Source: a virus
Length of the DNA stretch: 64,000 nt
Reading direction: 5' to 3' (one strand)
Virus record (IMG/VR): IMGVR_UViG_3300042562_002450
Location: 64,001 to 128,000 of that record
Shown here: one piece after another, positions 1-64,000 of the stretch
Layout: each line of letters starts with the position of its first letter
Numbering within the stretch: position 1 is the first letter of the stretch
The notes under the pieces: generated by a model
The model's database searches: none
What the model saw: only the letters and a program-made list of their open reading frames with translations
Told to the model about the DNA's origin: nothing
Made by a program: the position numbers and the translations under genes

Positions 1-55
1 TGGTATACATTTTGGTTAAAAGAAGTTTGTTGGTTTGAATAGACAATACGTGTGC

Positions 56-113
56 ATGTAGTCGCTGAAACGAGAAAACGGAAACACTACATTGACAGCC
101 TGGAAAGACAGGC
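56..113 (+). ncRNA. Possible 3' part of a structured non-coding RNA (two adjacent hairpins)
   Basis: ATGTAGT (56-62) pairs with ACTACAT (86-92), followed by GCCTG-GAAAGA-CAGGC (98-113). Non-coding, upstream of the first ORF. Family not identified. Confidence 0.2.
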
Positions 114-139
114 ATTACTTAATATTTAATTGAGAAAAT

Positions 140-688
140 ATGACAAATCAAAATCTTCCTCCTTTACAAATATATGTTCACAATAGTTTTTTATTTGAAA
201 ACGGAACTGGTACATCAGAAGGTACTTTAATAGGTGTTCGATCTTTAATGAATCAAGCATTTCAATTTACAGTACTAATGTCAGATGGAGCTCTATATAC
301 TGGATTACCGATTAATGCATTAACTAGAAAAAAAGAAAACAACACTATACTTCCTATACAAGAAGCACAAGCCTATGATTGTATTGGCTCAAGTATTGAA
401 GTAATTACTTTTGATGTTTTAAGATACATGAAATGTAAGTTGAAAACTTTTTTTAATATTTTGCATAATTGTTATTACTTATTTACGATTGATTTTATTG
501 ATGAGAATGGCTTAGCAAGGCATCCCGTTCAATGGAAACAATTTCATGTATTAGAGAATACAGATGGTAATCTTATGTGTTATCCTCAGTACAGAATACA
601 ATTTAAAGATGGTGCCTTTTGTTTTGACTCGGACAAAGACTTGCCTCGTTATAAATATAATGAAACTATTCATTTAGCTGAAACTTAA
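140..688 (+). CDS. Conserved phage hypothetical protein
   Basis: 182 aa ORF. Motifs such as GALYTGLPINAL, YLFTIDF and YPQYRIQF resemble a common uncharacterised myophage family (recalled, not searched). Confidence 0.75.
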   Translation: MTNQNLPPLQIYVHNSFLFENGTGTSEGTLIGVRSLMNQAFQFTVLMSDGALYTGLPINALTRKKENNTILPIQEAQAYDCIGSSIEVITFDVLRYMKCKLKTFFNILHNCYYLFTIDFIDENGLARHPVQWKQFHVLENTDGNLMCYPQYRIQFKDGAFCFDSDKDLPRYKYNETIHLAET

Positions 689-734
689 TTAAAAAAATAT
701 ACAATTAGCTTTGATATTTTCTTTAAGGAGAAAC

Positions 735-989
735 ATGAGTCTTTGGACTAGAATGTATTGTGATAACTGCCAGTTTGTTTTAATGCACTGTCAGTGCGAA
801 AAGGAAGAGCAAGTGAAACTCTCAGATCGATTTAACTCATACAGTATTGGTAATTATAATCTTGGTCTACAATTAGCTCTACGTAACCTTTTTGAAAAAA
901 AAGATTTTACAATAAGATACATTCAACTAATTTTTAAATTACTAGGAACACAATTTAAATTTGAATTTAAATTTGCTAATTCGATTTAG
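735..989 (+). CDS. Small hypothetical protein with CxxC...CxC motif
   Basis: AAGGAG RBS precedes ATG at 735 (track start 711 is TTG). Contains YCDNCQFVLMHCQC. Confidence 0.6.
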   Translation: MSLWTRMYCDNCQFVLMHCQCEKEEQVKLSDRFNSYSIGNYNLGLQLALRNLFEKKDFTIRYIQLIFKLLGTQFKFEFKFANSI

Positions 990-1449
990 GTATTCTTGAA
1001 AATAGTTCTTTAAGATAATAATCCCTATGCTGCTCATATTGAGGAAAGGTGTAGGGGTGCATTATACTTTTAGGCCTAACGAAAATGAAATCTCCTATCA
1101 TAGTATCATCATGCTCTAGGTCAAACATGCAATGGCCAAGCTCATGAATGATTGTCGATTCTCTCTGATAAGGGGTAGCATTATCCCAATAGGTTTTATC
1201 TATAAGAATAAACCTAAGAAACCTAGGCCCTTTAAAAAAATAACACACCCCTAACGTCCTATAACCCTCTTCTTTTTGAGGGATATCAACAATATCTATT
1301 GGTATATCTACTTTCTGATTAAAAGTTTCTTCAAAAACTTTAATGGAATTATTTAAAGGTGAACCATATTCCTTGCAAGTACCGCAACTAAACAGTAAAA
1401 AGATTAATAAGAATATGATTATATTATTACTCATAACTAATTTTATCAT
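976..1449 (-). CDS. Putative lipoprotein zinc metallopeptidase (HExxH)
   Basis: Hydrophobic N-terminus ending LLFSCG (lipobox-like). IIHELGHCMFDLEH fits the HExxHxxxxxH zincin motif. Confidence 0.7.
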   Translation of the reverse strand: MIKLVMSNNIIIFLLIFLLFSCGTCKEYGSPLNNSIKVFEETFNQKVDIPIDIVDIPQKEEGYRTLGVCYFFKGPRFLRFILIDKTYWDNATPYQRESTIIHELGHCMFDLEHDDTMIGDFIFVRPKSIMHPYTFPQYEQHRDYYLKELFSRIPKSN

Positions 1450-1566
1450 GATTTTTAAAAATACATGGTTTTTGAAACTAATATTTACTAACAGCTAAAG
1501 TCAAGATCTAAAAGTATAACTTCTATTGAAATATTTGCTATACAAAGATAATTAAAGATATTAATA

Positions 1567-1595
1567 TTACCAGATATAAATCAATATTTTATAAT
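1567..1595 (+). promoter_or_regulatory. Sigma70-like promoter
   Basis: TTACCA-N17-TATAAT, followed by GGAG RBS and ATG at 1620. Confidence 0.55.
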
Positions 1596-1619
1596 AATAA
1601 TACGGAGTTAGAAAATAAA

Positions 1620-2021
1620 ATGAGCAAAGAACTTTTTCACCAGCATTTACTTATCAGAGCATTTGTTAATAATCCACCAGTAGAAGAGACTATTCTTAAT
1701 CAGTGGATGACAGAGCTAGTTGCTGACATTGGAATGAAAGTGGTAGTTCCTGCCAAATCTAAGTACGTAGACGCAGTAGGCAATGAAGGACTTACTGGTT
1801 CTATTAATATTGAAACATCCCATATGGCTATTCATATCTGGTCTAAACAAGAGCCTGCGCGAATTGAAATGGATGTCTACTCTTGCGCTTGTTTTGAAGA
1901 AAAAACTATTCTTAAAAAACTTGATGAGTGGGGATTGATTAAATTTCATTCAATGATGATTGATAGGAATGGAGAAGAGTTTAAAGTTATATCTCAATCA
2001 GATGGATACCAAACGCCTTAA
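1620..2021 (+). CDS. speD: S-adenosylmethionine decarboxylase-like proenzyme (pyruvoyl-dependent, phage type)
   Basis: HQHLLIRA, GLTG-x4-ETSHMAIHIW and MDVYSC match the prokaryotic SpeD/SpeH proenzyme pattern; length 133 aa. Confidence 0.75.
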   Translation: MSKELFHQHLLIRAFVNNPPVEETILNQWMTELVADIGMKVVVPAKSKYVDAVGNEGLTGSINIETSHMAIHIWSKQEPARIEMDVYSCACFEEKTILKKLDEWGLIKFHSMMIDRNGEEFKVISQSDGYQTP

Positions 2022-2026
2022 GTTAA

Positions 2027-2767
2027 ATGAAAGATCCATATCTTAATATAATCCCAAATATTTATTTAGTTAGAGAAACTAAAGAAATTAAAAAAATAAG
2101 AAATGAGTACATTTTAACTAAAAGAAATTCCTTTACTAAGAAAGAAATATTAGAAAAAATAGTAAATACTACATATAATAGAAAATGGCCAAATGGCAAA
2201 ATTCATAGCTTATCTAAAAATGGTGAATACGTATCTCACTCAGTTACTCCATACGCTAAAGATTTCCTAGATAACATTGAAGATGGAATTAAGCCATTAG
2301 TTATAGCACTTAAAGATAAAGGATACTTATCCATAAGCAGTTGTGAAGGCCACAACCTTTGGGATCGTCGTTTTGTTGTATTGATTTTTCCAAGTAAAAA
2401 AGAAGCTATAAGCTTTCAGAACAAAATGCCTTTTAATGTTACATCTGAAATCAAGCATCATACAGAATTTCTGAATACTAGACTAAGTGTTGATGGATAT
2501 GGTCAGATACTGAATGCCGAAAAGAAAGAATTTAAAAAAGATCCAAATGAAAGTCTAGACTATATTAATACTTTTACTAAAAGAAATTATGCTGACGCAT
2601 GGTTTCTTGAGTTAATCATTATTGATAAGATAGAATATACAGATGGATTTTGGAAGTATATCAAAAACATTAAATATATATTATTTAGAAAGTTTTTTTT
2701 AAAGTTTTATACTAAATGCATTACTGACTATGTGCTATCAGACTCTATGCCAAGTAATATTTATTAA
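2027..2767 (+). CDS. Hypothetical protein with IEDGIKPLV..L..KGYLSISSCEGH motif
   Basis: 246 aa ORF. The SSCxGH motif loosely resembles Tyw3-like proteins; function unassigned. Confidence 0.7.
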   Translation: MKDPYLNIIPNIYLVRETKEIKKIRNEYILTKRNSFTKKEILEKIVNTTYNRKWPNGKIHSLSKNGEYVSHSVTPYAKDFLDNIEDGIKPLVIALKDKGYLSISSCEGHNLWDRRFVVLIFPSKKEAISFQNKMPFNVTSEIKHHTEFLNTRLSVDGYGQILNAEKKEFKKDPNESLDYINTFTKRNYADAWFLELIIIDKIEYTDGFWKYIKNIKYILFRKFFLKFYTKCITDYVLSDSMPSNIY

Positions 2768-2783
2768 CAAGCAGAGATAGAAA

Positions 2784-2945
2784 TTGAACCAATGCGAAAA
2801 AGACCTACGTGATTTATTAAAAAAATTAAATCAAATATTATCACTAGAAAGTATCGACGACAAAACATCTGATGCAATAACTGAAACTATGCTAAAATGT
2901 GAGGACATTTTATGGGCAGCAAGAAAGCTATCCAAACCAGCATAG
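2784..2945 (+). CDS. Small helical hypothetical protein (not in ORF track)
   Basis: TTG start; 53 aa (MNQCEKDLRDLLKKLNQILSLESIDDKTSDAITETMLKCEDILWAARKLSKPA). Fills the gap, and its stop abuts the GAGG RBS of the next gene. Confidence 0.45.
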   Translation: MNQCEKDLRDLLKKLNQILSLESIDDKTSDAITETMLKCEDILWAARKLSKPA

Positions 2946-2952
2946 AGGTTTT

Positions 2953-3624
2953 GTGTCTACCAAATTTTACTATAAGTTCTTATTTTGGCTAGTAAGTACA
3001 AGATTGTATCTTTGGGCAATGAAAAAGGTAATCCCCTTTATTCGTTTTACAACATACTATGCAATTCCAGAAAATAAAAAGTTTGCTCAATGGGGACCAT
3101 TAGAGCGTAAGGGCTATGCACGTCTTCAGCCTGGTGATCTTGTCTTTACTATTGATAAGATGAAGTTTTCATCAATGGTAATTGGCAGAGCAACAGCAAA
3201 ACTAGGACATAAGAAACCTCTTTTTACACCTAGTCACATAGCCTTGTGTGTCGCTAAGGGATCTGAATTTGAGATTGCAGAGATGACACATAATGACTTT
3301 ACTAGATCTACATGGGAAGATGTAACTAGAGGTTCTACTAGAGTTGTTATCGGAAGAATAGATAATTGGGACAAGGAATATATCACAGATGTAGTCATTC
3401 CAACAACACTTTCCTTTAGTGGTAAGAAGTACGATGATCGTTTTTTAATGGGAGAAGATTCTCTTGCCTGTTCTGAGCTTCCTTATTTTGCAGATAAAGA
3501 AAGAAGAGCAAAAGTTAACTTAGAACCAATTATTGGAACCGAACCATACATAACTCCAGTTGGCTGGATTCTTGCAGACAATATAGAATTTATTTGGGAT
3601 TCAAATGCTGAGCTTAATAACTAA
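2953..3624 (+). CDS. Permuted papain-like amidase (YiiX/YaeF, peptidase C92-like)
   Basis: LQPGDLVF, SHIALCV, EIAEM, GKKYD and ACSELPY give the His-before-Cys order of permuted NlpC/P60. GAGG RBS before in-frame GTG at 2953 (track start 2899). Confidence 0.75.
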   Translation: MSTKFYYKFLFWLVSTRLYLWAMKKVIPFIRFTTYYAIPENKKFAQWGPLERKGYARLQPGDLVFTIDKMKFSSMVIGRATAKLGHKKPLFTPSHIALCVAKGSEFEIAEMTHNDFTRSTWEDVTRGSTRVVIGRIDNWDKEYITDVVIPTTLSFSGKKYDDRFLMGEDSLACSELPYFADKERRAKVNLEPIIGTEPYITPVGWILADNIEFIWDSNAELNN

Positions 3625-3790
3625 ATCATTAAATGATATAAGACAACTTCTAGTAGGGATTCGGAATTCAGCATATGGATTGTTCCTTGGTATTGGATTA
3701 CAAACTATTAGTTTGATCTTTCATATATTAAAGAATACATTTGAACTTGGATTTAAACTTTATAAAGTAATAATGAAATAGGATATTGAT

Positions 3791-4339
3791 ATGACTACTA
3801 AAATATTTGATCCACAGTACGAGAAAAATTATAATGAAGCTGCTATAGATAAAAATAGACTTGCTGAAGTTACTCTTGTCTCTAAAAAGATACTTGAAAA
3901 CAAAGCACGATATTTGACTGTTAGCGAAAAGACAAGTATCCCTTGGGATATAATTGCTTGTCTTCATCTTAGGGAATCTTCTTTGCGTTTTGATTGTGTT
4001 CTTCATAATGGAGAAAGAATAATTGGAACAAGTAAGAAAACCAAGTTAGTTCCTGCTGGTCATGGTCCATTCTCAACATGGGAAGAGGCAGCGATAGATG
4101 CGCTTATGCTTAAGAAATATCTATTCCCAAAGACATGGTCTATTGCACTTCAGTTAAAATTCATTGAAGGCTTTAATGGTTTTGGTTACAGGAAACGTGG
4201 AGAACTTAGTCCATATGTTTGGGCTGGAACTACTAAACATAGTGAGAAAGGGAAGTATGTCGCTGATGGGCACTATGATCCAAATGCACCAGAGAAGCAA
4301 TTAGGTGCAGTCGCTATCTTGAAATATCTAAGAAAATAA
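3791..4339 (+). CDS. Lysozyme-family protein (candidate endolysin/muramidase)
   Basis: IPWDIIACLHLRESS, FSTWEEAAIDAL, EGFNGFGY, SPYVWAGT and GKYVADG match the COG5526-type lysozyme-like family from memory. Confidence 0.75.
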   Translation: MTTKIFDPQYEKNYNEAAIDKNRLAEVTLVSKKILENKARYLTVSEKTSIPWDIIACLHLRESSLRFDCVLHNGERIIGTSKKTKLVPAGHGPFSTWEEAAIDALMLKKYLFPKTWSIALQLKFIEGFNGFGYRKRGELSPYVWAGTTKHSEKGKYVADGHYDPNAPEKQLGAVAILKYLRK

Positions 4340-4507
4340 TTAAGGAAAAACATGCACATTCCACATAACTGCTACTCAGGTAGCTCTCCTATTTATTTTG
4401 CTAAAATAGGAATTAAGTTTCAAAATTAAAAAAATAAATTAGAAAAATTAAAGATGCTTTTGTTAGAAAACTAATTTAGAATAAGTAGTCTTTAATAAGG
4501 AGATTTA

Positions 4508-5977
4508 ATGACTTCAAGTAAAATAAAACACTACGTCCTAGACACCTGCGTTCTGCTTCATGATCCAGACTCTTTGCTTTCATTCCAAGAACATAATGTA
4601 TATCTACCATTAATAGTGATAGAAGAATTAGATAAGTTTAAGAAAGAAGAGAATGAGAAAGGTCGTAATTGCCGCTCTGCTACAAGAACAATTGACGAGC
4701 TAAGGATTCAAGGATCACTAACTGAGGGCGTTAAGCTTCCTGGTGGTGGAACTTTTAAAGTCCTTCCTGTCTACTCGGGTATGGGATCTCTTCCATTATC
4801 TTTTGATATTAATGACGATAAGATCCTTTCTACTACCGCTGTCTTGCAAACCCTACATAAGAATGATGAAGTTATTCTTGTCACTAATGACATTAATATG
4901 CGCGTTAGAGCAAATATATTTAAAATCCCAGTTGAGGTCTTTGGCAAGAAACTAAACAAGGACTTACTACATACAGGAATTAAAACTGTATATCTTGATC
5001 ATCCTGAGTATGCATCATTTAAACAACATGGACATGTAGCTCCATCAAGCTTAATTCATGTTCCTGGTAAAACTGTTTCTACAATACATAATAATGAAGA
5101 AACACTAATTCAACCTAACGATTATATTAAACTTGTAAATAAACAAGATGAGAATAAGTTTGCCTATGGAGCTTATGTCGCTTCTGTTAAATCTATTCAA
5201 AAGATTAGAGGTAAAAATGACCAAGTATTTGGTATCATTCCAAAAAATGATGAACAAGCTTGTGCGCTCGATGCACTTATGGATCCAGATATCAGCCTTG
5301 TTACTCTCATTGGCAAGGCAGGATCGGGGAAAACACTTATTGCTATCGCCGCAGCCCTTGAAGCTACATTAGAACATAAGATATATGATAAGATTTTAAT
5401 TGCTAGACCTGTTCAACCAATGGGTAAAGATATCGGGTACTTACCTGGAACCTTAGAAGAAAAGCTAGCTCCATGGATGCAACCAATTTTTGATAATCTT
5501 GAATTCCTTTTTTCTATTAAGAAAAAACATGTTGGTTCTTATGAACAAACAAAAAAACAAAAGATTAGACATACAAGAACTTCAAATTCAAGAAGAGGAG
5601 AGAAACCAGAAAAACCAGTTGAACAAGAATCTGCACCAAAGAAAAACTATGAATTCTTACTTGAAAGTAAAATGATTCAAGTTGAAGCTTTAACTTATAT
5701 TAGAGGACGATCAATTCCAAGACAGTTTATCATTATTGATGAGGCGCAAAACTTAACTCCTCATGAGATTAAAACAATTATAACTCGTGCTGGTGAAGGT
5801 ACCAAAATTGTTTTGACAGGTGATACTGAGCAGATTGATAATCCTTATTTAGACGAAGTAAGCAATGGACTAACTTATGCCGTGGAGCGTCTTAAGCATC
5901 TTGGTATGACTTCTCATATTACTTTATTTGAATGTGAAAGATCTGCCTTAGCTGAAGCTGGGACTAAGTTTTTATGA
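4508..5977 (+). CDS. phoH: PIN domain + PhoH-family ATPase (PhoH2/YlaK-like)
   Basis: N-terminal PIN (VLDTCVLLHDP, EELDKFK, DDKIL, VTNDINMR). C-terminal PhoH (GKAGSGKT, GYLPGTLEEK, YIRGRS, IIDEAQN, GDTEQID). Confidence 0.92.
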   Translation: MTSSKIKHYVLDTCVLLHDPDSLLSFQEHNVYLPLIVIEELDKFKKEENEKGRNCRSATRTIDELRIQGSLTEGVKLPGGGTFKVLPVYSGMGSLPLSFDINDDKILSTTAVLQTLHKNDEVILVTNDINMRVRANIFKIPVEVFGKKLNKDLLHTGIKTVYLDHPEYASFKQHGHVAPSSLIHVPGKTVSTIHNNEETLIQPNDYIKLVNKQDENKFAYGAYVASVKSIQKIRGKNDQVFGIIPKNDEQACALDALMDPDISLVTLIGKAGSGKTLIAIAAALEATLEHKIYDKILIARPVQPMGKDIGYLPGTLEEKLAPWMQPIFDNLEFLFSIKKKHVGSYEQTKKQKIRHTRTSNSRRGEKPEKPVEQESAPKKNYEFLLESKMIQVEALTYIRGRSIPRQFIIIDEAQNLTPHEIKTIITRAGEGTKIVLTGDTEQIDNPYLDEVSNGLTYAVERLKHLGMTSHITLFECERSALAEAGTKFL

Positions 5978-6063
5978 TAAAATCTATTAACTTTAGTTCG
6001 TCAAAAAAAACTATACTCCATATTTTCTTTAATATATAATCAGGCTATCTATATGGAGGCACA

Positions 6064-8913
6064 GTGACGGCTCAGACTACGTTTAAATCGGTATATAGGC
6101 CGGTTAGTAAAAAAATTAATACGGTTTTAGCAAATGCTGCACTAGATTTTTCTGGAAGAGCAACAAATATTGATTTCATAGCTAACCAACTAGCCCCCTT
6201 TGATTCTATCATTGGCAATGCTCATTTTATTGATGGGCAAACTGTCATTATTTCAAATAAAACTGGATTCGATATCATTCTAAATCCTTCTCTTATGGAG
6301 AATGGTTTATCTTATGATATTGAACCAGGGACCACTGCTGTCTTTCTTTATCTAGCTGATTTAAATAAGTTTTTTGATGCTGGTGGATCTGCTACATCTA
6401 TAGATATTCAAGAAAATTTAGATGCAGCTATCATTTCTATTAACTCAGAAATCCAATCAATAGAAACATTAATAGAAAGCAATTATGAAGAACTTGATCA
6501 AAGAGTAACTGAAGAAGAAGTAACAAGAGCTTTAGCAGATACAAATTTACAAAATCAAATTAACAATGTTTTATCAAACATAGACCCTTCAGCTATAGAT
6601 TCTTTTGTAGAAATTGTTGCCGCTTTTGAAGCTGCAGATTTAAACCTAAATGGTGCAATAACAAACTTATCAACAGCTCTTTCTCAACAAATATCAAGTC
6701 TTGACTTAGAGCTTGATCAAGAAAAGATTGATAGAGCATCTGGAGATGCAGCACTAGACACAAGGATAATCGCACTTGAAGATCAGGTTGGAGATGACTT
6801 ACAGACAGCAATAATAAGCCTTCAAGCATCAATAGCAGCAGAAGAATTAACAAGAATAGCTGCAGATGCTGCAACATTGCAATCAGCTAAAGACTACACC
6901 AATGCTGAGATTGAGGCAATTCCTTCTATTGATCTCTCATTATATGAGACTACTATAAACGTAGACTCTAAAGACGCTTCTACTTTAGCTGCAGCCAATC
7001 TTTATACAGACAATGCCATTGCAGAAATACCGCCTGTTGATCTAACAAGTTATGCTCCCATAGATTATGTTGATACAGAAATTGATCAAGCCGTAACAGG
7101 CCTTCAATCTCAAATCTCTTACATTACTCAGAATACTGACCCAGCAGCTATCGACTCTCTAGTCGAAGTTGTAACTGCATTTCAAGAAGCTGATCAAAAT
7201 TTAAATGGCGCAATAACAAACTTATCCACAACTCTTTCTCAACAAATATCAAGTCTTGATTCAGAGCTTGATCAAGAAAAACTTGATAGAGCATCTGGTG
7301 ATGCATCACTAGACACAAGGATAACTGTCCTTGAAGATCAGGTGGGAGATGACTTACAAACAGCAATAACAAGTTTGCAAGCATCAATAGCATCTGAAGA
7401 GTCTGCAAGAGTTGCTGCAGATTTAGATATAACAACAAGGATAGCCACACTAGAAGAAGAGATTGGAGACAATCTTCAACAAGCAATTTCTAGTCTACAA
7501 GCAGCAAATGCTACTTTAGATACTAGAATTACAGATCTTGAAGATCAAGTTGGAGATAACCTACAAACAGCAATATCTCAAATCCAATTAGATATTTCTG
7601 CAGAAGCAACAACGAGAGCCTCTGCCGATATTGCATTGCAAGCAAACATAACAAATGTTCAATCAAATCTTTCTCAAGAAATAATTGACAGAATTGCGGC
7701 AGACCAAACCCTCCAGTCAAACATTGGATTGGAAGCTACTAGAGCAACAGCTGTTGAGCAACAGATAGTAAGTAACCTTCTTACTGAAAAAACACGCATT
7801 GATGCAATTCTTCTCAGTACAGATAATTTGGATTCTCGCCTCGATATAATTGAACCTAAAGTATCAATTTTAGAAAGCGAAATGAATTTAGTCGAATCTA
7901 ATATTGCCTCTGAGATACAAAGAGCTATACTTGCTGAAGGCGAGTTAGATGGCAGACTTGATTCTCTTGAGCCAAAGGTATCTACACTTGAAACTGAAAT
8001 GGATGCTGTTGAGTCAAATCTTGCATCTGAAATACTAAGAGCTACGTTAGCCGAAAATGCGTTAGATAACAGACTTGATATTTTGGAACCAAAAGTTTCA
8101 ACTTTAGAAACAAAAATGGATTCAGTTCAGTCGGGTCTTTCTCAAGAAGTTCTTGATAGACAATCTATAGACTTAGCGCTTCAAGGACAAATTAATACAG
8201 AAAAGTTTCGCACTGATGCAATCCTTTTAGCTTCAGATGCTGACAAGGATACCTTTGCAGAAATAGTTCAGCTTATTAATTCAATAGACACAAGTAATGA
8301 TTCAGCATTTGCCTCATATGTCATATCTAACAATGCCGCAATTGGAAGTCTTGACTCAAGACTTGATTTCATTGAACCAAAAGTGACTACAGTTCAAGTT
8401 GATCTTGCTCAAGAAGTTGTAAGCAGAGAAAATGCCGACATTGTTTTGCAGCAGCAAGTTAATTTATCAAATTTAAATATTGATTCATTAGAAAGCTTAG
8501 CTTCTACTCAAGAGCAAGAAATTATAAATTTAAAGAAAAGAGTTCTTGAGCTAGAAATAGATCAAGATGATTTTTTATTTAAGAGAGAAAAAATAGCAAT
8601 TCAGTTACAGCAAGATCTTACTTATGTAGATCTTGAATACAAGGTAATACCTAATTCAATAGTCGCAAGCATTGATAGGTTAATGATTTATTTAAATGAT
8701 GATTTTGAAGTTTCAGAAGTAAACAACGTAACAAGAATAACATGGATTGGACCGTTAAACTTTACCACAGGGGATGAGAAAATAGGATTAGGTGATATTT
8801 TAAAAGTAAACTATAAAATATCAAATAGTGTTTTTGATTCTGCTCCAACTCCTTTAATCCTTGATGATGGTTCTTCTTTTACACTAGACAATGGTGATGA
8901 ATTAATTTTTTAA
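6064..8913 (+). CDS. Long coiled-coil virion fibre/structural protein
   Basis: 949 aa, GTG start after GGAGG. Acidic amphipathic repeats, IDSxVEIVxAF motifs typical of phage fibres, and a C-terminal beta domain shared with 12708-16448. Confidence 0.7.
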   Translation: MTAQTTFKSVYRPVSKKINTVLANAALDFSGRATNIDFIANQLAPFDSIIGNAHFIDGQTVIISNKTGFDIILNPSLMENGLSYDIEPGTTAVFLYLADLNKFFDAGGSATSIDIQENLDAAIISINSEIQSIETLIESNYEELDQRVTEEEVTRALADTNLQNQINNVLSNIDPSAIDSFVEIVAAFEAADLNLNGAITNLSTALSQQISSLDLELDQEKIDRASGDAALDTRIIALEDQVGDDLQTAIISLQASIAAEELTRIAADAATLQSAKDYTNAEIEAIPSIDLSLYETTINVDSKDASTLAAANLYTDNAIAEIPPVDLTSYAPIDYVDTEIDQAVTGLQSQISYITQNTDPAAIDSLVEVVTAFQEADQNLNGAITNLSTTLSQQISSLDSELDQEKLDRASGDASLDTRITVLEDQVGDDLQTAITSLQASIASEESARVAADLDITTRIATLEEEIGDNLQQAISSLQAANATLDTRITDLEDQVGDNLQTAISQIQLDISAEATTRASADIALQANITNVQSNLSQEIIDRIAADQTLQSNIGLEATRATAVEQQIVSNLLTEKTRIDAILLSTDNLDSRLDIIEPKVSILESEMNLVESNIASEIQRAILAEGELDGRLDSLEPKVSTLETEMDAVESNLASEILRATLAENALDNRLDILEPKVSTLETKMDSVQSGLSQEVLDRQSIDLALQGQINTEKFRTDAILLASDADKDTFAEIVQLINSIDTSNDSAFASYVISNNAAIGSLDSRLDFIEPKVTTVQVDLAQEVVSRENADIVLQQQVNLSNLNIDSLESLASTQEQEIINLKKRVLELEIDQDDFLFKREKIAIQLQQDLTYVDLEYKVIPNSIVASIDRLMIYLNDDFEVSEVNNVTRITWIGPLNFTTGDEKIGLGDILKVNYKISNSVFDSAPTPLILDDGSSFTLDNGDELIF
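6583..7401 (+). repeat. Internal duplication (~265 nt copies, 555 nt apart) in the fibre gene
   Basis: DPSAIDSFVEIVAAF...ASIAAEE starts at 6583 and DPAAIDSLVEVVTAF...ASIASEE starts at 7138, with near-identical DNA. Confidence 0.85.
7828..8160 (+). repeat. 117-nt (39-aa) tandem repeat, about 3 copies
   Basis: LDxRLDxxEPKVSxLE units start at 7828, 7945 and 8062. Confidence 0.85.
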
Positions 8914-8927
8914 TATAAGAGGAATAT

Positions 8928-11900
8928 ATGGCTAAAAAAATAGCAGATCTAATCAGAAAGACAACCCCACTAGAATCAGAAGATCTCTTTTTGGTTTCGA
9001 CCTCTGTTGGATCTAGATCAATAAAAGCTCTAGATATGACGGGCACACTTCAAGGTCCAGTTGGCTCACAAGGTCCAGCTGGTGAAGTTGGCTCACAAGG
9101 CATTCAAGGTATCCAGGGAGTCCAAGGAGATAAAGGTGATCAGGGTGAACAAGGCATCCAGGGTATTCAGGGTGAAACTGGAGTTCAAGGACCAGAAGGT
9201 CAAGTTGGTCCTCAGGGCATAGAAGGTCTTCAAGGTCCTGCAGGCGCTGATGGTGCCGATGGTTCTCAAGGTGAACAAGGAGTTCAGGGGATTCAGGGAG
9301 AAGCTGGACCACAAGGTGTTCAAGGTGTTGCTGGAGCTGATGGAACAACTGGCGCTCAAGGTGATCAAGGATTACAAGGTCAAGTCGGCTTAAAAGGTGA
9401 TCAGGGAGAAATCGGATCTCAAGGTACTCAAGGTATCCAAGGCGAAGTTGGCTCTCAAGGAATTCAGGGTATTCAAGGAGTTCAGGGAGATAAAGGCGAT
9501 AAGGGAGATCAAGGAATACAAGGTATTCAAGGACCACAAGGTATCCAAGGTATTCATGGTGAAACTGGTGCTCAAGGACCAGAGGGTCAAGTTGGACCTC
9601 AGGGTATCCAAGGAGAAGTTGGGCCACAAGGCGAACAAGGTTCTCAAGGGATTCAAGGAATCCAAGGAATCCAGGGAGAGATCGGATCTCAAGGTTTGAA
9701 AGGTGACCAAGGAGAAACTGGTTCACAAGGACTTCAAGGCGAGCAAGGCATCCAAGGTATTCAAGGAATACAAGGCGAACAAGGGATTGAAGGAATTCAA
9801 GGAATACAAGGCGAGCAAGGCTTAGTTGGTCTTCAAGGAATCCAAGGCGAAAAAGGAGACAAAGGCGATCAGGGAATTCAAGGGTTCACTGGTCAAGATG
9901 GTACATCTTTTTCAATTGCTAAAATTTACTCCTCTTTAGCTCAGCTTCAATCTGATTCTTTACCTGGAATACAGAGTGGAGAATTCGCAATAATTAGTAC
10001 ATTAGATGAAAATGATACAGACAATTCAAAACTATTTGTCTGGAATGGATCTCAATATAATTTTGTTACAGATTTAAGTGGAGCCGTTGGTATTCAAGGA
10101 CCTCAGGGAACTCAAGGAATTCAAGGCGAAAAAGGTAACAAAGGTGATCAAGGTGAGCAAGGACTAATCGGCTTGCAAGGAATACAAGGTACTCAAGGAA
10201 ACCAAGGTGAAATTGGTCCTCAAGGCTTAGAAGGTATTCAGGGAATACAAGGAATTCAAGGAGCAGAAGGTTCTCAAGGCTCTCAGGGCTTACAAGGATT
10301 ACAGGGAATTCAAGGAGAAGTTGGCTCACAAGGAGCTCAAGGTATCCAGGGTGAACAAGGTATCCAAGGCTCTCAAGGCGAAAAAGGTGATAAAGGCGAC
10401 CAAGGCGAAATTGGTCTTCAAGGACTTCAAGGAGTTCAAGGCGAAGTTGGAACTGAAGGATCCCAAGGGATTCAAGGTATTCAAGGAGAGCAAGGTCTTC
10501 AAGGAATAGAAGGTCCACAAGGTTTACAGGGAGAACAAGGTCTTCCAGGTGAAACTGGTCCTGAAGGTCTTATGGGTGAAGGTGGTCCTATGGGTGAAGC
10601 TGGACCTCAAGGAGCTCAAGGCATTCAAGGCAATACTGGTGATACAGGTATTGCAGGTGCTGGAGTAACCACATCTAATCTAGTTCAAGGAGAAACATTA
10701 AGCATAGGAAATCTTGCATATGTGTCATCCGGTACAGGTAACGATTCCACAAGAATCGCTGGTGCATTATATAAACTAGATTTATCAAACTCGGCTAGAA
10801 ATAAATTTGCTGGAATTGTTCTTAACTATGACAACACAAGTCCTCACTTTAGTGAGGATTTTTCTAGTGGAAACTTTACAAATAATGGCTGGACAGAAGT
10901 AAACGGGACTCAAGCAAACAAATGGCATGTAGGTTCTGCAACATTTAATTCATCTAGCTATTCCGCATACATATCTAGCAATGGTGGAGTTTCCAACACA
11001 TACAACACAGGTATTGCATCAGCTGTATATTTTTATAAAGATATATTCGTACTCAATTCTGCAAATCCTGTTCAGTTAAGATATTCCATAAGAGCAACGG
11101 GAGAGTATACCTCATTACCATATGACTACGGTATGATTCTAATAGACCCAAATTTAACAACCGTTCCAGTAGCAGGTACACCAATATTGTTAGCACCATC
11201 TGGGGGAACTAGAACCTTGCTTTCTCCCTCAACATCTTGGTCACAAAGAACAATTAGCGTAAACGCATATAAAAATACGACTATTCGTTTAATCTTTGGA
11301 TGGGTCAATGATCCTAGTCTCGGGGCAAATCCCCCAATTGCTATAGATGATATTAGAATAGAAGATATACCTACCGCAACCATACAAAGCTCTGGATTGT
11401 TCAGTCAAGCAACTGGTTTAGTAACTGGTAGTTATTACTATCCATCAGCTACTGCTGGGGCTTATTTAAACTCAGTACCTACATCTATTGCCTCCCCTAT
11501 TGGATTAGCTATATCTGCCACGGAGATGATAATAAATCCACCAGCAAATAATTCGCCATCCTTAGTACCTTCAGGCACAGTAATGGCTTATGCGCCGTCA
11601 TCCACGCCTACTGGATACTTACTTTGTACTGGTCAAGCCGTAAGTAGAGCAACTTACTATAGTCTATATTCAGCAATTGGTATTCAATATGGTCAGGGTG
11701 ATGGCAGTACAACTTTTAACGTACCAGACTACCAAGGTATGTTTTTAAGAGGACGAGTAACAACAGCAGCATCTGTTACTGGAACTGGAACACCCGCAAC
11801 TAACAATGCAACCTTTACTTCTCATGGTATCAACAGGAATGGATTTAAAGTTAGATTCACAAGTGTTGGGACCTTAACTGGCGTGGTTATTAATACTGAT

Positions 11901-12293
11901 TATTACGCTATAGTTGTTGATTCAAGCACATTAGCATTTGCAGCAACTTTAGCAAATGCTGTTGCGGCAACTCCAACTAAAATTATCTTAGGTGGGACAA
12001 ACAATGCTGTGATTGCTCAGTGGGAAGATCCAGATGCATCATTAAGATCAGTTTTTGCAACTGGCGCAAATGGCGGAATGTCAGCAGGATCTTTTCAAGC
12101 TGATGATTTTGCACTACATACTCATACTGCTGAAATTCCCGCAACTTCATACACCGCTGCTCTGGCTGGAGTATCTAATAGTGTTGGTGGAGCTAACCTA
12201 ACTGGAACTCAAGTATCGAACGTATTAGGAAGCACTGGTGGATATGAAACTCGCCCTAGAAACATATCTATAAACTATATTATTAAAACCTAG
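8928..12293 (+). CDS. Collagen-like tail fibre with tail-collar domain
   Basis: Two Gly-X-Y blocks. Tail-collar motif VPSGTVMAY...GYLLCTGQAVSRATY...GDGSTTFNVPDYQGMFLRG. Typical fibre end ETRPRNISINYIIK. Confidence 0.9.
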   Translation: MAKKIADLIRKTTPLESEDLFLVSTSVGSRSIKALDMTGTLQGPVGSQGPAGEVGSQGIQGIQGVQGDKGDQGEQGIQGIQGETGVQGPEGQVGPQGIEGLQGPAGADGADGSQGEQGVQGIQGEAGPQGVQGVAGADGTTGAQGDQGLQGQVGLKGDQGEIGSQGTQGIQGEVGSQGIQGIQGVQGDKGDKGDQGIQGIQGPQGIQGIHGETGAQGPEGQVGPQGIQGEVGPQGEQGSQGIQGIQGIQGEIGSQGLKGDQGETGSQGLQGEQGIQGIQGIQGEQGIEGIQGIQGEQGLVGLQGIQGEKGDKGDQGIQGFTGQDGTSFSIAKIYSSLAQLQSDSLPGIQSGEFAIISTLDENDTDNSKLFVWNGSQYNFVTDLSGAVGIQGPQGTQGIQGEKGNKGDQGEQGLIGLQGIQGTQGNQGEIGPQGLEGIQGIQGIQGAEGSQGSQGLQGLQGIQGEVGSQGAQGIQGEQGIQGSQGEKGDKGDQGEIGLQGLQGVQGEVGTEGSQGIQGIQGEQGLQGIEGPQGLQGEQGLPGETGPEGLMGEGGPMGEAGPQGAQGIQGNTGDTGIAGAGVTTSNLVQGETLSIGNLAYVSSGTGNDSTRIAGALYKLDLSNSARNKFAGIVLNYDNTSPHFSEDFSSGNFTNNGWTEVNGTQANKWHVGSATFNSSSYSAYISSNGGVSNTYNTGIASAVYFYKDIFVLNSANPVQLRYSIRATGEYTSLPYDYGMILIDPNLTTVPVAGTPILLAPSGGTRTLLSPSTSWSQRTISVNAYKNTTIRLIFGWVNDPSLGANPPIAIDDIRIEDIPTATIQSSGLFSQATGLVTGSYYYPSATAGAYLNSVPTSIASPIGLAISATEMIINPPANNSPSLVPSGTVMAYAPSSTPTGYLLCTGQAVSRATYYSLYSAIGIQYGQGDGSTTFNVPDYQGMFLRGRVTTAASVTGTGTPATNNATFTSHGINRNGFKVRFTSVGTLTGVVINTDYYAIVVDSSTLAFAATLANAVAATPTKIILGGTNNAVIAQWEDPDASLRSVFATGANGGMSAGSFQADDFALHTHTAEIPATSYTAALAGVSNSVGGANLTGTQVSNVLGSTGGYETRPRNISINYIIKT
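9054..10655 (+). repeat. Collagen Gly-X-Y repeats (~94 triplets at 9054-9899, ~64 at 10080-10655)
   Basis: GGN-NNN-CAR periodicity; the two blocks are separated by a ~60 aa globular insert. Confidence 0.95.
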
Positions 12294-12300
12294 GACAAAT

Positions 12301-12459
12301 ATGACATTTCATAAATACGACATCGACACTAAACTATATATAGAATCAGTTGAAACAGAAGAACAGCCAGAAAACTCTGTGTCAGGTATTCTTCCAGAGA
12401 TGACAGACTTGTATGCTTTGGCTTTTATAGAAAATGAATGGGTTTCTGTTTTAAAATAA
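12301..12459 (+). CDS. Small tail fibre assembly (Tfa-like) chaperone, not in ORF track
   Basis: 52 aa MTFHKYDIDTKLYIESVETEEQPENSVSGILPEMTDLYALAFIENEWVSVLK. The YDxxTxxY...PxNS...P...F...W pattern and position directly after the tail-collar fibre fit Tfa-like proteins. Confidence 0.7.
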   Translation: MTFHKYDIDTKLYIESVETEEQPENSVSGILPEMTDLYALAFIENEWVSVLK

Positions 12460-12464
12460 TAAAT

Positions 12465-12491
12465 AAAAGGGGTGTTTAATGCACCCCTTTT
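12465..12491. terminator. Rho-independent terminator (potentially bidirectional)
   Basis: AAAAGGGGTG-TTTAATG-CACCCCTTTT hairpin right after the Tfa-like ORF. Confidence 0.8.
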
Positions 12492-12707
12492 GTTTAATCC
12501 TCAAACAAATATAATATAAAAATATTTTTTTTTTAAAAATTGCATAAACTTTTTTTTTAAAGTTTTAAACTTATTTTTATTTTAATTTATTGTATAGTAT
12601 ATTGCTTACATCTTTTGTTAAAACTATTTTATTATTTTGGATACAAAAAAATAAATATGTTAGAATTCTCTCTGGTGATATGTAGAAAAACACAATAGGA
12701 GAGAATA

Positions 12708-15700
12708 ATGTCATTACAAATTAAAAAGAAAAATCTTGGCAGCAATGAAGTAGATGGTTCAAAAATCTTACTTGCTCAAGGCCAAGCCATTAGAGGTTTC
12801 GACCAAAATGGAATTGAAAAAGACTTAATCGAATTCGGTGAGTCTGGTGAAATTTTAGTAAATGGTTCAGAGGTTACTTACAAGTCAGTAACGGATGTTA
12901 TTGAATCAGATCTTTCTAACGAAGTTGCTCGTGCAATCTCTGAGGAAGAAGCGCTCCTAGAAGAAATTAATTTAGGAATGAGAGTATCGAATGATCGTTG
13001 GGCTGCAACTCAAGCTGCAGATACCGCTATTCGTTCAGAATTTGCTGCTGCTGATAGTGTTGAACAATCAGCTCGTATTGCAGGAGATGAAACAGCTCAA
13101 GCGAATCTAGTTTCTGCTGAGGCAGGTCTCATACAACTAGTTGAAAGTGAAGAGCTTAGAGCATCAGATGCTGAAATTCTTATCGCAGGTAGAATAGATC
13201 AAGAAATCTTTGATCGCGTTGCAGGTGATGTTTCTACTTTAGCTGAGTCAAAGTCTTACACTGATGGGAAAGTTAGTCTTGTTTTAAGTAACCTAGATTC
13301 AACTGCTCTAGATTCATTAGTCGAAGTTGTTGGTGCTTTCCAACAAGCTGACCAAGATCTAAATAATGCAATCTCAGGTCTTGCAACTCAACTTGATGTG
13401 AGAATTGATCAAGTTGATATAGATGTTGATTCATTGGAAATGAGAATGCTTTCTGCTGAAGGCAATATCTCCAATGAAGTATCAAGAGCAACTTCTGAAG
13501 AGCTTCTTCTTAAATCAAGAGTTACTACTGCAGAACAAGATGTTGATTCTTTAGAGATGAGAATGCTTTCTGCGGAAGGTAACATTTCTAACGAAGTATC
13601 AAGAGCGACCTCTGAAGAGTTGCTACTTAAGTCTCGCGCTACTACCTCAGAGCAAGACATTGATTCTTTAGAAATGCGTATGCTTTCTTCTGAAGGAAAT
13701 ATTTCTAACGAAATTTCTCGTGCAACTTCTGAAGAATTACTTATTCGTTCTGATTTTGCTACTGCTGATGCTGCTAAGTTAGTTGAAGCAAAAGCATACA
13801 CAGACGCTCAGATTGCTACTATACCGGAAGTTGATCTTTCTGGCTTAGAGACTAGAGTATCAAATGCTGAAAGCGATATTGTTGCTCTGGAAGTTTATTC
13901 TAAAAATATTGTGCATGTTGATGCTGTTAACGGTATAGATGAAATCGGTCGCGGTTCATTACTTCGTCCATTTAAAACTATCAACTTTGCTTATTCACAA
14001 GTTCCGTCACTCGGAAACCCTTCAAACACTTCGTACAACGCTAACGTTGGAAAATTTGTTACTGAAAAACTAATTATTAACCTTGCTCCGGGTCGATATA
14101 CTGAGAACGTAGTTCTCGGATTTAAAAGAGCAAGAGTTCAATTAAAAGGTGACGGTGCAACTATTATTGGTGATGTTAAAACATCAGTAAAACTTGCCGA
14201 CTTTCCATGTGCTGCTTTAGAAAATATGAAAGCTAGTTTTCCTGCACCATTCACTGGTGTTTCAGCTTTCATGAATATCGAAATTTCGGGAAATGCTGGC
14301 GGAGGTCTTGAGTCAGACCCTACATCTAGTGTCTTTACCATTACCGGTCAAGCTTCTTTAGCTTTCGAAGAATCAACAGTAGCTGGTTTCGGTACAGGTC
14401 TTAACTGGGATAGTTCTCATGGTCAGTTCTATGCTAACCTTGATAGTGCTTCAGTTGGTAACTGGGTAGTTACCTCAAGCTATACAGCAAACATGGCAAG
14501 AGCTTTACCTAGTGGTGTAATTGAAGTTGATTCTTGTAACATTGCTTCTTCAACTACTTACAGAATGTTCTTCGGTGCTGTTCCTTATTCTTACTTAACA
14601 GATTTCGCTACATGGAACGTTGCTAGTAAGGGTACAGTAAACAAGGCTCCGAATTCAGGTCTTACACTTAAGGCGCACAATTCGACATTTGGTAACGTTA
14701 TCGGCCCTGCTTTAACTCTTGGTGAAATAGACGGTTGTAGAATTTACGATATTGATAGAACGATGAGAGGCACAGTTGATAACGGTTCAATCATCGGATC
14801 TACATCAACTTCTTATCTTGGTTTTGTTAATAACCAATTTAGAATTTTCTCTGGTTCAGGTGATCTTGCGTCTTTTTACAAACTTGGTCAAGCGGTAGGT
14901 GCTACTCGCTATAAGATGGATTCTGTCTCTCATACAACAATGTCTTTCAACAGAAGTTCATCAGGTGTATTAACTGCTAGAGCTTTAGATCTAGGAGCAG
15001 GAGTAAGCTTTGACTTCTTGGATGATGCACGCAGTATTTCTGTTGCTGATCCTGCTACCAACTACACAAGAACTGCAAGCACTGTAGACGCTTCTCTTGA
15101 AGGTATTGATACTGCTCTAGGTCTCAAAGCTAGTTCAGCATCTGTAATTGCCGGAAATGCTTCTAGTTTAGTTGAAGCTAAAGCTTATACAGATACTCAA
15201 ATTGCTGCTATTCCAAGTGTAGACCTTTCTTCTTATGAAACAATTGCAAATGTTGATTCAAAAGATGCTGCTAAACTTGTTGAAGCAAAAGCTTATGCAG
15301 ATCAGGTTTCATCTTTAGCTCAAGATAACGCTGAAGACTATACCGATTCTCAAATTGCTGCAATTCCAGCTGTTGATTTGTCTAACTACTATATTACATC
15401 AGAAGTAGATGAATTAATCGCAGGACAAGAAGCTTATTCTGATGAAGTTGCTGATAATACTCTAACAGCTTCTATCGAAGCTTCTAAAGCTTATGCCGAT
15501 GCGACTTTTGCACTAATAACAGATGTTGTATCTATTGATCAATCTCTAATGGCTGCGCAAGAAGAGACTGCTTTACTTCGTTCCGAGGCATTTGAAGCTA
15601 TTGGTACGGAGAATCTTAGAGCCTTTGCAGCTGAAGCTTCTCTTCAAAGCCAAATAACAAATGTTCTTTCAAATGTTGATGGAGCTGCTCTTGACTCATT

Positions 15701-16448
15701 GACTGAAATCGTATCAGCTTTTCAAGCTGCCGATTCAACTCTGAACGGAGCTATCACAAGCTTAGCTTCTTCTGCTTCTTCTGCTATAAGCACTGAACAG
15801 GCTGCTCGTATTGCTGCTGACTCTGCACTTCAAGGTGAAATTGATGCTGAAGAAGTTGCTCGTGCTGCGGCTGATACAACTCTTCAAAACAACATTAGCT
15901 CTGAAGCTTCTATTAGAGCAAGTGCAATTTCTTCTGTTCAATCAGCTGTTGATGCTGAAGAAACTAGAGCTATGGGTGTTGAAGCTCAGCTTCAATCTGA
16001 CCATGATGATCTTGATGGATATGCTCAAGATATTCGCTCTGATGTTGACGACTTGGATGGATACGCTCAGGATATTCGTTCTGATCTAGATAGCGAGATT
16101 TCTCGTGCTCAAGCAGCCGAGTCTTCAATCTCTTCAGCCTTGTCAGCCTTATCTGCAAGCCATGACTCAAGACTTGATGTACTTGAAGCACAAACAGATG
16201 GTCCATCTTTCCATAAAATGAAAATTGAAATTAGCACAAATCTTGTTTATGTTGAGCTTGCTCATCAAGCAATTGCTAACTCAATCGTAGTTTCTGTTGG
16301 TCGATTGATGGCTCACAAAGATGAAGACTTTACTGTTTCTGTTGTCGGTGGTGTAACACACCTCACTTGGATTGGCTCTATGGTCAGCCCAGATGGTGTT
16401 GAAGCAATCGAAAGCGGCGATAAAGTTTTTGTAACTTACGCTTACTAA
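12708..16448 (+). CDS. Large coiled-coil fibre with central beta-helix-like (depolymerase/receptor-binding) insert
   Basis: 1246 aa after GGAG RBS. Shares modules with 6064-8913. VHVDAVNG...GSLLRPFKTI...INLAPGRYTENV is the typical entry to pectin-lyase-like beta-helices. Confidence 0.75.
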   Translation: MSLQIKKKNLGSNEVDGSKILLAQGQAIRGFDQNGIEKDLIEFGESGEILVNGSEVTYKSVTDVIESDLSNEVARAISEEEALLEEINLGMRVSNDRWAATQAADTAIRSEFAAADSVEQSARIAGDETAQANLVSAEAGLIQLVESEELRASDAEILIAGRIDQEIFDRVAGDVSTLAESKSYTDGKVSLVLSNLDSTALDSLVEVVGAFQQADQDLNNAISGLATQLDVRIDQVDIDVDSLEMRMLSAEGNISNEVSRATSEELLLKSRVTTAEQDVDSLEMRMLSAEGNISNEVSRATSEELLLKSRATTSEQDIDSLEMRMLSSEGNISNEISRATSEELLIRSDFATADAAKLVEAKAYTDAQIATIPEVDLSGLETRVSNAESDIVALEVYSKNIVHVDAVNGIDEIGRGSLLRPFKTINFAYSQVPSLGNPSNTSYNANVGKFVTEKLIINLAPGRYTENVVLGFKRARVQLKGDGATIIGDVKTSVKLADFPCAALENMKASFPAPFTGVSAFMNIEISGNAGGGLESDPTSSVFTITGQASLAFEESTVAGFGTGLNWDSSHGQFYANLDSASVGNWVVTSSYTANMARALPSGVIEVDSCNIASSTTYRMFFGAVPYSYLTDFATWNVASKGTVNKAPNSGLTLKAHNSTFGNVIGPALTLGEIDGCRIYDIDRTMRGTVDNGSIIGSTSTSYLGFVNNQFRIFSGSGDLASFYKLGQAVGATRYKMDSVSHTTMSFNRSSSGVLTARALDLGAGVSFDFLDDARSISVADPATNYTRTASTVDASLEGIDTALGLKASSASVIAGNASSLVEAKAYTDTQIAAIPSVDLSSYETIANVDSKDAAKLVEAKAYADQVSSLAQDNAEDYTDSQIAAIPAVDLSNYYITSEVDELIAGQEAYSDEVADNTLTASIEASKAYADATFALITDVVSIDQSLMAAQEETALLRSEAFEAIGTENLRAFAAEASLQSQITNVLSNVDGAALDSLTEIVSAFQAADSTLNGAITSLASSASSAISTEQAARIAADSALQGEIDAEEVARAAADTTLQNNISSEASIRASAISSVQSAVDAEETRAMGVEAQLQSDHDDLDGYAQDIRSDVDDLDGYAQDIRSDLDSEISRAQAAESSISSALSALSASHDSRLDVLEAQTDGPSFHKMKIEISTNLVYVELAHQAIANSIVVSVGRLMAHKDEDFTVSVVGGVTHLTWIGSMVSPDGVEAIESGDKVFVTYAY
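13422..13750 (+). repeat. 117-nt (39-aa) tandem repeat, about 3 copies
   Basis: DVDSLEMRMLSAEGNISNEVSRATSEELL units start at 13422, 13539 and 13656. Confidence 0.9.
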
Positions 16449-16456
16449 TTAATAAC

Positions 16457-16487
16457 AGTAGCACCGAGTAAAATCGGTGCTACTTTT
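16457..16487 (+). terminator. Rho-independent terminator
   Basis: AGTAGCACCGA-GTAAAA-TCGGTGCTACT followed by T-tract, just after the stop at 16448. Confidence 0.85.
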
Positions 16488-16557
16488 GTTAAGTGTTTTA
16501 AATTAATTATTAAAAATATTTAAGAAGGAAATTAATCCTTCTTTTATGGGAGAGAAA

Positions 16558-18231
16558 ATGGCTATATTTAATGTGCGGAAAAACGGGTCAGGTACGCATA
16601 CTGACATTAAAAGTGCTTACATGGCAGCTTCTTCTGGCGATACAATTGATATCGGAGAAGGAACTTTTACTGAATCAATCGAAGTTCTTAAACAAAACCT
16701 AAGCTTTACAGGAGCGGGGAAAGATCAAACAATCATCCAAGGTAACTATGTGGCGGGCGCTGTATCTCAAGCTGCTGGGTGTTCTTGGACTTCCGGTGAT
16801 AACTTCTTTACCTATACAACTCCGAGTACCGGCGGGGTTTTTGTTCCTTTTGCTGTTGGTATGTCTATTGGTGATACTTCAGCATCTTTAGCTACTCCGG
16901 GCGGGTTCCCTGCTGCTTCTCAGGTTACATCAATAGATGTCGCAAATAAAAAGGTTTATATCAATAAAACTTTTACTGCTACTCAAACAGCTAAAACAGT
17001 AAGACACTACGGTGTTCAGGCAACCTTTGAAGTGAGAGCTTCTGGCTTTTCTATGTCTAACCTAAAGGTTATTGATATGTCAGGAAGTGTTGTTTCTGGT
17101 TCTATTGAATACTCTGCTATATTCCTTGGTTCAAGGACAGTTACTCCCGCATTGAGTAAATACTCTGGTTCACATGCTTCAGGATTTAACATCAATAATT
17201 GCGAGATTGTTGCTGATGGCGACTCTGCTATTCTATCTGAGGGAAATGTCGGTGTTGGTAATGGTACTGTTGATTCTTGTATTATCTCAGGTAAAACATT
17301 TACAGGTCAATACTCACCAGGTACAGGTAACGCAGTAAAAAGTCCCGTTTTCTTTCAATCGGCTAACCTCCCTATTACATTTACAAATAATAAACTAGAT
17401 GTAATCTGTGGTGGTATGACGAATGCAGCTACTCCTATATATGGTGGAAACCAAATTGCGACAATTGATGCTTATGGATCTGTTGTAACTGGTAACCAAT
17501 TTAAAGGTAAAGCTGTTGATCCTTCTGGTTCATTTTTTAATTTGGCTAGTCTTTCTTTAAGAATGAGAGGAGGAGCAGCAACTGTTTCTAGTAACGTAAT
17601 CAAAGGATTTAATGGTTTAGTTACTGGCGGTTATTTGATCCTTCCAACTTATGCAAACCTTGCTGGTAAAACAATACCAGTAGGCGAGGTTGTTACTGTT
17701 TCTAATAGGTACTTTAAATGTACTGTAGAACACCTTTACGCTACAGACAAACATCCAGTCACAGGTACTTCTCCGGTAGCCCACTGGAGTGAGTTAACAG
17801 GAGACATTGCTGCGCTATTAATTGCAAACGGAAAAGCAAACTATCAAGCAAACTCAGGAACAAACATTACCGTAACTGCAGGTCTTGTCTCTGCATCTCA
17901 GCCTTCTGTTGGGCAACCAGTTGCTACAAACCTAGACAAAGCTCAATTAAAACTTGTGCCTAAGGTATCTGGCTCTGTTGCTTTTGCTGATGATACAAGC
18001 TGGGAACTAGTTTCTTGTATTTTCAAAAAAGCTGGTAGTTCTCAGAGAATCGTTATGTCTTTCAGAGATTTTTCTGCTCAAAAACTTGCCAAGCTAAAAG
18101 CTGGTATGGCTGGTGGTGATAATTTTCAATTACACAAAATCATCATCTCTAAGTCAGACAGAAGTTTGCTAGTTCTTAATCGTTCAGATATCGCTGAAGT
18201 TAGTGATAATGATTTTGCTTTAAAGTCTTAA
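16558..18231 (+). CDS. Pectinesterase/pectin-lyase-like beta-helix protein (tailspike/depolymerase candidate)
   Basis: VRKNGSGTHTDIKSAYMAASSGDTIDIGEGTFTESI is a classic beta-helix N-terminal motif; Gly/Ser/Asn-rich repeats follow. Start moved to ATG 16558 behind GGAG. Confidence 0.7.
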   Translation: MAIFNVRKNGSGTHTDIKSAYMAASSGDTIDIGEGTFTESIEVLKQNLSFTGAGKDQTIIQGNYVAGAVSQAAGCSWTSGDNFFTYTTPSTGGVFVPFAVGMSIGDTSASLATPGGFPAASQVTSIDVANKKVYINKTFTATQTAKTVRHYGVQATFEVRASGFSMSNLKVIDMSGSVVSGSIEYSAIFLGSRTVTPALSKYSGSHASGFNINNCEIVADGDSAILSEGNVGVGNGTVDSCIISGKTFTGQYSPGTGNAVKSPVFFQSANLPITFTNNKLDVICGGMTNAATPIYGGNQIATIDAYGSVVTGNQFKGKAVDPSGSFFNLASLSLRMRGGAATVSSNVIKGFNGLVTGGYLILPTYANLAGKTIPVGEVVTVSNRYFKCTVEHLYATDKHPVTGTSPVAHWSELTGDIAALLIANGKANYQANSGTNITVTAGLVSASQPSVGQPVATNLDKAQLKLVPKVSGSVAFADDTSWELVSCIFKKAGSSQRIVMSFRDFSAQKLAKLKAGMAGGDNFQLHKIIISKSDRSLLVLNRSDIAEVSDNDFALKS

Positions 18232-18242
18232 TTTCTTTTGCT

Positions 18243-18266
18243 GCGTAGAGGCGAAAGTCTCTACGC
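18243..18266 (+). terminator. GNRA-capped hairpin, likely terminator
   Basis: GCGTAGAGGC-GAAA-GTCTCTACGC, 12 nt after the stop at 18231. Confidence 0.65.
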
Positions 18267-18438
18267 TTCTAATATGCAGTATAGAAGCATTTTTTAATCC
18301 ATAATCTAAAAATATTTAATATCATTAATTGCTTTTGCAATAGCAATATTCAGTAAATTAAACTATTATATAAATCATACACCATAAAGTGTTTAGATAT
18401 TTAATCCTTAACTTTACATAATATATAGGAAAATAGAA

Positions 18439-19485
18439 ATGATAAAACCAGTTGGCCTAGATGTTGGTACTCATATGTTAATTGCTTCTGAAGCTGATGC
18501 TTCTGGAGAAGTAACCTATAAAGAACAAGTTGATGCATTTTTTGTAATGGAATCAACAGATGAAGCAAAAAACATGCTAGACACACTCTCTGTCCCTTAC
18601 TCTGAAAAGAATGGAAAGACATATGTACTAGGTGAAGAAGCTAGAAAATTTGCAAATATGTTTAAGCAAGAGACTCGCCGCCCAATGCAAACGGGATGTC
18701 TTAATAAAAAAGACATTGAAGCACTTGGAATGCTTAACGCACTACTTTCTAATCTGCTAGAAAATGGCAATGGTTCCCCTATCGTCTATTCAGTCACATC
18801 TCAGCCATTAGGTAGTGAGATGAGCTTTGACTATCACAGGGCTCAAGTAGAGTCTCTATTAAAAGGAATGGGATATGAACCTAAGCCTATTCAAGAGGCT
18901 AGGGCAATTGCTCTCGCTGAGTTGGCCGCTGATCGCTTTACTGGTCTTGCTATCTCTTGTGGATCTGGCACTACCACTGTTTGGCTTGGTTTGTTGGGAA
19001 TGGATAATCCAAATTTTCAGTTTTCCATTGATCGTGGTGGTGATTGGATTGACACTAATGCTGCTGAGAATTTTGCCGGATTGACAAGAACTAAAGTTCA
19101 GACAGTAAAAGAGCGTGGCATTAAAATTAAAGAATATGAAAATGTTGAGACAGACCATCTTTCTGGCCATGAGCTTACTGAAGCTAGAGCTAAGCAAGCA
19201 CTATCTATTTACTATAGAGAGTATATCCGAGCTGTAGTTAAAGGTATTAAATATAAACTCGATAAAGAACAGCTACCTGAGTTTGATGGACCAATTCCAA
19301 TTGTTATTGCAGGTGGAACTAGTTCTCCTTCTGACTTTGTAGAAGTCTTCAAAGAAGAATGGGACAAAGCAAAGACTGGGCTAGATATCTCTGAAATCAG
19401 AAGAGCTAATGATCAATTCCGAGCTGTGTCTAAAGGTTGTTTAATTGCTGCTCAGCTTGAAGCAAAAAAGATGCTTAAGAAATAA
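18439..19485 (+). CDS. Actin-fold ATPase (MreB/MamK/ParM superfamily)
   Basis: Phosphate-1 VGLDVGT, connect-1 IQEARA, phosphate-2 ISCGSGTT, GGDWID, and adenosine motif IVIAGGTS; 348 aa. Confidence 0.85.
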   Translation: MIKPVGLDVGTHMLIASEADASGEVTYKEQVDAFFVMESTDEAKNMLDTLSVPYSEKNGKTYVLGEEARKFANMFKQETRRPMQTGCLNKKDIEALGMLNALLSNLLENGNGSPIVYSVTSQPLGSEMSFDYHRAQVESLLKGMGYEPKPIQEARAIALAELAADRFTGLAISCGSGTTTVWLGLLGMDNPNFQFSIDRGGDWIDTNAAENFAGLTRTKVQTVKERGIKIKEYENVETDHLSGHELTEARAKQALSIYYREYIRAVVKGIKYKLDKEQLPEFDGPIPIVIAGGTSSPSDFVEVFKEEWDKAKTGLDISEIRRANDQFRAVSKGCLIAAQLEAKKMLKK

Positions 19486-19487
19486 AC

Positions 19488-19516
19488 TTGGCATGAAGTC
19501 ATTTTTTAAATATAAT
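19488..19516 (+). promoter_or_regulatory. Sigma70-like promoter
   Basis: TTGGCA-N17-TATAAT upstream of the GGAG RBS and ATG at 19560. Confidence 0.65.
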
Positions 19517-19559
19517 AAAAGACTAATGGTATTAAATCCAGTCTAGGAGTTTTGATACA

Positions 19560-20009
19560 ATGTATGCTAAACATGAAAAGTATATTGATACTGCCGTCGA
19601 TGGTATGATTTTCGACATTGAACATAATCTTAAAACTATGATGCCATTAGCATCCCTGTATGAGCCAATCGGCTTAACAGATTTCCGCTCCGTTTCTCTT
19701 TATGATTCAAGGGTTGGTTTTATTGAATCTAAAGGTCTTAATGTAAGTAGAGTAAGTTTTAGTGCACCGTTTCAAGGTTACATCTCATTCTTAGATATTA
19801 AGAATGCAAAACCCAGTCTTGAAGATCGATTAAACAAAATTGAGTCTACAATCTCTTCTGCGATTCAGCAGCAAAAAAGTTTTACTACCATTTCTCAATG
19901 GAAGGAAATGAATAATTTTGAAGAAAAAGAACTTCAGGTGTTAAGAAGTGCAATTAACGTTCTGAGTAATCAATTGAGTTCATTAGAAGAGGAAGTAAAA
20001 AACCTCTAA
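19560..20009 (+). CDS. Hypothetical protein with C-terminal coiled coil
   Basis: 149 aa ORF with own promoter and RBS. Confidence 0.7.
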   Translation: MYAKHEKYIDTAVDGMIFDIEHNLKTMMPLASLYEPIGLTDFRSVSLYDSRVGFIESKGLNVSRVSFSAPFQGYISFLDIKNAKPSLEDRLNKIESTISSAIQQQKSFTTISQWKEMNNFEEKELQVLRSAINVLSNQLSSLEEEVKNL

Positions 20010-20125
20010 GACAGATGTGGTTTATTGGGAACTATAGTTGTATATATTTTTAGCCTGACCAAAAGCTTCTATTGTCCCAATAAACCCTACTGTTTCTTTT
20101 TTTTTGTTTTATTATTTTAACATTA

Positions 20126-20548
20126 TTATATTTCTAAGTCTTGTAGAATATCCATACTTTCTTTTATCGAATCTTTACTTTTCGAAGTTTTCCCAATCTT
20201 TCCTTTTATTTCAATCTTTTCAGTTTTAATTATAACTGGACCATCATCATAATTAAAGGTCTGCTTATTGATGTCATCTGGTTGTCGTCTGGTGAATTCA
20301 GGATATGCATGCGACTGCAGCTTGTCTCCTATTCTTTCGATAATCCTATTTGCAATATCATCGACATCTAATGAAACTTCTACCTTATTTTCTCTCATAA
20401 AAGCAACCATCATGCGCTCTGCGATATCTGAAGCTTTTTTTAAAAGATCATGCTCAAGATCTAATGTGTTAAAGTAATACTGCTTGTCTCTTACAATGTT
20501 GACTGGTGGAACTCTTAGATTTTTTGTTTGTGTTGTTCTTTGTGACAT
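20126..20548 (-). CDS. Hypothetical protein
   Basis: 140 aa ORF, convergent with 19560-20009. Confidence 0.65.
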   Translation of the reverse strand: MSQRTTQTKNLRVPPVNIVRDKQYYFNTLDLEHDLLKKASDIAERMMVAFMRENKVEVSLDVDDIANRIIERIGDKLQSHAYPEFTRRQPDDINKQTFNYDDGPVIIKTEKIEIKGKIGKTSKSKDSIKESMDILQDLEI

Positions 20549-20633
20549 ATCTTATTGTAACTAAAAAATATTTTAATGACTAGCAAAGACTCATCTCCTT
20601 TACTTTTCTCTTCTCTACAATTAATATAAGCTA

Positions 20634-21692
20634 ATGATTATCTCAGATAGCATCAATATATACTTAAAGACCACAGAGACATGTAACTTGAATTGTGATC
20701 ATTGTTTTACCTCTGGAAGCAAAGGTAGGAAGATTTTTTTTAATCCAGAGAAAACATTTCTTTTTCTAGATAAGCTTTTTAGTCATCAGAAATACAAGCA
20801 TAAAAAAGTTATTCTTCATGGTGGAGAGCCGATGCTTGCACCTGCCTCTGATATTAGAAAGATACATAAGTTAATAAAAGATAAGTATCCTGAAACAGAA
20901 TTTAGTCTACAGACAAATCTAGTATATAAGTTAAACGAAGAGCGGCAATCCTTAATTGATGATCTTTTTCTTGAAAAAGGAATGGGAACATCTTGGGATT
21001 ACAAGATGAGATTTGCTTCTTATCAACAGCAGCTTCAGTGGGAAGATAATGTTCGAGCTCTACTAGCCAAAGGTCATTACCTTTCTGTTATGGTATCTTT
21101 AAACAAAGACTTACTTGATAACTTTGAGCCTGTAGATATCATTCAGTACTTTATTGATCTTGGGATTCAGCATGTTCTTTTTGAACGCATAACCTCTAAT
21201 GGTAACGCTCTACTTAATCCTAACATTCAGCCTCAGAATAAAGATCTAGATGCTTGGCTTCTAAAGATGTATGAACAGACAATAGAATATAAGCTCTATG
21301 ATAAAATCCATAATATGTTTCTTGATGAAATAGCTACGACTTATGTTAATAGGATCCATGCTGGAAACAGATGTAGAAACTGTGAACAAAGCCTAGTTAC
21401 CATTAATGCTGATGGTAGTCTTTCTGGATGTCCTAATAGTGCTGCTAGCGAATACTGGGGAAATATTGAATGGTCGATCCAAGAAAATCTTTCCTCTAAA
21501 AAAAGATTGAAGACAATGGCTTGTGAGCTTAAGCGAAATGATAACTGCCTAACTTGTCCTGTGAATAGTATCTGCAATGGTGATTGTCATAGACTCCCCT
21601 GGCAAGGTGATATCTGCGCGGCTCCCAAAAGCCTAATGAAGATGATGAAAGAACAAAATAAGATTGAAGATTACAGAAAGTTAATGTTATGA
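20634..21692 (+). CDS. Radical SAM/SPASM enzyme (rSAM-1)
   Basis: CNLNCDHC, LHGGEP, QTNL. SPASM Cys set CRNC...INADGSLSGCP...CLTCPVNSICNGDC...C. Confidence 0.92.
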   Translation: MIISDSINIYLKTTETCNLNCDHCFTSGSKGRKIFFNPEKTFLFLDKLFSHQKYKHKKVILHGGEPMLAPASDIRKIHKLIKDKYPETEFSLQTNLVYKLNEERQSLIDDLFLEKGMGTSWDYKMRFASYQQQLQWEDNVRALLAKGHYLSVMVSLNKDLLDNFEPVDIIQYFIDLGIQHVLFERITSNGNALLNPNIQPQNKDLDAWLLKMYEQTIEYKLYDKIHNMFLDEIATTYVNRIHAGNRCRNCEQSLVTINADGSLSGCPNSAASEYWGNIEWSIQENLSSKKRLKTMACELKRNDNCLTCPVNSICNGDCHRLPWQGDICAAPKSLMKMMKEQNKIEDYRKLML

Positions 21693-22144
21693 ATTGGAAA
21701 ATGAGATCTAAGATATATCACATGATGACTCCTGAGCCAGGAGACAATCTTGAGAAAGAAACCATTGTTGAAGAGTGGGACAAAAAAAGTATTATAAAAA
21801 GAGCAATCGAATATCCAACTTTTCAAACTAAAGAGTTATATTATCCAGCGAAGTCATATGCAATTGCTACATTGTATGCTATTCTTTTGACTGAAAATTT
21901 TGGTGGCGAACCTCTTGATTATTTAAAAGATCCAGAATTACTTGCAGGAAATGATCCATATTTCAAACCTTACGATAGCTCTAATAAAGATATTTATTCA
22001 ATAATTTGGAGCCATATTTTTCTAGCATTGGAAGATGGTTCAGAAAAAACTTCTGAAAATTTTAATAAATCTGTACAATATTTCTACGAGGAATTTTTAC
22101 TTGCTGAAAATACAAAAGTCTACTTGCCTCCTGACGAAAGATGA
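21689..22144 (+). CDS. Hypothetical protein coupled to rSAM-1
   Basis: 151 aa; ATGA-type overlap with the rSAM-1 stop; contains YPAKSYAIA...DPELLAGNDPYFKPY. Confidence 0.8.
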   Translation: MNWKMRSKIYHMMTPEPGDNLEKETIVEEWDKKSIIKRAIEYPTFQTKELYYPAKSYAIATLYAILLTENFGGEPLDYLKDPELLAGNDPYFKPYDSSNKDIYSIIWSHIFLALEDGSEKTSENFNKSVQYFYEEFLLAENTKVYLPPDER

Positions 22145-22634
22145 AATCAATAGTCTTATCTATGACTATGATCTATATCTATCTAAGAGCTTTTACATAA
22201 TCAATAAAGAACGGAAAGAATACAATGAAGATAATCATTCTCCAGATTTTATGTCTCATATACAAAAACTTGAAAAAGCATCCGGTGAAGGCTGCACTAT
22301 CATTGTTAAGAATATGGAAAGATATAACAGCCAAATACAAGAAACGGCAGAAGAGCTAGCACCAGGAACAGACGTTCATCTTTACTTAGTATTCGCTGAA
22401 GAAAGTGGAGATAGTTTTAATTGGCATAGAGATGATAAACCAGTTTGGATAAAAATGATCTATGGTGAGAAATTTTTTTCAATTAGATCAAGAGCAAAAG
22501 AAACTGTTTTCATAGATTCCTATAAAGTAAAAGAAAATGGATACTTATATATTGGATTAAGAGAGCATAGAGCTGAACCAATGGGACCATCTGCTATGTT
22601 AAGCTTTGGCTTGCCCAATCAAGAAGATCTCTAA
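22035..22634 (+). CDS. Cupin/JmjC-like oxygenase (start uncertain)
   Basis: DVHLY...GDSFNWHRDDKPVWIKMIYGEKFF resembles the JmjC/Cupin_4 HxD core; distal His in REHRAEP. Confidence 0.7.
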   Translation: MVQKKLLKILINLYNISTRNFYLLKIQKSTCLLTKDEINSLIYDYDLYLSKSFYIINKERKEYNEDNHSPDFMSHIQKLEKASGEGCTIIVKNMERYNSQIQETAEELAPGTDVHLYLVFAEESGDSFNWHRDDKPVWIKMIYGEKFFSIRSRAKETVFIDSYKVKENGYLYIGLREHRAEPMGPSAMLSFGLPNQEDL

Positions 22635-23532
22635 AACCACTACATGATTTTTCAATTGATTTAACATCGCGATAATGTTCTGTTAAGCATCGTCCCAAGT
22701 AAGGACATGCTGAACATATCGGATTTGATTTAACCTTAGTCTTTTCTAATCTAGCCCATAACAAGTATTCGTTAAAGCTATCCATCTCAAAAAAGTACTC
22801 ATTTTGTTCCAGATCAAACTCGAGAACGCCAAACTTTCCATTGGGAGTAATATAAACATGGCTATCACTATAAGCAGAATATAAACCACTGAGACTATCC
22901 TTGATCCTGTTTTTATTTATAAATGTAAAGTTTTTACGAATAGGAGAGATTAACCATTGCTTAACAAATTCTTCATACTCCTTATCAGTTACAGGTAAGG
23001 TATTTGCTTGGTTAGATGAGTATGGCTTTATCTCAACTGAAACTACATTTTGATATGTATTAAGTATACCGATCATCCTGTTAATGTCTAATTTCAACAA
23101 GTTAGGTGATGCCAACATTAGTATGGCAATTGGTTTCGATATCTTAGCCATGTTACTAAGTACCAACTCATGCTTCTCTCTGGCTTCAAAATCTAAGCTA
23201 ACAGAAAGATCTACATAGTCATGTAAGAAATATGAATTTATTTTAGAAAGATTTGTGATAACACTTATGCTTGGTTTCGAATAAACATTTAAAATTTCAT
23301 CTAATTTTTCCAAATAAGTAGGAGAAAGCAATCCTACTTCTCCACCATACAGATCTACGTGCTCTATGTAATAGCCATGGCTTCTTATCTCTTCAACCAT
23401 TGCAACAAGCCTTGATGGATCTAGTTTCTTTTGATCAGCTAATTGTTCTGGTCTAAGATAACAAAACTCACATCTAAAGTTACAAAGATATGTTGGATTT
23501 AAAGATATTGTTAATGGCTTAGCAGAGTCCAT
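22594..23532 (-). CDS. Radical SAM enzyme with C-terminal Cys cluster (rSAM-2)
   Basis: CNFRCEFC, LYGGE, ITNL; C-terminal CSACPYLGRC...C. Confidence 0.9.
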   Translation of the reverse strand: MDSAKPLTISLNPTYLCNFRCEFCYLRPEQLADQKKLDPSRLVAMVEEIRSHGYYIEHVDLYGGEVGLLSPTYLEKLDEILNVYSKPSISVITNLSKINSYFLHDYVDLSVSLDFEAREKHELVLSNMAKISKPIAILMLASPNLLKLDINRMIGILNTYQNVVSVEIKPYSSNQANTLPVTDKEYEEFVKQWLISPIRKNFTFINKNRIKDSLSGLYSAYSDSHVYITPNGKFGVLEFDLEQNEYFFEMDSFNEYLLWARLEKTKVKSNPICSACPYLGRCLTEHYRDVKSIEKSCSGFRDLLDWASQSLT

Positions 23533-24538
23533 GTTCTATTGCTCTCTTTCTAAACTCTTTCATTTTGACACAGCTTTCTTCGACAAGATTGTGCCTCTTT
23601 AGATCTTGAACTGTTTTATAGCATCCATTACATATAATAAAGTTTGGACAAGAAAGACATTCTTCTTTTTGATACTGAATGTTATGATCTGACTGTAGTG
23701 GCTTAAAGAATTCTCCAGCCATCTCTTTTTCAAAATCAATAGGATATTCCTGATCATCTCCCAATGATCCACATGATCCATACTCATATCCACTTTCGGA
23801 AACAGGCTGCAGATTTCTTATTCCCTCATCGCATTTTCTATTCTGAGGACATGTTGTAAATTCAGAGCCTTTGAGTCTCATAAGCATTTGTTTGGTAGAG
23901 TATTCCCATTCAGATAATCCAGCCTCGTATACGTTCATGTATATCTCATACATGTAACCAATAGGGAAAGGTCTCCCTTCTCTACCTGATGCCATTGCAT
24001 AATTCATCTTGCATTCAGCGCCGATATGTTTCGCAAGCCTTACATTGTTTAGTGCAAGATGCTTGTTATCTTCCGTAATTACAGAAATGAAATGTGGAAC
24101 ATATCCAAAGTCACCTTTGAATTTGTCTATAACTTTTAAAAATATTTCCTCAGTAAAGACTTGTCCTGGTCGTATTTGTCGGCTATCGCCATAATGAAAT
24201 GAAGTACATATTTGAACCTGAGATTGACTAAAAAGTTCTCTCCATTTGTCTGGATGAAGCCAATAGTCCCATAAGTTAGTAGTAAAACTGATGACACAAT
24301 CTGTCATCTTTCTTTCTTCTAGCATCTTAATTATTTGCCAGTAATACTCAGGAGATACCATAAGAGGATCTCCTCCATTTACTATTATTGTTTTAGTTTC
24401 TGGGAATCTATCAAGAAATTGACGGACCTTGTCTATATCAAGATCATCGATCGGTTTATTAGATTTTGCAATCTCTGTTGAGCTACAGAACGTACATGAG
24501 AAATTACACCTTTGCGTTGGCTTAATGATGAGATCCAT
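23519..24538 (-). CDS. Radical SAM/SPASM enzyme (rSAM-3)
   Basis: CNFSCTFC, VNGGDP, FTTNL; CPQNRKC...GSCGS...CLSCPNFIICNGC...C. Confidence 0.92.
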   Translation of the reverse strand: MDLIIKPTQRCNFSCTFCSSTEIAKSNKPIDDLDIDKVRQFLDRFPETKTIIVNGGDPLMVSPEYYWQIIKMLEERKMTDCVISFTTNLWDYWLHPDKWRELFSQSQVQICTSFHYGDSRQIRPGQVFTEEIFLKVIDKFKGDFGYVPHFISVITEDNKHLALNNVRLAKHIGAECKMNYAMASGREGRPFPIGYMYEIYMNVYEAGLSEWEYSTKQMLMRLKGSEFTTCPQNRKCDEGIRNLQPVSESGYEYGSCGSLGDDQEYPIDFEKEMAGEFFKPLQSDHNIQYQKEECLSCPNFIICNGCYKTVQDLKRHNLVEESCVKMKEFRKRAIEHGLC

Positions 24539-24547
24539 GCTTTCCTA

Positions 24548-24610
24548 TTGTATTAAATTTTTAATTAATATATAATAACTTATCATAGTATAGTTTACAC
24601 TAACTTTAAA
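24548..24610. promoter_or_regulatory. Overlapping divergent sigma70-like promoters
   Basis: Plus strand: TTGTAT(24548)-N17-TATAAT(24571). Minus strand: TTTAAA(24610)-N17-TATGAT(24587). Confidence 0.6.
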
Positions 24611-24630
24611 GTGATTTTAAAGGCAACCAG

Positions 24631-25365
24631 ATGGCAATAGTAAAAGATGAAGGTATCACAAGAGAAGATATCATCAATAAATTTAACTTGAGAGTAAGAG
24701 ACTGGGTAGCTTCAAATGTTACTCTACTTGGAAATAGAACTTATACAGCAAGTCATTCTGTATGGAATGGAACTCCAGGTTGGAAAAATGGTGGTGACAC
24801 TTCAGGTCCTGCGTACAGAGTGACTAGAACATTAAACTCGACAGCAGCAGCACTTGCTCTTAATTCAACAAATGCTGGTGGTGCAACAGACTCAATATTG
24901 AATACAGACCGTATACTTTCTGAAGTAATGCTTACTAGTGATTTTACTCCTGACGTAGGTGCAGCAAATAGCACTGGGCATGTAATTAAAATATTAAGAG
25001 ACATGATGGCTTCATACTCAAGAGTTCACCAGATTCGTATTCAGAATATAGGAAATCTTACATTCTCAATTTCTGGAGTAGCAGGAACTATGCTGTCTGA
25101 TACTGGAGTTGCAATTGGAACGACAACCAGACCAACAGCTATTGCTTTGATGAATACAGATATGGATTTATATATAAATACTAATAATTTAAAAGCTGGT
25201 GGCACTCTTGATGCAGATAAGTTCAACAACTTTCTTGAAACATGTAGATCTATATGGCTTAATCGCTGTGTAAACTCAGGAGTGCTAGAAACATTTAACT
25301 TTAGCTATTGCCACTCATCATGTCATTCAAATGTTACTTGTTATAACTCAAGAGGCCGAAGGTAA
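24631..25365 (+). CDS. Putative modification substrate A (precursor-like protein with C-terminal Cys/His/Ser core)
   Basis: 244 aa; paralogous to the next gene; ends SYCHSSCHSNVTCYNSRGRR; lies amid rSAM genes. Confidence 0.8.
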   Translation: MAIVKDEGITREDIINKFNLRVRDWVASNVTLLGNRTYTASHSVWNGTPGWKNGGDTSGPAYRVTRTLNSTAAALALNSTNAGGATDSILNTDRILSEVMLTSDFTPDVGAANSTGHVIKILRDMMASYSRVHQIRIQNIGNLTFSISGVAGTMLSDTGVAIGTTTRPTAIALMNTDMDLYINTNNLKAGGTLDADKFNNFLETCRSIWLNRCVNSGVLETFNFSYCHSSCHSNVTCYNSRGRR

Positions 25366-25984
25366 AGTTATGTCTATTATTTTAAATAATACAATTACTA
25401 GAGAAAATATTATTGCAAAATTTAATGAAAGAGTTAGAGACTGGGTAGTCTCTAATACTAACTTCTTAAATGCGACTCCAGTATGGAATCAAACTGTTGG
25501 TTACATAACAGCAAACAGCTCAGCTTTTGGTGGAGGTATTAACCGGATAACAGAAGTTTCGGCTACTCCAGTTTCTATTCAGGTCACAGATTTAATATCT
25601 AACATCGGTGCTGATAATTCAGCTGCAGGAAAAATCGTAAAAGTATTAAAAGATTTCTTAATCTTATATGCAAATAATCATAGAATAACATTAAACAATA
25701 CTGGGAATCTTGCTCCAGCAAATTATGTTGGAGTCGCAAGACTTAATGGAACGCCACTTGCAACACAAACTGCAATAGGAACTGATGTTGACGCTGCAGC
25801 AATTGCAAGTAATGTTTCTAATGGTCAACTTATAACTGCATTAAATCTTAATAGTTTTATTGAGTCATGTAGAACAATTTGGACTAATAGAGCATTCACT
25901 CCAAGCTTAGAAACATTTAATTATAGTTATTGTCATTCATCGTGCCACTCAAATGTTACTTGTTACAATTCAAGAGGTCGAAGG
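25303..25984 (+). repeat. Duplicated 60-nt core-coding segment (25303-25362 and 25925-25984)
   Basis: Same 20 residues encoded with 9 synonymous codon differences and no amino-acid change. Confidence 0.95.
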
Positions 25985-25987
25985 TAA
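25370..25987 (+). CDS. Putative modification substrate B (paralog of A)
   Basis: In-frame ATG 4 nt after the stop of A. MSIILNNTITRENIIAKFNERVRDWV aligns with A's ITREDIINKFNLRVRDWV. Identical C-terminal 20 aa. Confidence 0.8.
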   Translation: MSIILNNTITRENIIAKFNERVRDWVVSNTNFLNATPVWNQTVGYITANSSAFGGGINRITEVSATPVSIQVTDLISNIGADNSAAGKIVKVLKDFLILYANNHRITLNNTGNLAPANYVGVARLNGTPLATQTAIGTDVDAAAIASNVSNGQLITALNLNSFIESCRTIWTNRAFTPSLETFNYSYCHSSCHSNVTCYNSRGRR

Positions 25988-25995
25988 GGTTATCT

Positions 25996-27132
25996 ATGGA
26001 GAAAACCTTAATAAACAAAGATGGCCCAAAGAGTATTAATGATTTCTTGAAGATCAAAGAGTCATATAAAACAAAAGACTCAATGCTTCTCTCTATATTT
26101 AAAGAGAAGACTCCACCTTATACTGAGATTGAAATTTCTTTCTTTGAACTATGCAATCTACATTGTCGTTTTTGCTGGCAAGATAATTATAATCCCACTG
26201 GAATTAATTCAATTAAAGAAAAAGCAGAAATTGTAATCGACTATCTAGATAAGCAAAAGGAAAGGCTACAGCCAAATATTCAAGTACACATGCTTGGTGG
26301 TGAGCTCTTTGAAGATAGCAATGATTACTATGATCAGTATTATTCTTTTATTAGTTCTATTTCTGAATATGTAAAAGCTAAAATGCCTGAAAAACATTTA
26401 CGCTTTGTCTTTTTAACTAATATGAATTTTCAAAAAGATGAGACCAAAATGAAGCTGGAGCATTTCCTCTTAAAGCTTCAACTTAAAGAAATTAAGTTTA
26501 TTCTAACTACATCTTGGGATCCAACAGGTCGCCCACTCAAAGGTGATATTGAGACTCAGTTCCATAAGAACATTACTTACTTTAAGGAGTATCTAAGTGA
26601 GGTAACTTTCGTATTAACGAAATCAACAATAAACCGACTTTTACAAGATAAAAATGATTACCTTGATCTATTAGTAAATCAAGGCTTTAACATCGATTAT
26701 GATTACTATATGCCCACAACCTGGGTTGATCAAATGATGCCTAGTGATAGAGATCTGCTTAATGCCTTTAGGTATCTAATTTATAAATATCCAAATATCC
26801 GTAAGTTAAAAGCATGGACAAGCAAGGAACCTGGAGAAGGAACTATCAGTTGTGCTAGCCTTAATAAGATAACAATACTACCAGATGGTACTATTACTAA
26901 CTGTAGACATCTTAAATATGATCAAAAAGATTTTGAAAGCAAGGTGCAAAATGAATCAAATAGTGATATGATTCTAACCTATCTATCAAAGCGCGAGTGT
27001 TTAAACTGCCCTTACTTTAAGGAGTGTCCTCTAAGTTGTTTCCTTATGGCTGATCATAAGAAATTTAATGGAAACTTAGAGCTTTCTGAGTGTCTTTATA
27101 GTATCCTTTTTAAGGAAAAATATAAGAGGTAA
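25996..27132 (+). CDS. Radical SAM/SPASM-like enzyme (rSAM-4)
   Basis: CNLHCRFC, MLGGE, FLTN; SCAS...ILPDGTITNC...CLNCPYFKECPLSC...C. Start moved to in-frame ATG 25996, after the stop of substrate B. Confidence 0.9.
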   Translation: MEKTLINKDGPKSINDFLKIKESYKTKDSMLLSIFKEKTPPYTEIEISFFELCNLHCRFCWQDNYNPTGINSIKEKAEIVIDYLDKQKERLQPNIQVHMLGGELFEDSNDYYDQYYSFISSISEYVKAKMPEKHLRFVFLTNMNFQKDETKMKLEHFLLKLQLKEIKFILTTSWDPTGRPLKGDIETQFHKNITYFKEYLSEVTFVLTKSTINRLLQDKNDYLDLLVNQGFNIDYDYYMPTTWVDQMMPSDRDLLNAFRYLIYKYPNIRKLKAWTSKEPGEGTISCASLNKITILPDGTITNCRHLKYDQKDFESKVQNESNSDMILTYLSKRECLNCPYFKECPLSCFLMADHKKFNGNLELSECLYSILFKEKYKR

Positions 27133-27134
27133 AT

Positions 27135-27866
27135 ATGAATACTAAAACTTTAATTAAAACATTGCCTTTATCAACTGATGATTTGATTTCTCTTTTTGAT
27201 AATCCAGGCCAGATCTTAGATATTGATTATTCTAAATCATCTTTAAAGGATGATGCATTTTTTGCATATGTTTCTAATGTTAAGATTCAATGTCGTCTTC
27301 ATGGTTATGAGGATCTCTCCTATAATGAAAAAGAAAGATTATTAAATTCATTTATTAATTCAAAATATACAATGGAAATTGAAAATCTAAAAGAAACTAT
27401 TGTTGGTATTCTACTTAATGCAGATCCTAAAAGTATTTCTTTTTTCAAAGAAGATGAAATTGAAAAATACAAAGTAGAAAATAGAGATAGATTAAATCAG
27501 CTAGTTCAATTTTTTAATTCAATGCTAATAATGATTCCATCTATATCTAGTGATTTTAAGAAACTCTTTATAGACACAGGGATAGAGGATGGCTCAATAG
27601 CAGAGATTGATGGAACTGATTTTATAACTCCAAATATTTATAACTTAACTTTTTATCCAGGTTTTATTGATCTCTTTATTGGCAATCAAGAAGAAGAACA
27701 TTCTTTAGTCTTTTACAAAGGTGTTATCGATAGCTACCAATATAAAAATAAAAGCTTTTTCTCTCTTCTTACTGATAATGAAACAGCACCAAATCTAATT
27801 ACAATTTTTAATTATTTCTTTATTGAAAATGAAGAAAGTGAAAAAGAACTAAAAGAAGCCATCTAA
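27135..27866 (+). CDS. Hypothetical protein in the rSAM operon
   Basis: 243 aa acidic ORF, 2 nt after the rSAM-4 stop. Confidence 0.8.
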   Translation: MNTKTLIKTLPLSTDDLISLFDNPGQILDIDYSKSSLKDDAFFAYVSNVKIQCRLHGYEDLSYNEKERLLNSFINSKYTMEIENLKETIVGILLNADPKSISFFKEDEIEKYKVENRDRLNQLVQFFNSMLIMIPSISSDFKKLFIDTGIEDGSIAEIDGTDFITPNIYNLTFYPGFIDLFIGNQEEEHSLVFYKGVIDSYQYKNKSFFSLLTDNETAPNLITIFNYFFIENEESEKELKEAI

Positions 27867-27880
27867 CAAAGGTAAAAAAT

Positions 27881-29011
27881 ATGATCCACTTCCTAGGTAA
27901 AGTATTCCTTGAATATACTGAAACCAAACCACAACTTGACCATATGACTGTAAAGCCATCTCAATATATAAGAATTGTAGATAGAGGGCTTGCTAACATT
28001 ATGGATAGTTACTCAATCAATAAGCACATTGCAAACTTTAAAGATGTAGAAGAATGTCTTGAGAAATTCGTAACATTTGATAATTTTATTTCTTTCCTTA
28101 ATGAGAAAGAAAAAGAAGAAAGAGTTATTATTTACTGTGATGAAGTCTCTATGCCAAAACTTCTTTGTAGTCTTTGGAAGAGTATCTTCCCTGGCATAAC
28201 TAAAGAAATTGCATATAGTTTTTATGTCTCATATAAAGACAATGAATACTTCAGAAGAGATGACAGAAATGAGTATATTGAGATAGATATTAATAGTGCT
28301 AAAATAGAAAAGACAGCATTCCTTACTCGTTACTGGGACTTAGATAGAGAACTTTTTTATTCTTATTTTGATAATGCAGAATCTTTTAGTCTTGAGAATA
28401 AAGAAACAGCAATTGGCCTTGAGTTTGCCTTCACCAAGTTATTGCTAGACAATGAAAGATTTAAGCCTGTTTTTTCTGAGAAGTTAGAATATCTATATAA
28501 AAAGAATATCTCTAAAGAAATCATTTTCATGATCTCAACTATAAGAGAACATTGTCTTATTCTTCTAAGAAAAAAAGGAATAATGAATGAGATCATGCTT
28601 AATGACACATCGGTAATCGACTATCTTAAAGGACAGGAAAGATATAATATTCTTTTTGATGGGAACGTTAAGCATGCACCAGAGACCTATGATTATCTTA
28701 GATCTAAAGGAAACATTTTAAAACTTATTTCAGATCTTACATTTGACTGTTCAGTTATCCACAAAGAGATAAATCCAAGTTTTGTTTCTTTTGAAGAATT
28801 TAAACAAGAAAATCCAATTTGTTCATATATTCTTGAACAAAAGAAAGAACCTATTCTTGAAGACTTAATGGATGCTAATATTCTTAAGTTCTCTAATTAT
28901 CATTTCATTAGAAGTTATGTACAAACTGGTATTTTTAATTACTTTCTTCTTCAGTCTATTTGCATTACAAATGAAGCCAACCCTTCAGCACTAGATGCTC
29001 TTAAAGTCTAA
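27881..29011 (+). CDS. Hypothetical protein in the rSAM operon
   Basis: 376 aa ORF; contains RVIIYCDE; no recognised domain. Confidence 0.8.
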   Translation: MIHFLGKVFLEYTETKPQLDHMTVKPSQYIRIVDRGLANIMDSYSINKHIANFKDVEECLEKFVTFDNFISFLNEKEKEERVIIYCDEVSMPKLLCSLWKSIFPGITKEIAYSFYVSYKDNEYFRRDDRNEYIEIDINSAKIEKTAFLTRYWDLDRELFYSYFDNAESFSLENKETAIGLEFAFTKLLLDNERFKPVFSEKLEYLYKKNISKEIIFMISTIREHCLILLRKKGIMNEIMLNDTSVIDYLKGQERYNILFDGNVKHAPETYDYLRSKGNILKLISDLTFDCSVIHKEINPSFVSFEEFKQENPICSYILEQKKEPILEDLMDANILKFSNYHFIRSYVQTGIFNYFLLQSICITNEANPSALDALKV

Positions 29012-29468
29012 TCAGCTACTTAATAGAATCAATAAGGAAGGATTTGTATTTGCAGAATACGATCCTTCTTTAATACAATATCTTCAATCTCATGAAGATA
29101 GAATTCTTATTCTAAAAGAATGGATTAAAGAGATAATAGATATAGAAGGTGAAACTCTGTATGCAGACTGGGAAGCTCTAGATAAAGACCAATCCATCAA
29201 GCTCCATTATCATGTTATCCCTGGATCTTTTCAAGCAGTAACATGGGTTCCTGAAAATAACTTTGAAGGTAGAGAATTCCTATACGGCATAAAGGATGAA
29301 ATCTTAAAGGTAAAGCCCAGACTGGGTCTTATTTGTTTCTTTAAACCAAATGATGAAAACTATATACATGGAGTGGCTCCACTACTTAGCGACACTAAGG
29401 TCTATAGCTATGGCTTTACTAGTTCAGTTTTGGATATTTCTCAAACAGAAAATGATATTTACGTATGA
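28995..29468 (+). CDS. Divergent 2OG-Fe(II) oxygenase-like (DSBH) protein with HxH...H motif
   Basis: LHYH...FQAVTW...EGREF...YIHGV parallels the pattern of the neighbouring oxygenases. Confidence 0.6.
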   Translation: MLLKSNQLLNRINKEGFVFAEYDPSLIQYLQSHEDRILILKEWIKEIIDIEGETLYADWEALDKDQSIKLHYHVIPGSFQAVTWVPENNFEGREFLYGIKDEILKVKPRLGLICFFKPNDENYIHGVAPLLSDTKVYSYGFTSSVLDISQTENDIYV

Positions 29469-30298
29469 ACATAACTGCTAAGCAGGATAACTTCTTGATC
29501 GGCTTTTAGCTTCTCGACTTTATGAACAAATCTTGGATTATAAGTATTTAAGAATAAGACCATTCCATCTTTAATTTCAATTTTAGTTTCTTTAATTATA
29601 TTTCCACTTCTGCAAATACCTTTCTGGTCTAACTCTATTGTTAAGAGATCTCTTTCTCCAATAACTAGTTCTCTTCCTTCTATCTTTTTAGAGTTAGAGA
29701 AGTAATTGAATATCATATAATAGACCCCAGGTGTGTAATCCATATGGAAACTATACGGTCCTCTTGTGTCTAATTCATTTTCTTTATATCTGTACTTCAG
29801 AGCATCTGTAGATATTATTCTCCTATCTAATCTTAATGGTCCAGAATACTTAGGGACATTAAGAACTATATAGTTTAACTCTTCAGCATTTGAATTCAAT
29901 ATACTTAATGGTAGGTTGTCATCTTTAAAAAAGACAATGCTGTTTATCTTTTCTCTTACCTTTTCATGCACATCATAGTGAGCTACAAAGTAGCCATCAT
30001 GTTGCATGTCGCGCCAAAAGTAATCAAAACTATTTTTCTTATTACCAATGAAAGAGATTGGGATAAAGCTTCCAGCTTTATACTCTGATGAGCTATCTTT
30101 ACTATAGATTTCGTCTATATAGTATCCATCCTCTGTGACCTTAATGAATTCAAATTCAAGATTAGGTAGGAATACCATCTCTCCATAAAGATCCGTAAAA
30201 TAGGAATAAAGCCATGACTTTTTAAATTCATCAGGAGTTCCAAACCAGCCCTTACCTTTAGTAAAGAAATTAATAGTTTCTGGTGTCATTAGTCCCAC
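29459..30298 (-). CDS. Divergent 2OG-Fe(II) oxygenase-like protein
   Basis: FHMD...EGRELVIG...NPRFVHKV. Confidence 0.65.
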   Translation of the reverse strand: MGLMTPETINFFTKGKGWFGTPDEFKKSWLYSYFTDLYGEMVFLPNLEFEFIKVTEDGYYIDEIYSKDSSSEYKAGSFIPISFIGNKKNSFDYFWRDMQHDGYFVAHYDVHEKVREKINSIVFFKDDNLPLSILNSNAEELNYIVLNVPKYSGPLRLDRRIISTDALKYRYKENELDTRGPYSFHMDYTPGVYYMIFNYFSNSKKIEGRELVIGERDLLTIELDQKGICRSGNIIKETKIEIKDGMVLFLNTYNPRFVHKVEKLKADQEVILLSSYVHT

Positions 30299-30827
30299 TT
30301 TTTATAAAAAAGTTAACTCTGTATGTATATCTATCTACTGGTGTTGGTAGTACTGCATGTGGATGTGTATAGAAGGTTGGCATAATAATCATTCTTCCGG
30401 CTCTTGGCTTTATAACTAAAGATTGTTTTGGAAAGACAATTTCTCCTCCTTCAATATCTTGGAGGTAAAGCAAGACTATAAAATTTCTCCTTAGTCCACC
30501 TTCAGAGATCTCATTATCGTAATGCATAGTCAAACCAGTGCCAGTCTTTAGTTTTAATAGCATACTATTTTCCAAATAATACTCAGCTTGAACCGTACCT
30601 ATTGATTGGAGATATTTGTCTACTTCCTTCTGGGCTAGTTCTCTAACATTAGAGTCAAAAGCTTTTAAGCTTTGAATCTTATCTAGGTTCATGAACTCAT
30701 GCTGCTCTCCATCGAAATTGATCTCTTTTGTTTTTCTTTGAAGATTTTCTTTCTCTAATGAAAAAATAAACTCTTCACAGGATTCTTTAGATATTAAATT
30801 ATCAATTTGGCGTATGAAGGTTTCCAT
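30270..30827 (-). CDS. 2OG-Fe(II) oxygenase (prolyl-4-hydroxylase-like)
   Basis: MHYD, LLYLQDIEGGEIVFP, IKPRAGRMIIMP, THPHAVLP...R: canonical HxD...H...R. Confidence 0.88.
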   Translation of the reverse strand: METFIRQIDNLISKESCEEFIFSLEKENLQRKTKEINFDGEQHEFMNLDKIQSLKAFDSNVRELAQKEVDKYLQSIGTVQAEYYLENSMLLKLKTGTGLTMHYDNEISEGGLRRNFIVLLYLQDIEGGEIVFPKQSLVIKPRAGRMIIMPTFYTHPHAVLPTPVDRYTYRVNFFIKSGTNDTRNY

Positions 30828-31750
30828 TATCTTTTTAACTTTATTTGATCAACAATAGAATGCATACTTAAGTGAGAAGGAATACTGTACATCTTTCCAG
30901 GCCCATGGAACTCTGAAACCTCATGATAAAAACGCGGATTAAAAACATTAACAAGAACACTGATGTTGGTATCTGCCCATATCTTATTCTCTTCTTTTCT
31001 ATCTGCAACTATATTATTTGTAGCTTCCCAGTCTTCGGTTATTATTGAATGAAACATATAATCATACCAGTCATAACTTCCAGTACATAAATAACGAGAA
31101 CCAGAGTTTTCTGTATTATAACTAACCATATTTACAAACATACGAAAATCAACATCATTATGAGGTAATATACTTCGTCCCTTGTTCCACTCTAAAGCGA
31201 TACAATCAAAGGCATCCATTGAAGACAATATTGGAGAAAAGCTAACTACTCGCTTCAGTTCTTTTTCTACATTCTTGTAAACATCTCGACATGTACTATT
31301 TTGGAAGTTTGGTTTTCCCCAAGCATTAGAATTGAATTTTAAAGTTTTAGATGGCTCTGTAGCTCTTTCACAACCAAGATCACTAAATGGTAGTCTTGGA
31401 AGTTTGTATAGTGTATTTTCAATATATGCTCTTGTATTGTTAGCTATAGCATATCCATGAGTAGATAATGCTGAGCCTATATTGCTAAATTCAATATCTC
31501 CCTTATTAAAGTTAATACCTTCAAAAGTAATATACTGATCTGAAGGATCTCCATACTCTTTGAATACATTCTCAAGTAAACGTACAAAACCTTGCTTTTT
31601 TACAATCTTAATAAAACCAGAGCTAGAGACTACAAGTTTTTTCTTATAAAGCATTTCAAAATATTTACAAAGATCAGACTCGAAGAATTCTTCAATGTTT
31701 CTAATATCAACAATATTGTAATCAAAGAAGTCTTTGGCAATCTTAAGCAT
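30827..31750 (-). CDS. Divergent 2OG-Fe(II) oxygenase-like protein
   Basis: ILPHND...NVFNPRFYHEV; TAATG overlap with the next gene. Confidence 0.65.
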   Translation of the reverse strand: MLKIAKDFFDYNIVDIRNIEEFFESDLCKYFEMLYKKKLVVSSSGFIKIVKKQGFVRLLENVFKEYGDPSDQYITFEGINFNKGDIEFSNIGSALSTHGYAIANNTRAYIENTLYKLPRLPFSDLGCERATEPSKTLKFNSNAWGKPNFQNSTCRDVYKNVEKELKRVVSFSPILSSMDAFDCIALEWNKGRSILPHNDVDFRMFVNMVSYNTENSGSRYLCTGSYDWYDYMFHSIITEDWEATNNIVADRKEENKIWADTNISVLVNVFNPRFYHEVSEFHGPGKMYSIPSHLSMHSIVDQIKLKR

Positions 31751-32327
31751 GTAGCTTCTTTTCTTTTAGATTAATGCTATCTCTCCATTCCCTTGAGTTG
31801 ATGCCAATGCCACCTATGATTACATATAACTCTGAGTCAGAAGTTAGTTCTGTTACTCCATGGTATGTATTCTCAGCAAAAGCATTAATAAAACAGAGGA
31901 GACCAGGTATGGGCCGAACCTTTAAATTGTAATCAGGACTGACAATATGAAGGTCTCGCCCAACAAAGGTATTGTCTTTAGGTATGTAAAGAAGAACCTC
32001 ATATGGATTGATTCTGCCCTTATCAGTATGCAAGGGAAGCCCATCTCCTTTTGTGTACTTATCTATGCCAAATTGGAATGACTGTATATCATTTTTTATT
32101 TGGTCATCTACTGATAACTGGCTAAGTATTAGATCTTTGATCTTAATATCTAAGTCCTTATCTACTTCCATTATCTTGTACTTAATATCTTCACTTGGTT
32201 CTTCATCCCCAGCATATTTAAGAGAATCAAGATAATCTACAAAACCTTCTGGAATCTGTATCTTAGTGAAAACAAAGTCATTCTGAACCAAATCAGTATA
32301 AGTTATATCTTTCTTTTTAAATAGCAT
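31743..32327 (-). CDS. 2OG-Fe(II) oxygenase-like protein
   Basis: LPLHTD, VLLYIP...GRDL, RPIPGLLCF, TYHGV. Confidence 0.75.
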   Translation of the reverse strand: MLFKKKDITYTDLVQNDFVFTKIQIPEGFVDYLDSLKYAGDEEPSEDIKYKIMEVDKDLDIKIKDLILSQLSVDDQIKNDIQSFQFGIDKYTKGDGLPLHTDKGRINPYEVLLYIPKDNTFVGRDLHIVSPDYNLKVRPIPGLLCFINAFAENTYHGVTELTSDSELYVIIGGIGINSREWRDSINLKEKKLHA

Positions 32328-32352
32328 AGGTAGTTTCTTCTTTTGTTCTACA

Positions 32353-32403
32353 ATCTTAACATTAAAAAACTAAATTGCAATTCCAAAAATACCAGATTAT
32401 AAT
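32353..32403. promoter_or_regulatory. Back-to-back promoters sharing a palindromic -35
   Basis: TTGCAA at 32375-32380. Plus strand: N17-TATAAT (32398-32403). Minus strand: N16 with extended -10 TGnTAAGAT. Confidence 0.55.
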
Positions 32404-32409
32404 CACTAA

Positions 32410-32949
32410 ATGATTACCAAACATGGCACGATACTATATGGACATAAAGTCTTTTCTGATACTTTTTGCTGGAAAGCAATTGACTCGATGACTTCTCAAA
32501 ATAAATTAAATAGAGGATATGGAGCAGAATGTTTTGATCTTGATATAACTCAATCCATGATAAGTGAGATAAAGAATGTCTTTACTGAAGCAAGGAAATC
32601 TATTGAGATACCTCCATTAATTATAAGAAATAGAGGAGAGGTTCTCAAGTATACTCCAGGTATGAAGCTAGATACTCATTTTGATATTCCATACTGCAAA
32701 GATGACTTCTATCCATTCGTAACTGTGATTAACTTAAACGAAGGATATGGAGGAGGTCTTTACTTTGACTGTGCTGATTTAGAAATAGAAGGAATGGGAT
32801 CTATCGTAATGACCCCATCTTCTTTTATGTCAACTCACTCAGTAAGAGAAATAACTGGAAAAGATAGATACTCTTTGCTATTGGATATTACATATCCCGA
32901 AATGCTTGAAAAGTGTTCTGGAAAAAAAGAAGATTGGATATTTATCTAG
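32410..32949 (+). CDS. 2OG-Fe(II) oxygenase (prolyl-4-hydroxylase-like)
   Basis: KYTPGMKLDTHFD, INLNEGYGGGLYF, STHSVREITGKDRYSL. Confidence 0.85.
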   Translation: MITKHGTILYGHKVFSDTFCWKAIDSMTSQNKLNRGYGAECFDLDITQSMISEIKNVFTEARKSIEIPPLIIRNRGEVLKYTPGMKLDTHFDIPYCKDDFYPFVTVINLNEGYGGGLYFDCADLEIEGMGSIVMTPSSFMSTHSVREITGKDRYSLLLDITYPEMLEKCSGKKEDWIFI

Positions 32950-33245
32950 TCTTTCTTATTCATAATTCTAGTAACTAATGGAATTAAGTATGGTGATACT
33001 TCTATTCCTAATGCTATGATCTGTTCATTAGAAATGCCTGACATTTCTTTTGAAATATTATTAAGTCCTGAGAATCCATCTTTAACTTTTTTTAAGAAAA
33101 TCTTATCTTGTGTTAGTTTAGAATAAACAGAAATAAGGTCTTCAAGATCAGCTCCATCTTCTAGACGATTAAGAGCAAACTCAACAATAGAAACAAGTGC
33201 AATTATTGCTTCTTTTGTATCTTTAGTTCCAATATCAATACTCAT
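32946..33245 (-). CDS. Small helical hypothetical protein (paralog-like to 33325-33642)
   Basis: 99 aa after GGAG RBS. Confidence 0.7.
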   Translation of the reverse strand: MSIDIGTKDTKEAIIALVSIVEFALNRLEDGADLEDLISVYSKLTQDKIFLKKVKDGFSGLNNISKEMSGISNEQIIALGIEVSPYLIPLVTRIMNKKD

Positions 33246-33259
33246 AAAATCTCCAGAAT

Positions 33260-33286
33260 AAAAAAGGGGAAGCCATAGCCTCCCCT
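33260..33286 (-). terminator. Rho-independent terminator
   Basis: Minus strand AGGGGAGGC-TATG-GCTTCCCCT followed by TTTTT. Confidence 0.8.
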
Positions 33287-33324
33287 CATTATAACATTTA
33301 AATAAGTTTTAGGCTATTAGCCTT

Positions 33325-33642
33325 TTAGCCTTTTACAAGTTTAACAAGCTCTGCAATCCCAACAACTAGATCAAATGATTTCTCAATGATCTCTTCTGTT
33401 CTTTCAGATTTAAGAACAAACTTAGACTTAAGACTAGCAATTAACTCAGCTTTTTGCTCTGGAGTTGCAGAAGCAAGTTCATCTTTCGCAGCTTTAAAAG
33501 CTGAAAGAGCTGGACCGATTTGCATAGCTGGAGCCATGATGTGAGGGATATCCAAGAAGTCAACTTTGTTATCAGCCAAGACTTTGTCTACTGAGTTTGC
33601 AAAAGTAACTGCGAAATTAACGATAGTTTTTAAAGATTCCAT
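33325..33642 (-). CDS. Small helical hypothetical protein
   Basis: 105 aa after AAGGAG RBS. Confidence 0.75.
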   Translation of the reverse strand: MESLKTIVNFAVTFANSVDKVLADNKVDFLDIPHIMAPAMQIGPALSAFKAAKDELASATPEQKAELIASLKSKFVLKSERTEEIIEKSFDLVVGIAELVKLVKG

Positions 33643-33849
33643 AGAATTCTCCTTAATTTTTTTAATCTTAAATTAGATTAAAATAAAACATAGTAATAAT
33701 ACTTTTTATTAAAAAGTAAAGCAAGACACATTTTGTCATACTTTCTAATGAATTAATTTTAGGCAATTTGTATATAGCAAGTATAATCAATGGAAGCTCT
33801 TTTATTGAGCTTCCATCTATTCTATCAACTTATTTTTTTTAAATCAAAT

Positions 33850-35748
33850 CTAACTAAGTTTTGTTATATTAATAATTCTAACTTCAACGACTTCGCCTGC
33901 AAGAAGCTGACCGCCTCCATTAGCAGTAAGAGTAAGAACAGAACCTGCGATAGTATAACCAACTCCACCAATGAGCATTGCTCCATCTCTATTAACTAAA
34001 GCATTCATGTATGTAGCACTAGACAAATCTTGAACAGTTCCTCCTGTAAGCTGATCAACAAAGTCAGCTGTAAGATTTAGTGAAGTTGCGCCAGTTGACA
34101 TAGCTTCATGTAATCCTCTTTTTAAATTTACAAGATTAAGAGCTTCTACTTTTGTGTCGACTTCAACTAAAACATCTTCAAGAGAAACAGCAGTAAAGCG
34201 GTCTCCTGCATCATGAACAGAAATTAGAGATGCACCATTACCAAAAGATGCAGATGATAAATCTGCCTTATGTGCAAGATCTAATGCAAATAAATCAGAA
34301 AGATCTGAAGTATGTTGAGCAAGAGTTGCAGTGTGACTAATGATAGTAGCTTCAGCATTATTTATATCTAGCTCTGCAATATCGATATGTTCTCGTGCTT
34401 CTTTCAAAGCTTCTTCCACAGTTAATGCAAGATACAGATTATTGGTATCATGAATACCAATCAATGATGCGCCATTGTTTGAAGCATACATTGCTTCTTG
34501 TGAATTTTGAGAAGTTAAAATAGCTGAATCACGATCAAGAACTTCTTGTGCAATAGATGTAGCAATTGCTGAATTTCTATTAGTAACTTCTAAGGCAATA
34601 GCATCTGATAAATCTGTAGCTGTATCTGTTTTATTCTTTTCTATATTCCCATCAAGTTTTTGAAGACCAGTCTGAACCGAATCTCCAGAAACGATAGTTT
34701 GACCACCAGGGCCAGCAAGGTAGTCATTTGTAATTACAATACTTGTTGCAGTCTCCCAATCAAGATCTCCAAGTTTAAGTGCAGTTTTTGGAGCTCCATC
34801 TTCAATGTGGTAAATAGCTTGAGTCTCTTTATCTTCAGGAGAACCAAGAAGATCTTTGCCAACAATAAAGGTGTCGCCAGCAGTAACTGCTCGTGAAACT
34901 TTTAAATTTATATCTACTTCTGTTTCATCATAATATTTCTTAGTACCAACAATATCTCTAACAATCATTAGCTTAGGTTCTTCTCCTGCTTTAAGAAAAA
35001 CGATGTTTGAACCAACTGGAATATTTGCCACTGTAGCATAATCAGGACCTTGATCATCTTCGAATAAACGAAGATCTCCAGCTCCATAACTAGAGTCAAG
35101 AAGAGTACTTCCATTTGCAGGGATAGAACCACTAGTAAATTTTGTTATGAAATTGACTTTAGATCTCCACTGAAGTGAAGTTGCAGATGATGAAATTGAA
35201 GAATAGATAGCTGCAACAATAGCATCAAGCTGAGCCTTCTGAACAGCTTGATCTCCATTAATGGCTGCAGGTACATTGTTTAAAAACTTATTATTAACAT
35301 TTACATTTCCAGTTAGAGCTCTTGAGCCATCTAACTTGAAAAGAGTATCTGTATCAGCTATGCGATCTGAAGTCTCAGTAGAAATTGCAAGTGCATTCGC
35401 TGCGATATTATCTTCTAATGGCTTGAGGTCAGCATGCTTCTTGTGTGCATAAAAAGATGAGTTAGCAGCATCATAATAAAGAACAGCTCCATAGCCAGCT
35501 GGGATCACTTTTGAAAATGAACCAATTGAAATTGAAATTGGACTTGTAAGGTGAGCATTAGAAATAACGATTTCTTGTCCATCAATTAAATACTGATGTC
35601 CCAATAATGAAGTTATAGATCCAACTGCTGCATCAGACAAAACAAAAATTGTTGCCTGATCTAATATCAACTGACCCCCAGCAAGAGCTGAGGATAGTAC
35701 TTTAACTTTAGGTTTCGCAACGCTTCTAAAGGTTGTCTGAATTGTCAT
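33850..35748 (-). CDS. Virion fibre/structural protein
   Basis: 632 aa. N-terminus MTIQTTFRSV parallels MTAQTTFKSV of 6064-8913; fibre motifs DGSRALTGN and DAVQKAQLD-like; coiled coil. Confidence 0.7.
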   Translation of the reverse strand: MTIQTTFRSVAKPKVKVLSSALAGGQLILDQATIFVLSDAAVGSITSLLGHQYLIDGQEIVISNAHLTSPISISIGSFSKVIPAGYGAVLYYDAANSSFYAHKKHADLKPLEDNIAANALAISTETSDRIADTDTLFKLDGSRALTGNVNVNNKFLNNVPAAINGDQAVQKAQLDAIVAAIYSSISSSATSLQWRSKVNFITKFTSGSIPANGSTLLDSSYGAGDLRLFEDDQGPDYATVANIPVGSNIVFLKAGEEPKLMIVRDIVGTKKYYDETEVDINLKVSRAVTAGDTFIVGKDLLGSPEDKETQAIYHIEDGAPKTALKLGDLDWETATSIVITNDYLAGPGGQTIVSGDSVQTGLQKLDGNIEKNKTDTATDLSDAIALEVTNRNSAIATSIAQEVLDRDSAILTSQNSQEAMYASNNGASLIGIHDTNNLYLALTVEEALKEAREHIDIAELDINNAEATIISHTATLAQHTSDLSDLFALDLAHKADLSSASFGNGASLISVHDAGDRFTAVSLEDVLVEVDTKVEALNLVNLKRGLHEAMSTGATSLNLTADFVDQLTGGTVQDLSSATYMNALVNRDGAMLIGGVGYTIAGSVLTLTANGGGQLLAGEVVEVRIINITKLS

Positions 35749-35810
35749 TATGTCCTCTCAATTTTATTTTTCTTTTTAAGTATAATCTGTTCTATTTATC
35801 TCGTCTAGCA

Positions 35811-37301
35811 TTATGATCTAGAGACTTCTCTCCAGATTCCATCATCAAATGATAATGTAATGCCACCATAATCATTTGTATTCGTATATGTTGTGCTGCC
35901 TTTCAGCAATACTTTTTGAGTTGCAGTCACATTGTTAAAAAGAATAGTAAATGAGTTTGCAGGTACTTTTTTGTAAAGATGGATTATTTGTCCTTCTCTT
36001 CCTTCAATGAATCCTTTAATCTCTATGTTTCCTGCTGTCGTATCAATCATTATTTTAGATTTTTCTTTGACATTAATTTGCTGACCCAAGCCAACTATTG
36101 AATGTGTTGCATTCTCAATCCCAAAGCTTGCAGGCATATGGGTAGAAGCCCTATCTATCTTACCAAGGACTAATTTATCAGTTAATCCAACATCTCCAAC
36201 CGAAACTGTTGAAAGAGTAATAGATGCTCCATAAGTCCCATTTGAGTAATCTTCTTCTGAGGAAACTGAAAATTCAGCTCCAGTTAGGAAGTCAACTCCA
36301 TCATAGCCCTGGAAGCCTTGATTATAGATCTCATGCTGAAGAGGAATTGGAATAGGTACAACACTTGATCCTAATGCTTTTCTTACTATGCTTTGTATAG
36401 GATTATTATCAGAAAAAAGTTTTTCTTCTATTATTGATTGATTCTCAGAAACAAAGAGAATTCCATCTTTATTAAAAAGATGAGTAGCACTACCTTCAAA
36501 TATTAAGTTTAGATTACCAGACACAGAGCTGATACCAGTAGTCGACAAACTAGAGAAAGTCAAAGATGGAGTAGACAAAGAACCTGCAGGTAGAACCATC
36601 TGGTCTGCAAGCAATGTTAATGCGGAACCACTAAGACTTAACTTCTTAGAACCACTAACTCCAAAATGAAGAACTGAATCTACATTATCTTTAAATAAGC
36701 CCGTGGTTGGTTCGGAACTAAATGAGTAGGCAGGGCTTAATGCAGAGCCATTAATTAATCTTAAATTGCTAAGAAGTTTTGTTTCAGTATCTGAGAATAC
36801 AGCTTTTTCTGTTGCTGCCCCAGTAAGACTTGTGATCTTGAAACCTGACAGATCAGAACCAAGAGCCCATAGTAAATTTGGTGCTGATGAGTTTAATATC
36901 TGAAGCTGTGTGCCATTTGCTGCTTTTAATGTAAGGGCTGAAGTTGTTAAATTGAATGGCTCTAAGCCATTTAATACAATAGAGAGTTGATTGCTTCCAA
37001 GTGATGCAATCCCTGCTGTTCCAATACTAAGAGAAGGAACGGCTAAAGTTCCTGTACCTAAACTTATTTTAGACGATACTAGGTTAAGAATATAACCATT
37101 AGAAAAAGAAGCTGGAATAGAACCTAGGCTATACTGATTATTTGCTACAGGAAGAATATCTCTATCTAAGAATAATAGATCCTCATCTGCATCAGCTATG
37201 GCTTTTAAGTGAGCATCGTTTTCAAATAAACTATTAAAATAGTTAAGATCTACAGGTACCCCATTAATTTTTCGAACTAGACTTAAGTCATTGTATGGCA
37301 T
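35811..37301 (-). CDS. Tail fibre-like protein
   Basis: Repeated GSxxxPxxSFxxxxxTG units typical of phage fibre shafts. Confidence 0.65.
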   Translation of the reverse strand: MPYNDLSLVRKINGVPVDLNYFNSLFENDAHLKAIADADEDLLFLDRDILPVANNQYSLGSIPASFSNGYILNLVSSKISLGTGTLAVPSLSIGTAGIASLGSNQLSIVLNGLEPFNLTTSALTLKAANGTQLQILNSSAPNLLWALGSDLSGFKITSLTGAATEKAVFSDTETKLLSNLRLINGSALSPAYSFSSEPTTGLFKDNVDSVLHFGVSGSKKLSLSGSALTLLADQMVLPAGSLSTPSLTFSSLSTTGISSVSGNLNLIFEGSATHLFNKDGILFVSENQSIIEEKLFSDNNPIQSIVRKALGSSVVPIPIPLQHEIYNQGFQGYDGVDFLTGAEFSVSSEEDYSNGTYGASITLSTVSVGDVGLTDKLVLGKIDRASTHMPASFGIENATHSIVGLGQQINVKEKSKIMIDTTAGNIEIKGFIEGREGQIIHLYKKVPANSFTILFNNVTATQKVLLKGSTTYTNTNDYGGITLSFDDGIWREVSRS

Positions 37302-37305
37302 GATC

Positions 37306-37932
37306 TCATCCTACTTTTTGTTTGATTATATCAACTTTCATTTTAACTGTAGAAAAGTCTTCACTAAGCTCTATAGTATTAGTATTTATAATAGTCCATG
37401 TAGAGTCATTACTTGATGATCTGTATCCATTAATGTATACGTCAACTCGACCTTCATTTAATAAGAACTCTGCAGTTATTCTTGTCTTCCCTCCGAAAAC
37501 GATAGGAGGTAATGCTCTAATGGAAGGAATGCTATTGTCTGTATAGACAGTTGCTTCAATCATCGATTGGACATATCCGCTTGTGCCAGAAACTGGAGGA
37601 GCAACAGGAATAGAGCTAACAACACCAGAGGCTCCTGTTAACTTTTTTACTTCAATTGTTTCAGTATCAAGCAAGCCAGGAAAGACTCTAATCACATTAG
37701 AGCCAACAATATCATAGCCTTGACTTTGATGCAGGAATGCTCCATCTCTAAAAATAGAGATTAAGCCAGAATCCTCTAAGCTTATTCCAATCCCATCTCC
37801 AACAAGTTGAGACTGAAGATCTATGTCTGTGTAAGCCATGAAAGATTGAGTAGTTGGTGTTCCGTAAAATTTACCAGTTAGGTATGTATATGCGAAGTAC
37901 TGAGGGAATCCATTAACGACTTTTTGTGTCAT
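37306..37932 (-). CDS. Structural protein with two small beta-sandwich modules
   Basis: IFRDGAFL..GYDIVG and VDVYINGY..WTIINT repeats. Confidence 0.6.
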   Translation of the reverse strand: MTQKVVNGFPQYFAYTYLTGKFYGTPTTQSFMAYTDIDLQSQLVGDGIGISLEDSGLISIFRDGAFLHQSQGYDIVGSNVIRVFPGLLDTETIEVKKLTGASGVVSSIPVAPPVSGTSGYVQSMIEATVYTDNSIPSIRALPPIVFGGKTRITAEFLLNEGRVDVYINGYRSSSNDSTWTIINTNTIELSEDFSTVKMKVDIIKQKVG

Positions 37933-39198
37933 TTAAATCACGCATCTAGTTACAACGAGAACTAGTCCTTCTTCTGCTGTCAGCTTGTCTTCTAATGCTC
38001 TTGCAACAACTTGTCCAATAACGCCAGACTCTCCAACTCCAGGAAGATTAGAAAGAACAATAGCATCTCCCTTCTGAATCAAACCAATAACTCTACATGG
38101 TACGCGACCAGCCAAAGCAACATATGGATGTGTATCATCTAAACCAGCATCAACATTCATTTTAAATCCTGGATTCGCAGAAATAATACCAAATGGATTG
38201 AACCCATCTGCGATTGTAATTTCTTTAGCTCCACCAATTTTAACTATTGTTCCTGCTGGGTAAATAGCATCAGCTTCATATCTTTCAGCTAAGTCAGCGT
38301 ATAAAGCACTTGTTGCAGTTCCTATAAACTGACCTGCTGTTCTAACATTCCCTTTTGAATAAATTCCATTAGTAGGAATTAATATTGAATCAGTATCCAG
38401 ATCAGATGACAACAAGCTACTGATTCTTAATTGCTGAGGAGTTGTTCCATCTATTCCAGTTAGTTTGAACACTCCAGAACTTCTTAAATTTGGATTTTGA
38501 AGCTCAAGAGCTCCAGCCTTATGGAAGGTTATTCTTGAAATAGCATCCATTGAAATATCAATTCCATTAACGGTTTTAACGAATCCAGTATCTGAATCAT
38601 TAATAAAAGATATCCCTGGATTAAGAAGAGAACCATCTTGAAATAGTGATGGAACTAACATATTAAATGTTGTCTGGTTATACCAAAACTTTTCAACTCC
38701 TGCTGATGTAAAACCAACATTTCCACTAGATTTTAAATATAATCCAGTAGAGCTATCTGAAGCAAAAGCAATAGATGGACTTCCAACTAATCCATTTGCA
38801 AAAAACCCATTTGTATCTATCTGATACCAGTAAGAGTTTGCACCCTCTACTCTACAGATTAACATTACTCCACCATACTGAGATGAAGCTAGAGTTAAGT
38901 TCTGCTTATTTGCTATTCTTACATTCTGAGTACCAGTACCATGCTGAAGAATAAAAGTATTAGAAAGTGAGGGTTTATAAATTAAAAGAACTTGCCCATC
39001 GACACCGCCAGAGAATCCTGTGATCGTGACGTTTGATAGTGATGTATCGATAACAAGATTACTCTTGCCTCCAACATTAATAATTCCATCTGAAGTAACA
39101 ACCAATGATGGTGTAATCCAAAGGACTGGAGCCTTTAATGAATTTGCATGAATTGGGCCAGTATAATTATCCTGATAATATGCATATGGAAAAGGCAT
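37933..39198 (-). CDS. Tail fibre protein with C-terminal autoproteolytic chaperone-like domain (Peptidase_G2/IMC-like)
   Basis: PSIAFASDSSTG shaft repeats; YADLAERY...FGIIS...VALAGRVPCRV...KGD...VARALED. Confidence 0.7.
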   Translation of the reverse strand: MPFPYAYYQDNYTGPIHANSLKAPVLWITPSLVVTSDGIINVGGKSNLVIDTSLSNVTITGFSGGVDGQVLLIYKPSLSNTFILQHGTGTQNVRIANKQNLTLASSQYGGVMLICRVEGANSYWYQIDTNGFFANGLVGSPSIAFASDSSTGLYLKSSGNVGFTSAGVEKFWYNQTTFNMLVPSLFQDGSLLNPGISFINDSDTGFVKTVNGIDISMDAISRITFHKAGALELQNPNLRSSGVFKLTGIDGTTPQQLRISSLLSSDLDTDSILIPTNGIYSKGNVRTAGQFIGTATSALYADLAERYEADAIYPAGTIVKIGGAKEITIADGFNPFGIISANPGFKMNVDAGLDDTHPYVALAGRVPCRVIGLIQKGDAIVLSNLPGVGESGVIGQVVARALEDKLTAEEGLVLVVTRCVI

Positions 39199-40118
39199 TA
39201 CTCTAGCTCCTCAATCACTGAGGCATATAATTTTCCCCCAGCTTTTATGAAAGTGAATCCACTCTGTTTCCCAGCACGAATAAGGGTAAGAGGCAATCCT
39301 CCCTGCCATAGTGCAACAGGAAAAGTTACATTTATATTTGAACCACTATTGTTTTTAATAAAGAAAGTTTTAACTTTCCCATCTTGATCATTGTTAAAAG
39401 TAAATGTTGTATTTGCTGATAGCTCAGAGTAAAAATACTCAGCAGTATTCCAATCAACAATATTTGAAAAGATTTGAAGATATCTTTCATCTAGCTCAAA
39501 CGTAGTTAGTTCTGATTCATCAAAGAAACAGATTCCACCATTTGAGATTAGTTCTATATAAAATTTAACATAACGAGTATTCGGCTTAAGAGACCTTATA
39601 GATGAAGCTGATTCACCAAAAGCTGTAGATTTATAAAAAGAATAAACGTTAGTTGAAACTGGAGTTACAGCATTAGCTACAAATCCTCCATTGGTCCCAA
39701 GATAGACTTGGTCTTCATCGTAACATCTTATTCCAACATTTACAGTTGTTGCTAAATTATTTGCTCCAAAATAAATTTTTGCGGTAGCTCCTCTAGTATC
39801 AGAAACAGGAACAAATCTATTATATTCAAAGATTCCAGTTTCACTAATTTCATATCTTCCTTTACCAATCTTACTTGCACCAAACTGATTATAAGTAAGC
39901 GTTCCTGTTCCGCTAACTCTAGTCCACTTATCAACGAAAAGACCTTTCTTTGACCAGTTAATTAAACCAGGAGACATAGCATCAGGAGATGAATCTTTTA
40001 AACCATTATCAATTGCAATTAGTAAAGCATCTAGACTTACACCAGAAGCATTCGCTAAGTATGGAAGAACTCTCTCCACTCTAATATCAATAACTTCAGC
40101 TTTAGTTGTTAGTGCCAT
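39198..40118 (-). CDS. Virion protein with carbohydrate-binding-like beta domain
   Basis: 306 aa; VGIRCYDEDQVYLG...PNTRYVK segment is shared with the C-terminus of 54082-56787. Confidence 0.55.
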   Translation of the reverse strand: MALTTKAEVIDIRVERVLPYLANASGVSLDALLIAIDNGLKDSSPDAMSPGLINWSKKGLFVDKWTRVSGTGTLTYNQFGASKIGKGRYEISETGIFEYNRFVPVSDTRGATAKIYFGANNLATTVNVGIRCYDEDQVYLGTNGGFVANAVTPVSTNVYSFYKSTAFGESASSIRSLKPNTRYVKFYIELISNGGICFFDESELTTFELDERYLQIFSNIVDWNTAEYFYSELSANTTFTFNNDQDGKVKTFFIKNNSGSNINVTFPVALWQGGLPLTLIRAGKQSGFTFIKAGGKLYASVIEELE

Positions 40119-40127
40119 CTTTTAATC

Positions 40128-43070
40128 CTAATAAAAATTTGCAGCTGGTGCAGTACCCATCATTTGTACTCCATCAACAATAAATTGTCTTCTGTCTTCT
40201 ATAACCCCTATCTTAACCGCAGCATCGCCAAGTGTAAATCCACCATTTAAAGTTCTCCATGGTTTAAAATTACCTTGAGAAGTTAAATATAATGGCTTGC
40301 CAATATCTTGATCATCAAATGCTATTTCTGAAGAGTGAAGTGAAATTGACTTATGTATATCAATAGAGTCTCCAATATTGATATTAATAGTAGGATTAAC
40401 CATACCTATAACCCAAAACTTTTGATCAAGATTTGCATTAGCCTTATCGGCTTTATAAATACGACTTCTGGTTTCTCCATCTATAGCAAAACGAACTAGT
40501 TTAGTTTCATTTGCATTAAACGCTTCTCCTGCGATTCCGACTTTCCATGCTCTAGAAGACCTAGGTACAAGGACAACCTTAACAAGCAAATGACCACCAT
40601 CTACAAGTCCAACCTGAACTTCTTCGTCATTTGGAAGATAAGTAACATTTGATCTGGAAACAATAGATCCAGGATTTCTTGGATCAACAACAAGTAATGT
40701 ATCATGAGCTATGCCCAAACCTGTAAGCTTAAACTGACCCGATATGACAACAAGGCCAGTTGTTCCTACTTGTATATTCTCAGCAGCAAGACCAATACAT
40801 CTCGAAGCACTTAAACTATTTGAAGTATCACAAAGGATAACAGCGTTAGGCAAAGATGGATGCAGGGCAAGAGCTTTGCCTTTAGGAATTAGAATTCCAG
40901 TACCATTAAACATTTCGATTTTAACTACAGTTTTTGCTTCGTCAATTTCATTTAAAATGTTAATATCTTTAGCTACGTTATTCTTATATTGATGATATAT
41001 CAAATCAGAATTACTATTTACATATAATTGATTTTGATCAAGATCTCCAACTAGTGTGCTTATCTTTTGGAATAATAAACTCTTTAAATTAAAAATTTTA
41101 TTTGTTATGTTTACGCTACCAGCTATATCTAAAAGTAGATCGGTATCATAAGATAACATTTGGACTGGGCCATAAAGACCAGCTATCGAGATGATTGGTC
41201 CAGCAAGATAAGCAGATTGTAATGTTGGAACTTCAAAGCCACCTGTAACTGCTGCGGCGGCATATGTTACTCTAAAATGTATTGAACTATTTGGAGCAAT
41301 ATCTTTAAGAGCTCTGATTCTACCAATTGGCTCACCTTGTGTCTCTTCGTAATCCTTACCAACTTCTTGATATAGTCCATCTATATAGACTTCTAGTTGT
41401 CCTCTGCCTGGCTTGTATGTTTGAAGCAAACCACCAGCTCTACTATTTGACGGAAGAGTAACTAAGGCACCAGCCGCAACACCTGAGATGCCAACTAAGA
41501 CAACTTCATCATAATACGCTGCAGACATTCCCATAGTAAGGAAAGGTCTTTGATCTTCGAGTATCTCGATAGAAGAGAGAGATATACCACCAAGGCCATC
41601 TCCTTGAACAATAAACATTGCAAGTTTCATGAATGCAGAAGGGATGAAGTTAGCATATTCCGCTATAGCATCAGCTCTTAATGTTCTTTGTGGTCCATAG
41701 TAAAAATGAACAGTATCATTGTCTTTAATGTATACATTAAATATTTGCCACTTGCTTCCAAGACCTACAGCTTGAGCGTCAGAAATAAACTTAGCCTGAA
41801 TATCGATAGTAGCCCCAGCATAGCTAGAGGCTCTTTCCATTCCAATCCATGCTCCTATCTTTTCACCATCATAATTAATTGAATAACCAGGTGCAACTGT
41901 TAGTTGCTTAACCCCAGGAATAAGTTTAACTTTGAGCAAGTCAGTAAAGGTTAAATCTCCAATCCCAACATAGCCTGTTCTATTTGGCAGTTTCCAGATC
42001 TGACTTTGCGTTAATGACTGCTTGGTTAAGGTACCATTGAATGCAGTTGTTCTGTCAGACAATTCATAAGTTGTCCCTAGGACATTCCCTTGATCAGTAA
42101 CTTGAAATCCAAGTCGTTTTTGTGAATCAAGTATTTTTAAATTAGTAGAGTCATTATTTGCACCTAATTCAAAAGAATAGTTAAGTGCTGATTTACCAAG
42201 AAAATCATTAAAACTTGTGCTGTATCCAGTACCTGTTTTGTTGATAACAAGAGCATCATTTGATGATGACTCGTTGATTGTAAGACGACCAGTAAAGATG
42301 TCTGTCGAGTTTCTTAATGATCTATTAAGTGATGTTTGTGCATTTGCAGAACTATTATTTTTAACTGTTGAACTATTGCTTGCACTGTAAGCTTGAATTA
42401 ATGGTGTAGACCATGCGATCTGATTTCCATTATAATCAACTACTGTTATTGTTCTTGTTTCTGGTCCGGCTACTGTTGATTGGAATTCTACAGTATCACC
42501 TGGATTAAACCATTTAATATCTACAGCTGAGATATTTGCTTGGGTTGCCCCCGTATTAATACTTATAGGTAATACGTATTGGTTTCCAACACTAATAGCA
42601 GATGCATCATGTGCATTACTTGTTTTTTCAAGATGTGCAATTAGATTACTAAATTGCTCTGCGATGTCACCAGTTATGCTTGGGAAAAGAATACCATAAA
42701 GATTTTGAACTTGAGTTCCAAGTTCATTATGTTGAAACTCAAGGCTTGAAATTAAATTACTAAGGACTAGGTAGTCAGCATCAGTCATTGCATTAAATGC
42801 TAATTTAAGCTTTGTGATAGTGCTATTGGCAATCACTCCACCATCAATACTATTAGGAAGTAAAGAATGTGCAGTTGCTAAGTCTTTAGCTATATGCAAA
42901 GTAATTGAAGCTGAATTTGCAATTGCTTCGTTTAAAGTAGTTCCAGTCCCAGTGAATCCATTAAGCTGGTTCAACAAAGAGGCATTAACACTTAACCCTG
43001 CTAACAGATTGATTTGATCTTCTGTTGTTGTTATATTCTGGAGATCCCTCCATCGAGTTATACCACTCAT
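40128..43070 (-). CDS. Large virion structural/fibre protein
   Basis: 980 aa. AHDASAIS fibre motif, LEVYIDG...DYEE module, two C-terminal DUF2190/cement-like repeats. Confidence 0.65.
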   Translation of the reverse strand: MSGITRWRDLQNITTTEDQINLLAGLSVNASLLNQLNGFTGTGTTLNEAIANSASITLHIAKDLATAHSLLPNSIDGGVIANSTITKLKLAFNAMTDADYLVLSNLISSLEFQHNELGTQVQNLYGILFPSITGDIAEQFSNLIAHLEKTSNAHDASAISVGNQYVLPISINTGATQANISAVDIKWFNPGDTVEFQSTVAGPETRTITVVDYNGNQIAWSTPLIQAYSASNSSTVKNNSSANAQTSLNRSLRNSTDIFTGRLTINESSSNDALVINKTGTGYSTSFNDFLGKSALNYSFELGANNDSTNLKILDSQKRLGFQVTDQGNVLGTTYELSDRTTAFNGTLTKQSLTQSQIWKLPNRTGYVGIGDLTFTDLLKVKLIPGVKQLTVAPGYSINYDGEKIGAWIGMERASSYAGATIDIQAKFISDAQAVGLGSKWQIFNVYIKDNDTVHFYYGPQRTLRADAIAEYANFIPSAFMKLAMFIVQGDGLGGISLSSIEILEDQRPFLTMGMSAAYYDEVVLVGISGVAAGALVTLPSNSRAGGLLQTYKPGRGQLEVYIDGLYQEVGKDYEETQGEPIGRIRALKDIAPNSSIHFRVTYAAAAVTGGFEVPTLQSAYLAGPIISIAGLYGPVQMLSYDTDLLLDIAGSVNITNKIFNLKSLLFQKISTLVGDLDQNQLYVNSNSDLIYHQYKNNVAKDINILNEIDEAKTVVKIEMFNGTGILIPKGKALALHPSLPNAVILCDTSNSLSASRCIGLAAENIQVGTTGLVVISGQFKLTGLGIAHDTLLVVDPRNPGSIVSRSNVTYLPNDEEVQVGLVDGGHLLVKVVLVPRSSRAWKVGIAGEAFNANETKLVRFAIDGETRSRIYKADKANANLDQKFWVIGMVNPTININIGDSIDIHKSISLHSSEIAFDDQDIGKPLYLTSQGNFKPWRTLNGGFTLGDAAVKIGVIEDRRQFIVDGVQMMGTAPAANFY

Positions 43071-44023
43071 TATTTCTCTCCAGTAATGTCAATATCATAA
43101 TGAATCCAGATCATATCATCTGACCCGTTTGTATCGCTTTCTAATGCAGGCCTTATTGATGTAATCGTAAAGCCCTTATTGTTTGGATGTTCTGTATAGA
43201 ACTTTGATTTCTTCTGCTCTACTCCATTGATTAAAACCTTCAAAGAACCAGGATTAAATTCTTCACCAGAAGGAAGATAGTAATCTCTATTAGTTCCATC
43301 AAGAGCACCAATTGGAGTTACATGATATCTATGCTCATGGAACTTAAGATGCCTATGATCCATTGAGTTAAAATCAGAGTTATAATTATGAGAATCTTGT
43401 ATAGCTTTGATCTGATCGAAAAGAGAATGGATAAGAGACTGAGTCCCATTTCCTTGCAAGTAAGAGCTACTTCCAGACACGTCTAATGCTAATTGATCAA
43501 TAAATCTTGAGTGACTACTAATCGCTCCATCTATAGAAGAAGGGCTTGATTCTGTCCCAGGGTTGAATATTCTAGATCCAATTGCTTGTTTTTGTCGTGG
43601 CGTTAAACCACTGTTCTTATTTGTCTGTGCAATTTTTATATCTAAATCTTGAATGTTTTGGTTCAACTGATTTTGAATTTTATTGAATGTTTCTTTTATT
43701 GTTAAGGGTCTTCTTGAATCATCATTGTAGAATCGACCATTGTCAGAGACTGAGGTAGAGGTTAAGTCTGTAAAAAATTGACTACCATCAAAACCATTAA
43801 GAAATGGATTTGGTGTAGAAGTTCTATTATCTTTAATTACACCAATAGAACCTGTAGGTAAAGTATCTATTAATGGTTGTAGTTGCGTATTCCATGCAAT
43901 ACTGATTTGAGCTAAAGAATTCTTTATCTCTTCCATTGTGGCGTTATAGTCTGCAGAAGATGTTGGCCCCTTATTTGGAGCAATCCTTTCCGTCAAACCT
44001 ACATCTATCTTATTTAATGCCAT
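43070..44023 (-). CDS. Virion structural protein
   Basis: NKGPTSSADYN N-terminal motif; C-terminal PGSLKVLINGVEQ module. Confidence 0.6.
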   Translation of the reverse strand: MALNKIDVGLTERIAPNKGPTSSADYNATMEEIKNSLAQISIAWNTQLQPLIDTLPTGSIGVIKDNRTSTPNPFLNGFDGSQFFTDLTSTSVSDNGRFYNDDSRRPLTIKETFNKIQNQLNQNIQDLDIKIAQTNKNSGLTPRQKQAIGSRIFNPGTESSPSSIDGAISSHSRFIDQLALDVSGSSSYLQGNGTQSLIHSLFDQIKAIQDSHNYNSDFNSMDHRHLKFHEHRYHVTPIGALDGTNRDYYLPSGEEFNPGSLKVLINGVEQKKSKFYTEHPNNKGFTITSIRPALESDTNGSDDMIWIHYDIDITGEK

Positions 44024-44034
44024 ATCTTCCCTAA

Positions 44035-46119
44035 CTATCTAATCTTAACTAAATATTCAGTTAAGATAGGTGATACATTGTTATTCGTTGTTTCAAGGAT
44101 TGCCTTAAAAATCAAACCCTTAATGTTCTCAGCACTATGTAGCTTTGTTATTATAGAGAATGTTTCATTGTTTATCAATCCAATATCTGGATCCGACTTT
44201 ACAATAATACGTTCTTGATTAGTATTATCTATTTTATAGGAGAAAACATCAAGTTCATTTTTAGCTTTTGATACAAAAGTATCGAAATTAAACTCTCTCA
44301 TCTTAATTGCCCAGCAATTCCTAGGATTACTAGAATAGATCCCAGATTTATCAATAATTTTAAGTAGAGTGGTATCATCAATAACTTGAGATAGACTCCT
44401 CCCATAGAGTGTTTGGCCAATGCCTTCAATCAAATATTTATGATTATATGGATATAAAGGATCTACAGATTGAGTTGATGCTACAGGCAATGAAGATAAG
44501 TCAATTGACTTCCAATTGTCCCTATGCGTCACTATGAAGTTCAGGCCCTTAGCTATGCCAACTTTACCATTAACTTTTTTATTATTAATGAAAATTTCAG
44601 TTGAGCCAGTATCAATAAGTATTCCATCTTCATCTTCCACTAAGAGATATGTTGAATAGTAAGAACCATCGAATGCCCAACCAGTTTGAGTCTTAAGATT
44701 CTCTAAGCCAAGACTTAGTTGAGAGTTCTGATCTAATCCATTCCTTAGAAGGGTAGTTTGGCTTTTTGAGTATCCAGAAGGAAGCACCGTGTCTAGGCAG
44801 AAATCATATTGCGCTTTGTCTTTATAGCTTAGACTTTCCTTAAGATTTAAATTATTAATTACAGGAAAGCTTGAAACATTTAAAAAGTCGAAAACAACAA
44901 GATCTTTGTCTGCAAAATTTAATGGATAATAAGTAAGATCCAAGATGCTTTTTATTTGATTATTAATATCTTCTAGCTCACTTTCATAGACTGGAGCTAG
45001 TGAGTATTTAATAGAAGATTCTGATGGCTTAGAGTCACAAATCTTAACACTAGCAATCTTTATATTATTTTTAAAAACAATAGGTTTTGAATAAAAGTAA
45101 CCAAGATCATTTCTTGATATCTTATTGTATTTTTTACCATAAAAAGAAACAGATCTAAGCCCGAAGTTATAAACATAAGAGTCAGAAAAGAATCCATCAT
45201 TCCCAAATTTTGTAAGCCTAATTTTCCAGTATTCTGACTTTAATCCTTTGAAAGATAAAGATGTAAGATTCTGAAGTCTCTTCTTATTTTCACCATCTGG
45301 AATAAGCCAGTTGAGTCCATCATTAGAATAATAAATTTCTAGATTAACTTGAGTTCTTAAATCTACAGAATAAGGATCGAATACAATCTTATTAACTTCA
45401 ACTTCTGAAGAGGGAACTCTGATTATAATATCAACATAAACTGATGACAAAGCTTCTGATGCTGATATTTGATGCATCCAAACTTTGTTACTTCCTTTTA
45501 CTATATTCTCAATTCCCATCTCTCCAACATCTACTGAGTTGCTTATTCTAGGATTGACCTCAGCTAAAAGCCGAATATCTACAGCACTAGTAGCAAGGTC
45601 TATGCCGTACTGCTCTTTACTTTGTAAGCTAACTTCCCCTAATGCTAAATTGGCATCTATCGTTGAATTCTTAATATCAACCATATCTTTAGATGAAAAC
45701 TTTTCATAAAAAAGCTCTTCATGAGTATCTGTGTTCTTTGATTCAAAAAGAACTTTCTCAACATTTTTTTTGATTGTATCTATCTTGTTCTGAAGACTTT
45801 TAAGTTTTGAAAAACTAGTATCATATAGATCGGAAACTTTATTTTCCTGATCTAGGACAGCATTAATGCAAGTATTTAAATCTAACTCTATAGCTTCAAA
45901 TGTCTGATTACTTTTTGAGGCAGAAGATATCTCTCCTTCTTCAATGTAGTAATTAGTTCCTGCTAAGATTGGATTTTGAAATTGATTACTTTTCAAAGCA
46001 AAAGCATTTATCTTTTCTTCTATTTGTAATTGAGTTGGGATCTTTGAACTTTTAAGAAAATCTTTTAAGATCTTGCCTTTCATGAATTCATAATAAAAAG
46101 CAGAAATTGAATATTTCAC
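44035..46119 (-). CDS. Putative baseplate/tail structural protein
   Basis: 694 aa in a tightly coupled structural operon; contains a discoidin-like LEIYYSNDGLNW...YWKIRL segment. Confidence 0.55.
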   Translation of the reverse strand: MKYSISAFYYEFMKGKILKDFLKSSKIPTQLQIEEKINAFALKSNQFQNPILAGTNYYIEEGEISSASKSNQTFEAIELDLNTCINAVLDQENKVSDLYDTSFSKLKSLQNKIDTIKKNVEKVLFESKNTDTHEELFYEKFSSKDMVDIKNSTIDANLALGEVSLQSKEQYGIDLATSAVDIRLLAEVNPRISNSVDVGEMGIENIVKGSNKVWMHQISASEALSSVYVDIIIRVPSSEVEVNKIVFDPYSVDLRTQVNLEIYYSNDGLNWLIPDGENKKRLQNLTSLSFKGLKSEYWKIRLTKFGNDGFFSDSYVYNFGLRSVSFYGKKYNKISRNDLGYFYSKPIVFKNNIKIASVKICDSKPSESSIKYSLAPVYESELEDINNQIKSILDLTYYPLNFADKDLVVFDFLNVSSFPVINNLNLKESLSYKDKAQYDFCLDTVLPSGYSKSQTTLLRNGLDQNSQLSLGLENLKTQTGWAFDGSYYSTYLLVEDEDGILIDTGSTEIFINNKKVNGKVGIAKGLNFIVTHRDNWKSIDLSSLPVASTQSVDPLYPYNHKYLIEGIGQTLYGRSLSQVIDDTTLLKIIDKSGIYSSNPRNCWAIKMREFNFDTFVSKAKNELDVFSYKIDNTNQERIIVKSDPDIGLINNETFSIITKLHSAENIKGLIFKAILETTNNNVSPILTEYLVKIR

Positions 46120-48875
46120 AAAGATTCCTTCGGAGTTGTAATAAGATTGTATTCCATAATAAATGGAGTAACATAAGGAAGCAAGTCAGATAATGATTCT
46201 TTGATTTCTTCAGTGTATGAATACTCAACTTTAAGAAGAGAAGACAATGAAGGATCATCAAAAGATGAATTAAAAAAATCACTAACAAACTTTTCGCTAA
46301 ACTCTAACTCTTGGTTATCTCTACGAATAACATAGCTTGTTTCTGGAATCTTAGAAACAATATTATACTCTGCATAATAATTACTATTAATTAGTATCCC
46401 AGAGAAAGTTCCACTTTCTTTTTCTTGTAAGTAAACAATACCATTCTTGTAATCAATAGCATATCTTCCACTTGATCCTAGTTCGTTGAACTTCTTTTCC
46501 ATTTCAGAATACTGGACTTCTTCTTTCATTGTAGAAGGAATTTCAATAAAAGAAACTGTTTTTTCTTCTATGTTTTTAAATCCAAGATTAACAGCATAAG
46601 TATCTACAGGTGCGATAATCTTAAAAGTTCTATTCTCTTTCTTTAAGATTTCTGTTGTAATTAACTCTCCATCATTTAAGTCAAAAGAGATCGGATTCTT
46701 TTTCTTATATGAGATGTTAACTCTAACTTCATCAGTTGAGCTTAATGGCTTATACGTATATAAGATCCCTCTTTTTTTATCAATTGAGTAATCTCCATTA
46801 GAAAATAATTCTAATACCCCATTGATATAGTCCTTTTCAGATAAAAGAACAGATTCCGTATCAGCAAGAACGCTAACAGACTGAACTTCAGAAAGACCTG
46901 TCCTATGAACAGACGCTAGGTTCCTTAGTTTGAATACTGACTCGGATATACTTTCATCTATGGAATAGATTGAGATATTATCCTTAATAGCATCATGTCT
47001 AAAATTAGTCTTAATTAAAGTACCTTTCTCTCTAGGAGAAAGAGTTACATTTTCTCTTTTTAATTTAAAGAATATATCACCGCTTGGCTTTTTCCCAAGT
47101 CTTGCTGAGTTTTCTTCTTTATGAAATGTTGCAATATTATTTAGATAATCAAACTCATAGACTAGTGAGTTTACATTATGAGATGGTAAGAACTTATCAA
47201 CTCTAGTCCAAAGATAATTATCAATAAATAATTCTTCTTGATCTATCTGAATAGAATCAAGACCAAAAACATCTAATGGCATCTGTACAAGATACCTATC
47301 TGTTAATTCTTTAACTAAGTTAGCTTTTACTTTTAAGTATGTATCTTTTCCTACAGATCCAAAGTTTGTTCTGTATAAAAAGACTTGACCAAATGGCTTC
47401 TGGTTAAGAGATAAGATTTTAGATCCAATAGGAATACTTTTAAATTCAACTTGTTTTTTTGTTATTGGACTAGAGAGTACAGAAGCACCGTCTTCACTTT
47501 CTTTTATTGAGAAATCAGCTTTAAGTTTAACAGAAATTATTGGAAAATCTGTCTTTTTTGAATCAACTAGGTAATCAACATTATATGTTAATATCTCTGG
47601 AATCTTATCTTTTATTTTTTGGGTTGGAGAAATCTCCTCCCAATTAAGTCCATCATCCACTGAGATAAAATAGTCGAATTTGCTTTCAAATCCAGCAGGA
47701 GAATATTCTTTTGTAAACAAGCCTATTTTAGATATTTCTTTATTTGAAAGAAATGTTGTTGTTACAAGTTGTCCCTCGTTCTTATATTTTTGAGATTTTA
47801 TTTTAATTTCTCTAAGCCCGATTGCTCTTCTGTATTTAGTTCCTGAAGATGTTCTTATGAAATAAGAGCTATCTTCAATAAGTTTAATTGATAAGAATTT
47901 AATTTTTTTTGGATAGAAATATAATAAATTTTCTGAATTTGGATTCTCTAGATTATTTCCTAGTTGTATAATTGAATTTCCAATTGAATCAAACCCTTGA
48001 TCTCCAAGATATAACTTTTTCAAATCAAAAAAAGATGAACCATCAACTGAACCTTTAATCTCAAGGATAGCAGGAGATGAGCCATTAGGCATTTGGACTG
48101 TTGCAATATCTAAAAGATTAAAAAATATTTCTTTTTCAAGTTCTAGTTTTAAATTCAAAACAGTAGGAGCTTCAAGTTCATTTGTTCCTACTTGTTCGAA
48201 CTCGAACCACGTATCGTTAGATCCATCAATTGCAAGTCTTAAAGCATCTCTCGCTAGAGAGTTTAGCTCTTGGTTGTTTCCTGATGTTCCTATGCTATCC
48301 TCTACTATATTTAATCGTAAGACTTTAGCAGACTCAGCTTCTTTATTTAGTGGGAGTACAGCATTACTATTAAAGATATCAATAAAAGCTTTTTCTTTTG
48401 TGAACTTAGTTTTGTCATTTTCTATCTTATAAAGATTAAAGAAAGAATCAGAAAAAAGAGGTGAAAACTTATTTGTATTCTGAATTTTATAGTCTATAAG
48501 CTTTGATGATGCTTCCGCTATATCGGACTTGAGCTTAAGGCTCATGCCTGACAATGTATTGTAATTGCTTGATAAGACATCTCTAATACTTGATAGTGTC
48601 TGATAAAGAATATTTAAATCATTATAAGCATTATAGTAATTATTATTTATTTTAACTATATCGGGATTTGATCCTTCGAGAATAGAGCTATGTTTAAATA
48701 TGCTTCTATTAAGATTACTATAGTATTCTTTTGTTACCTTATTAAAGGCAGATGAAATATCTTCCTTTGTTGAAAGTCCCAATACTCCTAGCTCACTGTT
48801 CAGATCATTTAGAATTGTTCTTAGTTTAATATCTAAGTAGATTCCAGAATGTGATGTCTCTATTTTATTTGTCAT
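46116..48875 (-). CDS. Putative baseplate/tail structural protein
   Basis: 919 aa; repeated YSIDxxxGIxY motifs. Confidence 0.55.
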   Translation of the reverse strand: MTNKIETSHSGIYLDIKLRTILNDLNSELGVLGLSTKEDISSAFNKVTKEYYSNLNRSIFKHSSILEGSNPDIVKINNNYYNAYNDLNILYQTLSSIRDVLSSNYNTLSGMSLKLKSDIAEASSKLIDYKIQNTNKFSPLFSDSFFNLYKIENDKTKFTKEKAFIDIFNSNAVLPLNKEAESAKVLRLNIVEDSIGTSGNNQELNSLARDALRLAIDGSNDTWFEFEQVGTNELEAPTVLNLKLELEKEIFFNLLDIATVQMPNGSSPAILEIKGSVDGSSFFDLKKLYLGDQGFDSIGNSIIQLGNNLENPNSENLLYFYPKKIKFLSIKLIEDSSYFIRTSSGTKYRRAIGLREIKIKSQKYKNEGQLVTTTFLSNKEISKIGLFTKEYSPAGFESKFDYFISVDDGLNWEEISPTQKIKDKIPEILTYNVDYLVDSKKTDFPIISVKLKADFSIKESEDGASVLSSPITKKQVEFKSIPIGSKILSLNQKPFGQVFLYRTNFGSVGKDTYLKVKANLVKELTDRYLVQMPLDVFGLDSIQIDQEELFIDNYLWTRVDKFLPSHNVNSLVYEFDYLNNIATFHKEENSARLGKKPSGDIFFKLKRENVTLSPREKGTLIKTNFRHDAIKDNISIYSIDESISESVFKLRNLASVHRTGLSEVQSVSVLADTESVLLSEKDYINGVLELFSNGDYSIDKKRGILYTYKPLSSTDEVRVNISYKKKNPISFDLNDGELITTEILKKENRTFKIIAPVDTYAVNLGFKNIEEKTVSFIEIPSTMKEEVQYSEMEKKFNELGSSGRYAIDYKNGIVYLQEKESGTFSGILINSNYYAEYNIVSKIPETSYVIRRDNQELEFSEKFVSDFFNSSFDDPSLSSLLKVEYSYTEEIKESLSDLLPYVTPFIMEYNLITTPKESL

Positions 48876-50771
48876 CTATTCTTCCTTACCAGCTAAACGA
48901 TAATAATCCAGATATGGAGTTAGAAAACTAGTCTCAACATGATTCCTAATAATAACATGCACGTAGACATCTGTCTTTGTGATTTCTTGTCCTCTAATAG
49001 TATCTGGAGTAAGTATAGAGTTATTTTCTAAAAATCTAACATTATTGTCAATCACTAGTTCTTCTGGTTCTAAGATATATCTAGGAGTATATTTTGCTGT
49101 ATAAATTCCATTAATAATCTGGTCTGCTCTATGCATCAATTCAATGGCTGTCTTGTTTTCTGTTTCAAGAACGAATGGACTATTAGATGCAAGATCTTGT
49201 CTTTTATTAAATTTCCAGTCAACTCCTCTAATTAGGAGTTCTCCATTCCTGTAGAGCTCTATATTTGAGCCATCTCCATCTTTCTTATGAGCAAGGAATC
49301 TTAATCCAACTATGGATGTCTTTTCAAAATAAAGTCTTTCATTTGGTACTTCTAATGTCCCAATTGGCAAAATGTTAATAAAAGAAGTCTTCATTAGATT
49401 TCCATTAGAATCATAGTCTTTTTTGAATAAGCTATATTCGATTGAACCAGAAAGGATCTCTTGATTTGTTTCCCAGTGTTTTGCAGTTGGTATCATATCT
49501 TTAACATATAAACCAAGATTCCTTAGTGACTTAAACTCTTCAGGCTTAGATACATAAATGCCTTTGTTCTTATAACTATCATTTGATACTGTTATGGAAT
49601 TTAAAAGAAAAGAATAATGATACATTAAAACTGAATCTTCTAATCTTTTTTGCTCTAGACCAAGAATGTTTTTAACATTTGGGTCTTTTATTGACTCTCT
49701 AACCTGGGTGTCTATTGAGTCTAAACTTAGAGGTAAGCTTGGCTTCCTTTGCAGTTCAGCTAATGTTATTGGCTTTAATGGATTGAATGGAACTACCTGA
49801 CTAACGTCTTGTTTGAAAACAAAGAACAAACCTTTAGAAACTCTTTTTCTGAAAAGAATAGTTTTTGTTTCTGAAAGAATTCCTTTCTCTATTTCTATAC
49901 TTTCTTTTATATTATTACTGTCTAGAGTGTAGACCTCATCTAAGTAAGCAGGATCACTAGAGTTTGGTGAGATGGTTACTGAGTTAAATTCCTTAATGTC
50001 TCCAAAGTCTAATGCGATGACTAGCTTTGCTGGCTCTTTTAATTGTTTTCTAACTAAGACAGAATAACCCCAAGACTGAATAAAAGAAGGACTAACAATA
50101 TTTAGAATATCATTACCTGGATATGAGATGTCATGCTCAGAAGTAGTTGTCTGTTCTGCGACTACTCTAACTTCTGGAATAGCAATATTTACTCCATTAA
50201 ATTTTGGAAGAGATAGCTTCCCTTGTTTTGTATCTATACTACAAAGACTAATAAGATCTCCACGTTTTGCCATAGGGAAATCATAATAAAACTCTTTTGC
50301 AGAGTTATTTAAAAAATCAAGTTTATAAGATCCATCAATGAATGTATTATGATATATCTGATTAAATGCATTACTCGGAGAAGTTTCAATCTTTGCTGAT
50401 TCTAGATTCTGCTCTAATCTTTTGATTAAGAGCTCAGCCTCTGTGACTCCTCTTTCGAAAAAAATCTCTTGAGACTTTATCTTTGAAAATACATAATTTA
50501 TTTCCTGAAAGAGAACTTCAATGTCAGCTAATATTTCATCATTATTATTATTAAAGACTTCAGAATAAGCAATTCCAGGAGAAAGAAGTAAAGGAACAAA
50601 AAGAGGCTGATTGGCTGTTGACGCCACCTCTACTAAGTTATTCTTTAAGTCTTGTTTAAATTCTAATTCATTCCTATAAAAGCCTTGATCTTTCTTTTTT
50701 GAAAGCTTTCTTAATACTTGATTTCCTTGCAAGCTACCAATGAGTGAGCCAATACTCTCTAGTATCTTCAT
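48876..50771 (-). CDS. Putative baseplate/tail structural protein
   Basis: 631 aa; architecture similar to the two downstream genes. Confidence 0.55.
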   Translation of the reverse strand: MKILESIGSLIGSLQGNQVLRKLSKKKDQGFYRNELEFKQDLKNNLVEVASTANQPLFVPLLLSPGIAYSEVFNNNNDEILADIEVLFQEINYVFSKIKSQEIFFERGVTEAELLIKRLEQNLESAKIETSPSNAFNQIYHNTFIDGSYKLDFLNNSAKEFYYDFPMAKRGDLISLCSIDTKQGKLSLPKFNGVNIAIPEVRVVAEQTTTSEHDISYPGNDILNIVSPSFIQSWGYSVLVRKQLKEPAKLVIALDFGDIKEFNSVTISPNSSDPAYLDEVYTLDSNNIKESIEIEKGILSETKTILFRKRVSKGLFFVFKQDVSQVVPFNPLKPITLAELQRKPSLPLSLDSIDTQVRESIKDPNVKNILGLEQKRLEDSVLMYHYSFLLNSITVSNDSYKNKGIYVSKPEEFKSLRNLGLYVKDMIPTAKHWETNQEILSGSIEYSLFKKDYDSNGNLMKTSFINILPIGTLEVPNERLYFEKTSIVGLRFLAHKKDGDGSNIELYRNGELLIRGVDWKFNKRQDLASNSPFVLETENKTAIELMHRADQIINGIYTAKYTPRYILEPEELVIDNNVRFLENNSILTPDTIRGQEITKTDVYVHVIIRNHVETSFLTPYLDYYRLAGKEE

Positions 50772-51460
50772 AGAAGATCTCCTGGTGTGTATTTTATATT
50801 CAAAGTAAATAAATGATTTCCTGATTCTTTAATATATTCTGGAATTTTTAATTTAAATTTAATGCTGGCTTCTTCAAATCTTTGAATAACTCCTGCATTA
50901 TAAAGTAAAGGAATTGGATAATCAGAAGAAGATCCAAGTTTGCTTTTAATTATATGCTCAGTTGTGATTTGAATCTTATATCGATCACCCTCTAACGCTG
51001 CAGTAAAGTTATCATTAAGAGTGAATAGATTATTAACTGTATCGTAACTAGTAACAGTTCTTTTTTCTCCATTAGAAAAACCTGATAGCATTTCAATTTC
51101 TGACCCTGTAAAAATATCTCTTGTTTCTTTTCTTGAAATATCAACTAGTCTCCGGCTATCCTGTCTATATACTTCACCATAAAGTAATATATCTTGCTTG
51201 ATACACAGACCATAACCAGGATAATTATCTGCAAACCATAAGATTTTTTCAAAATCATATTCTTTGGTTTTAGTGCCATTATAATAATTATCATAAGGAG
51301 AGATGAACAATCCACAATCGACTATTGGCTTATTTGAATTGTGATTTATCTTAATCTCTAGGAAATCTGTTTCTGATTCTTTCTGTAATATACCTAGGTC
51401 TATATTGTCACGAATAATCTTATCATTTATTTTAAATGTTATAGCTGTACTGTTACTCAT
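50768..51460 (-). CDS. Structural hypothetical protein
   Basis: Start moved to ATG 51460, which overlaps the upstream stop at 51453. Shares the EIEMLSG..G..R.V..Y module with 51453-53762. Confidence 0.6.
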   Translation of the reverse strand: MSNSTAITFKINDKIIRDNIDLGILQKESETDFLEIKINHNSNKPIVDCGLFISPYDNYYNGTKTKEYDFEKILWFADNYPGYGLCIKQDILLYGEVYRQDSRRLVDISRKETRDIFTGSEIEMLSGFSNGEKRTVTSYDTVNNLFTLNDNFTAALEGDRYKIQITTEHIIKSKLGSSSDYPIPLLYNAGVIQRFEEASIKFKLKIPEYIKESGNHLFTLNIKYTPGDLL

Positions 51461-53762
51461 ATGATCCATTCCCGAATTCCTTCTCTCCATACTTCATACT
51501 AGGTAAACTACTTGAGTAGTTAAATGGCATGAATCCTAGAATCTTCGACCCAAGTCTAGATATCCCACCGACTATAGGAACAATCTGAACGTAATAATTT
51601 TTATCATTTTCTAAATTTTTTAATGTAATACTTGTTCTTGTTCCTGGCTCTGATGAATACTTCTGAAGGTTATCTGGGCTATTGCCAAGATAGATATCAT
51701 AATAATTGGCATTAATTAAACGCCATTCAAGATAAGCCTCTTTATCTCTAGGAGTAATATTTAGTATCTCTGTAGATTCATCATAGTATTCTATTATAAT
51801 AAAAGAACCACTTGAAGTATGTCTCTTAACTATCTCTTCTACTTGTTCTCTTCCAAATTCACCACCAAGCTCTTTTAGTATATATCTTGGAAGGTTAACA
51901 ACAATCGTTCCCATTCCAGGATATGCTTTCCCATCCCAGTTCCCTAGATCCCAGTACCATTCAGATTCATTTTGAAGTTTAATTGCCGAGCCTATTTGCT
52001 CTTTTGCAATTCCTCCACCTAATATTCTTGTGTCAAGCAACTCGATATCGGGAATTGATAATGTTTGTAATATAAAAGCTTCTGCAATTATTAAATAAAA
52101 TCGGCCTTGTGCAAGTGATTCCCACCCGCCATAAAAATAGCCAGATGAAGTATAAGAAGAAACTTTTTTAATAATTCTATAAACTGTTTCTTTTTCTATA
52201 TCTTGACTTGCACTATTGGTTAAAGATAATGTCTTAAGTAATGAGTTATAACCTGAAATTTTTGTTTTAAAACCAGAGTTAGGTCCAGAAAGTAATTCAA
52301 TCTCATAACCTGAATAGAAATCAGATTCCGAAAGGTTTGGATCTGAAAGAGTATTGTGAGAACCACCTGCAGCAATGCCATTAAAATTTGTATATCCTTG
52401 TGTCTCTGATGATTCTAGAATTGAATCATCATTATCAATAACAAGATGATGTACTCCTCTACTACTAGCATTTGGTACCATGTAGAAGATTATTTTCTTA
52501 CCTAAAATATCTGGATTTATATTAGGATTAACTGAAAGGTCATCATATGAATAGTATCTTTCAACGTATCGATAAGAAGCATAAACATTACTACCTTCTT
52601 CTATGTCCCTGTCTAATTGAAAGAAACCTGAGTTTGAAGATACAGATTTTATTGCATTCTTTTCATAGAAGATATCACTAACAAAACCTTGTTTTGTTAT
52701 GTATGTGTCAGAGTCAGGGTCATCCGTAAAAGCATGAGTTATTGCTCCATCTTCTTTTTTTACTACAATGTAAAAATAGAACTCTTGAATTCCTAAATTT
52801 GATATTGGATTAATATCAAGATGGAAAAGACTTGAGTTTATTCTTGTTGCTTTCTGTTCTTTTATTACTCTATAAGGAAATGCTGGATTAAAGAGCTGAG
52901 TGTAGTATTCAGGTACCCAATATTTTTTTCCATTATAGAAGAAGTCGCCTGGGGTGATTTTAAAATTCCATCGATCTTGCATCCCACCTAGTGCTGGAGC
53001 TTCTACTGATATCTTGCTTTGCTTCCTTCTTTTAAACCAAAATCTTTGAGAGTCAGTGGATGGTGTTGGACTTTTATTATAAGAATCAAAACCAACTTTT
53101 ACTGAGTAGCTATTCCCAACTTGAGTAATTGTATACTCTCTTTTCTCTGAAGAAGAAGAGTAAGATGCTTGCTGATAAAAAATTCTAGAATCAAGAAGAC
53201 TCTCGACGACTAGTTGATTGTCGAGGTTCTTATATCTAACATAGTATATTTCATATACTTCTTCTTTTATATTGCAAATTAGATTTGTATATATCCCTTT
53301 TTTAGAATATCCAATGGTTGCCGATTCATCATAATAAGACCAGAGTGTTTTACTAACTGGAAGCTTATCTTCATTTAGTAGTTCAATATTACTTATATTC
53401 TGAACATGACTTAAGTCATGCCAGTAGTAAAGTGGAGTATCTACTCCATCTGTATTTTTTACAACATCTGTAATATGAAATCCAGCATAGTCGATAACAA
53501 TATCATCTACTCTGAATTCTTCTTCTTCAATGCTTTCTTTTGAGTTACGACTAATAACATTAGACTTATCTATGATTAGAATATTTTTCTTTGTATTAAT
53601 CTTTGGAGATGAGATATATGAAACCCCTAGACTTTGATTCGCATAGCGAGACCCTAGTCTTAAGAATTCAATCTCATCTTTAACATTAATTCTAGTATCA
53701 AATTTCTTTTCAATACTATGATTATTTAAAGTATAATTAAAGCTAACAGAACCAATTGGCAT
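51453..53762 (-). CDS. Virion structural protein with C-terminal fibronectin type III-like domain
   Basis: RILGGG...YWDLGNWDG..YP motif; ends EAYLEW...YYDIY...ITLKNLENDKNYYVQIVP (FnIII pattern). Confidence 0.65.
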   Translation of the reverse strand: MPIGSVSFNYTLNNHSIEKKFDTRINVKDEIEFLRLGSRYANQSLGVSYISSPKINTKKNILIIDKSNVISRNSKESIEEEEFRVDDIVIDYAGFHITDVVKNTDGVDTPLYYWHDLSHVQNISNIELLNEDKLPVSKTLWSYYDESATIGYSKKGIYTNLICNIKEEVYEIYYVRYKNLDNQLVVESLLDSRIFYQQASYSSSSEKREYTITQVGNSYSVKVGFDSYNKSPTPSTDSQRFWFKRRKQSKISVEAPALGGMQDRWNFKITPGDFFYNGKKYWVPEYYTQLFNPAFPYRVIKEQKATRINSSLFHLDINPISNLGIQEFYFYIVVKKEDGAITHAFTDDPDSDTYITKQGFVSDIFYEKNAIKSVSSNSGFFQLDRDIEEGSNVYASYRYVERYYSYDDLSVNPNINPDILGKKIIFYMVPNASSRGVHHLVIDNDDSILESSETQGYTNFNGIAAGGSHNTLSDPNLSESDFYSGYEIELLSGPNSGFKTKISGYNSLLKTLSLTNSASQDIEKETVYRIIKKVSSYTSSGYFYGGWESLAQGRFYLIIAEAFILQTLSIPDIELLDTRILGGGIAKEQIGSAIKLQNESEWYWDLGNWDGKAYPGMGTIVVNLPRYILKELGGEFGREQVEEIVKRHTSSGSFIIIEYYDESTEILNITPRDKEAYLEWRLINANYYDIYLGNSPDNLQKYSSEPGTRTSITLKNLENDKNYYVQIVPIVGGISRLGSKILGFMPFNYSSSLPSMKYGEKEFGNGSYE

Positions 53763-54018
53763 TGCTTAATTCTCCAAAAACTTCATCACCACCAACAATT
53801 AACTCATCGCGTGATCTAAGATATAATGCAGGCACCTGACTAACAGGGGAGATACCAACAAGATTATTATCAATATAAGATTCTATTTTTCCTTCATTAT
53901 CAGATTTTACATAAACTAGCGTTAAGCATCTAGTCCATTTTTCAGAATCTTTTTGGCTTATTATCTTAAGTAGAAATGAGCAAATAAGGCAATCTTCTGA
54001 TAGAAATAAGTAATTCAT
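53743..54018 (-). CDS. Small hypothetical protein
   Basis: 91 aa after GAGG RBS. Confidence 0.6.
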   Translation of the reverse strand: MNYLFLSEDCLICSFLLKIISQKDSEKWTRCLTLVYVKSDNEGKIESYIDNNLVGISPVSQVPALYLRSRDELIVGGDEVFGELSNANWFC

Positions 54019-54025
54019 TTAAACC

Positions 54026-54057
54026 TCAAGTGATAATTATGATATTCTATCACTTGA
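54026..54057. repeat. Perfect 10-bp inverted repeat overlapping an RBS
   Basis: TCAAGTGATA-N12-TATCACTTGA. Confidence 0.7.
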
Positions 54058-54081
54058 AGTTTAATAATCAAAGAACTTATT

Positions 54082-56787
54082 TTACGACCAAGAACTTGCT
54101 CTAGCATATGTCATATTGAAAATCTCAAAAGAGTCAAAAACAATGCCTGTACTGCTTAGTGTAACATTTATGATTGGCTGAACAAATCTAGTATCGACAG
54201 GGAACATTAATCCTGTATATCCAGAAGTTCCTACCATCATTGCTTTATAAAAGTTTTCATCCATTGATGTATTTAATAGAGAGAAACCGCTAAGGATAAA
54301 ATATCTAGTACCAAGGTAAGCATAGTCTGCGCTATAGCAATCTACGCCAACAGAGGCTCCACCTGTTGCCCCTCCTCTTATAATATTAATATGCCCAGCA
54401 ATACCAACATTAATATTTACTGGTAGCATTTTCTTAGAAACAATAGTGCCATCTCCAACAATCTTGAATGCTCCTTTACCCATAGCTCCTGGTAGCGTAT
54501 TGTCAAAAGTAACAATAGATGATCCTGCTTTAACAACGTATTCATTAAGGATTTCATCTTTTAAAGACCAGTCATTAACTGTTGAACCAGAATAACATAT
54601 TGCATTCTTGGATACAGTCTGAACTGTTTTAATCAATGAAGCGCCTGTGTACTCAGTTGTTTTTATACAATTAAAGAAATTTACATTCTCTAATATTCTT
54701 AGATCATTAGCGCTAGAAGTTATCTGTATCGCGGTATTTAATGAAGAACAATTAACTTTAGAAATAACGCAATTGCTTGTATTTGCTAGTATTCCAATTG
54801 CTGCATTTTGAATAAGGACATCGCAGACTTTTGATCCTGACCCCATACTTATCAATGTTCCAGTACCAGTTATTGTTGTAGAATTTCCTGCACCCTCAAG
54901 AATAACATTTGCAGGAAGTGTAATCGTATTACCTAGAATATTGTAGTTACCAGCAAGAACTTTAATTGTTCCACCATAAGCAACATCATCAAGAGCTGAT
55001 GTGAAGGTACTATAGCTTTGCCCGTTATACTTACCAAAACTATTAATTCCATCTCCGATTACTACGGTATATCCTGAGAAAGCCCATGGACTTATCCACT
55101 TAGATCCATTGTAAAAGACAATAGCTTTTTCAAGAGAACTATATAGAAGCTTCCCTTCTTCTGCTGTAGTTCCAGCAGTAGTCCGTGGAATGAATGTTAG
55201 TTCATCATTAATGTATACTTTCCCTTGCATGAAGATTGTATCTGATGCTAGATGGCCTAGTACTATATTTCCAGAAGTTCGAATGTCTCCTTCGAGAAAG
55301 ATATTTTTACGTGCTGAGTTTAGGTCACTGACTGCACCTTGAATCCATAGTCCACAATCAATTATACCTGTAGTTAAGCCACCGTAAGCATGATCAATGT
55401 TATATGTTTTGAATTTAGCATATTTAATTTCTGGACCTTTGGCTATATTTCCAAAGTATAAAGAATTAGAGTCTGAGTCAACATTGTAGTTTTCATGAAT
55501 TGAATCACTTGCACCTGTTGAGTTACTGCCAATTACAACATGGCCTCTGATTATATTACCTCCAGCTCCTTTATCTGTATCAGTAAAACCATCTCGATGA
55601 AAATACATAGAGTGATCATTATTAATAATGTTAGAAGGGCCATAATATTTAGATCTATTTGTGATGCTTACGGTTCCAGTTCTAAGGTCTAATAGATTTT
55701 TGTGACTAATTAATCGGGTCATATCGTTTCCGACACCCGTATTGCCATAGACTATTTGAGTAAGGCCACTGAGCTGAGTTGCTATACTATTTGCAGCAAC
55801 GACAATAACATACTTACCAGATGCTACATTTAATATAATATCTGACTCAGTTTGCATTGTGAATTGATACTTTCTAGCTGAGCTTGAAGTTGCAGCCTGA
55901 AGGAAAATGATACCTTCAACTTCTCTTTTAGTATTCCAATCATATAACTTAATTAAGTTTAAAGGTATTTGTTTTGAAAATCCATTAGTATCATCAGCAT
56001 CTAATCCCAGTCCATCAAGACCAAAGAAAAATTTTGGTAACTCATATTGACTATTAAGGCCAACACTAGAAACCTTATTCGAAGCAGAGAAGTCAACAAT
56101 AGCACCAAGCTTATCGTACATCTTAGTTCTTACTGGTAATGTAACTTCATAAATCTTAGCATTAGAATCGATAACACTAATTGAAACAAATGGTCCATCA
56201 TTTTCAGCTTGTGCTAAATTTGGGATTGTATTTTCTGATGCAGATTCAAGAGAAGAACCTCTTCCTGATGTGACTTTTTTAAATATAATACTACCGCCCT
56301 CAGATGGGGCATGAGTAACTAGTTTCCTTCCTCTTTTAATATTCCCAGCTTCAACATAAGAAGATACTATAGTCCAGTCGCCTGGGGTCTCAAGTAGTTC
56401 TACTGTATTCTTATACTGACCAATAGAGACTGATGAGTCAGAACTAAGATCGATCAAGTCGTTAAGTGATCCAACTGGAATCATATCCATCTCGTGCTCA
56501 ACAGCACCCAGAGTTAGATTCTGAGTATATCCTGTCAACTCATAGGCGGGAAGTATGTGTGGATTTAATTTACTGAAGTCACCAAGATTTCTAGCGAGTG
56601 TAGCGACCCATGTATTAAATTGCCCTTCTTCTCCTGCGAGATCTCCTATCTTGTTTTCAAGATATTCTATAGCAGAATCTGCTTGTCTCATCATCCCTTG
56701 TAGCTTTTCAGCTGTCGGAGATTCACCAGGAACAAATGATGTTACTAGAGGAGTAAGGTCACGGATTTTATCATTCTTATATGTCAT
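54082..56787 (-). CDS. Tail fibre/tailspike with short beta-helix and C-terminal carbohydrate-binding-like domain
   Basis: N-terminus FVPGESPTAEKLQ; SALDDVAYGGTIKVLAGNY beta-helix entry. Confidence 0.65.
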   Translation of the reverse strand: MTYKNDKIRDLTPLVTSFVPGESPTAEKLQGMMRQADSAIEYLENKIGDLAGEEGQFNTWVATLARNLGDFSKLNPHILPAYELTGYTQNLTLGAVEHEMDMIPVGSLNDLIDLSSDSSVSIGQYKNTVELLETPGDWTIVSSYVEAGNIKRGRKLVTHAPSEGGSIIFKKVTSGRGSSLESASENTIPNLAQAENDGPFVSISVIDSNAKIYEVTLPVRTKMYDKLGAIVDFSASNKVSSVGLNSQYELPKFFFGLDGLGLDADDTNGFSKQIPLNLIKLYDWNTKREVEGIIFLQAATSSSARKYQFTMQTESDIILNVASGKYVIVVAANSIATQLSGLTQIVYGNTGVGNDMTRLISHKNLLDLRTGTVSITNRSKYYGPSNIINNDHSMYFHRDGFTDTDKGAGGNIIRGHVVIGSNSTGASDSIHENYNVDSDSNSLYFGNIAKGPEIKYAKFKTYNIDHAYGGLTTGIIDCGLWIQGAVSDLNSARKNIFLEGDIRTSGNIVLGHLASDTIFMQGKVYINDELTFIPRTTAGTTAEEGKLLYSSLEKAIVFYNGSKWISPWAFSGYTVVIGDGINSFGKYNGQSYSTFTSALDDVAYGGTIKVLAGNYNILGNTITLPANVILEGAGNSTTITGTGTLISMGSGSKVCDVLIQNAAIGILANTSNCVISKVNCSSLNTAIQITSSANDLRILENVNFFNCIKTTEYTGASLIKTVQTVSKNAICYSGSTVNDWSLKDEILNEYVVKAGSSIVTFDNTLPGAMGKGAFKIVGDGTIVSKKMLPVNINVGIAGHINIIRGGATGGASVGVDCYSADYAYLGTRYFILSGFSLLNTSMDENFYKAMMVGTSGYTGLMFPVDTRFVQPIINVTLSSTGIVFDSFEIFNMTYARASSWS

Positions 56788-56794
56788 ATTTCAC

Positions 56795-59700
56795 CTATAC
56801 ATTGATATCGATATATGTAGCTGTATTAATTTGAGATCTCTCATAACTCAAAGGAGGGGTTGGTAATGTCCATGTCCCTGTCTGAATTGGAGAGTACTCA
56901 CATGTTAAGCTTACAATGTTTGAATACACTCTAGCACCATCTATGTCAACAAAAGCTCTTGCTTCAATATTCTTCTTAGCTACGACATAAAAGCCTCTAA
57001 GGCTTGGTTCATAGTTTGGAGCATATGGATCAAAAGGTTGAGGTAACTGCTCGCTAAAACCAATAATGGATCCAGCAAGATATTCTCCACGAACTGGAGC
57101 TCCATCTTTATATAAAAGGACTAAACGTCCACCTTTTCTTGTAATGCTATTATATGGTAAAAAGTTATCGTTATCATCTAAAATTTTAAATATTAAAATA
57201 TTAGCAAGATCACCTTGTATGGTTTCACTTAGCTTTAATGAGTAATAAGGGAATCCACCTTTAGTGCCATAGTTGTTCTCTAAAGAACTACCTGCAGTAG
57301 AGATAGAAAGCCCAGCCTCATAAAGATCAACGCGCATACCCATATCTTCAAGTCGAGAAGATGGGATGTATGTAGTTGAGACGTAACCATCTGAATTTGT
57401 TACTAAAGCCTTATCTCTAAATGCACCTGCACCATTAATGAATTCAAAATTAATCTTGGTTCCTGATACTAGTTCATCATCTTGTGTCAATACAACTGCA
57501 GATATCTCTGCAGTTTCAAATACGTTAATTGCTTTAGATGCAAATTCCGCAACAATCTGACTTGGTATTATCTTTTTTCTATCAAGATAAAGGAAACCTG
57601 CATTCATATTCTGCTTAGTTAAATTAAGATCAATGCTCTTTGCAGTCCAAAGATTGTTTGATTCTTCTGGTTCAAATTGGATTTTAAGTGTTGGTTTATA
57701 GCCAGCAAGTACTCTTAAATACTTGCCAGGAATTTGTCCTGTTATATTATTTCCAAATTTAATTAAACCAAGAGCAGGGTCTACTTCATAAACCTTATCA
57801 GTAGGTCCATATCCTGATATGCTCTTAACTCTTCTCCAGTCTGAATCAAAAGAATTGTCATATTCATCATAAAGAAATATCGAAAAATTCTTAGTATCAA
57901 GTAGTTGAATACTAGAGTAATCTATAATTGGAAAATCGCTTAATCTAAAAGACTGTAATGGATTTCCACTTGAGAAGCCTAAGTTGTCAAGTGTCCCAAG
58001 ATCTGAGAAATTTGGATCTGTAATTCTAGACCCCTTATCTGAAGTATAATCATGATTAAATTCAATCACTGCGGGGTAATCGAAAACATAAGAGATACTT
58101 CCTAGATCCTTATATGGATAGGCTAAACTAACTTCAACTTCTCCTGTTTGGTAATCAACAGCATAATCTCCAATCTCTTCAACGCCTTCTCCAAAAAGAA
58201 AAGAGCCATAGCTTGCTTCACCATATCTGTTTGCTTTTGTTTTTTGTTTTTTAAATATATCTTTTCTAGAAAAAATCATATTAAATTCTTTCAATGGAAC
58301 TGATGGTAATTGAAAAAAATAAGAACCAGCAATCAGATCAGTAGTTATTGGAATTTTCCAATTCTCCATTTTATTATTTTTATTTAGCTTAACAATAAAC
58401 TCATCTTGATTTGAATCAATGTTAGATGGATTTTCTGTGTTTAACTCAACTCCATTTACAATCTTACCAGTAAAGCTTGCTTTCTTTAATATCTTCTTCT
58501 TTTGTAGAGTAACCTTGGTATCTGGATCTTCCTTCATTGAGAAAGCGGCAACAGGTATTCCAATCTTAGGATAATATAAAAGATTGTGATAAGACCTTCC
58601 ATCTTCTGTTTTTTGTTCACTTAGGTATTCAATAATTGATTCATCACTAAATAAATAATACGGAACATTCTCAATATAGTAAGTCCCATGATTTAGTTTT
58701 GCATACCATGACTCTTGATCATTTTGTTTATTTTTATATATCCCATTAACACTTAAGGCATTATCAGAACCAACTCCAGATTCAAAAAAAAGATTTGGAA
58801 TATTCCCTGTTGTTGGATCCCAAAGAGTAGGGACAGAAAGTTCTTTATTCTTTTGATTTTCTGGAAGAAGGTAACCTTCATCCCACTGAAATCCTTCTTG
58901 ATTTTTAAATAGATCTTCTCTCGATGGATTGACGTACTGAGCATAAATTGCTTGGATTGTATCATAATCTTTCTTTACTTTTCCAGCTCCAGCACCTAAT
59001 ACATAACGTACATTATCTATTTTCTTTTGAATAGTAAGATCTGCTGACATAACAATTAAGTCACCAAGGAGAATTTCTCCTGGTATTGTTATAGTTCTAA
59101 TCTTTGTACTTTCAAAAGAAACAATTCGTGTTGGATATCCACCAAAAGAAACAGCACTAAGAGCACAAAGATTTTTGACTAAAACACTTGAATTTAAAGC
59201 GACTCCATTCTCGGGAGTTTCTGAAAAGACTTCTAACCTATATGCGGAGGAGTCTTGTGTTTTTAATTTTAATAAAAAAATCTCTGTAGAGTCAATAACA
59301 ACTGAACCATGTAATTGTCCACCTGAAATATGGATACCAAGCTTTTCTACTGAATTTGGATTAATTGACTCTTCAACTCTTGAGATTAAAGAAGTCCCTA
59401 GTTTTTCTTCTAAGACTAGCTGGTAACCTTTGAGTTCGCTATAGTTAAAATATAAGCGAATTTTCTTTGAAGTATTATCTTCACTTATTAATTCAAAACC
59501 TAATAGCTTTGCATTCTTAATCAAAGGTAACGATAGAGGCAATATAGAGAAATCTAATAACATCTTAAAAGCAGAAGGCATAAGTCTATCTAATCTAAAA
59601 GAAGATCTTTGAGAAAGATTCTCAGTTATGTTCAACTTAATCCCAGCTGTATTATCTTCAAGAGATGCTAGGTTTGTAGATGTATTAATTACATTACTTA

Positions 59701-59809
59701 TCGATGGGACTATCTCATACTTTGGCTTGAGAAAATTATTACCAGTGATGTCAATTGTAACGCCACCAGTAATCTTTGAAGTTTTTGGTTCAATACTGAA
59801 TATTGCCAC
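56795..59809 (-). CDS. Baseplate-associated protein with Ig-like segments
   Basis: IPT/TIG-like start IFSIEPK...GGVTIDITGNNF; VYEVDPALGLIKFGNNITGQIP baseplate motif; Big_1-like SAVVLTQDDELVSGTKINF...TNSDGYVSTTY. Confidence 0.6.
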   Translation of the reverse strand: MAIFSIEPKTSKITGGVTIDITGNNFLKPKYEIVPSISNVINTSTNLASLEDNTAGIKLNITENLSQRSSFRLDRLMPSAFKMLLDFSILPLSLPLIKNAKLLGFELISEDNTSKKIRLYFNYSELKGYQLVLEEKLGTSLISRVEESINPNSVEKLGIHISGGQLHGSVVIDSTEIFLLKLKTQDSSAYRLEVFSETPENGVALNSSVLVKNLCALSAVSFGGYPTRIVSFESTKIRTITIPGEILLGDLIVMSADLTIQKKIDNVRYVLGAGAGKVKKDYDTIQAIYAQYVNPSREDLFKNQEGFQWDEGYLLPENQKNKELSVPTLWDPTTGNIPNLFFESGVGSDNALSVNGIYKNKQNDQESWYAKLNHGTYYIENVPYYLFSDESIIEYLSEQKTEDGRSYHNLLYYPKIGIPVAAFSMKEDPDTKVTLQKKKILKKASFTGKIVNGVELNTENPSNIDSNQDEFIVKLNKNNKMENWKIPITTDLIAGSYFFQLPSVPLKEFNMIFSRKDIFKKQKTKANRYGEASYGSFLFGEGVEEIGDYAVDYQTGEVEVSLAYPYKDLGSISYVFDYPAVIEFNHDYTSDKGSRITDPNFSDLGTLDNLGFSSGNPLQSFRLSDFPIIDYSSIQLLDTKNFSIFLYDEYDNSFDSDWRRVKSISGYGPTDKVYEVDPALGLIKFGNNITGQIPGKYLRVLAGYKPTLKIQFEPEESNNLWTAKSIDLNLTKQNMNAGFLYLDRKKIIPSQIVAEFASKAINVFETAEISAVVLTQDDELVSGTKINFEFINGAGAFRDKALVTNSDGYVSTTYIPSSRLEDMGMRVDLYEAGLSISTAGSSLENNYGTKGGFPYYSLKLSETIQGDLANILIFKILDDNDNFLPYNSITRKGGRLVLLYKDGAPVRGEYLAGSIIGFSEQLPQPFDPYAPNYEPSLRGFYVVAKKNIEARAFVDIDGARVYSNIVSLTCEYSPIQTGTWTLPTPPLSYERSQINTATYIDINV

Positions 59810-61119
59810 TATAGACCCCAGGCTTGTTTGTTTGCAGAAAGTGTTTTAGATATGTATCCTATCATTTCAGCTTTTGGTTGGCTAGACACAAAACGATCTC
59901 TAAAATCATCATAGATTATTTTTTCTTTCTGAGAGAACAAAGAAAACTCAGATTCCTTATCTGAGAAATCAATAATACTTGCAGGGGCATGCTCTAGCTG
60001 AAACGGAAATTCCATATATGTATAGCTAACCTGACCTTGACCATTAGGTAGTAGGTTAGAGCTAACTACCCCCTCACTGTAGTTGACTGCATAATATGGT
60101 CCATAAACTTCTGGATCCACTATGTCCTCTTCCTTACCAAAGACTAATGACTCTGAAAAATTAAGAGTTCCTTGTTTGATATTTTTATTTTTAATTTTAA
60201 ATAATCGAGAAAGAGGAACATCTTCATCGAATATTCTAATATCTGAATCTTTTTGTTTAAATGTGAATGCTGGGAGTTCTTCTTTATATGGTCTCTTGTC
60301 TGTTAGTTGGAAAAAAGAACTTTCTTTATTCACCAAGGAACAAAGTGAGCGATGCGTAAGATTTCGATCTGTAATATCAATGATAAGATCTAATTGATAA
60401 TTCTCTTCATTTAAGTAATCTTTATAGAAGATAATTCTAGATGCTGTAACTTTTACTCTTGGCCTGTTTAGATTTAATGAAAACTTTGGATTAACCCTAT
60501 GTGCTATCTTCTTATTTAATGTAAAGCTTTTATTTGTATTTGAAATAATAAGATACTTATCATCTTCTAATGACATAGAATAGTTAACAAAAGAATTTGG
60601 AATATACTCAGCATTAATAATAAAAGTCTGACCTATTAAAAGATCATTAGGATCTATATTCAGAATCACTTCATTTGCGGTATTTGATATAATCTGGAAT
60701 TTTTTATTTGAAATACTTAGAGTTAATCCAGCCAAGTAGTTGATAGGCCATGTATCATCTGTCACAATTAGTTTGTTACCTAGAAACCGCTTTTCTATTC
60801 CATCAATCAATCCCTGATAACTTCTATTATCTGTTATGATATATTCTGTAAACTGAAAAGCTGAATCAGAGAGATCTCCCTCTAATATCTTTTTAAAATC
60901 AATAGAAACAACTTCTTCTTGTTTTAATCCAAGCTCTCTATTTATTCCATTAATAAGACCTGTGTATGATGAATTTGCAACCTTGGTGCTTGACTCTAGT
61001 ATTCTCTTCTTGTATTCAAAGAGCTTCTCTCCAGGAATACGAGTAAGATCAAAAAGCATACCTATCTCATCGGCACTTGTTACTGTATTGAATTTTTCTG
61101 GAAAATATCTTTTTGTCAT
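59809..61119 (-). CDS. Putative baseplate wedge protein
   Basis: DEIGMLFDLTRIPGEKLFEYKKRI...NSSYTGLINGINRELG resembles phage tail/baseplate P2-gpI-like N-termini. Confidence 0.55.
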   Translation of the reverse strand: MTKRYFPEKFNTVTSADEIGMLFDLTRIPGEKLFEYKKRILESSTKVANSSYTGLINGINRELGLKQEEVVSIDFKKILEGDLSDSAFQFTEYIITDNRSYQGLIDGIEKRFLGNKLIVTDDTWPINYLAGLTLSISNKKFQIISNTANEVILNIDPNDLLIGQTFIINAEYIPNSFVNYSMSLEDDKYLIISNTNKSFTLNKKIAHRVNPKFSLNLNRPRVKVTASRIIFYKDYLNEENYQLDLIIDITDRNLTHRSLCSLVNKESSFFQLTDKRPYKEELPAFTFKQKDSDIRIFDEDVPLSRLFKIKNKNIKQGTLNFSESLVFGKEEDIVDPEVYGPYYAVNYSEGVVSSNLLPNGQGQVSYTYMEFPFQLEHAPASIIDFSDKESEFSLFSQKEKIIYDDFRDRFVSSQPKAEMIGYISKTLSANKQAWGL

Positions 61120-61121
61120 TT

Positions 61122-63161
61122 TTAATCCACATCGATTGAGGTGTACTCTTCTGAAGAATAAATAACCTTATTTATATAGTCAATAACGATACCATCTTTG
61201 TGAAACTTAATCTTGTGAAGACTTGAAATGTCTGTGTATATTTTAAGCTCTTGGTCTGTATCTATAAAAATAGAAACTGGAACTGCATCTCCAAGGATTC
61301 TTTTTAATTTATATTTAGCTAAAGCACAGTTCTTAACTATATGAGCAAAAGAAAAATCTCTAGAGATGTCCCCACCAGAATACATTGTTTCTAGTTCGAA
61401 AAGATATTCTCCAGCCATATCTGCATTAAAGCTATTTTCTATTGGATCAATAATATAACTATCTACTTTTAGAAAAATACTAGCTATGCTTGGATCTGAT
61501 GTTATCGTTCCATCTTTTAAAATAAAGATAATACTGTTATCTGGCTTTGTTACTTTTATTCTATACTTAATGACCTTACGGCCTGGGATAGATTGGATGC
61601 ATTTAATTAAGATTTCTTTTAAACCATTCTCATCTAAAAAAGAAGCATCAGAGACAAGAGTTAATGAAAAGTCAGCAGATCCATTATTGCCAGGTATCTT
61701 TTTAAGAGTTTTAGGATATGCTTCTCTCTTGTCAAAGATATATAGGAAGTCATTTGTAACACCATATGCAAAGTTAGAATTAGAATCTGAAACAATGTCT
61801 ATCAATTCGAGAGGTGTCTCATTATCAATATCGTAAAGTCCTGATTCGGAAACGACCTCTGTTCTACCTCCAAACTTAAGGACATCAAGAGCTGACTCTC
61901 CTATTGTTCTATTTCTTTGAAGCACACTAATCTGATTCCTATTATCCAATGACCATATTGCAAGATCAGATGTTCCATCTACATTCGTTATTCTTTTTGA
62001 ATCAGTAATTAAATGCAATGGATCAGGAAAGTGCAATATCTTAAATGTTATTTCTTGTTTTTTTAAATTAAAAAACTGAATTGAAACTAACTTTTTCCAT
62101 GACTTTCGAGTATATAGATATCTTTCATTATAGATTACAATCTCTTCTTCTTCTTCTTTGTCGAATATAGAGATCCCTTTTATCTTACACTTAAGAAAAG
62201 AATATTTAGTATCTGGATCCTTATACACAGATGTATTAACACCTAGACAATAGATAACACACGTACCCTCTCTTTCAAGAGTTTTATTTAGTTGAATTTC
62301 CAGCTCACTAGCTAGTGTTTCATAGACTAATGTATTATCTGAAAGTCTTGTTTCTTCTGTGTTTATTCTTGTTGGCAACTTTTTATAATATAATGACTTT
62401 AATGTATTCTCTTCTGGTGCAAATAGATCAAATCGCGTTATCCCTTGAACCCCACTAATATCTGGCTGAACAAAAAAAGGAGAGCCATCTTGGTTAAAGA
62501 ATTTCTTAAATTCAAAGTTTTTATCAAGATCATATTTATATAATAGAGATAGCTCATTAAGATCTGCAGTCTGTATAGTTGAGTTCTTAAAAATGTTGGA
62601 AATTAAAGCTTGGCTTTTTTCCAAAGCTTCACCTAGTGGATTTAGTAATTGTTGAAAATTAGAGTACTTATCATATCTTGCTCTTGACCAGTCAGGTAGT
62701 CTGTTTGCAAGTGACTGGGTATGGCTTGAATAGAAGTAATCAGTTGGATTAGAATTTTCGAAAATTCCTTCTTCTGTTGTGAAGACAAAACTATCTGATA
62801 TCTTTTCCTCTTCTCCATTTTCATTTGTTCCCCAGGCAGTAAAGCTACAAATGTATCGAGAATTATATTCGAGAACACTAGGGAATAAATCTCTCATTCC
62901 ATATTTTAAATCTCTTTGACCATATCGGTACTCATCACCAAATTTTATTCTTCTTTTAGTATATAGACTGACTACTAATTCATGATCAGTAATCCCATGG
63001 TAGATAGAGAAAACACTAGGAACAACTTCCACATTGTTAAGCTTAAAAGATATGTTTCTAGGATCTAATTTAAAGTCTGCTTGAATACGTAACTCTAAGT
63101 CCTGATTAACAGAGACATTTGTTGAGTTCTTGCCTGGAGTAATACTAGATACTGTAATCAT
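61122..63161 (-). CDS. Putative baseplate structural protein
   Basis: 679 aa; Ig-like start ITVSSITPGKNSTNV; SLANRLPDWS...NFQQLLN motif; lies downstream of the baseplate-J-like gene. Confidence 0.5.
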   Translation of the reverse strand: MITVSSITPGKNSTNVSVNQDLELRIQADFKLDPRNISFKLNNVEVVPSVFSIYHGITDHELVVSLYTKRRIKFGDEYRYGQRDLKYGMRDLFPSVLEYNSRYICSFTAWGTNENGEEEKISDSFVFTTEEGIFENSNPTDYFYSSHTQSLANRLPDWSRARYDKYSNFQQLLNPLGEALEKSQALISNIFKNSTIQTADLNELSLLYKYDLDKNFEFKKFFNQDGSPFFVQPDISGVQGITRFDLFAPEENTLKSLYYKKLPTRINTEETRLSDNTLVYETLASELEIQLNKTLEREGTCVIYCLGVNTSVYKDPDTKYSFLKCKIKGISIFDKEEEEEIVIYNERYLYTRKSWKKLVSIQFFNLKKQEITFKILHFPDPLHLITDSKRITNVDGTSDLAIWSLDNRNQISVLQRNRTIGESALDVLKFGGRTEVVSESGLYDIDNETPLELIDIVSDSNSNFAYGVTNDFLYIFDKREAYPKTLKKIPGNNGSADFSLTLVSDASFLDENGLKEILIKCIQSIPGRKVIKYRIKVTKPDNSIIFILKDGTITSDPSIASIFLKVDSYIIDPIENSFNADMAGEYLFELETMYSGGDISRDFSFAHIVKNCALAKYKLKRILGDAVPVSIFIDTDQELKIYTDISSLHKIKFHKDGIVIDYINKVIYSSEEYTSIDVD

Positions 63162-63162
63162 A

Positions 63163-63999
63163 TTAATTATTATCTATAATTGTAATTGGATTAGAAATTG
63201 ATGTCTCAAGAGTTACGCGTTCATAACTCTTAGGGCTATAATTTCCTATAAGACTTTTTCTCGTTAAGCTATTTGATGCTTGCGTCCTTTTGTAAAGAAA
63301 AACATTCTGGAAGTTACTTGAAGAATCAGCATCACCCATTGATTCAATTTGATCACTTGAAGATAATACAATCCTAACAATCTGATCAAGAATAATTGGT
63401 TCTGCAATTGAAAGATTATTAACATAAGAAGAAACATTATTCTTCACAATATTTCTTATATTTTCTTTTTCTTTATCTTCTAATCTACCTCTATATGTTA
63501 ATGAGAAAATAAATTCAATACCAATTAAAACTGGTGCTCGAGCTATGTTGCTCATTCCTACTGACTGCTTCTCTGCTATTACTCTTTGAGCTGTATTCAA
63601 AAGTTCATCTGATACTTCTACTGAACTAGAACTAATAAGCCAGTCACAAGTGCCAATTCCTCTAGAGTATGGAATCTGAACAATATTAGCAATACCAGGT
63701 ATAACTAAAAGAGCTAGTCTTATTGCCGTTTCATTACCAGCTTCAGATGATATTTTTTCTTTTTGAATTCTGTATCTATAATTCTCATCAGATTCTCGAT
63801 CTCTTCCATATGTGATACTATTGCTATTGCTTACAGCAAGAGAGTTCCCAAAAGAATCAGCATAGCCTTTAAAGTTATGATAAATTAATGTATTAGATCC
63901 TGCATTTGCATTAGATCCAGAAGTAATAGCGTGAGCAGAGAAGAAAACTCTATCCTCATTTGCTTTTAGTATTATATCTTCTTTATTTCTATAAAGAAT
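63163..63999 (-). CDS. Baseplate J-like protein (5'-truncated by window edge)
   Basis: The frame stays open from 63600 to the window end and encodes GRDRESDENYRYRI...AGNETAIRLALLVIPGI, the baseplate J signature. Confidence 0.75.
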   Translation of the reverse strand: MLYRNKEDIILKANEDRVFFSAHAITSGSNANAGSNTLIYHNFKGYADSFGNSLAVSNSNSITYGRDRESDENYRYRIQKEKISSEAGNETAIRLALLVIPGIANIVQIPYSRGIGTCDWLISSSSVEVSDELLNTAQRVIAEKQSVGMSNIARAPVLIGIEFIFSLTYRGRLEDKEKENIRNIVKNNVSSYVNNLSIAEPIILDQIVRIVLSSSDQIESMGDADSSSNFQNVFLYKRTQASNSLTRKSLIGNYSPKSYERVTLETSISNPITIIDNN

Positions 64000-64000
64000 A

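Follow-up and report, generated by a model that had tools for sequence, protein, structure and literature searches.

A phage gene cassette with a candidate role in the RiPP-like maturation of a fibre-associated particle protein

Gene content of the island

The window analysed here is a 64,000-nucleotide stretch of a lake phage genome of 198,626 bp. Independent six-frame calling confirmed the 16-gene island that a sequence-only reading had placed at 20634–32949: four radical SAM (rSAM) genes, one cupin gene, six oxygenase-like genes, three unknown genes (H1–H3) and two paralogs that share a C-terminal tail (Table 1). The ORFs at 22035–22634, 28995–29468 and 32410–32949 all lie on the + strand. 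The cupin is taken to start at the TTG at 22101, which gives 177 aa as in its homologues (the longest ORF opens at 22035), and R4 at the ATG at 25996 (longest ORF from 25930). In contigs from four studies of lakes or freshwater, 27–30 of 30 bins are covered without a rearranged joint, and promoter-like sites occur at chance frequency. The flanks are convergent as had been proposed, with a collagen/Collar fibre to the left and virion-structural PHROG matches to the right, but the baseplate gene expected there was not identified. Searches with Pfam, NCBIfam and PHROG profiles upheld the earlier statement that the island holds no transporter, peptidase or nucleotide enzyme.

Table 1. Genes of the island and the neighbouring fibre gene (positions in the window; loci are those with full flanks)
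Gene	Position	Strand	Description	Support or occurrence
R1	20634..21692	+	Radical SAM/SPASM, core	PF04055 above cut-off; canonical CX15C...CX2CX5CX3C...C
H1	21689..22144	+	Accessory protein, phrog_20737, core	71/73 loci
Cupin	22101..22634	+	Cupin/JmjC-like, H-x-D...H triad	Triad invariant in 24 homologues; 53/73 loci
R2	22594..23532	-	Radical SAM, core; auxiliary Cys cluster truncated to 4 Cys	Pfam, PHROG, Cys conservation; 72/73 loci
R3	23519..24538	-	Radical SAM/SPASM, 8 auxiliary Cys, most conserved core gene	Pfam, PHROG, Cys conservation
Target A	24631..25365	+	244 aa, folded body and C-terminal tail, proposed substrate	(C-H-x-S)2-N-V-T-C-Y-N-S-R-G-R-R
Target B	25370..25987	+	205 aa, paralog of Target A sharing its tail	AlphaFold2 body pLDDT ~86, last residues disordered
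R4	25996..27132	+	Radical SAM/SPASM, 7 auxiliary Cys, core	PHROG, Cys conservation; 71/73 loci
H2	27135..27866	+	Accessory protein, phrog_20767, core	73/73 loci; usually immediately 3' of target gene
H3	27881..29011	+	Divergent accessory protein, core	51/73 loci
O1	28995..29468	+	Oxygenase-like, H-x-H...H (not H-x-D), weak call	HHalign 77% to 2OG-type cluster
O2	29459..30298	-	Oxygenase-like, H-x-D...H	HHalign 94%
O3	30270..30827	-	2OG-Fe(II) oxygenase	PF13640 43.9 bits vs cut-off 27
O4	30827..31750	-	Oxygenase-like, H-x-D...H in this phage's copy, weak call	HHalign 58%
O5	31743..32327	-	Oxygenase-like, H-x-D...H	HHalign 77%; PF13640 on orthologue in loci L020, L021
O6	32410..32949	+	2OG-Fe(II) oxygenase-like	PF13640 25.4 vs cut-off 27; HHalign 96% to O3
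Fibre	37933..39198	-	Fibre protein, candidate partner of the targets; intramolecular-chaperone domain of Peptidase_G2 type at the C-terminus, 37933..38325	Outside island

All four CxxxCxxC proteins matched phrog_1802 (E = 1e-32 to 1e-59), and elsewhere in the genome an N-terminal motif of this type occurs in only one protein (353 aa, genome position 38039). The C-terminal cysteine clusters described earlier were borne out by the residues that are 100% conserved in 61 homologues each, namely seven in R1 (eight in 80%), eight in R3, seven in R4 and only four in R2. By this conserved pattern, R1, R3 and R4 combine CxxxCxxC with the auxiliary CX2CX5CX3C-type motif of the SPASM subclass, and R2 is truncated. 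The SPASM domain model PF13186, which had been suggested as a check, was matched by none of the island rSAMs in the Pfam search, and only R1, found in 73/73 loci, exceeded the cut-off of TIGR04085 (33.2 bits versus 27). The best NCBIfam match of R1 is YhhB (60.7 versus a cut-off of 445); its weak best matches, YhhB and ChlB, are both cyclophane synthases. The solved structure closest to R3 is anSME (E = 1.6e-7). Distant plasmid matches of R3, at about 25%, were also seen. As the matches to characterised maturases lie far below cut-off, they do not fix the chemistry. No island rSAM reached the cut-off of any cofactor or nucleotide-modification family in NCBIfam, a placement that the sequence-only reading had named as evidence against itself, and the matches to MoaA, QueE and viperin models were weak and far under cut-off.

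The proposal of six double-stranded beta-helix oxygenases was sustained in part. O3 passes the Pfam 2OG-FeII_Oxy_3 model and O6 falls just under its cut-off, whereas O1, O2, O4 and O5 are called from conserved His triads together with profile matches of 58–94% probability. O1 is 48% identical to a protein of Halobacteriovorax sp. HLS, both His residues of O4 are kept in four homologues and relatives of the cupin show a faint JmjC_2 match. The comparison of 73 loci identified the oxygenase block of this phage as an accessory part of the cassette and H1–H3, previously regarded as hypotheticals within an oxygenase-rich island, as core genes. H1 has the invariant motifs Y-P-x-K-S-Y and D-P-x-L. 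The H2 model (pLDDT 89) consists of a small beta/alpha N-domain and helices, and its best hit (Z 4.6) is not a clear fold match; no solved-fold match was found for H1 or H2, which does not imply a novel fold. No Pfam family was found in 60 members of H3. The RRE that had been recommended as a check was not detected: Pfam gave no PqqD/RRE match in the island proteins, and structural comparison covered the H2 model.

The tailed proteins and distribution of the cassette

The tails of Targets A and B, correctly recognized earlier as an invariant Cys/His/Ser/Tyr stretch, share 24 of 25 residues; their codons show ten synonymous differences and one non-synonymous. The tail is flexible and under strong purifying selection, and the body is a folded domain of ~185 aa; the fold of Target B matches Atu_ph07 gp170 (BFVD). 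A solved-fold match was not found for the target, which does not imply novelty of the fold. Neither paralog has a Pfam domain or, in a crude hydrophobicity screen, a signal-peptide-like stretch, and the same screen found such a stretch in 0/26 bacterial targets.

Among 277 family tails, the last aromatic is His in 236 and Tyr in 21, and the residue at +2 is mostly Ser or Asn. Cys at -1 of the aromatic is invariant in the first unit only and is missing from approximately one-quarter to one-third of later units. Judged from these tails, the conserved unit is aromatic(His/Tyr)-x-Ser/Asn and not Cys, on which emphasis had been placed before, and this points to triceptide- or HXS-like ring chemistry. 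The tail of this phage contains two His-x-Ser/Asn units and one Tyr-x-Ser unit. Some family tails carry period-3 His-x-Ser repeats, 3/126 targets gave weak matches to HxsA models and none matched a ranthipeptide/CXXX-repeat precursor model. One target (locus L017) contains an LRR-like insert and adjoins a repeat-rich 1985-aa protein; a search for long fused targets returned one weak match.

The cassette, considered phage-encoded before, is not confined to phages. In addition to 352 IMG/VR matches and the cultured jumbo phages Atu_ph07, RSF1/RSL2 and DT01, it is present on Bdellovibrionota chromosomes (~3% of those sampled). The tailed protein occurs in 9/10 R3-bearing Bdellovibrionota genomes versus 0/291 others (n = 301) and in 70/73 full-flank loci, although the IMG/VR loci were collected via R3, which selects for R3, and reciprocal testing of the link was confined to the Bdellovibrionota survey. 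A direct IMG/VR scan with the target profile gave no loci, and a deep target alignment proved too variable for scanning. Phages and predatory bacteria alike inherit the enzymes, H1–H3 and the tailed protein as a set, with the near-total co-occurrence of enzymes and tail anticipated by the sequence-only reading, and no nucleotide enzyme, transporter or free peptidase is found among the conserved neighbours of the cassette loci. The chromosome of the cultured Halobacteriovorax sp. HLS has counterparts of all 16 island genes, among them the tailed protein WP_127714895.1, and in a tree HLS is the sister of this phage family, within a predator clade. A 105-aa flanking protein had no match among the 301 predator genomes, which is uninformative on the host. 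We found no description of the cassette in the literature covered, which left out most subscription papers; the papers on phages S13 and FLC6 simply list its genes, and Iyer 2021 does not mention radical SAM.

The earlier suggestion that the tailed proteins may be displayed on the virion gained support from the orthologue gp170, which was identified in purified Atu_ph07 virions by eight peptides at 35% coverage (PMC6102473 Table S5), with a mass match at 31.89 kDa; this is evidence from one phage, distant from the present one. The reported coverage excludes the tail peptide under full cleavage; with one missed cleavage, whether it does so is 50/50. Gp164–169, gp171 and gp172 are absent from the same listing, in which co-purifying non-structural proteins also appear (PMC6102473 Table S5). 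The fibre ORF in Table 1 is the only one in the genome with a Peptidase_G2-type motif, and Atu_ph07 gp176, with the orthologous domain, is a virion protein (PMC6102473). A Peptidase_G2 fibre is encoded within 10 kb in 48/105 target loci and occurs in 9/9 target genomes (5–16 kb away) versus 6/292 others; five predator genomes have a strong G2 protein match with no cassette found. Prepilin-like genes are present in 15/26 predator loci.

Proposed function and alternatives

We consider it reasonably probable that the cassette serves to mature a fibre-associated particle protein in a RiPP-like manner: the 16-gene kit probably modifies two small particle proteins at their invariant Cys/His/Ser/Tyr tails. 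Inside the infected cell, R1, R3, R4 and R2, with the help of H1–H3, would act on the aromatic-x-Ser/Asn units. Linkage of the His/Tyr ring to the C-beta at position +2, as in a triceptide-like cyclophane, has in our judgement nearly an even chance, and Cys thioethers may be formed as well. The cupin and 2OG enzymes would add hydroxylations, the R-x-R-R end could be a recognition handle or a cationic tip, and the matured protein would be assembled with the chaperone-folded fibre on the particle or with a pilin-like fibre in predators. That it acts in contact with the Gram-negative envelope is a tentative suggestion. More speculatively, jumbo phages and predators may share and exchange a pathway making a polycyclic RiPP-like fibre-protein tip against Gram-negatives, and this phage, probably a predator phage, may have taken its copy from a Halobacteriovorax-like host.

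In favour of maturation we count the association of the target with the cassette in loci and genomes, gp170 in virions in which cassette enzymes were not detected, the statistics of the 277 tails, the weak matches of R1, the precedent of HXS (PMC13128918), the proximity of the Peptidase_G2 fibre, the prepilin-like neighbours and the LRR-like insert. Against it we count the maturase matches far below cut-off, the virion evidence from a single distant phage, the five G2-positive predator genomes, the undetected RRE and the bacterial targets without a signal-peptide-like stretch, whose export is unexplained. From the earlier interpretation, the enzyme–tail association and the virion orthologue stand; the phage-only scope and Cys as the conserved unit do not.

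It is unlikely that the enzymes instead join the tails of different subunits to each other, or tails to the fibre, yielding a covalent virion or pilus polymer and not a binding tip. Gp170 (31.9 kDa) does peak in gel band 1 with proteins of 127–139 kDa, whereas most proteins of 31–35 kDa are in band 7, but no reductant is listed in the loading buffer, so that the shift can be attributed just as well to disulfides or SDS-stable oligomers, and the cassette enzymes were not detected in the particle. A matured cationic His-x-Ser tail might work on DNA at the envelope like HxsA, a DNA-binding, entry-blocking protein that carries basic His-x-Ser repeats and is matured by rSAM enzymes, and thereby aid ejection, block superinfection or act as an HXS decoy. 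Although the period-3 repeats and weak HxsA matches fit this role, we regard it as distinctly unlikely: the cassette has no signal peptide, peptidoglycan-binding domain or HxsB/C/D, and on predator chromosomes it has pilin-like and fibre genes as neighbours instead of defence genes.

The abundance of Cys and His would also suit a metal site, with the enzymes building or loading a metallocofactor on the tail; this is improbable given the Tyr that replaces His in this phage and 21 tails and the Cys residues missing from later units. A RiPP precursor would likewise show a variable body followed by an invariant C-terminal core, but a body serving as a long leader from which a small peptide is cut and released is quite improbable, since this body has a confident fold, is present in virions and tolerates a domain insert, and the loci lack a conserved transporter or free peptidase. 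Phages reportedly use rSAM and 2OG enzymes in base hypermodification. An activity of the cassette enzymes on DNA bases, tRNA or a cofactor, as the MoaA, QueE and viperin matches might hint, with the tailed gene a passenger, is very improbable: those scores are far under cut-off, the conserved neighbours include no nucleotide enzyme, and target and R3 are reciprocally linked genome-wide in Bdellovibrionota.

We know of no phage particle that is completed by radical-SAM peptide chemistry. If maturation of the particle protein is confirmed, it would represent natural-product chemistry built into a virion, add four new rSAM families, along with several oxygenases, for which a 19-residue substrate is defined, reveal a host-recognition layer common to jumbo phages and bacterial predators and explain the unannotated rSAM clusters of the biocontrol phages RSF1, S13 and Atu_ph07. 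It is directly testable: the target is already in Atu_ph07 particles, and HLS is a cultured predator with a gene-for-gene copy.

Comparison with known systems

The cassette is not a member of the HXS system or of a curated RiPP family. In the HXS anti-phage system (HxsA/B/C/D, TIGR03976–03979), rSAM enzymes mature His-x-Ser repeats in a protein (PMC13128918). As in HXS, several rSAMs and a small helper would work at His-x-Ser repeats near basic residues, and the product would be a matured protein instead of a released peptide. However, the four or more rSAMs of the cassette are unrelated to those of HXS (16–27 bits versus cut-offs of 268–370); orthologues of HxsB (TIGR03978, best 24.7 versus 370) and HxsC (TIGR03977, 27.3 versus 267.9 bits) were not found, and H1, H2, H3 and the cupin gave no NCBIfam match at E ≤ 0.1, to HxsD (TIGR03976) or otherwise, beyond noise. 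The HXS effector has a signal peptide and a peptidoglycan-binding domain, whereas the cassette target is a virion protein without either, with a different body and C-terminal C-H-x-S repeats plus R-x-R-R. HXS, whose hallmarks are a +8 Da modification and a block of DNA entry, occurs in Gammaproteobacteria, and the cassette in phages and Bdellovibrionota.

Triceptides are defined on aromatic-X-X motifs, His included (PMC11499958), and such a motif is present in the core of the cassette tail. The likeness to these systems (YhhB, HaaB, HtkB, ChlB, XyeB, GrrM, FxsB) extends to the SPASM rSAMs, the use of His/Tyr and the weak matches of R1, but the curated cyclophane-synthase families are not reached (in addition to YhhB, FxsB 41.9 versus 370 and XyeB 23.5 versus 450). 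The putative cross-link would moreover be made on a folded 200-aa particle protein by four rSAMs plus oxygenases, with no peptidase or transporter. Ranthipeptide and CXXX-repeat systems (SCIFF TIGR03974, PapB, TIGR04115) share period-4 Cys repeats (C-x-x-S) and SPASM enzymes with the cassette, whose enzymes however score 25–58 versus cut-offs of 340–425, and whose tails match no precursor model and keep the aromatic while Cys is dispensable in later units. The leader peptidase and exporter of classical RiPPs were found neither in the island nor in its conserved neighbours.

For the MAT fibres of Bdellovibrio (PMC10769870) and the chaperoned appendages of the phi29 gp12 type, no covalent maturation cassette has been described, and the cassette neighbours differ in their prepilin-like N-termini. 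Self-chaperoned phage-like fibres are nevertheless common to phages and predators, and S74 and Peptidase_G2 genes adjoin the cassette, in likeness to these fibres.

Gene content and setting of the island

All 16 genes proposed for the island in the sequence-only reading were found when ORFs were called anew across the 198,626-bp virus record, which contains six tRNAs and of which the window covers bases 64,001-128,000. The DNA was detected in metagenomes from lakes and freshwater in several studies; in four of these, contigs span almost all of the island and show no rearranged joints. The C-terminal Cys clusters ascribed to the four radical SAM enzymes (R1–R4) were confirmed: R1, R3 and R4 each have a complete SPASM-type set, R2 only four Cys; the auxiliary Cys residues are invariant in 61 homologues of each enzyme. 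No enzyme of the four approaches the cut-off of a curated radical SAM family. Of the seven proposed oxygenase-like genes, one exceeds the Pfam cut-off and one falls narrowly below it. An H-x-D...H triad is invariant in the cupin, and the other four genes show His triads and moderate profile matches.

Shortly before the island lies a Volactin gene (viral actin-like, PF25216, E 1e-67), whose position is conserved in three relatives. After the island come two small conserved genes of 99 and 105 aa, for which no family match was found; they do so in each of the three relatives as well. In the nearest relative (locus L022), a Collar-domain tail gene is inserted immediately before R1. The window also encodes a collagen-repeat tail fibre with a Collar domain; its Gly-X-Y repeats may be an alternative substrate for some 2OG oxygenases.

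Coordinates of the features discussed (window positions unless another source is named)
Feature	Position	Strand	Remark
R1	20634		CxxxCxxC; phrog_1802 match
R2	22594		CxxxCxxC; phrog_1802 match
R3	23519		CxxxCxxC; phrog_1802 match
R4	25996		CxxxCxxC; phrog_1802 match
ORF	22035-22634	+	own ORF calling
ORF	28995-29468	+	own ORF calling
ORF	32410-32949	+	own ORF calling
Volactin	18439-19485		
99-aa gene	32946-33245		
105-aa gene	33325-33642		
Collagen-repeat fibre	8928-12293		
Peptidase_G2 fibre	37933-39198		gp176 in Atu_ph07, also a virion protein
Collar-domain tail gene	L022:3999-5066		
419-aa target	L017:6643-7902		
Metalloprotease	G000 15524-16429		whole genome
Trypsin-like gene	G000 59163-60032		whole genome
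RecA	G000 33120-34166		whole genome
ClpX-like gene	G000 9307-10230		whole genome
GroEL-like gene	G000 18721-20316		whole genome

Conservation of the target tail and the cassette

The window encodes two paralogs, A and B, of a tailed protein (the target). They share 43% identity overall; their last 25 residues differ at one position, against ten synonymous codon changes. A profile search gathered 359 clusters at 50% identity. The target body has a confident predicted fold, matching uncharacterised phage proteins only (Atu_ph07 gp170 included), while the tail is not folded confidently in the prediction. The tails, 277 of them distinct, repeat an aromatic-x-Ser/Asn unit at a spacing of 4 or 3, followed by R-x-R-R. 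Cys always precedes the first unit, the tail being defined from that Cys, and precedes later units in ~67–77%. At the aromatic position seven residues before the C-terminus, 236 tails have His and 21 have Tyr, the window phage being among those with Tyr.

Several tail variants were observed. A 419-aa target in a 292-kb phage contig has what looks by eye like a BspA-like leucine-rich-repeat insert, and its acidic tail lacks R-x-R-R; relatives of 500–660 aa in Myoviridae sp. ctijX18 appear in BFVD. Some predator targets (L039, L040, L051, L052 and L032) have a Pro-Pro-Pro spacer in place of the middle unit. Loci L020, L021 and L146 have a second R3 paralog, and their tails finish in Cys-free period-3 His repeats; without this paralog, the window and L022 show a V/Y-T-C-Y ending. 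This correspondence is only a lead for assigning enzymes to motifs, as it concerns a single branch and L062 has such repeats with one R3.

Cultured phages that belong to unrelated lineages (Atu_ph07, Phosso, RSF1/RSL2 relatives and DT01) carry this gene set around their targets, and 352 R3 relatives were found in IMG/VR. In the 73 loci whose flanks are complete, R1, R3 and the hypothetical gene H2 are always present, R2 in 72, H1 and R4 in 71, and the target in 70; the cupin (53/73) and H3 (51/73) are less constant. Other 2OG oxygenases and extra radical SAM genes are common, yet variable between loci. The 43 GTDB loci are mostly from Bdellovibrionota, some on megabase contigs amid housekeeping genes. 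In 301 genomes sampled evenly across this phylum, R3 occurs in 10 and the target in 9, all among those 10. This co-occurrence, a check proposed in the sequence-only reading, runs both ways, with the caveat that related genomes are not independent.

Counterpart in Halobacteriovorax and the probable host

All 16 island genes have counterparts (26–63% identity) within a single region of the Halobacteriovorax sp. HLS genome, with shared order and orientation for R1-H1-cupin, reversed R2-R3, and target-H2-H3-R4-O1 (O1 being oxygenase-like). The region lies close behind rlmN, ends at a pilin-like S74 fibre and matches its flank in GC content. It may be a decayed prophage: 13.8 kb of it appears in IMG/VR as a provirus with 6% completeness.

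A tree of R1, R2 and R3 placed the window phage, three relatives and HLS in one branch (SH-aLRT 100), nested in a branch of 15 rows (99) that otherwise contains eight Bdellovibrionota and two bins with uncertain labels; the tree came from a quick search with midpoint rooting, so the direction of transfer is not proven. The genome also encodes a secreted-looking metalloprotease, whose nearest clusters are mostly from Bdellovibrionota, and a trypsin-like protease, which 47 of 121 Bdellovibrionota genomes share (up to 54% identity); three rhizobial plasmid copies of the latter reach 45%. Both proteases come from families frequent in that phylum and are possibly host-derived. Taken with the HLS counterpart and the tree, these genes suggest that the phage likely infects a predator host. 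Host-like RecA, ClpX-like and GroEL-like genes (N-terminal sequence) could refine this call.

The target in the virion and its proposed maturation

The suggestion that the target is virion-displayed gained support from one orthologue: the Atu_ph07 virion proteome (PMC6102473 Table S5) includes gp170 (8 peptides, 35% coverage), for which a mass check agreed, and names none of the cassette enzymes. Of 105 target loci, 48 encode, within 10 kb, a fibre that has a C-terminal Peptidase_G2 intramolecular-chaperone domain and is related to phi29 gp12. All 9 target genomes of the predator sample have this fibre, 5–16 kb from the target, versus 6 of the 292 others. Next to the fibre lie prepilin-like genes, some of which carry S74 domains.

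Co-inheritance of the cassette, selection on the tail and the particle location of one orthologue are established on the data. In established chemistry, SPASM enzymes close three-residue motifs into rings that link His or Tyr to C-beta (PMC11499958), and maturation by HxsB/C shifts the mass of a protein at its His-x-Ser repeats by +8 Da (PMC13128918). The tail is quite probably the substrate of the cassette enzymes; we are less confident of the exact bond and the role of the matured tail. In the cytoplasm, the four radical SAM enzymes and the oxygenases would make the tail rigid and decorate it; the matured target would then be assembled with a fibre and meet the target-cell envelope, a reading that as a whole we somewhat favour.

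Of five alternatives, a covalent staple ranks highest. gp170 is 31.9 kDa, yet its abundance peaks in the uppermost gel band; since the buffer lists no reductant, this position does not require a radical cross-link. A DNA role like that of HxsA, the matured protein of the anti-phage system HXS, is less probable, and a metal site less so again, as the His-to-Tyr exchange in tails would fit ring chemistry better than metal ligation. A released peptide falls lower still, the cassette having neither peptidase nor exporter, and nucleotide chemistry is the least likely.

The cassette is real and probably a protein-maturation system, of which we found no description in the literature searched. It would work much as HXS and triceptide systems do; its enzymes fall short of the family models of both, and HxsD, a signal peptide, a peptidase and an exporter are all missing.

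Follow-up and report, generated by a model that had tools for sequence, protein, structure and literature searches.

A widespread phage protein family with a repeated Cys/His tail, and the radical SAM operon that accompanies it

Two adjacent genes of an uncultured phage encode members of a widespread and so far unnamed protein family, in which a conserved body carries a short C-terminal tail of repeated aromatic-x-Ser/Asn units and whose genes sit in a conserved operon with those of radical SAM (rSAM) enzymes. From this gene neighbourhood alone we infer that the tail is modified, and that it is probably a substrate of the rSAM enzymes on a virion protein; which cross-link is formed and what the protein does in the particle are likewise deduced, and triceptide-like carbon–carbon chemistry specifically is put forward only tentatively. 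Maturation of a ribosomally made polypeptide by rSAM enzymes is known, while its setting on a phage virion protein would be new.

To our knowledge, nearly all described radical SAM/SPASM maturases act on bacterial peptide natural products, and the few other cases concern enzyme subunits. The conserved module seen here, 8–12 genes long, appears to be devoted to the tail of one virion protein, and it ranges across hundreds of uncultured phages as well as cultured jumbo phages of Agrobacterium, Sinorhizobium, Ralstonia, Burkholderia and Pseudomonas. If the proposed reading is right, radical post-translational cross-linking would, as far as literature searches show, be described here for the first time in a virus structural protein, and the reading would explain the presence of several rSAM genes in many large phages, which has been noted without explanation in marine T4-like genomes (PMC5332604). 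It would also add four new enzyme families and a new fold, and offer a tractable system for His-x-Ser modification chemistry, which is still unsolved for bacterial HXS defence.

The paralog pair and its C-terminal peptide

The window, meaning the whole stretch of 64,000 nucleotides that was analysed, covers positions 64001–128000 of IMGVR_UViG_3300042562_002450, a 198,626-bp IMG/VR virus record estimated to be 89% complete, and has a GC content of 34%. The paralogous genes and their tails are as follows.

24631..25365, plus strand: tail-protein paralog A, long form, 244 aa, globular body and C-terminal core (ORF, AlphaFold2 model, long-form clade)
25303..25362, plus strand: core tail of paralog A, SYCHSSCHSNVTCYNSRGRR (codon comparison; predicted disordered)
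25370..25987, plus strand: tail-protein paralog B, short form, 205 aa (ORF, BLASTP; groups with short forms P0008 to P0011)
25925..25984, plus strand: core tail of paralog B, peptide identical to that of paralog A (9 synonymous differences)

The ATG at 25370 (MSIIL...) is most likely the start of paralog B, and an alternative ATG at 25331 overlaps the 3′ end of the paralog A gene. A preliminary description of this DNA held that the two bodies could be aligned only in patches; in fact they align throughout, as BLASTP covers their whole length at 39% identity (E 1e-48), with an insertion of ~35 aa in paralog A relative to paralog B. Its observation on the tail was confirmed: the last 20 residues read SYCHSSCHSNVTCYNSRGRR in both proteins, and the last 20 codons differ by 9 synonymous and 0 non-synonymous changes. 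By Nei–Gojobori counting, pS is 0.69 and pN 0 in the tail, compared with a pS of 0.72 and a pN of 0.39 in the body, the synonymous sites of the pair being near saturation. Of 200,000 simulations that placed 9 random substitutions in the tail, not one preserved the peptide. It follows that the duplication is old and that purifying selection maintains the tail peptide, which bears out the earlier proposal that selection acts on the peptide and that the identity does not reflect a recent DNA duplication. Within the window, the CH-x-x-CH coding pattern was found in two places only, the two tails, with 0 expected from shuffles.

At least two other phage contigs, of 194,956 bp (L111) and 10,508 bp, preserve the tandem arrangement of a long form and then a short one, and in a maximum-likelihood tree the long forms make up a clade with 100/100 support that is nested among the short forms. 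Near-identical copies are present in lake-water metagenomes of several studies. Population variation was uninformative, because the copies on contigs from four lake metagenomes are near-identical, with a single A>G change at 25873.

The protein family and the pattern of its tail

The family was reached via rSAM and profile searches. A profile search of 1.84 billion representatives returned 98 proteins, counted as representatives at the 50% identity level, one tail class alone accounted for at least 166 loci in IMG/VR scans, and the pooled sources hold at least 192 distinct phage family members with a median length of 194 aa. One further match to the profile, P0058 (2923 aa), is a bacterial Ig/cadherin repeat protein and was discarded as a false positive. 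Members share an architecture of a body of ~190 aa followed by the C-terminal tail. Pfam and NCBIfam searches identified no domain in the body. Paralog A matched phrog_35144, a profile of unknown function, at E 4e-4 over residues 189–244 only, and one IMG/VR member matched it at E 2.7e-6 over the tail only, while paralog B had no match to it. Searches of 50,697 phage records with the island (blastn) and with paralog A (tblastn) gave no match, and neither this phage family nor its operon was described in the literature that was searched.

The tail is built of 2–6, usually 3–4, units of an optional Cys, an aromatic residue (His, rarely Tyr or Phe), any residue and Ser or Asn, followed by an R-x-R-R C-terminus. 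All 192 members keep R(-1) and R(-4), and 191 of them R(-2); SRGRR is the commonest ending, its Ser being variable (163/192). The first Cys-His is invariant in a 95-sequence alignment, and at least two His are retained in every family member. In the dominant tail class, (C-H-x-x)3, a Cys occurs at every fourth residue, while in a second class one Cys precedes exactly four units of three residues each, C-(H/F/Y x x)4-RGRR, as in HSN-HSN-HSS-HGS or HSN-FSQ-FGS-HGS; the window's own class is CHSS-CHSN-VT-CYNS. Unit spacing is 3 or 4 residues across the 192 tails and strictly 3 in the single-Cys class, where the aromatic residue varies among H, F and Y. Ser or Asn lies two residues past the His, Phe or Tyr in 576 of 624 units (92%). 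The aromatic-X-X pattern that had been seen in the window's tail is thus strengthened by its C-(H/F/Y x x)4-RGRR relatives and by the preference for Ser/Asn at the third position. The suggestion that the three Cys serve as thioether donors fared less well: only the first Cys is required, because the second and third are absent in relatives such as L106, a close relative that shares the window's synteny and combines a single-Cys tail with an rSAM set even larger than the window's. Whole subfamilies likewise have a single Cys and the same enzyme set, and three obligatory thioether donors appear unlikely from these alignments.

Cys- and His-rich tails need no enzyme to bind metals or form disulfides, and the invariant Cys-His pair together with the two or more His of every member would also suit an unmodified motif that binds Zn, Fe, Ni or Cu, or is disulfide-bonded, and aids oligomerisation or virion anchoring while the rSAMs and oxygenases act elsewhere. 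However, the tolerance of Phe and Tyr at the aromatic position argues against simple metal ligation, Phe being a non-ligating residue that takes the place of His at middle units; the second and third Cys are dispensable; and metal binding leaves the conservation of Ser/Asn two residues past the aromatic unexplained. The near-universal adjacency of rS1, the tail gene and p243, described below, also speaks against an unmodified motif, which we regard as improbable. On sequence grounds, the exchange of H, F and Y at a strict three-residue spacing fits a carbon–carbon cross-linking motif better than metal ligation.

The operon and its likeness to known systems

The genes around the paralog pair in the window are listed below.

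20634..21692, plus strand: rS1, radical SAM, CxxxCxxC plus 8 conserved C-terminal Cys, SPASM-type (Pfam, PHROG and NCBIfam matches; 45 orthologues)
21689..22144, plus strand: p151, phrog_20737, conserved operon member (present in 59–60 of 90 loci)
22035..22634, plus strand: cupin/JmjC-like, probable protein hydroxylase (phrog_8014; present in 79 of 90 loci)
22594..23532, minus strand: rS2, radical SAM, 4 conserved C-terminal Cys, twitch-like (profile matches; Cys conservation)
23519..24538, minus strand: rS3, radical SAM, 9 conserved auxiliary Cys, SPASM-like (profile matches; Cys conservation)
25996..27132, plus strand: rS4, radical SAM, canonical 7-Cys SPASM motif (profile matches; Cys conservation)
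27135..27866, plus strand: p243, phrog_20767, near-universal neighbour of the tail gene, ~240 aa (present in 88 of 90 loci)
27881..29011, plus strand: p376; a ~370-aa positional counterpart follows p243 in 75 loci (locus comparison)
30270..30827, minus strand: 2OG-Fe(II) oxygenase (PF13640, E 4.9e-11)
32410..32949, plus strand: 2OG-Fe(II) oxygenase, just below the Pfam cut-off (PF13640, E 2.8e-5, 25.4 bits against a cut-off of 27)

The true start of the cupin/JmjC-like gene probably lies downstream of 22144, and its orthologue in L014 matches both Cupin_2 and JmjC_2. We compared 90 loci, comprising 88 from IMG/VR, that of Agrobacterium phage Atu_ph07 and the window. rSAM genes adjoin the tail gene in all 90, and all four rSAM orthologue types occur in 67, most of the others being truncated at contig ends; a B12-binding rSAM is added in 38 loci. 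The genes usually run in the order cupin, rS1, tail protein, p243, the ~370-aa ORF, in some cases a 2OG oxygenase, then rS4, rS3, rS2, p151 and a 2OG oxygenase. Upstream of the operon are genes for a giant DUF4815 protein and a tail-fibre-like protein, and the operon as a whole sits among tail and baseplate genes, that is, in a structural module. The auxiliary-cluster Cys are all conserved in 45 orthologues of each rSAM enzyme. A minimal locus (L107) has only one rSAM, rS2, within 18 kb, so the four enzymes are not always required. In the genome collection 13 loci only were found, nearly all on MAG contigs, and the tail ORF was recovered in 11 of them by ORF and tail-motif scan, with the same operon in all 11; as these matches are few, lie nearly all on MAG contigs and share one operon, the module appears to be phage-borne. 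Homologues that commonly lack rSAM neighbours had been named beforehand as evidence that would count against a maturation role; instead, all 90 loci, and the 11 of 13 genome-collection loci in which the tail ORF was recovered, carry the operon as far as the contig reaches.

An rSAM/oxygenase island could also modify DNA or nucleotides by base hypermodification, with the tail protein a linked but unrelated structural gene. Phage rSAMs are reported to act in thymidine hypermodification (PMC8989533), and DHFR is encoded in some loci (RSL2 ORF073; L106), yet across the 90 loci the operon has no conserved nucleotide-modifying kinase, glycosylase or transferase, the SPASM/twitch domains with their full auxiliary Cys sets resemble peptide and protein maturases, and the tight, ordered linkage of rS1, tail gene and p243 holds across very distant phages. 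A role in DNA or nucleotide modification is therefore highly improbable.

The chemistry of the four rSAMs is not readable from homology, since all lie far below every curated cut-off. The best curated matches of rS1 were YhhB (60.7 bits, cut-off 445), PapB (58.5, cut-off 340) and anSME (57.4, cut-off 349), and a phmmer search of it against PDB sequences returned 0 matches. Besides YhhB, the cyclophane-synthase models (XyeB, GrrM/OscB, FxsB, AmcB) scored 18–42 bits against cut-offs of 310–450. rS3 reached 27.3 bits with HxsC (cut-off 267.9) and 24.7 bits with HxsB (cut-off 370), and rS2 scored lower. The SCIFF maturase model scored 25 bits (cut-off 425) and the QhpD model 32 bits (cut-off 453), and CXXX-repeat maturase models were also weakly matched.

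In triceptides, RiPPs whose three-residue cyclophanes are formed by 3-CyFE rSAM/SPASM enzymes, a cross-link from an aromatic carbon to a C-beta lowers the mass by 2 Da per unit. Like the phage tail, the substrates of these enzymes (among them YhhB, HaaB, HtkB, XyeB, GrrM and FxsB) have repeated aromatic-X-X units with interchange of His, Phe and Tyr, and SPASM maturases are encoded next to them, as in the phage operon, where the best curated match of rS1 is the His-Asn-Arg triceptide synthase YhhB. Their links form on omega-X-X motifs that include the His motifs HAA, HNR and HTK, and HtkB tolerates the replacement of His by Phe in a His-led three-residue cyclophane (PMC11499958). In contrast to triceptides, which have a short precursor peptide with a leader and a core that is released, the phage core is fused to a folded body of ~190 aa and is probably kept. 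The phage tail also differs in having Cys between units in most members and almost always Ser/Asn at the third position, while the phage enzymes fall far below the family cut-offs and their genes lie in phage structural modules.

The HXS antiphage system offers a second parallel: its HxsA, of 214 aa with five His-x-Ser repeats, is matured by the rSAMs HxsB and HxsC together with HxsD, which produce a change of +8 Da within an SHRSS unit (PMC13128918). Both systems have a protein-sized substrate (~200 aa) with tandem His-x-Ser units in a basic context, several rSAMs and a small accessory protein encoded alongside, and a product that remains part of a functional protein. HxsA is, however, a bacterial periplasmic effector, whereas the phage system is phage-encoded and virion-associated; HxsA has a peptidoglycan-binding domain and N-terminal processing/export, both lacking from the phage protein; and the phage repeats lie at the extreme C-terminus, ending in R-x-R-R. 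Of the four phage rSAMs none is orthologous to HxsB or HxsC, and JmjC and 2OG oxygenases are present in addition. Among NCBIfam families, the HxsA models attract matches from more members than any other, although weakly and in the repeat region only: about 10 of 95 members match the HxsA, A2, A3 or A4 models, with a best E of 4.9e-4, which falls short of membership.

A polypeptide that is cross-linked and then kept in a larger assembly, as proposed for the phage protein, is also found in QhpC, the gamma subunit of quinohemoprotein amine dehydrogenase, which is cross-linked by the SPASM enzyme QhpD and stays a structural subunit. QhpC differs in its Cys-to-Asp/Glu thioethers and Cys-tryptophylquinone, and has no sequence relation to the phage system. 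Targets of SCIFF, ranthipeptide and CXXX-repeat maturases resemble the dominant phage class in having a Cys-rich C-terminal core with SPASM maturases alongside, whereas relative to sactipeptides, ranthipeptides and SCIFF the phage tail has one invariant Cys only, and its enzymes are not assignable to the CteB, PapB or SCIFF maturase families. The S-R-G-R-R end is reminiscent of C/S-x-P/A-x-R, the sulfatase motif, but formylglycine formation of the anSME type there was set aside because the Ser is not invariant, and, as regards anaerobic sulfatase maturase systems, no sulfatase domain was found, with the anSME match far below its cut-off as given above. The likeness to triceptides and HXS is one of outline, and the phage system is a member of none of these groups.

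Virion association and proposed maturation

The module is also present in cultured phages. Atu_ph07 encodes the cupin (gp172), an rSAM (gp171), the tail protein (gp170), gp169 and three further rSAMs, with FCHSSCHASCHNSRSRR as the C-terminus of gp170. It occurs as well in Ralstonia and Burkholderia phiKZ-like phages of the RSL2 group, where the tail protein of RSL2, ORF068, ends in CHSSCHTSCHGSRGRR, and rS1 homologues are found in Sinorhizobium phage Phosso and Pseudomonas phage pPa_SNUABM_DT01. The papers on these cultured phages give the rSAM and cupin genes as accessory, role unknown.

Virion location is shown for one distant orthologue, gp170, which Table S5 of the Atu_ph07 paper lists among the virion proteins with 8 unique peptides and 35% coverage. 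Its signal extends over gel slices 1–9 and peaks in slice 1, at the top, where proteins of 87–139 kDa are found, whereas other listed proteins of 30–37 kDa peak in slices 6–8. As the calculated mass of gp170 equals the listed 31.89 kDa, the peak in slice 1 indicates a virion component running far above monomer size. Neither a module rSAM of Atu_ph07 nor gp169 is listed in that table. Because the sample buffer is described without a reductant, the slice-1 signal could represent disulfide-linked or SDS-resistant oligomers, and the top-slice migration could thus also be accounted for by the disulfide form of the unmodified motif considered above.

For the body of paralog A, AlphaFold2 with the 95-sequence alignment confidently predicts a compact globular alpha/beta domain (pLDDT 88.6, pTM 0.84), followed by ~20 C-terminal residues that are predicted to be disordered and exposed (pLDDT ~52). 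Foldseek found no match to the body in the PDB at E <= 0.001 (E > 0.6), the wide VIA search gave a best Z of 4.9 and no convincing solved structure, and a BFVD search with the body returned family members only, including the Atu_ph07 protein. The preliminary description had likened the body to virion fibre segments; a role in the virion agrees with the mass spectrometry of gp170, but a fibre-like body was rejected on the compact globular model.

Flanking of a C-terminal core by SPASM maturases is also the arrangement of RiPP clusters, and the protein might be a classical RiPP precursor in which the ~190-aa body is an oversized leader and a modified tail of 16–20 aa is cleaved and released as a bioactive peptide. 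The body, however, is conserved, confidently folded and itself found in virions (gp170), and the genes lie inside a structural module. Among the operon genes assignable to a family there is no protease or exporter, several conserved operon proteins being without family assignment. Release of a peptide therefore seems a poor prospect, weaker than that of the unmodified motif.

In the proposed maturation, the folded body would expose its flexible C-terminal core to the rSAM enzymes, which p243 might assist as an accessory, and the four co-conserved rSAMs (three SPASM-type, one twitch-like) would act on the tail. They would install carbon–carbon links on the aromatic-x-Ser/Asn units in a triceptide-like or HxsA-like manner, and the invariant Cys might in addition form a thioether, while hydroxylation could come from the JmjC/cupin and 2OG oxygenases. 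The tail would remain attached, with no release, and assembly would then place the matured protein in the virion close to the tail or baseplate. There, a rigid, basic, protease-resistant knot may have a function in structure or attachment, possibly within SDS-resistant assemblies of high mass. More speculatively, and with little expectation on our part, a dedicated set of four rSAMs might mature the virion itself by radical chemistry of a new kind, carbon–carbon or thioether links in the basic His-x-Ser tail tying subunits into an SDS-resistant ‘chainmail’ or staple, or the protein might be a viral mirror image of HxsA that acts on DNA at ejection or entry or counters HXS-type defence.

The candidate accessory p243 is predicted to adopt a confident fold (AlphaFold2, pLDDT 84.3), for which Foldseek returned nothing and a protein atlas search no usable match. 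Prediction of a complex between the tail protein and p243 scored 0.00, which is evidence neither way. Aligned with each rSAM profile by hhalign, p243 gave probabilities below 1%. The VIA search with p243 had a best Z of 4.6, and its weak partial-barrel matches include rSAM enzymes.

A minimal locus

The system takes a minimal form at one of the loci carrying a member of the tail-protein family (L107), in the following interval:

L107:6776-8999, minimal system

The tail protein encoded here has just two CH units (the Cys-His-x-x repeats of the family's C-terminal tail) and ends in YCHSSCHSSRSRR. Its flanking genes are one radical SAM gene, of the rS2 type, and p243, the near-universal neighbour of the tail gene; no further CxxxCxxC proteins were found in the 18-kb locus. 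That this locus carries one rS2-type gene together with p243 hints that rS2 and p243 form the core maturation pair.

Elaborated loci and members in prokaryote genomes

Additional radical SAM genes occur among the relatives. A B12-binding radical SAM protein of ~560 aa, probably of the methyltransferase type, is encoded in 38 of the 90 syntenic loci (e.g. L024:12348-14018), where its gene lies between a 370-aa ORF and rS4; the window lacks this gene. L091 and L106, whose tails belong to the single-Cys (H-x-N/S)4 class, have five radical SAM genes, the fifth being another copy of the rS3 type that lies upstream of rS4.

Within the prokaryote genome collection, 5 of the 13 hits were on MAG contigs binned as Bdellovibrionota (L094, L098, L099, L100 and L101); of these, L094 and L100 each have an additional rS1-like gene. 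The only hit from a cultured-isolate assembly (L105:3-362) is on a 4.3-kb contig of Dysosmobacter segnis BX15, which encodes the tail protein followed by p243, rS4 and rS3; its tail has six CH units, given as CHDS CHSN VV CHAS CHDS CHSA RGRR. Tandem pairs of family members in a Rhodobacteraceae MAG (L095:7638-8473 and L103:6062-6879) are independent instances of two adjacent tail proteins, with members that are far shorter, at 134-140 aa.

Sequons and terminal codons of the paralog pair

Each of the window's two paralogs (24631-25987) contains 9 N-x-S/T sequons versus ~4.9 in shuffled sequences (~2-fold; P ~0.03 each), and one of these, NVT, falls within the invariant tail. The final tail codons and stop, CGA AGG TAA, are the same in both copies (window 25354-25369 and 25976-25995) and form a Shine-Dalgarno-like GAAGGT located 4-8 nt 5' of the next start codon in each case. 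The final tail codons may therefore be constrained at the nucleotide level as well.

Other genes in the window

Further genes were annotated:

4508-5977, PhoH-like gene
8928-12293, + strand, 1121-aa protein with strong matches to collagen-like tail fibres (phrog_819, E 3.5e-122)
18439-19485, + strand, 348-aa protein matching Volactin, an actin-like family (Pfam PF25216, E 1.4e-67)

The Volactin-matching gene is followed by a conserved 149-aa ORF and occupies the same position in the relatives L106 and L111.
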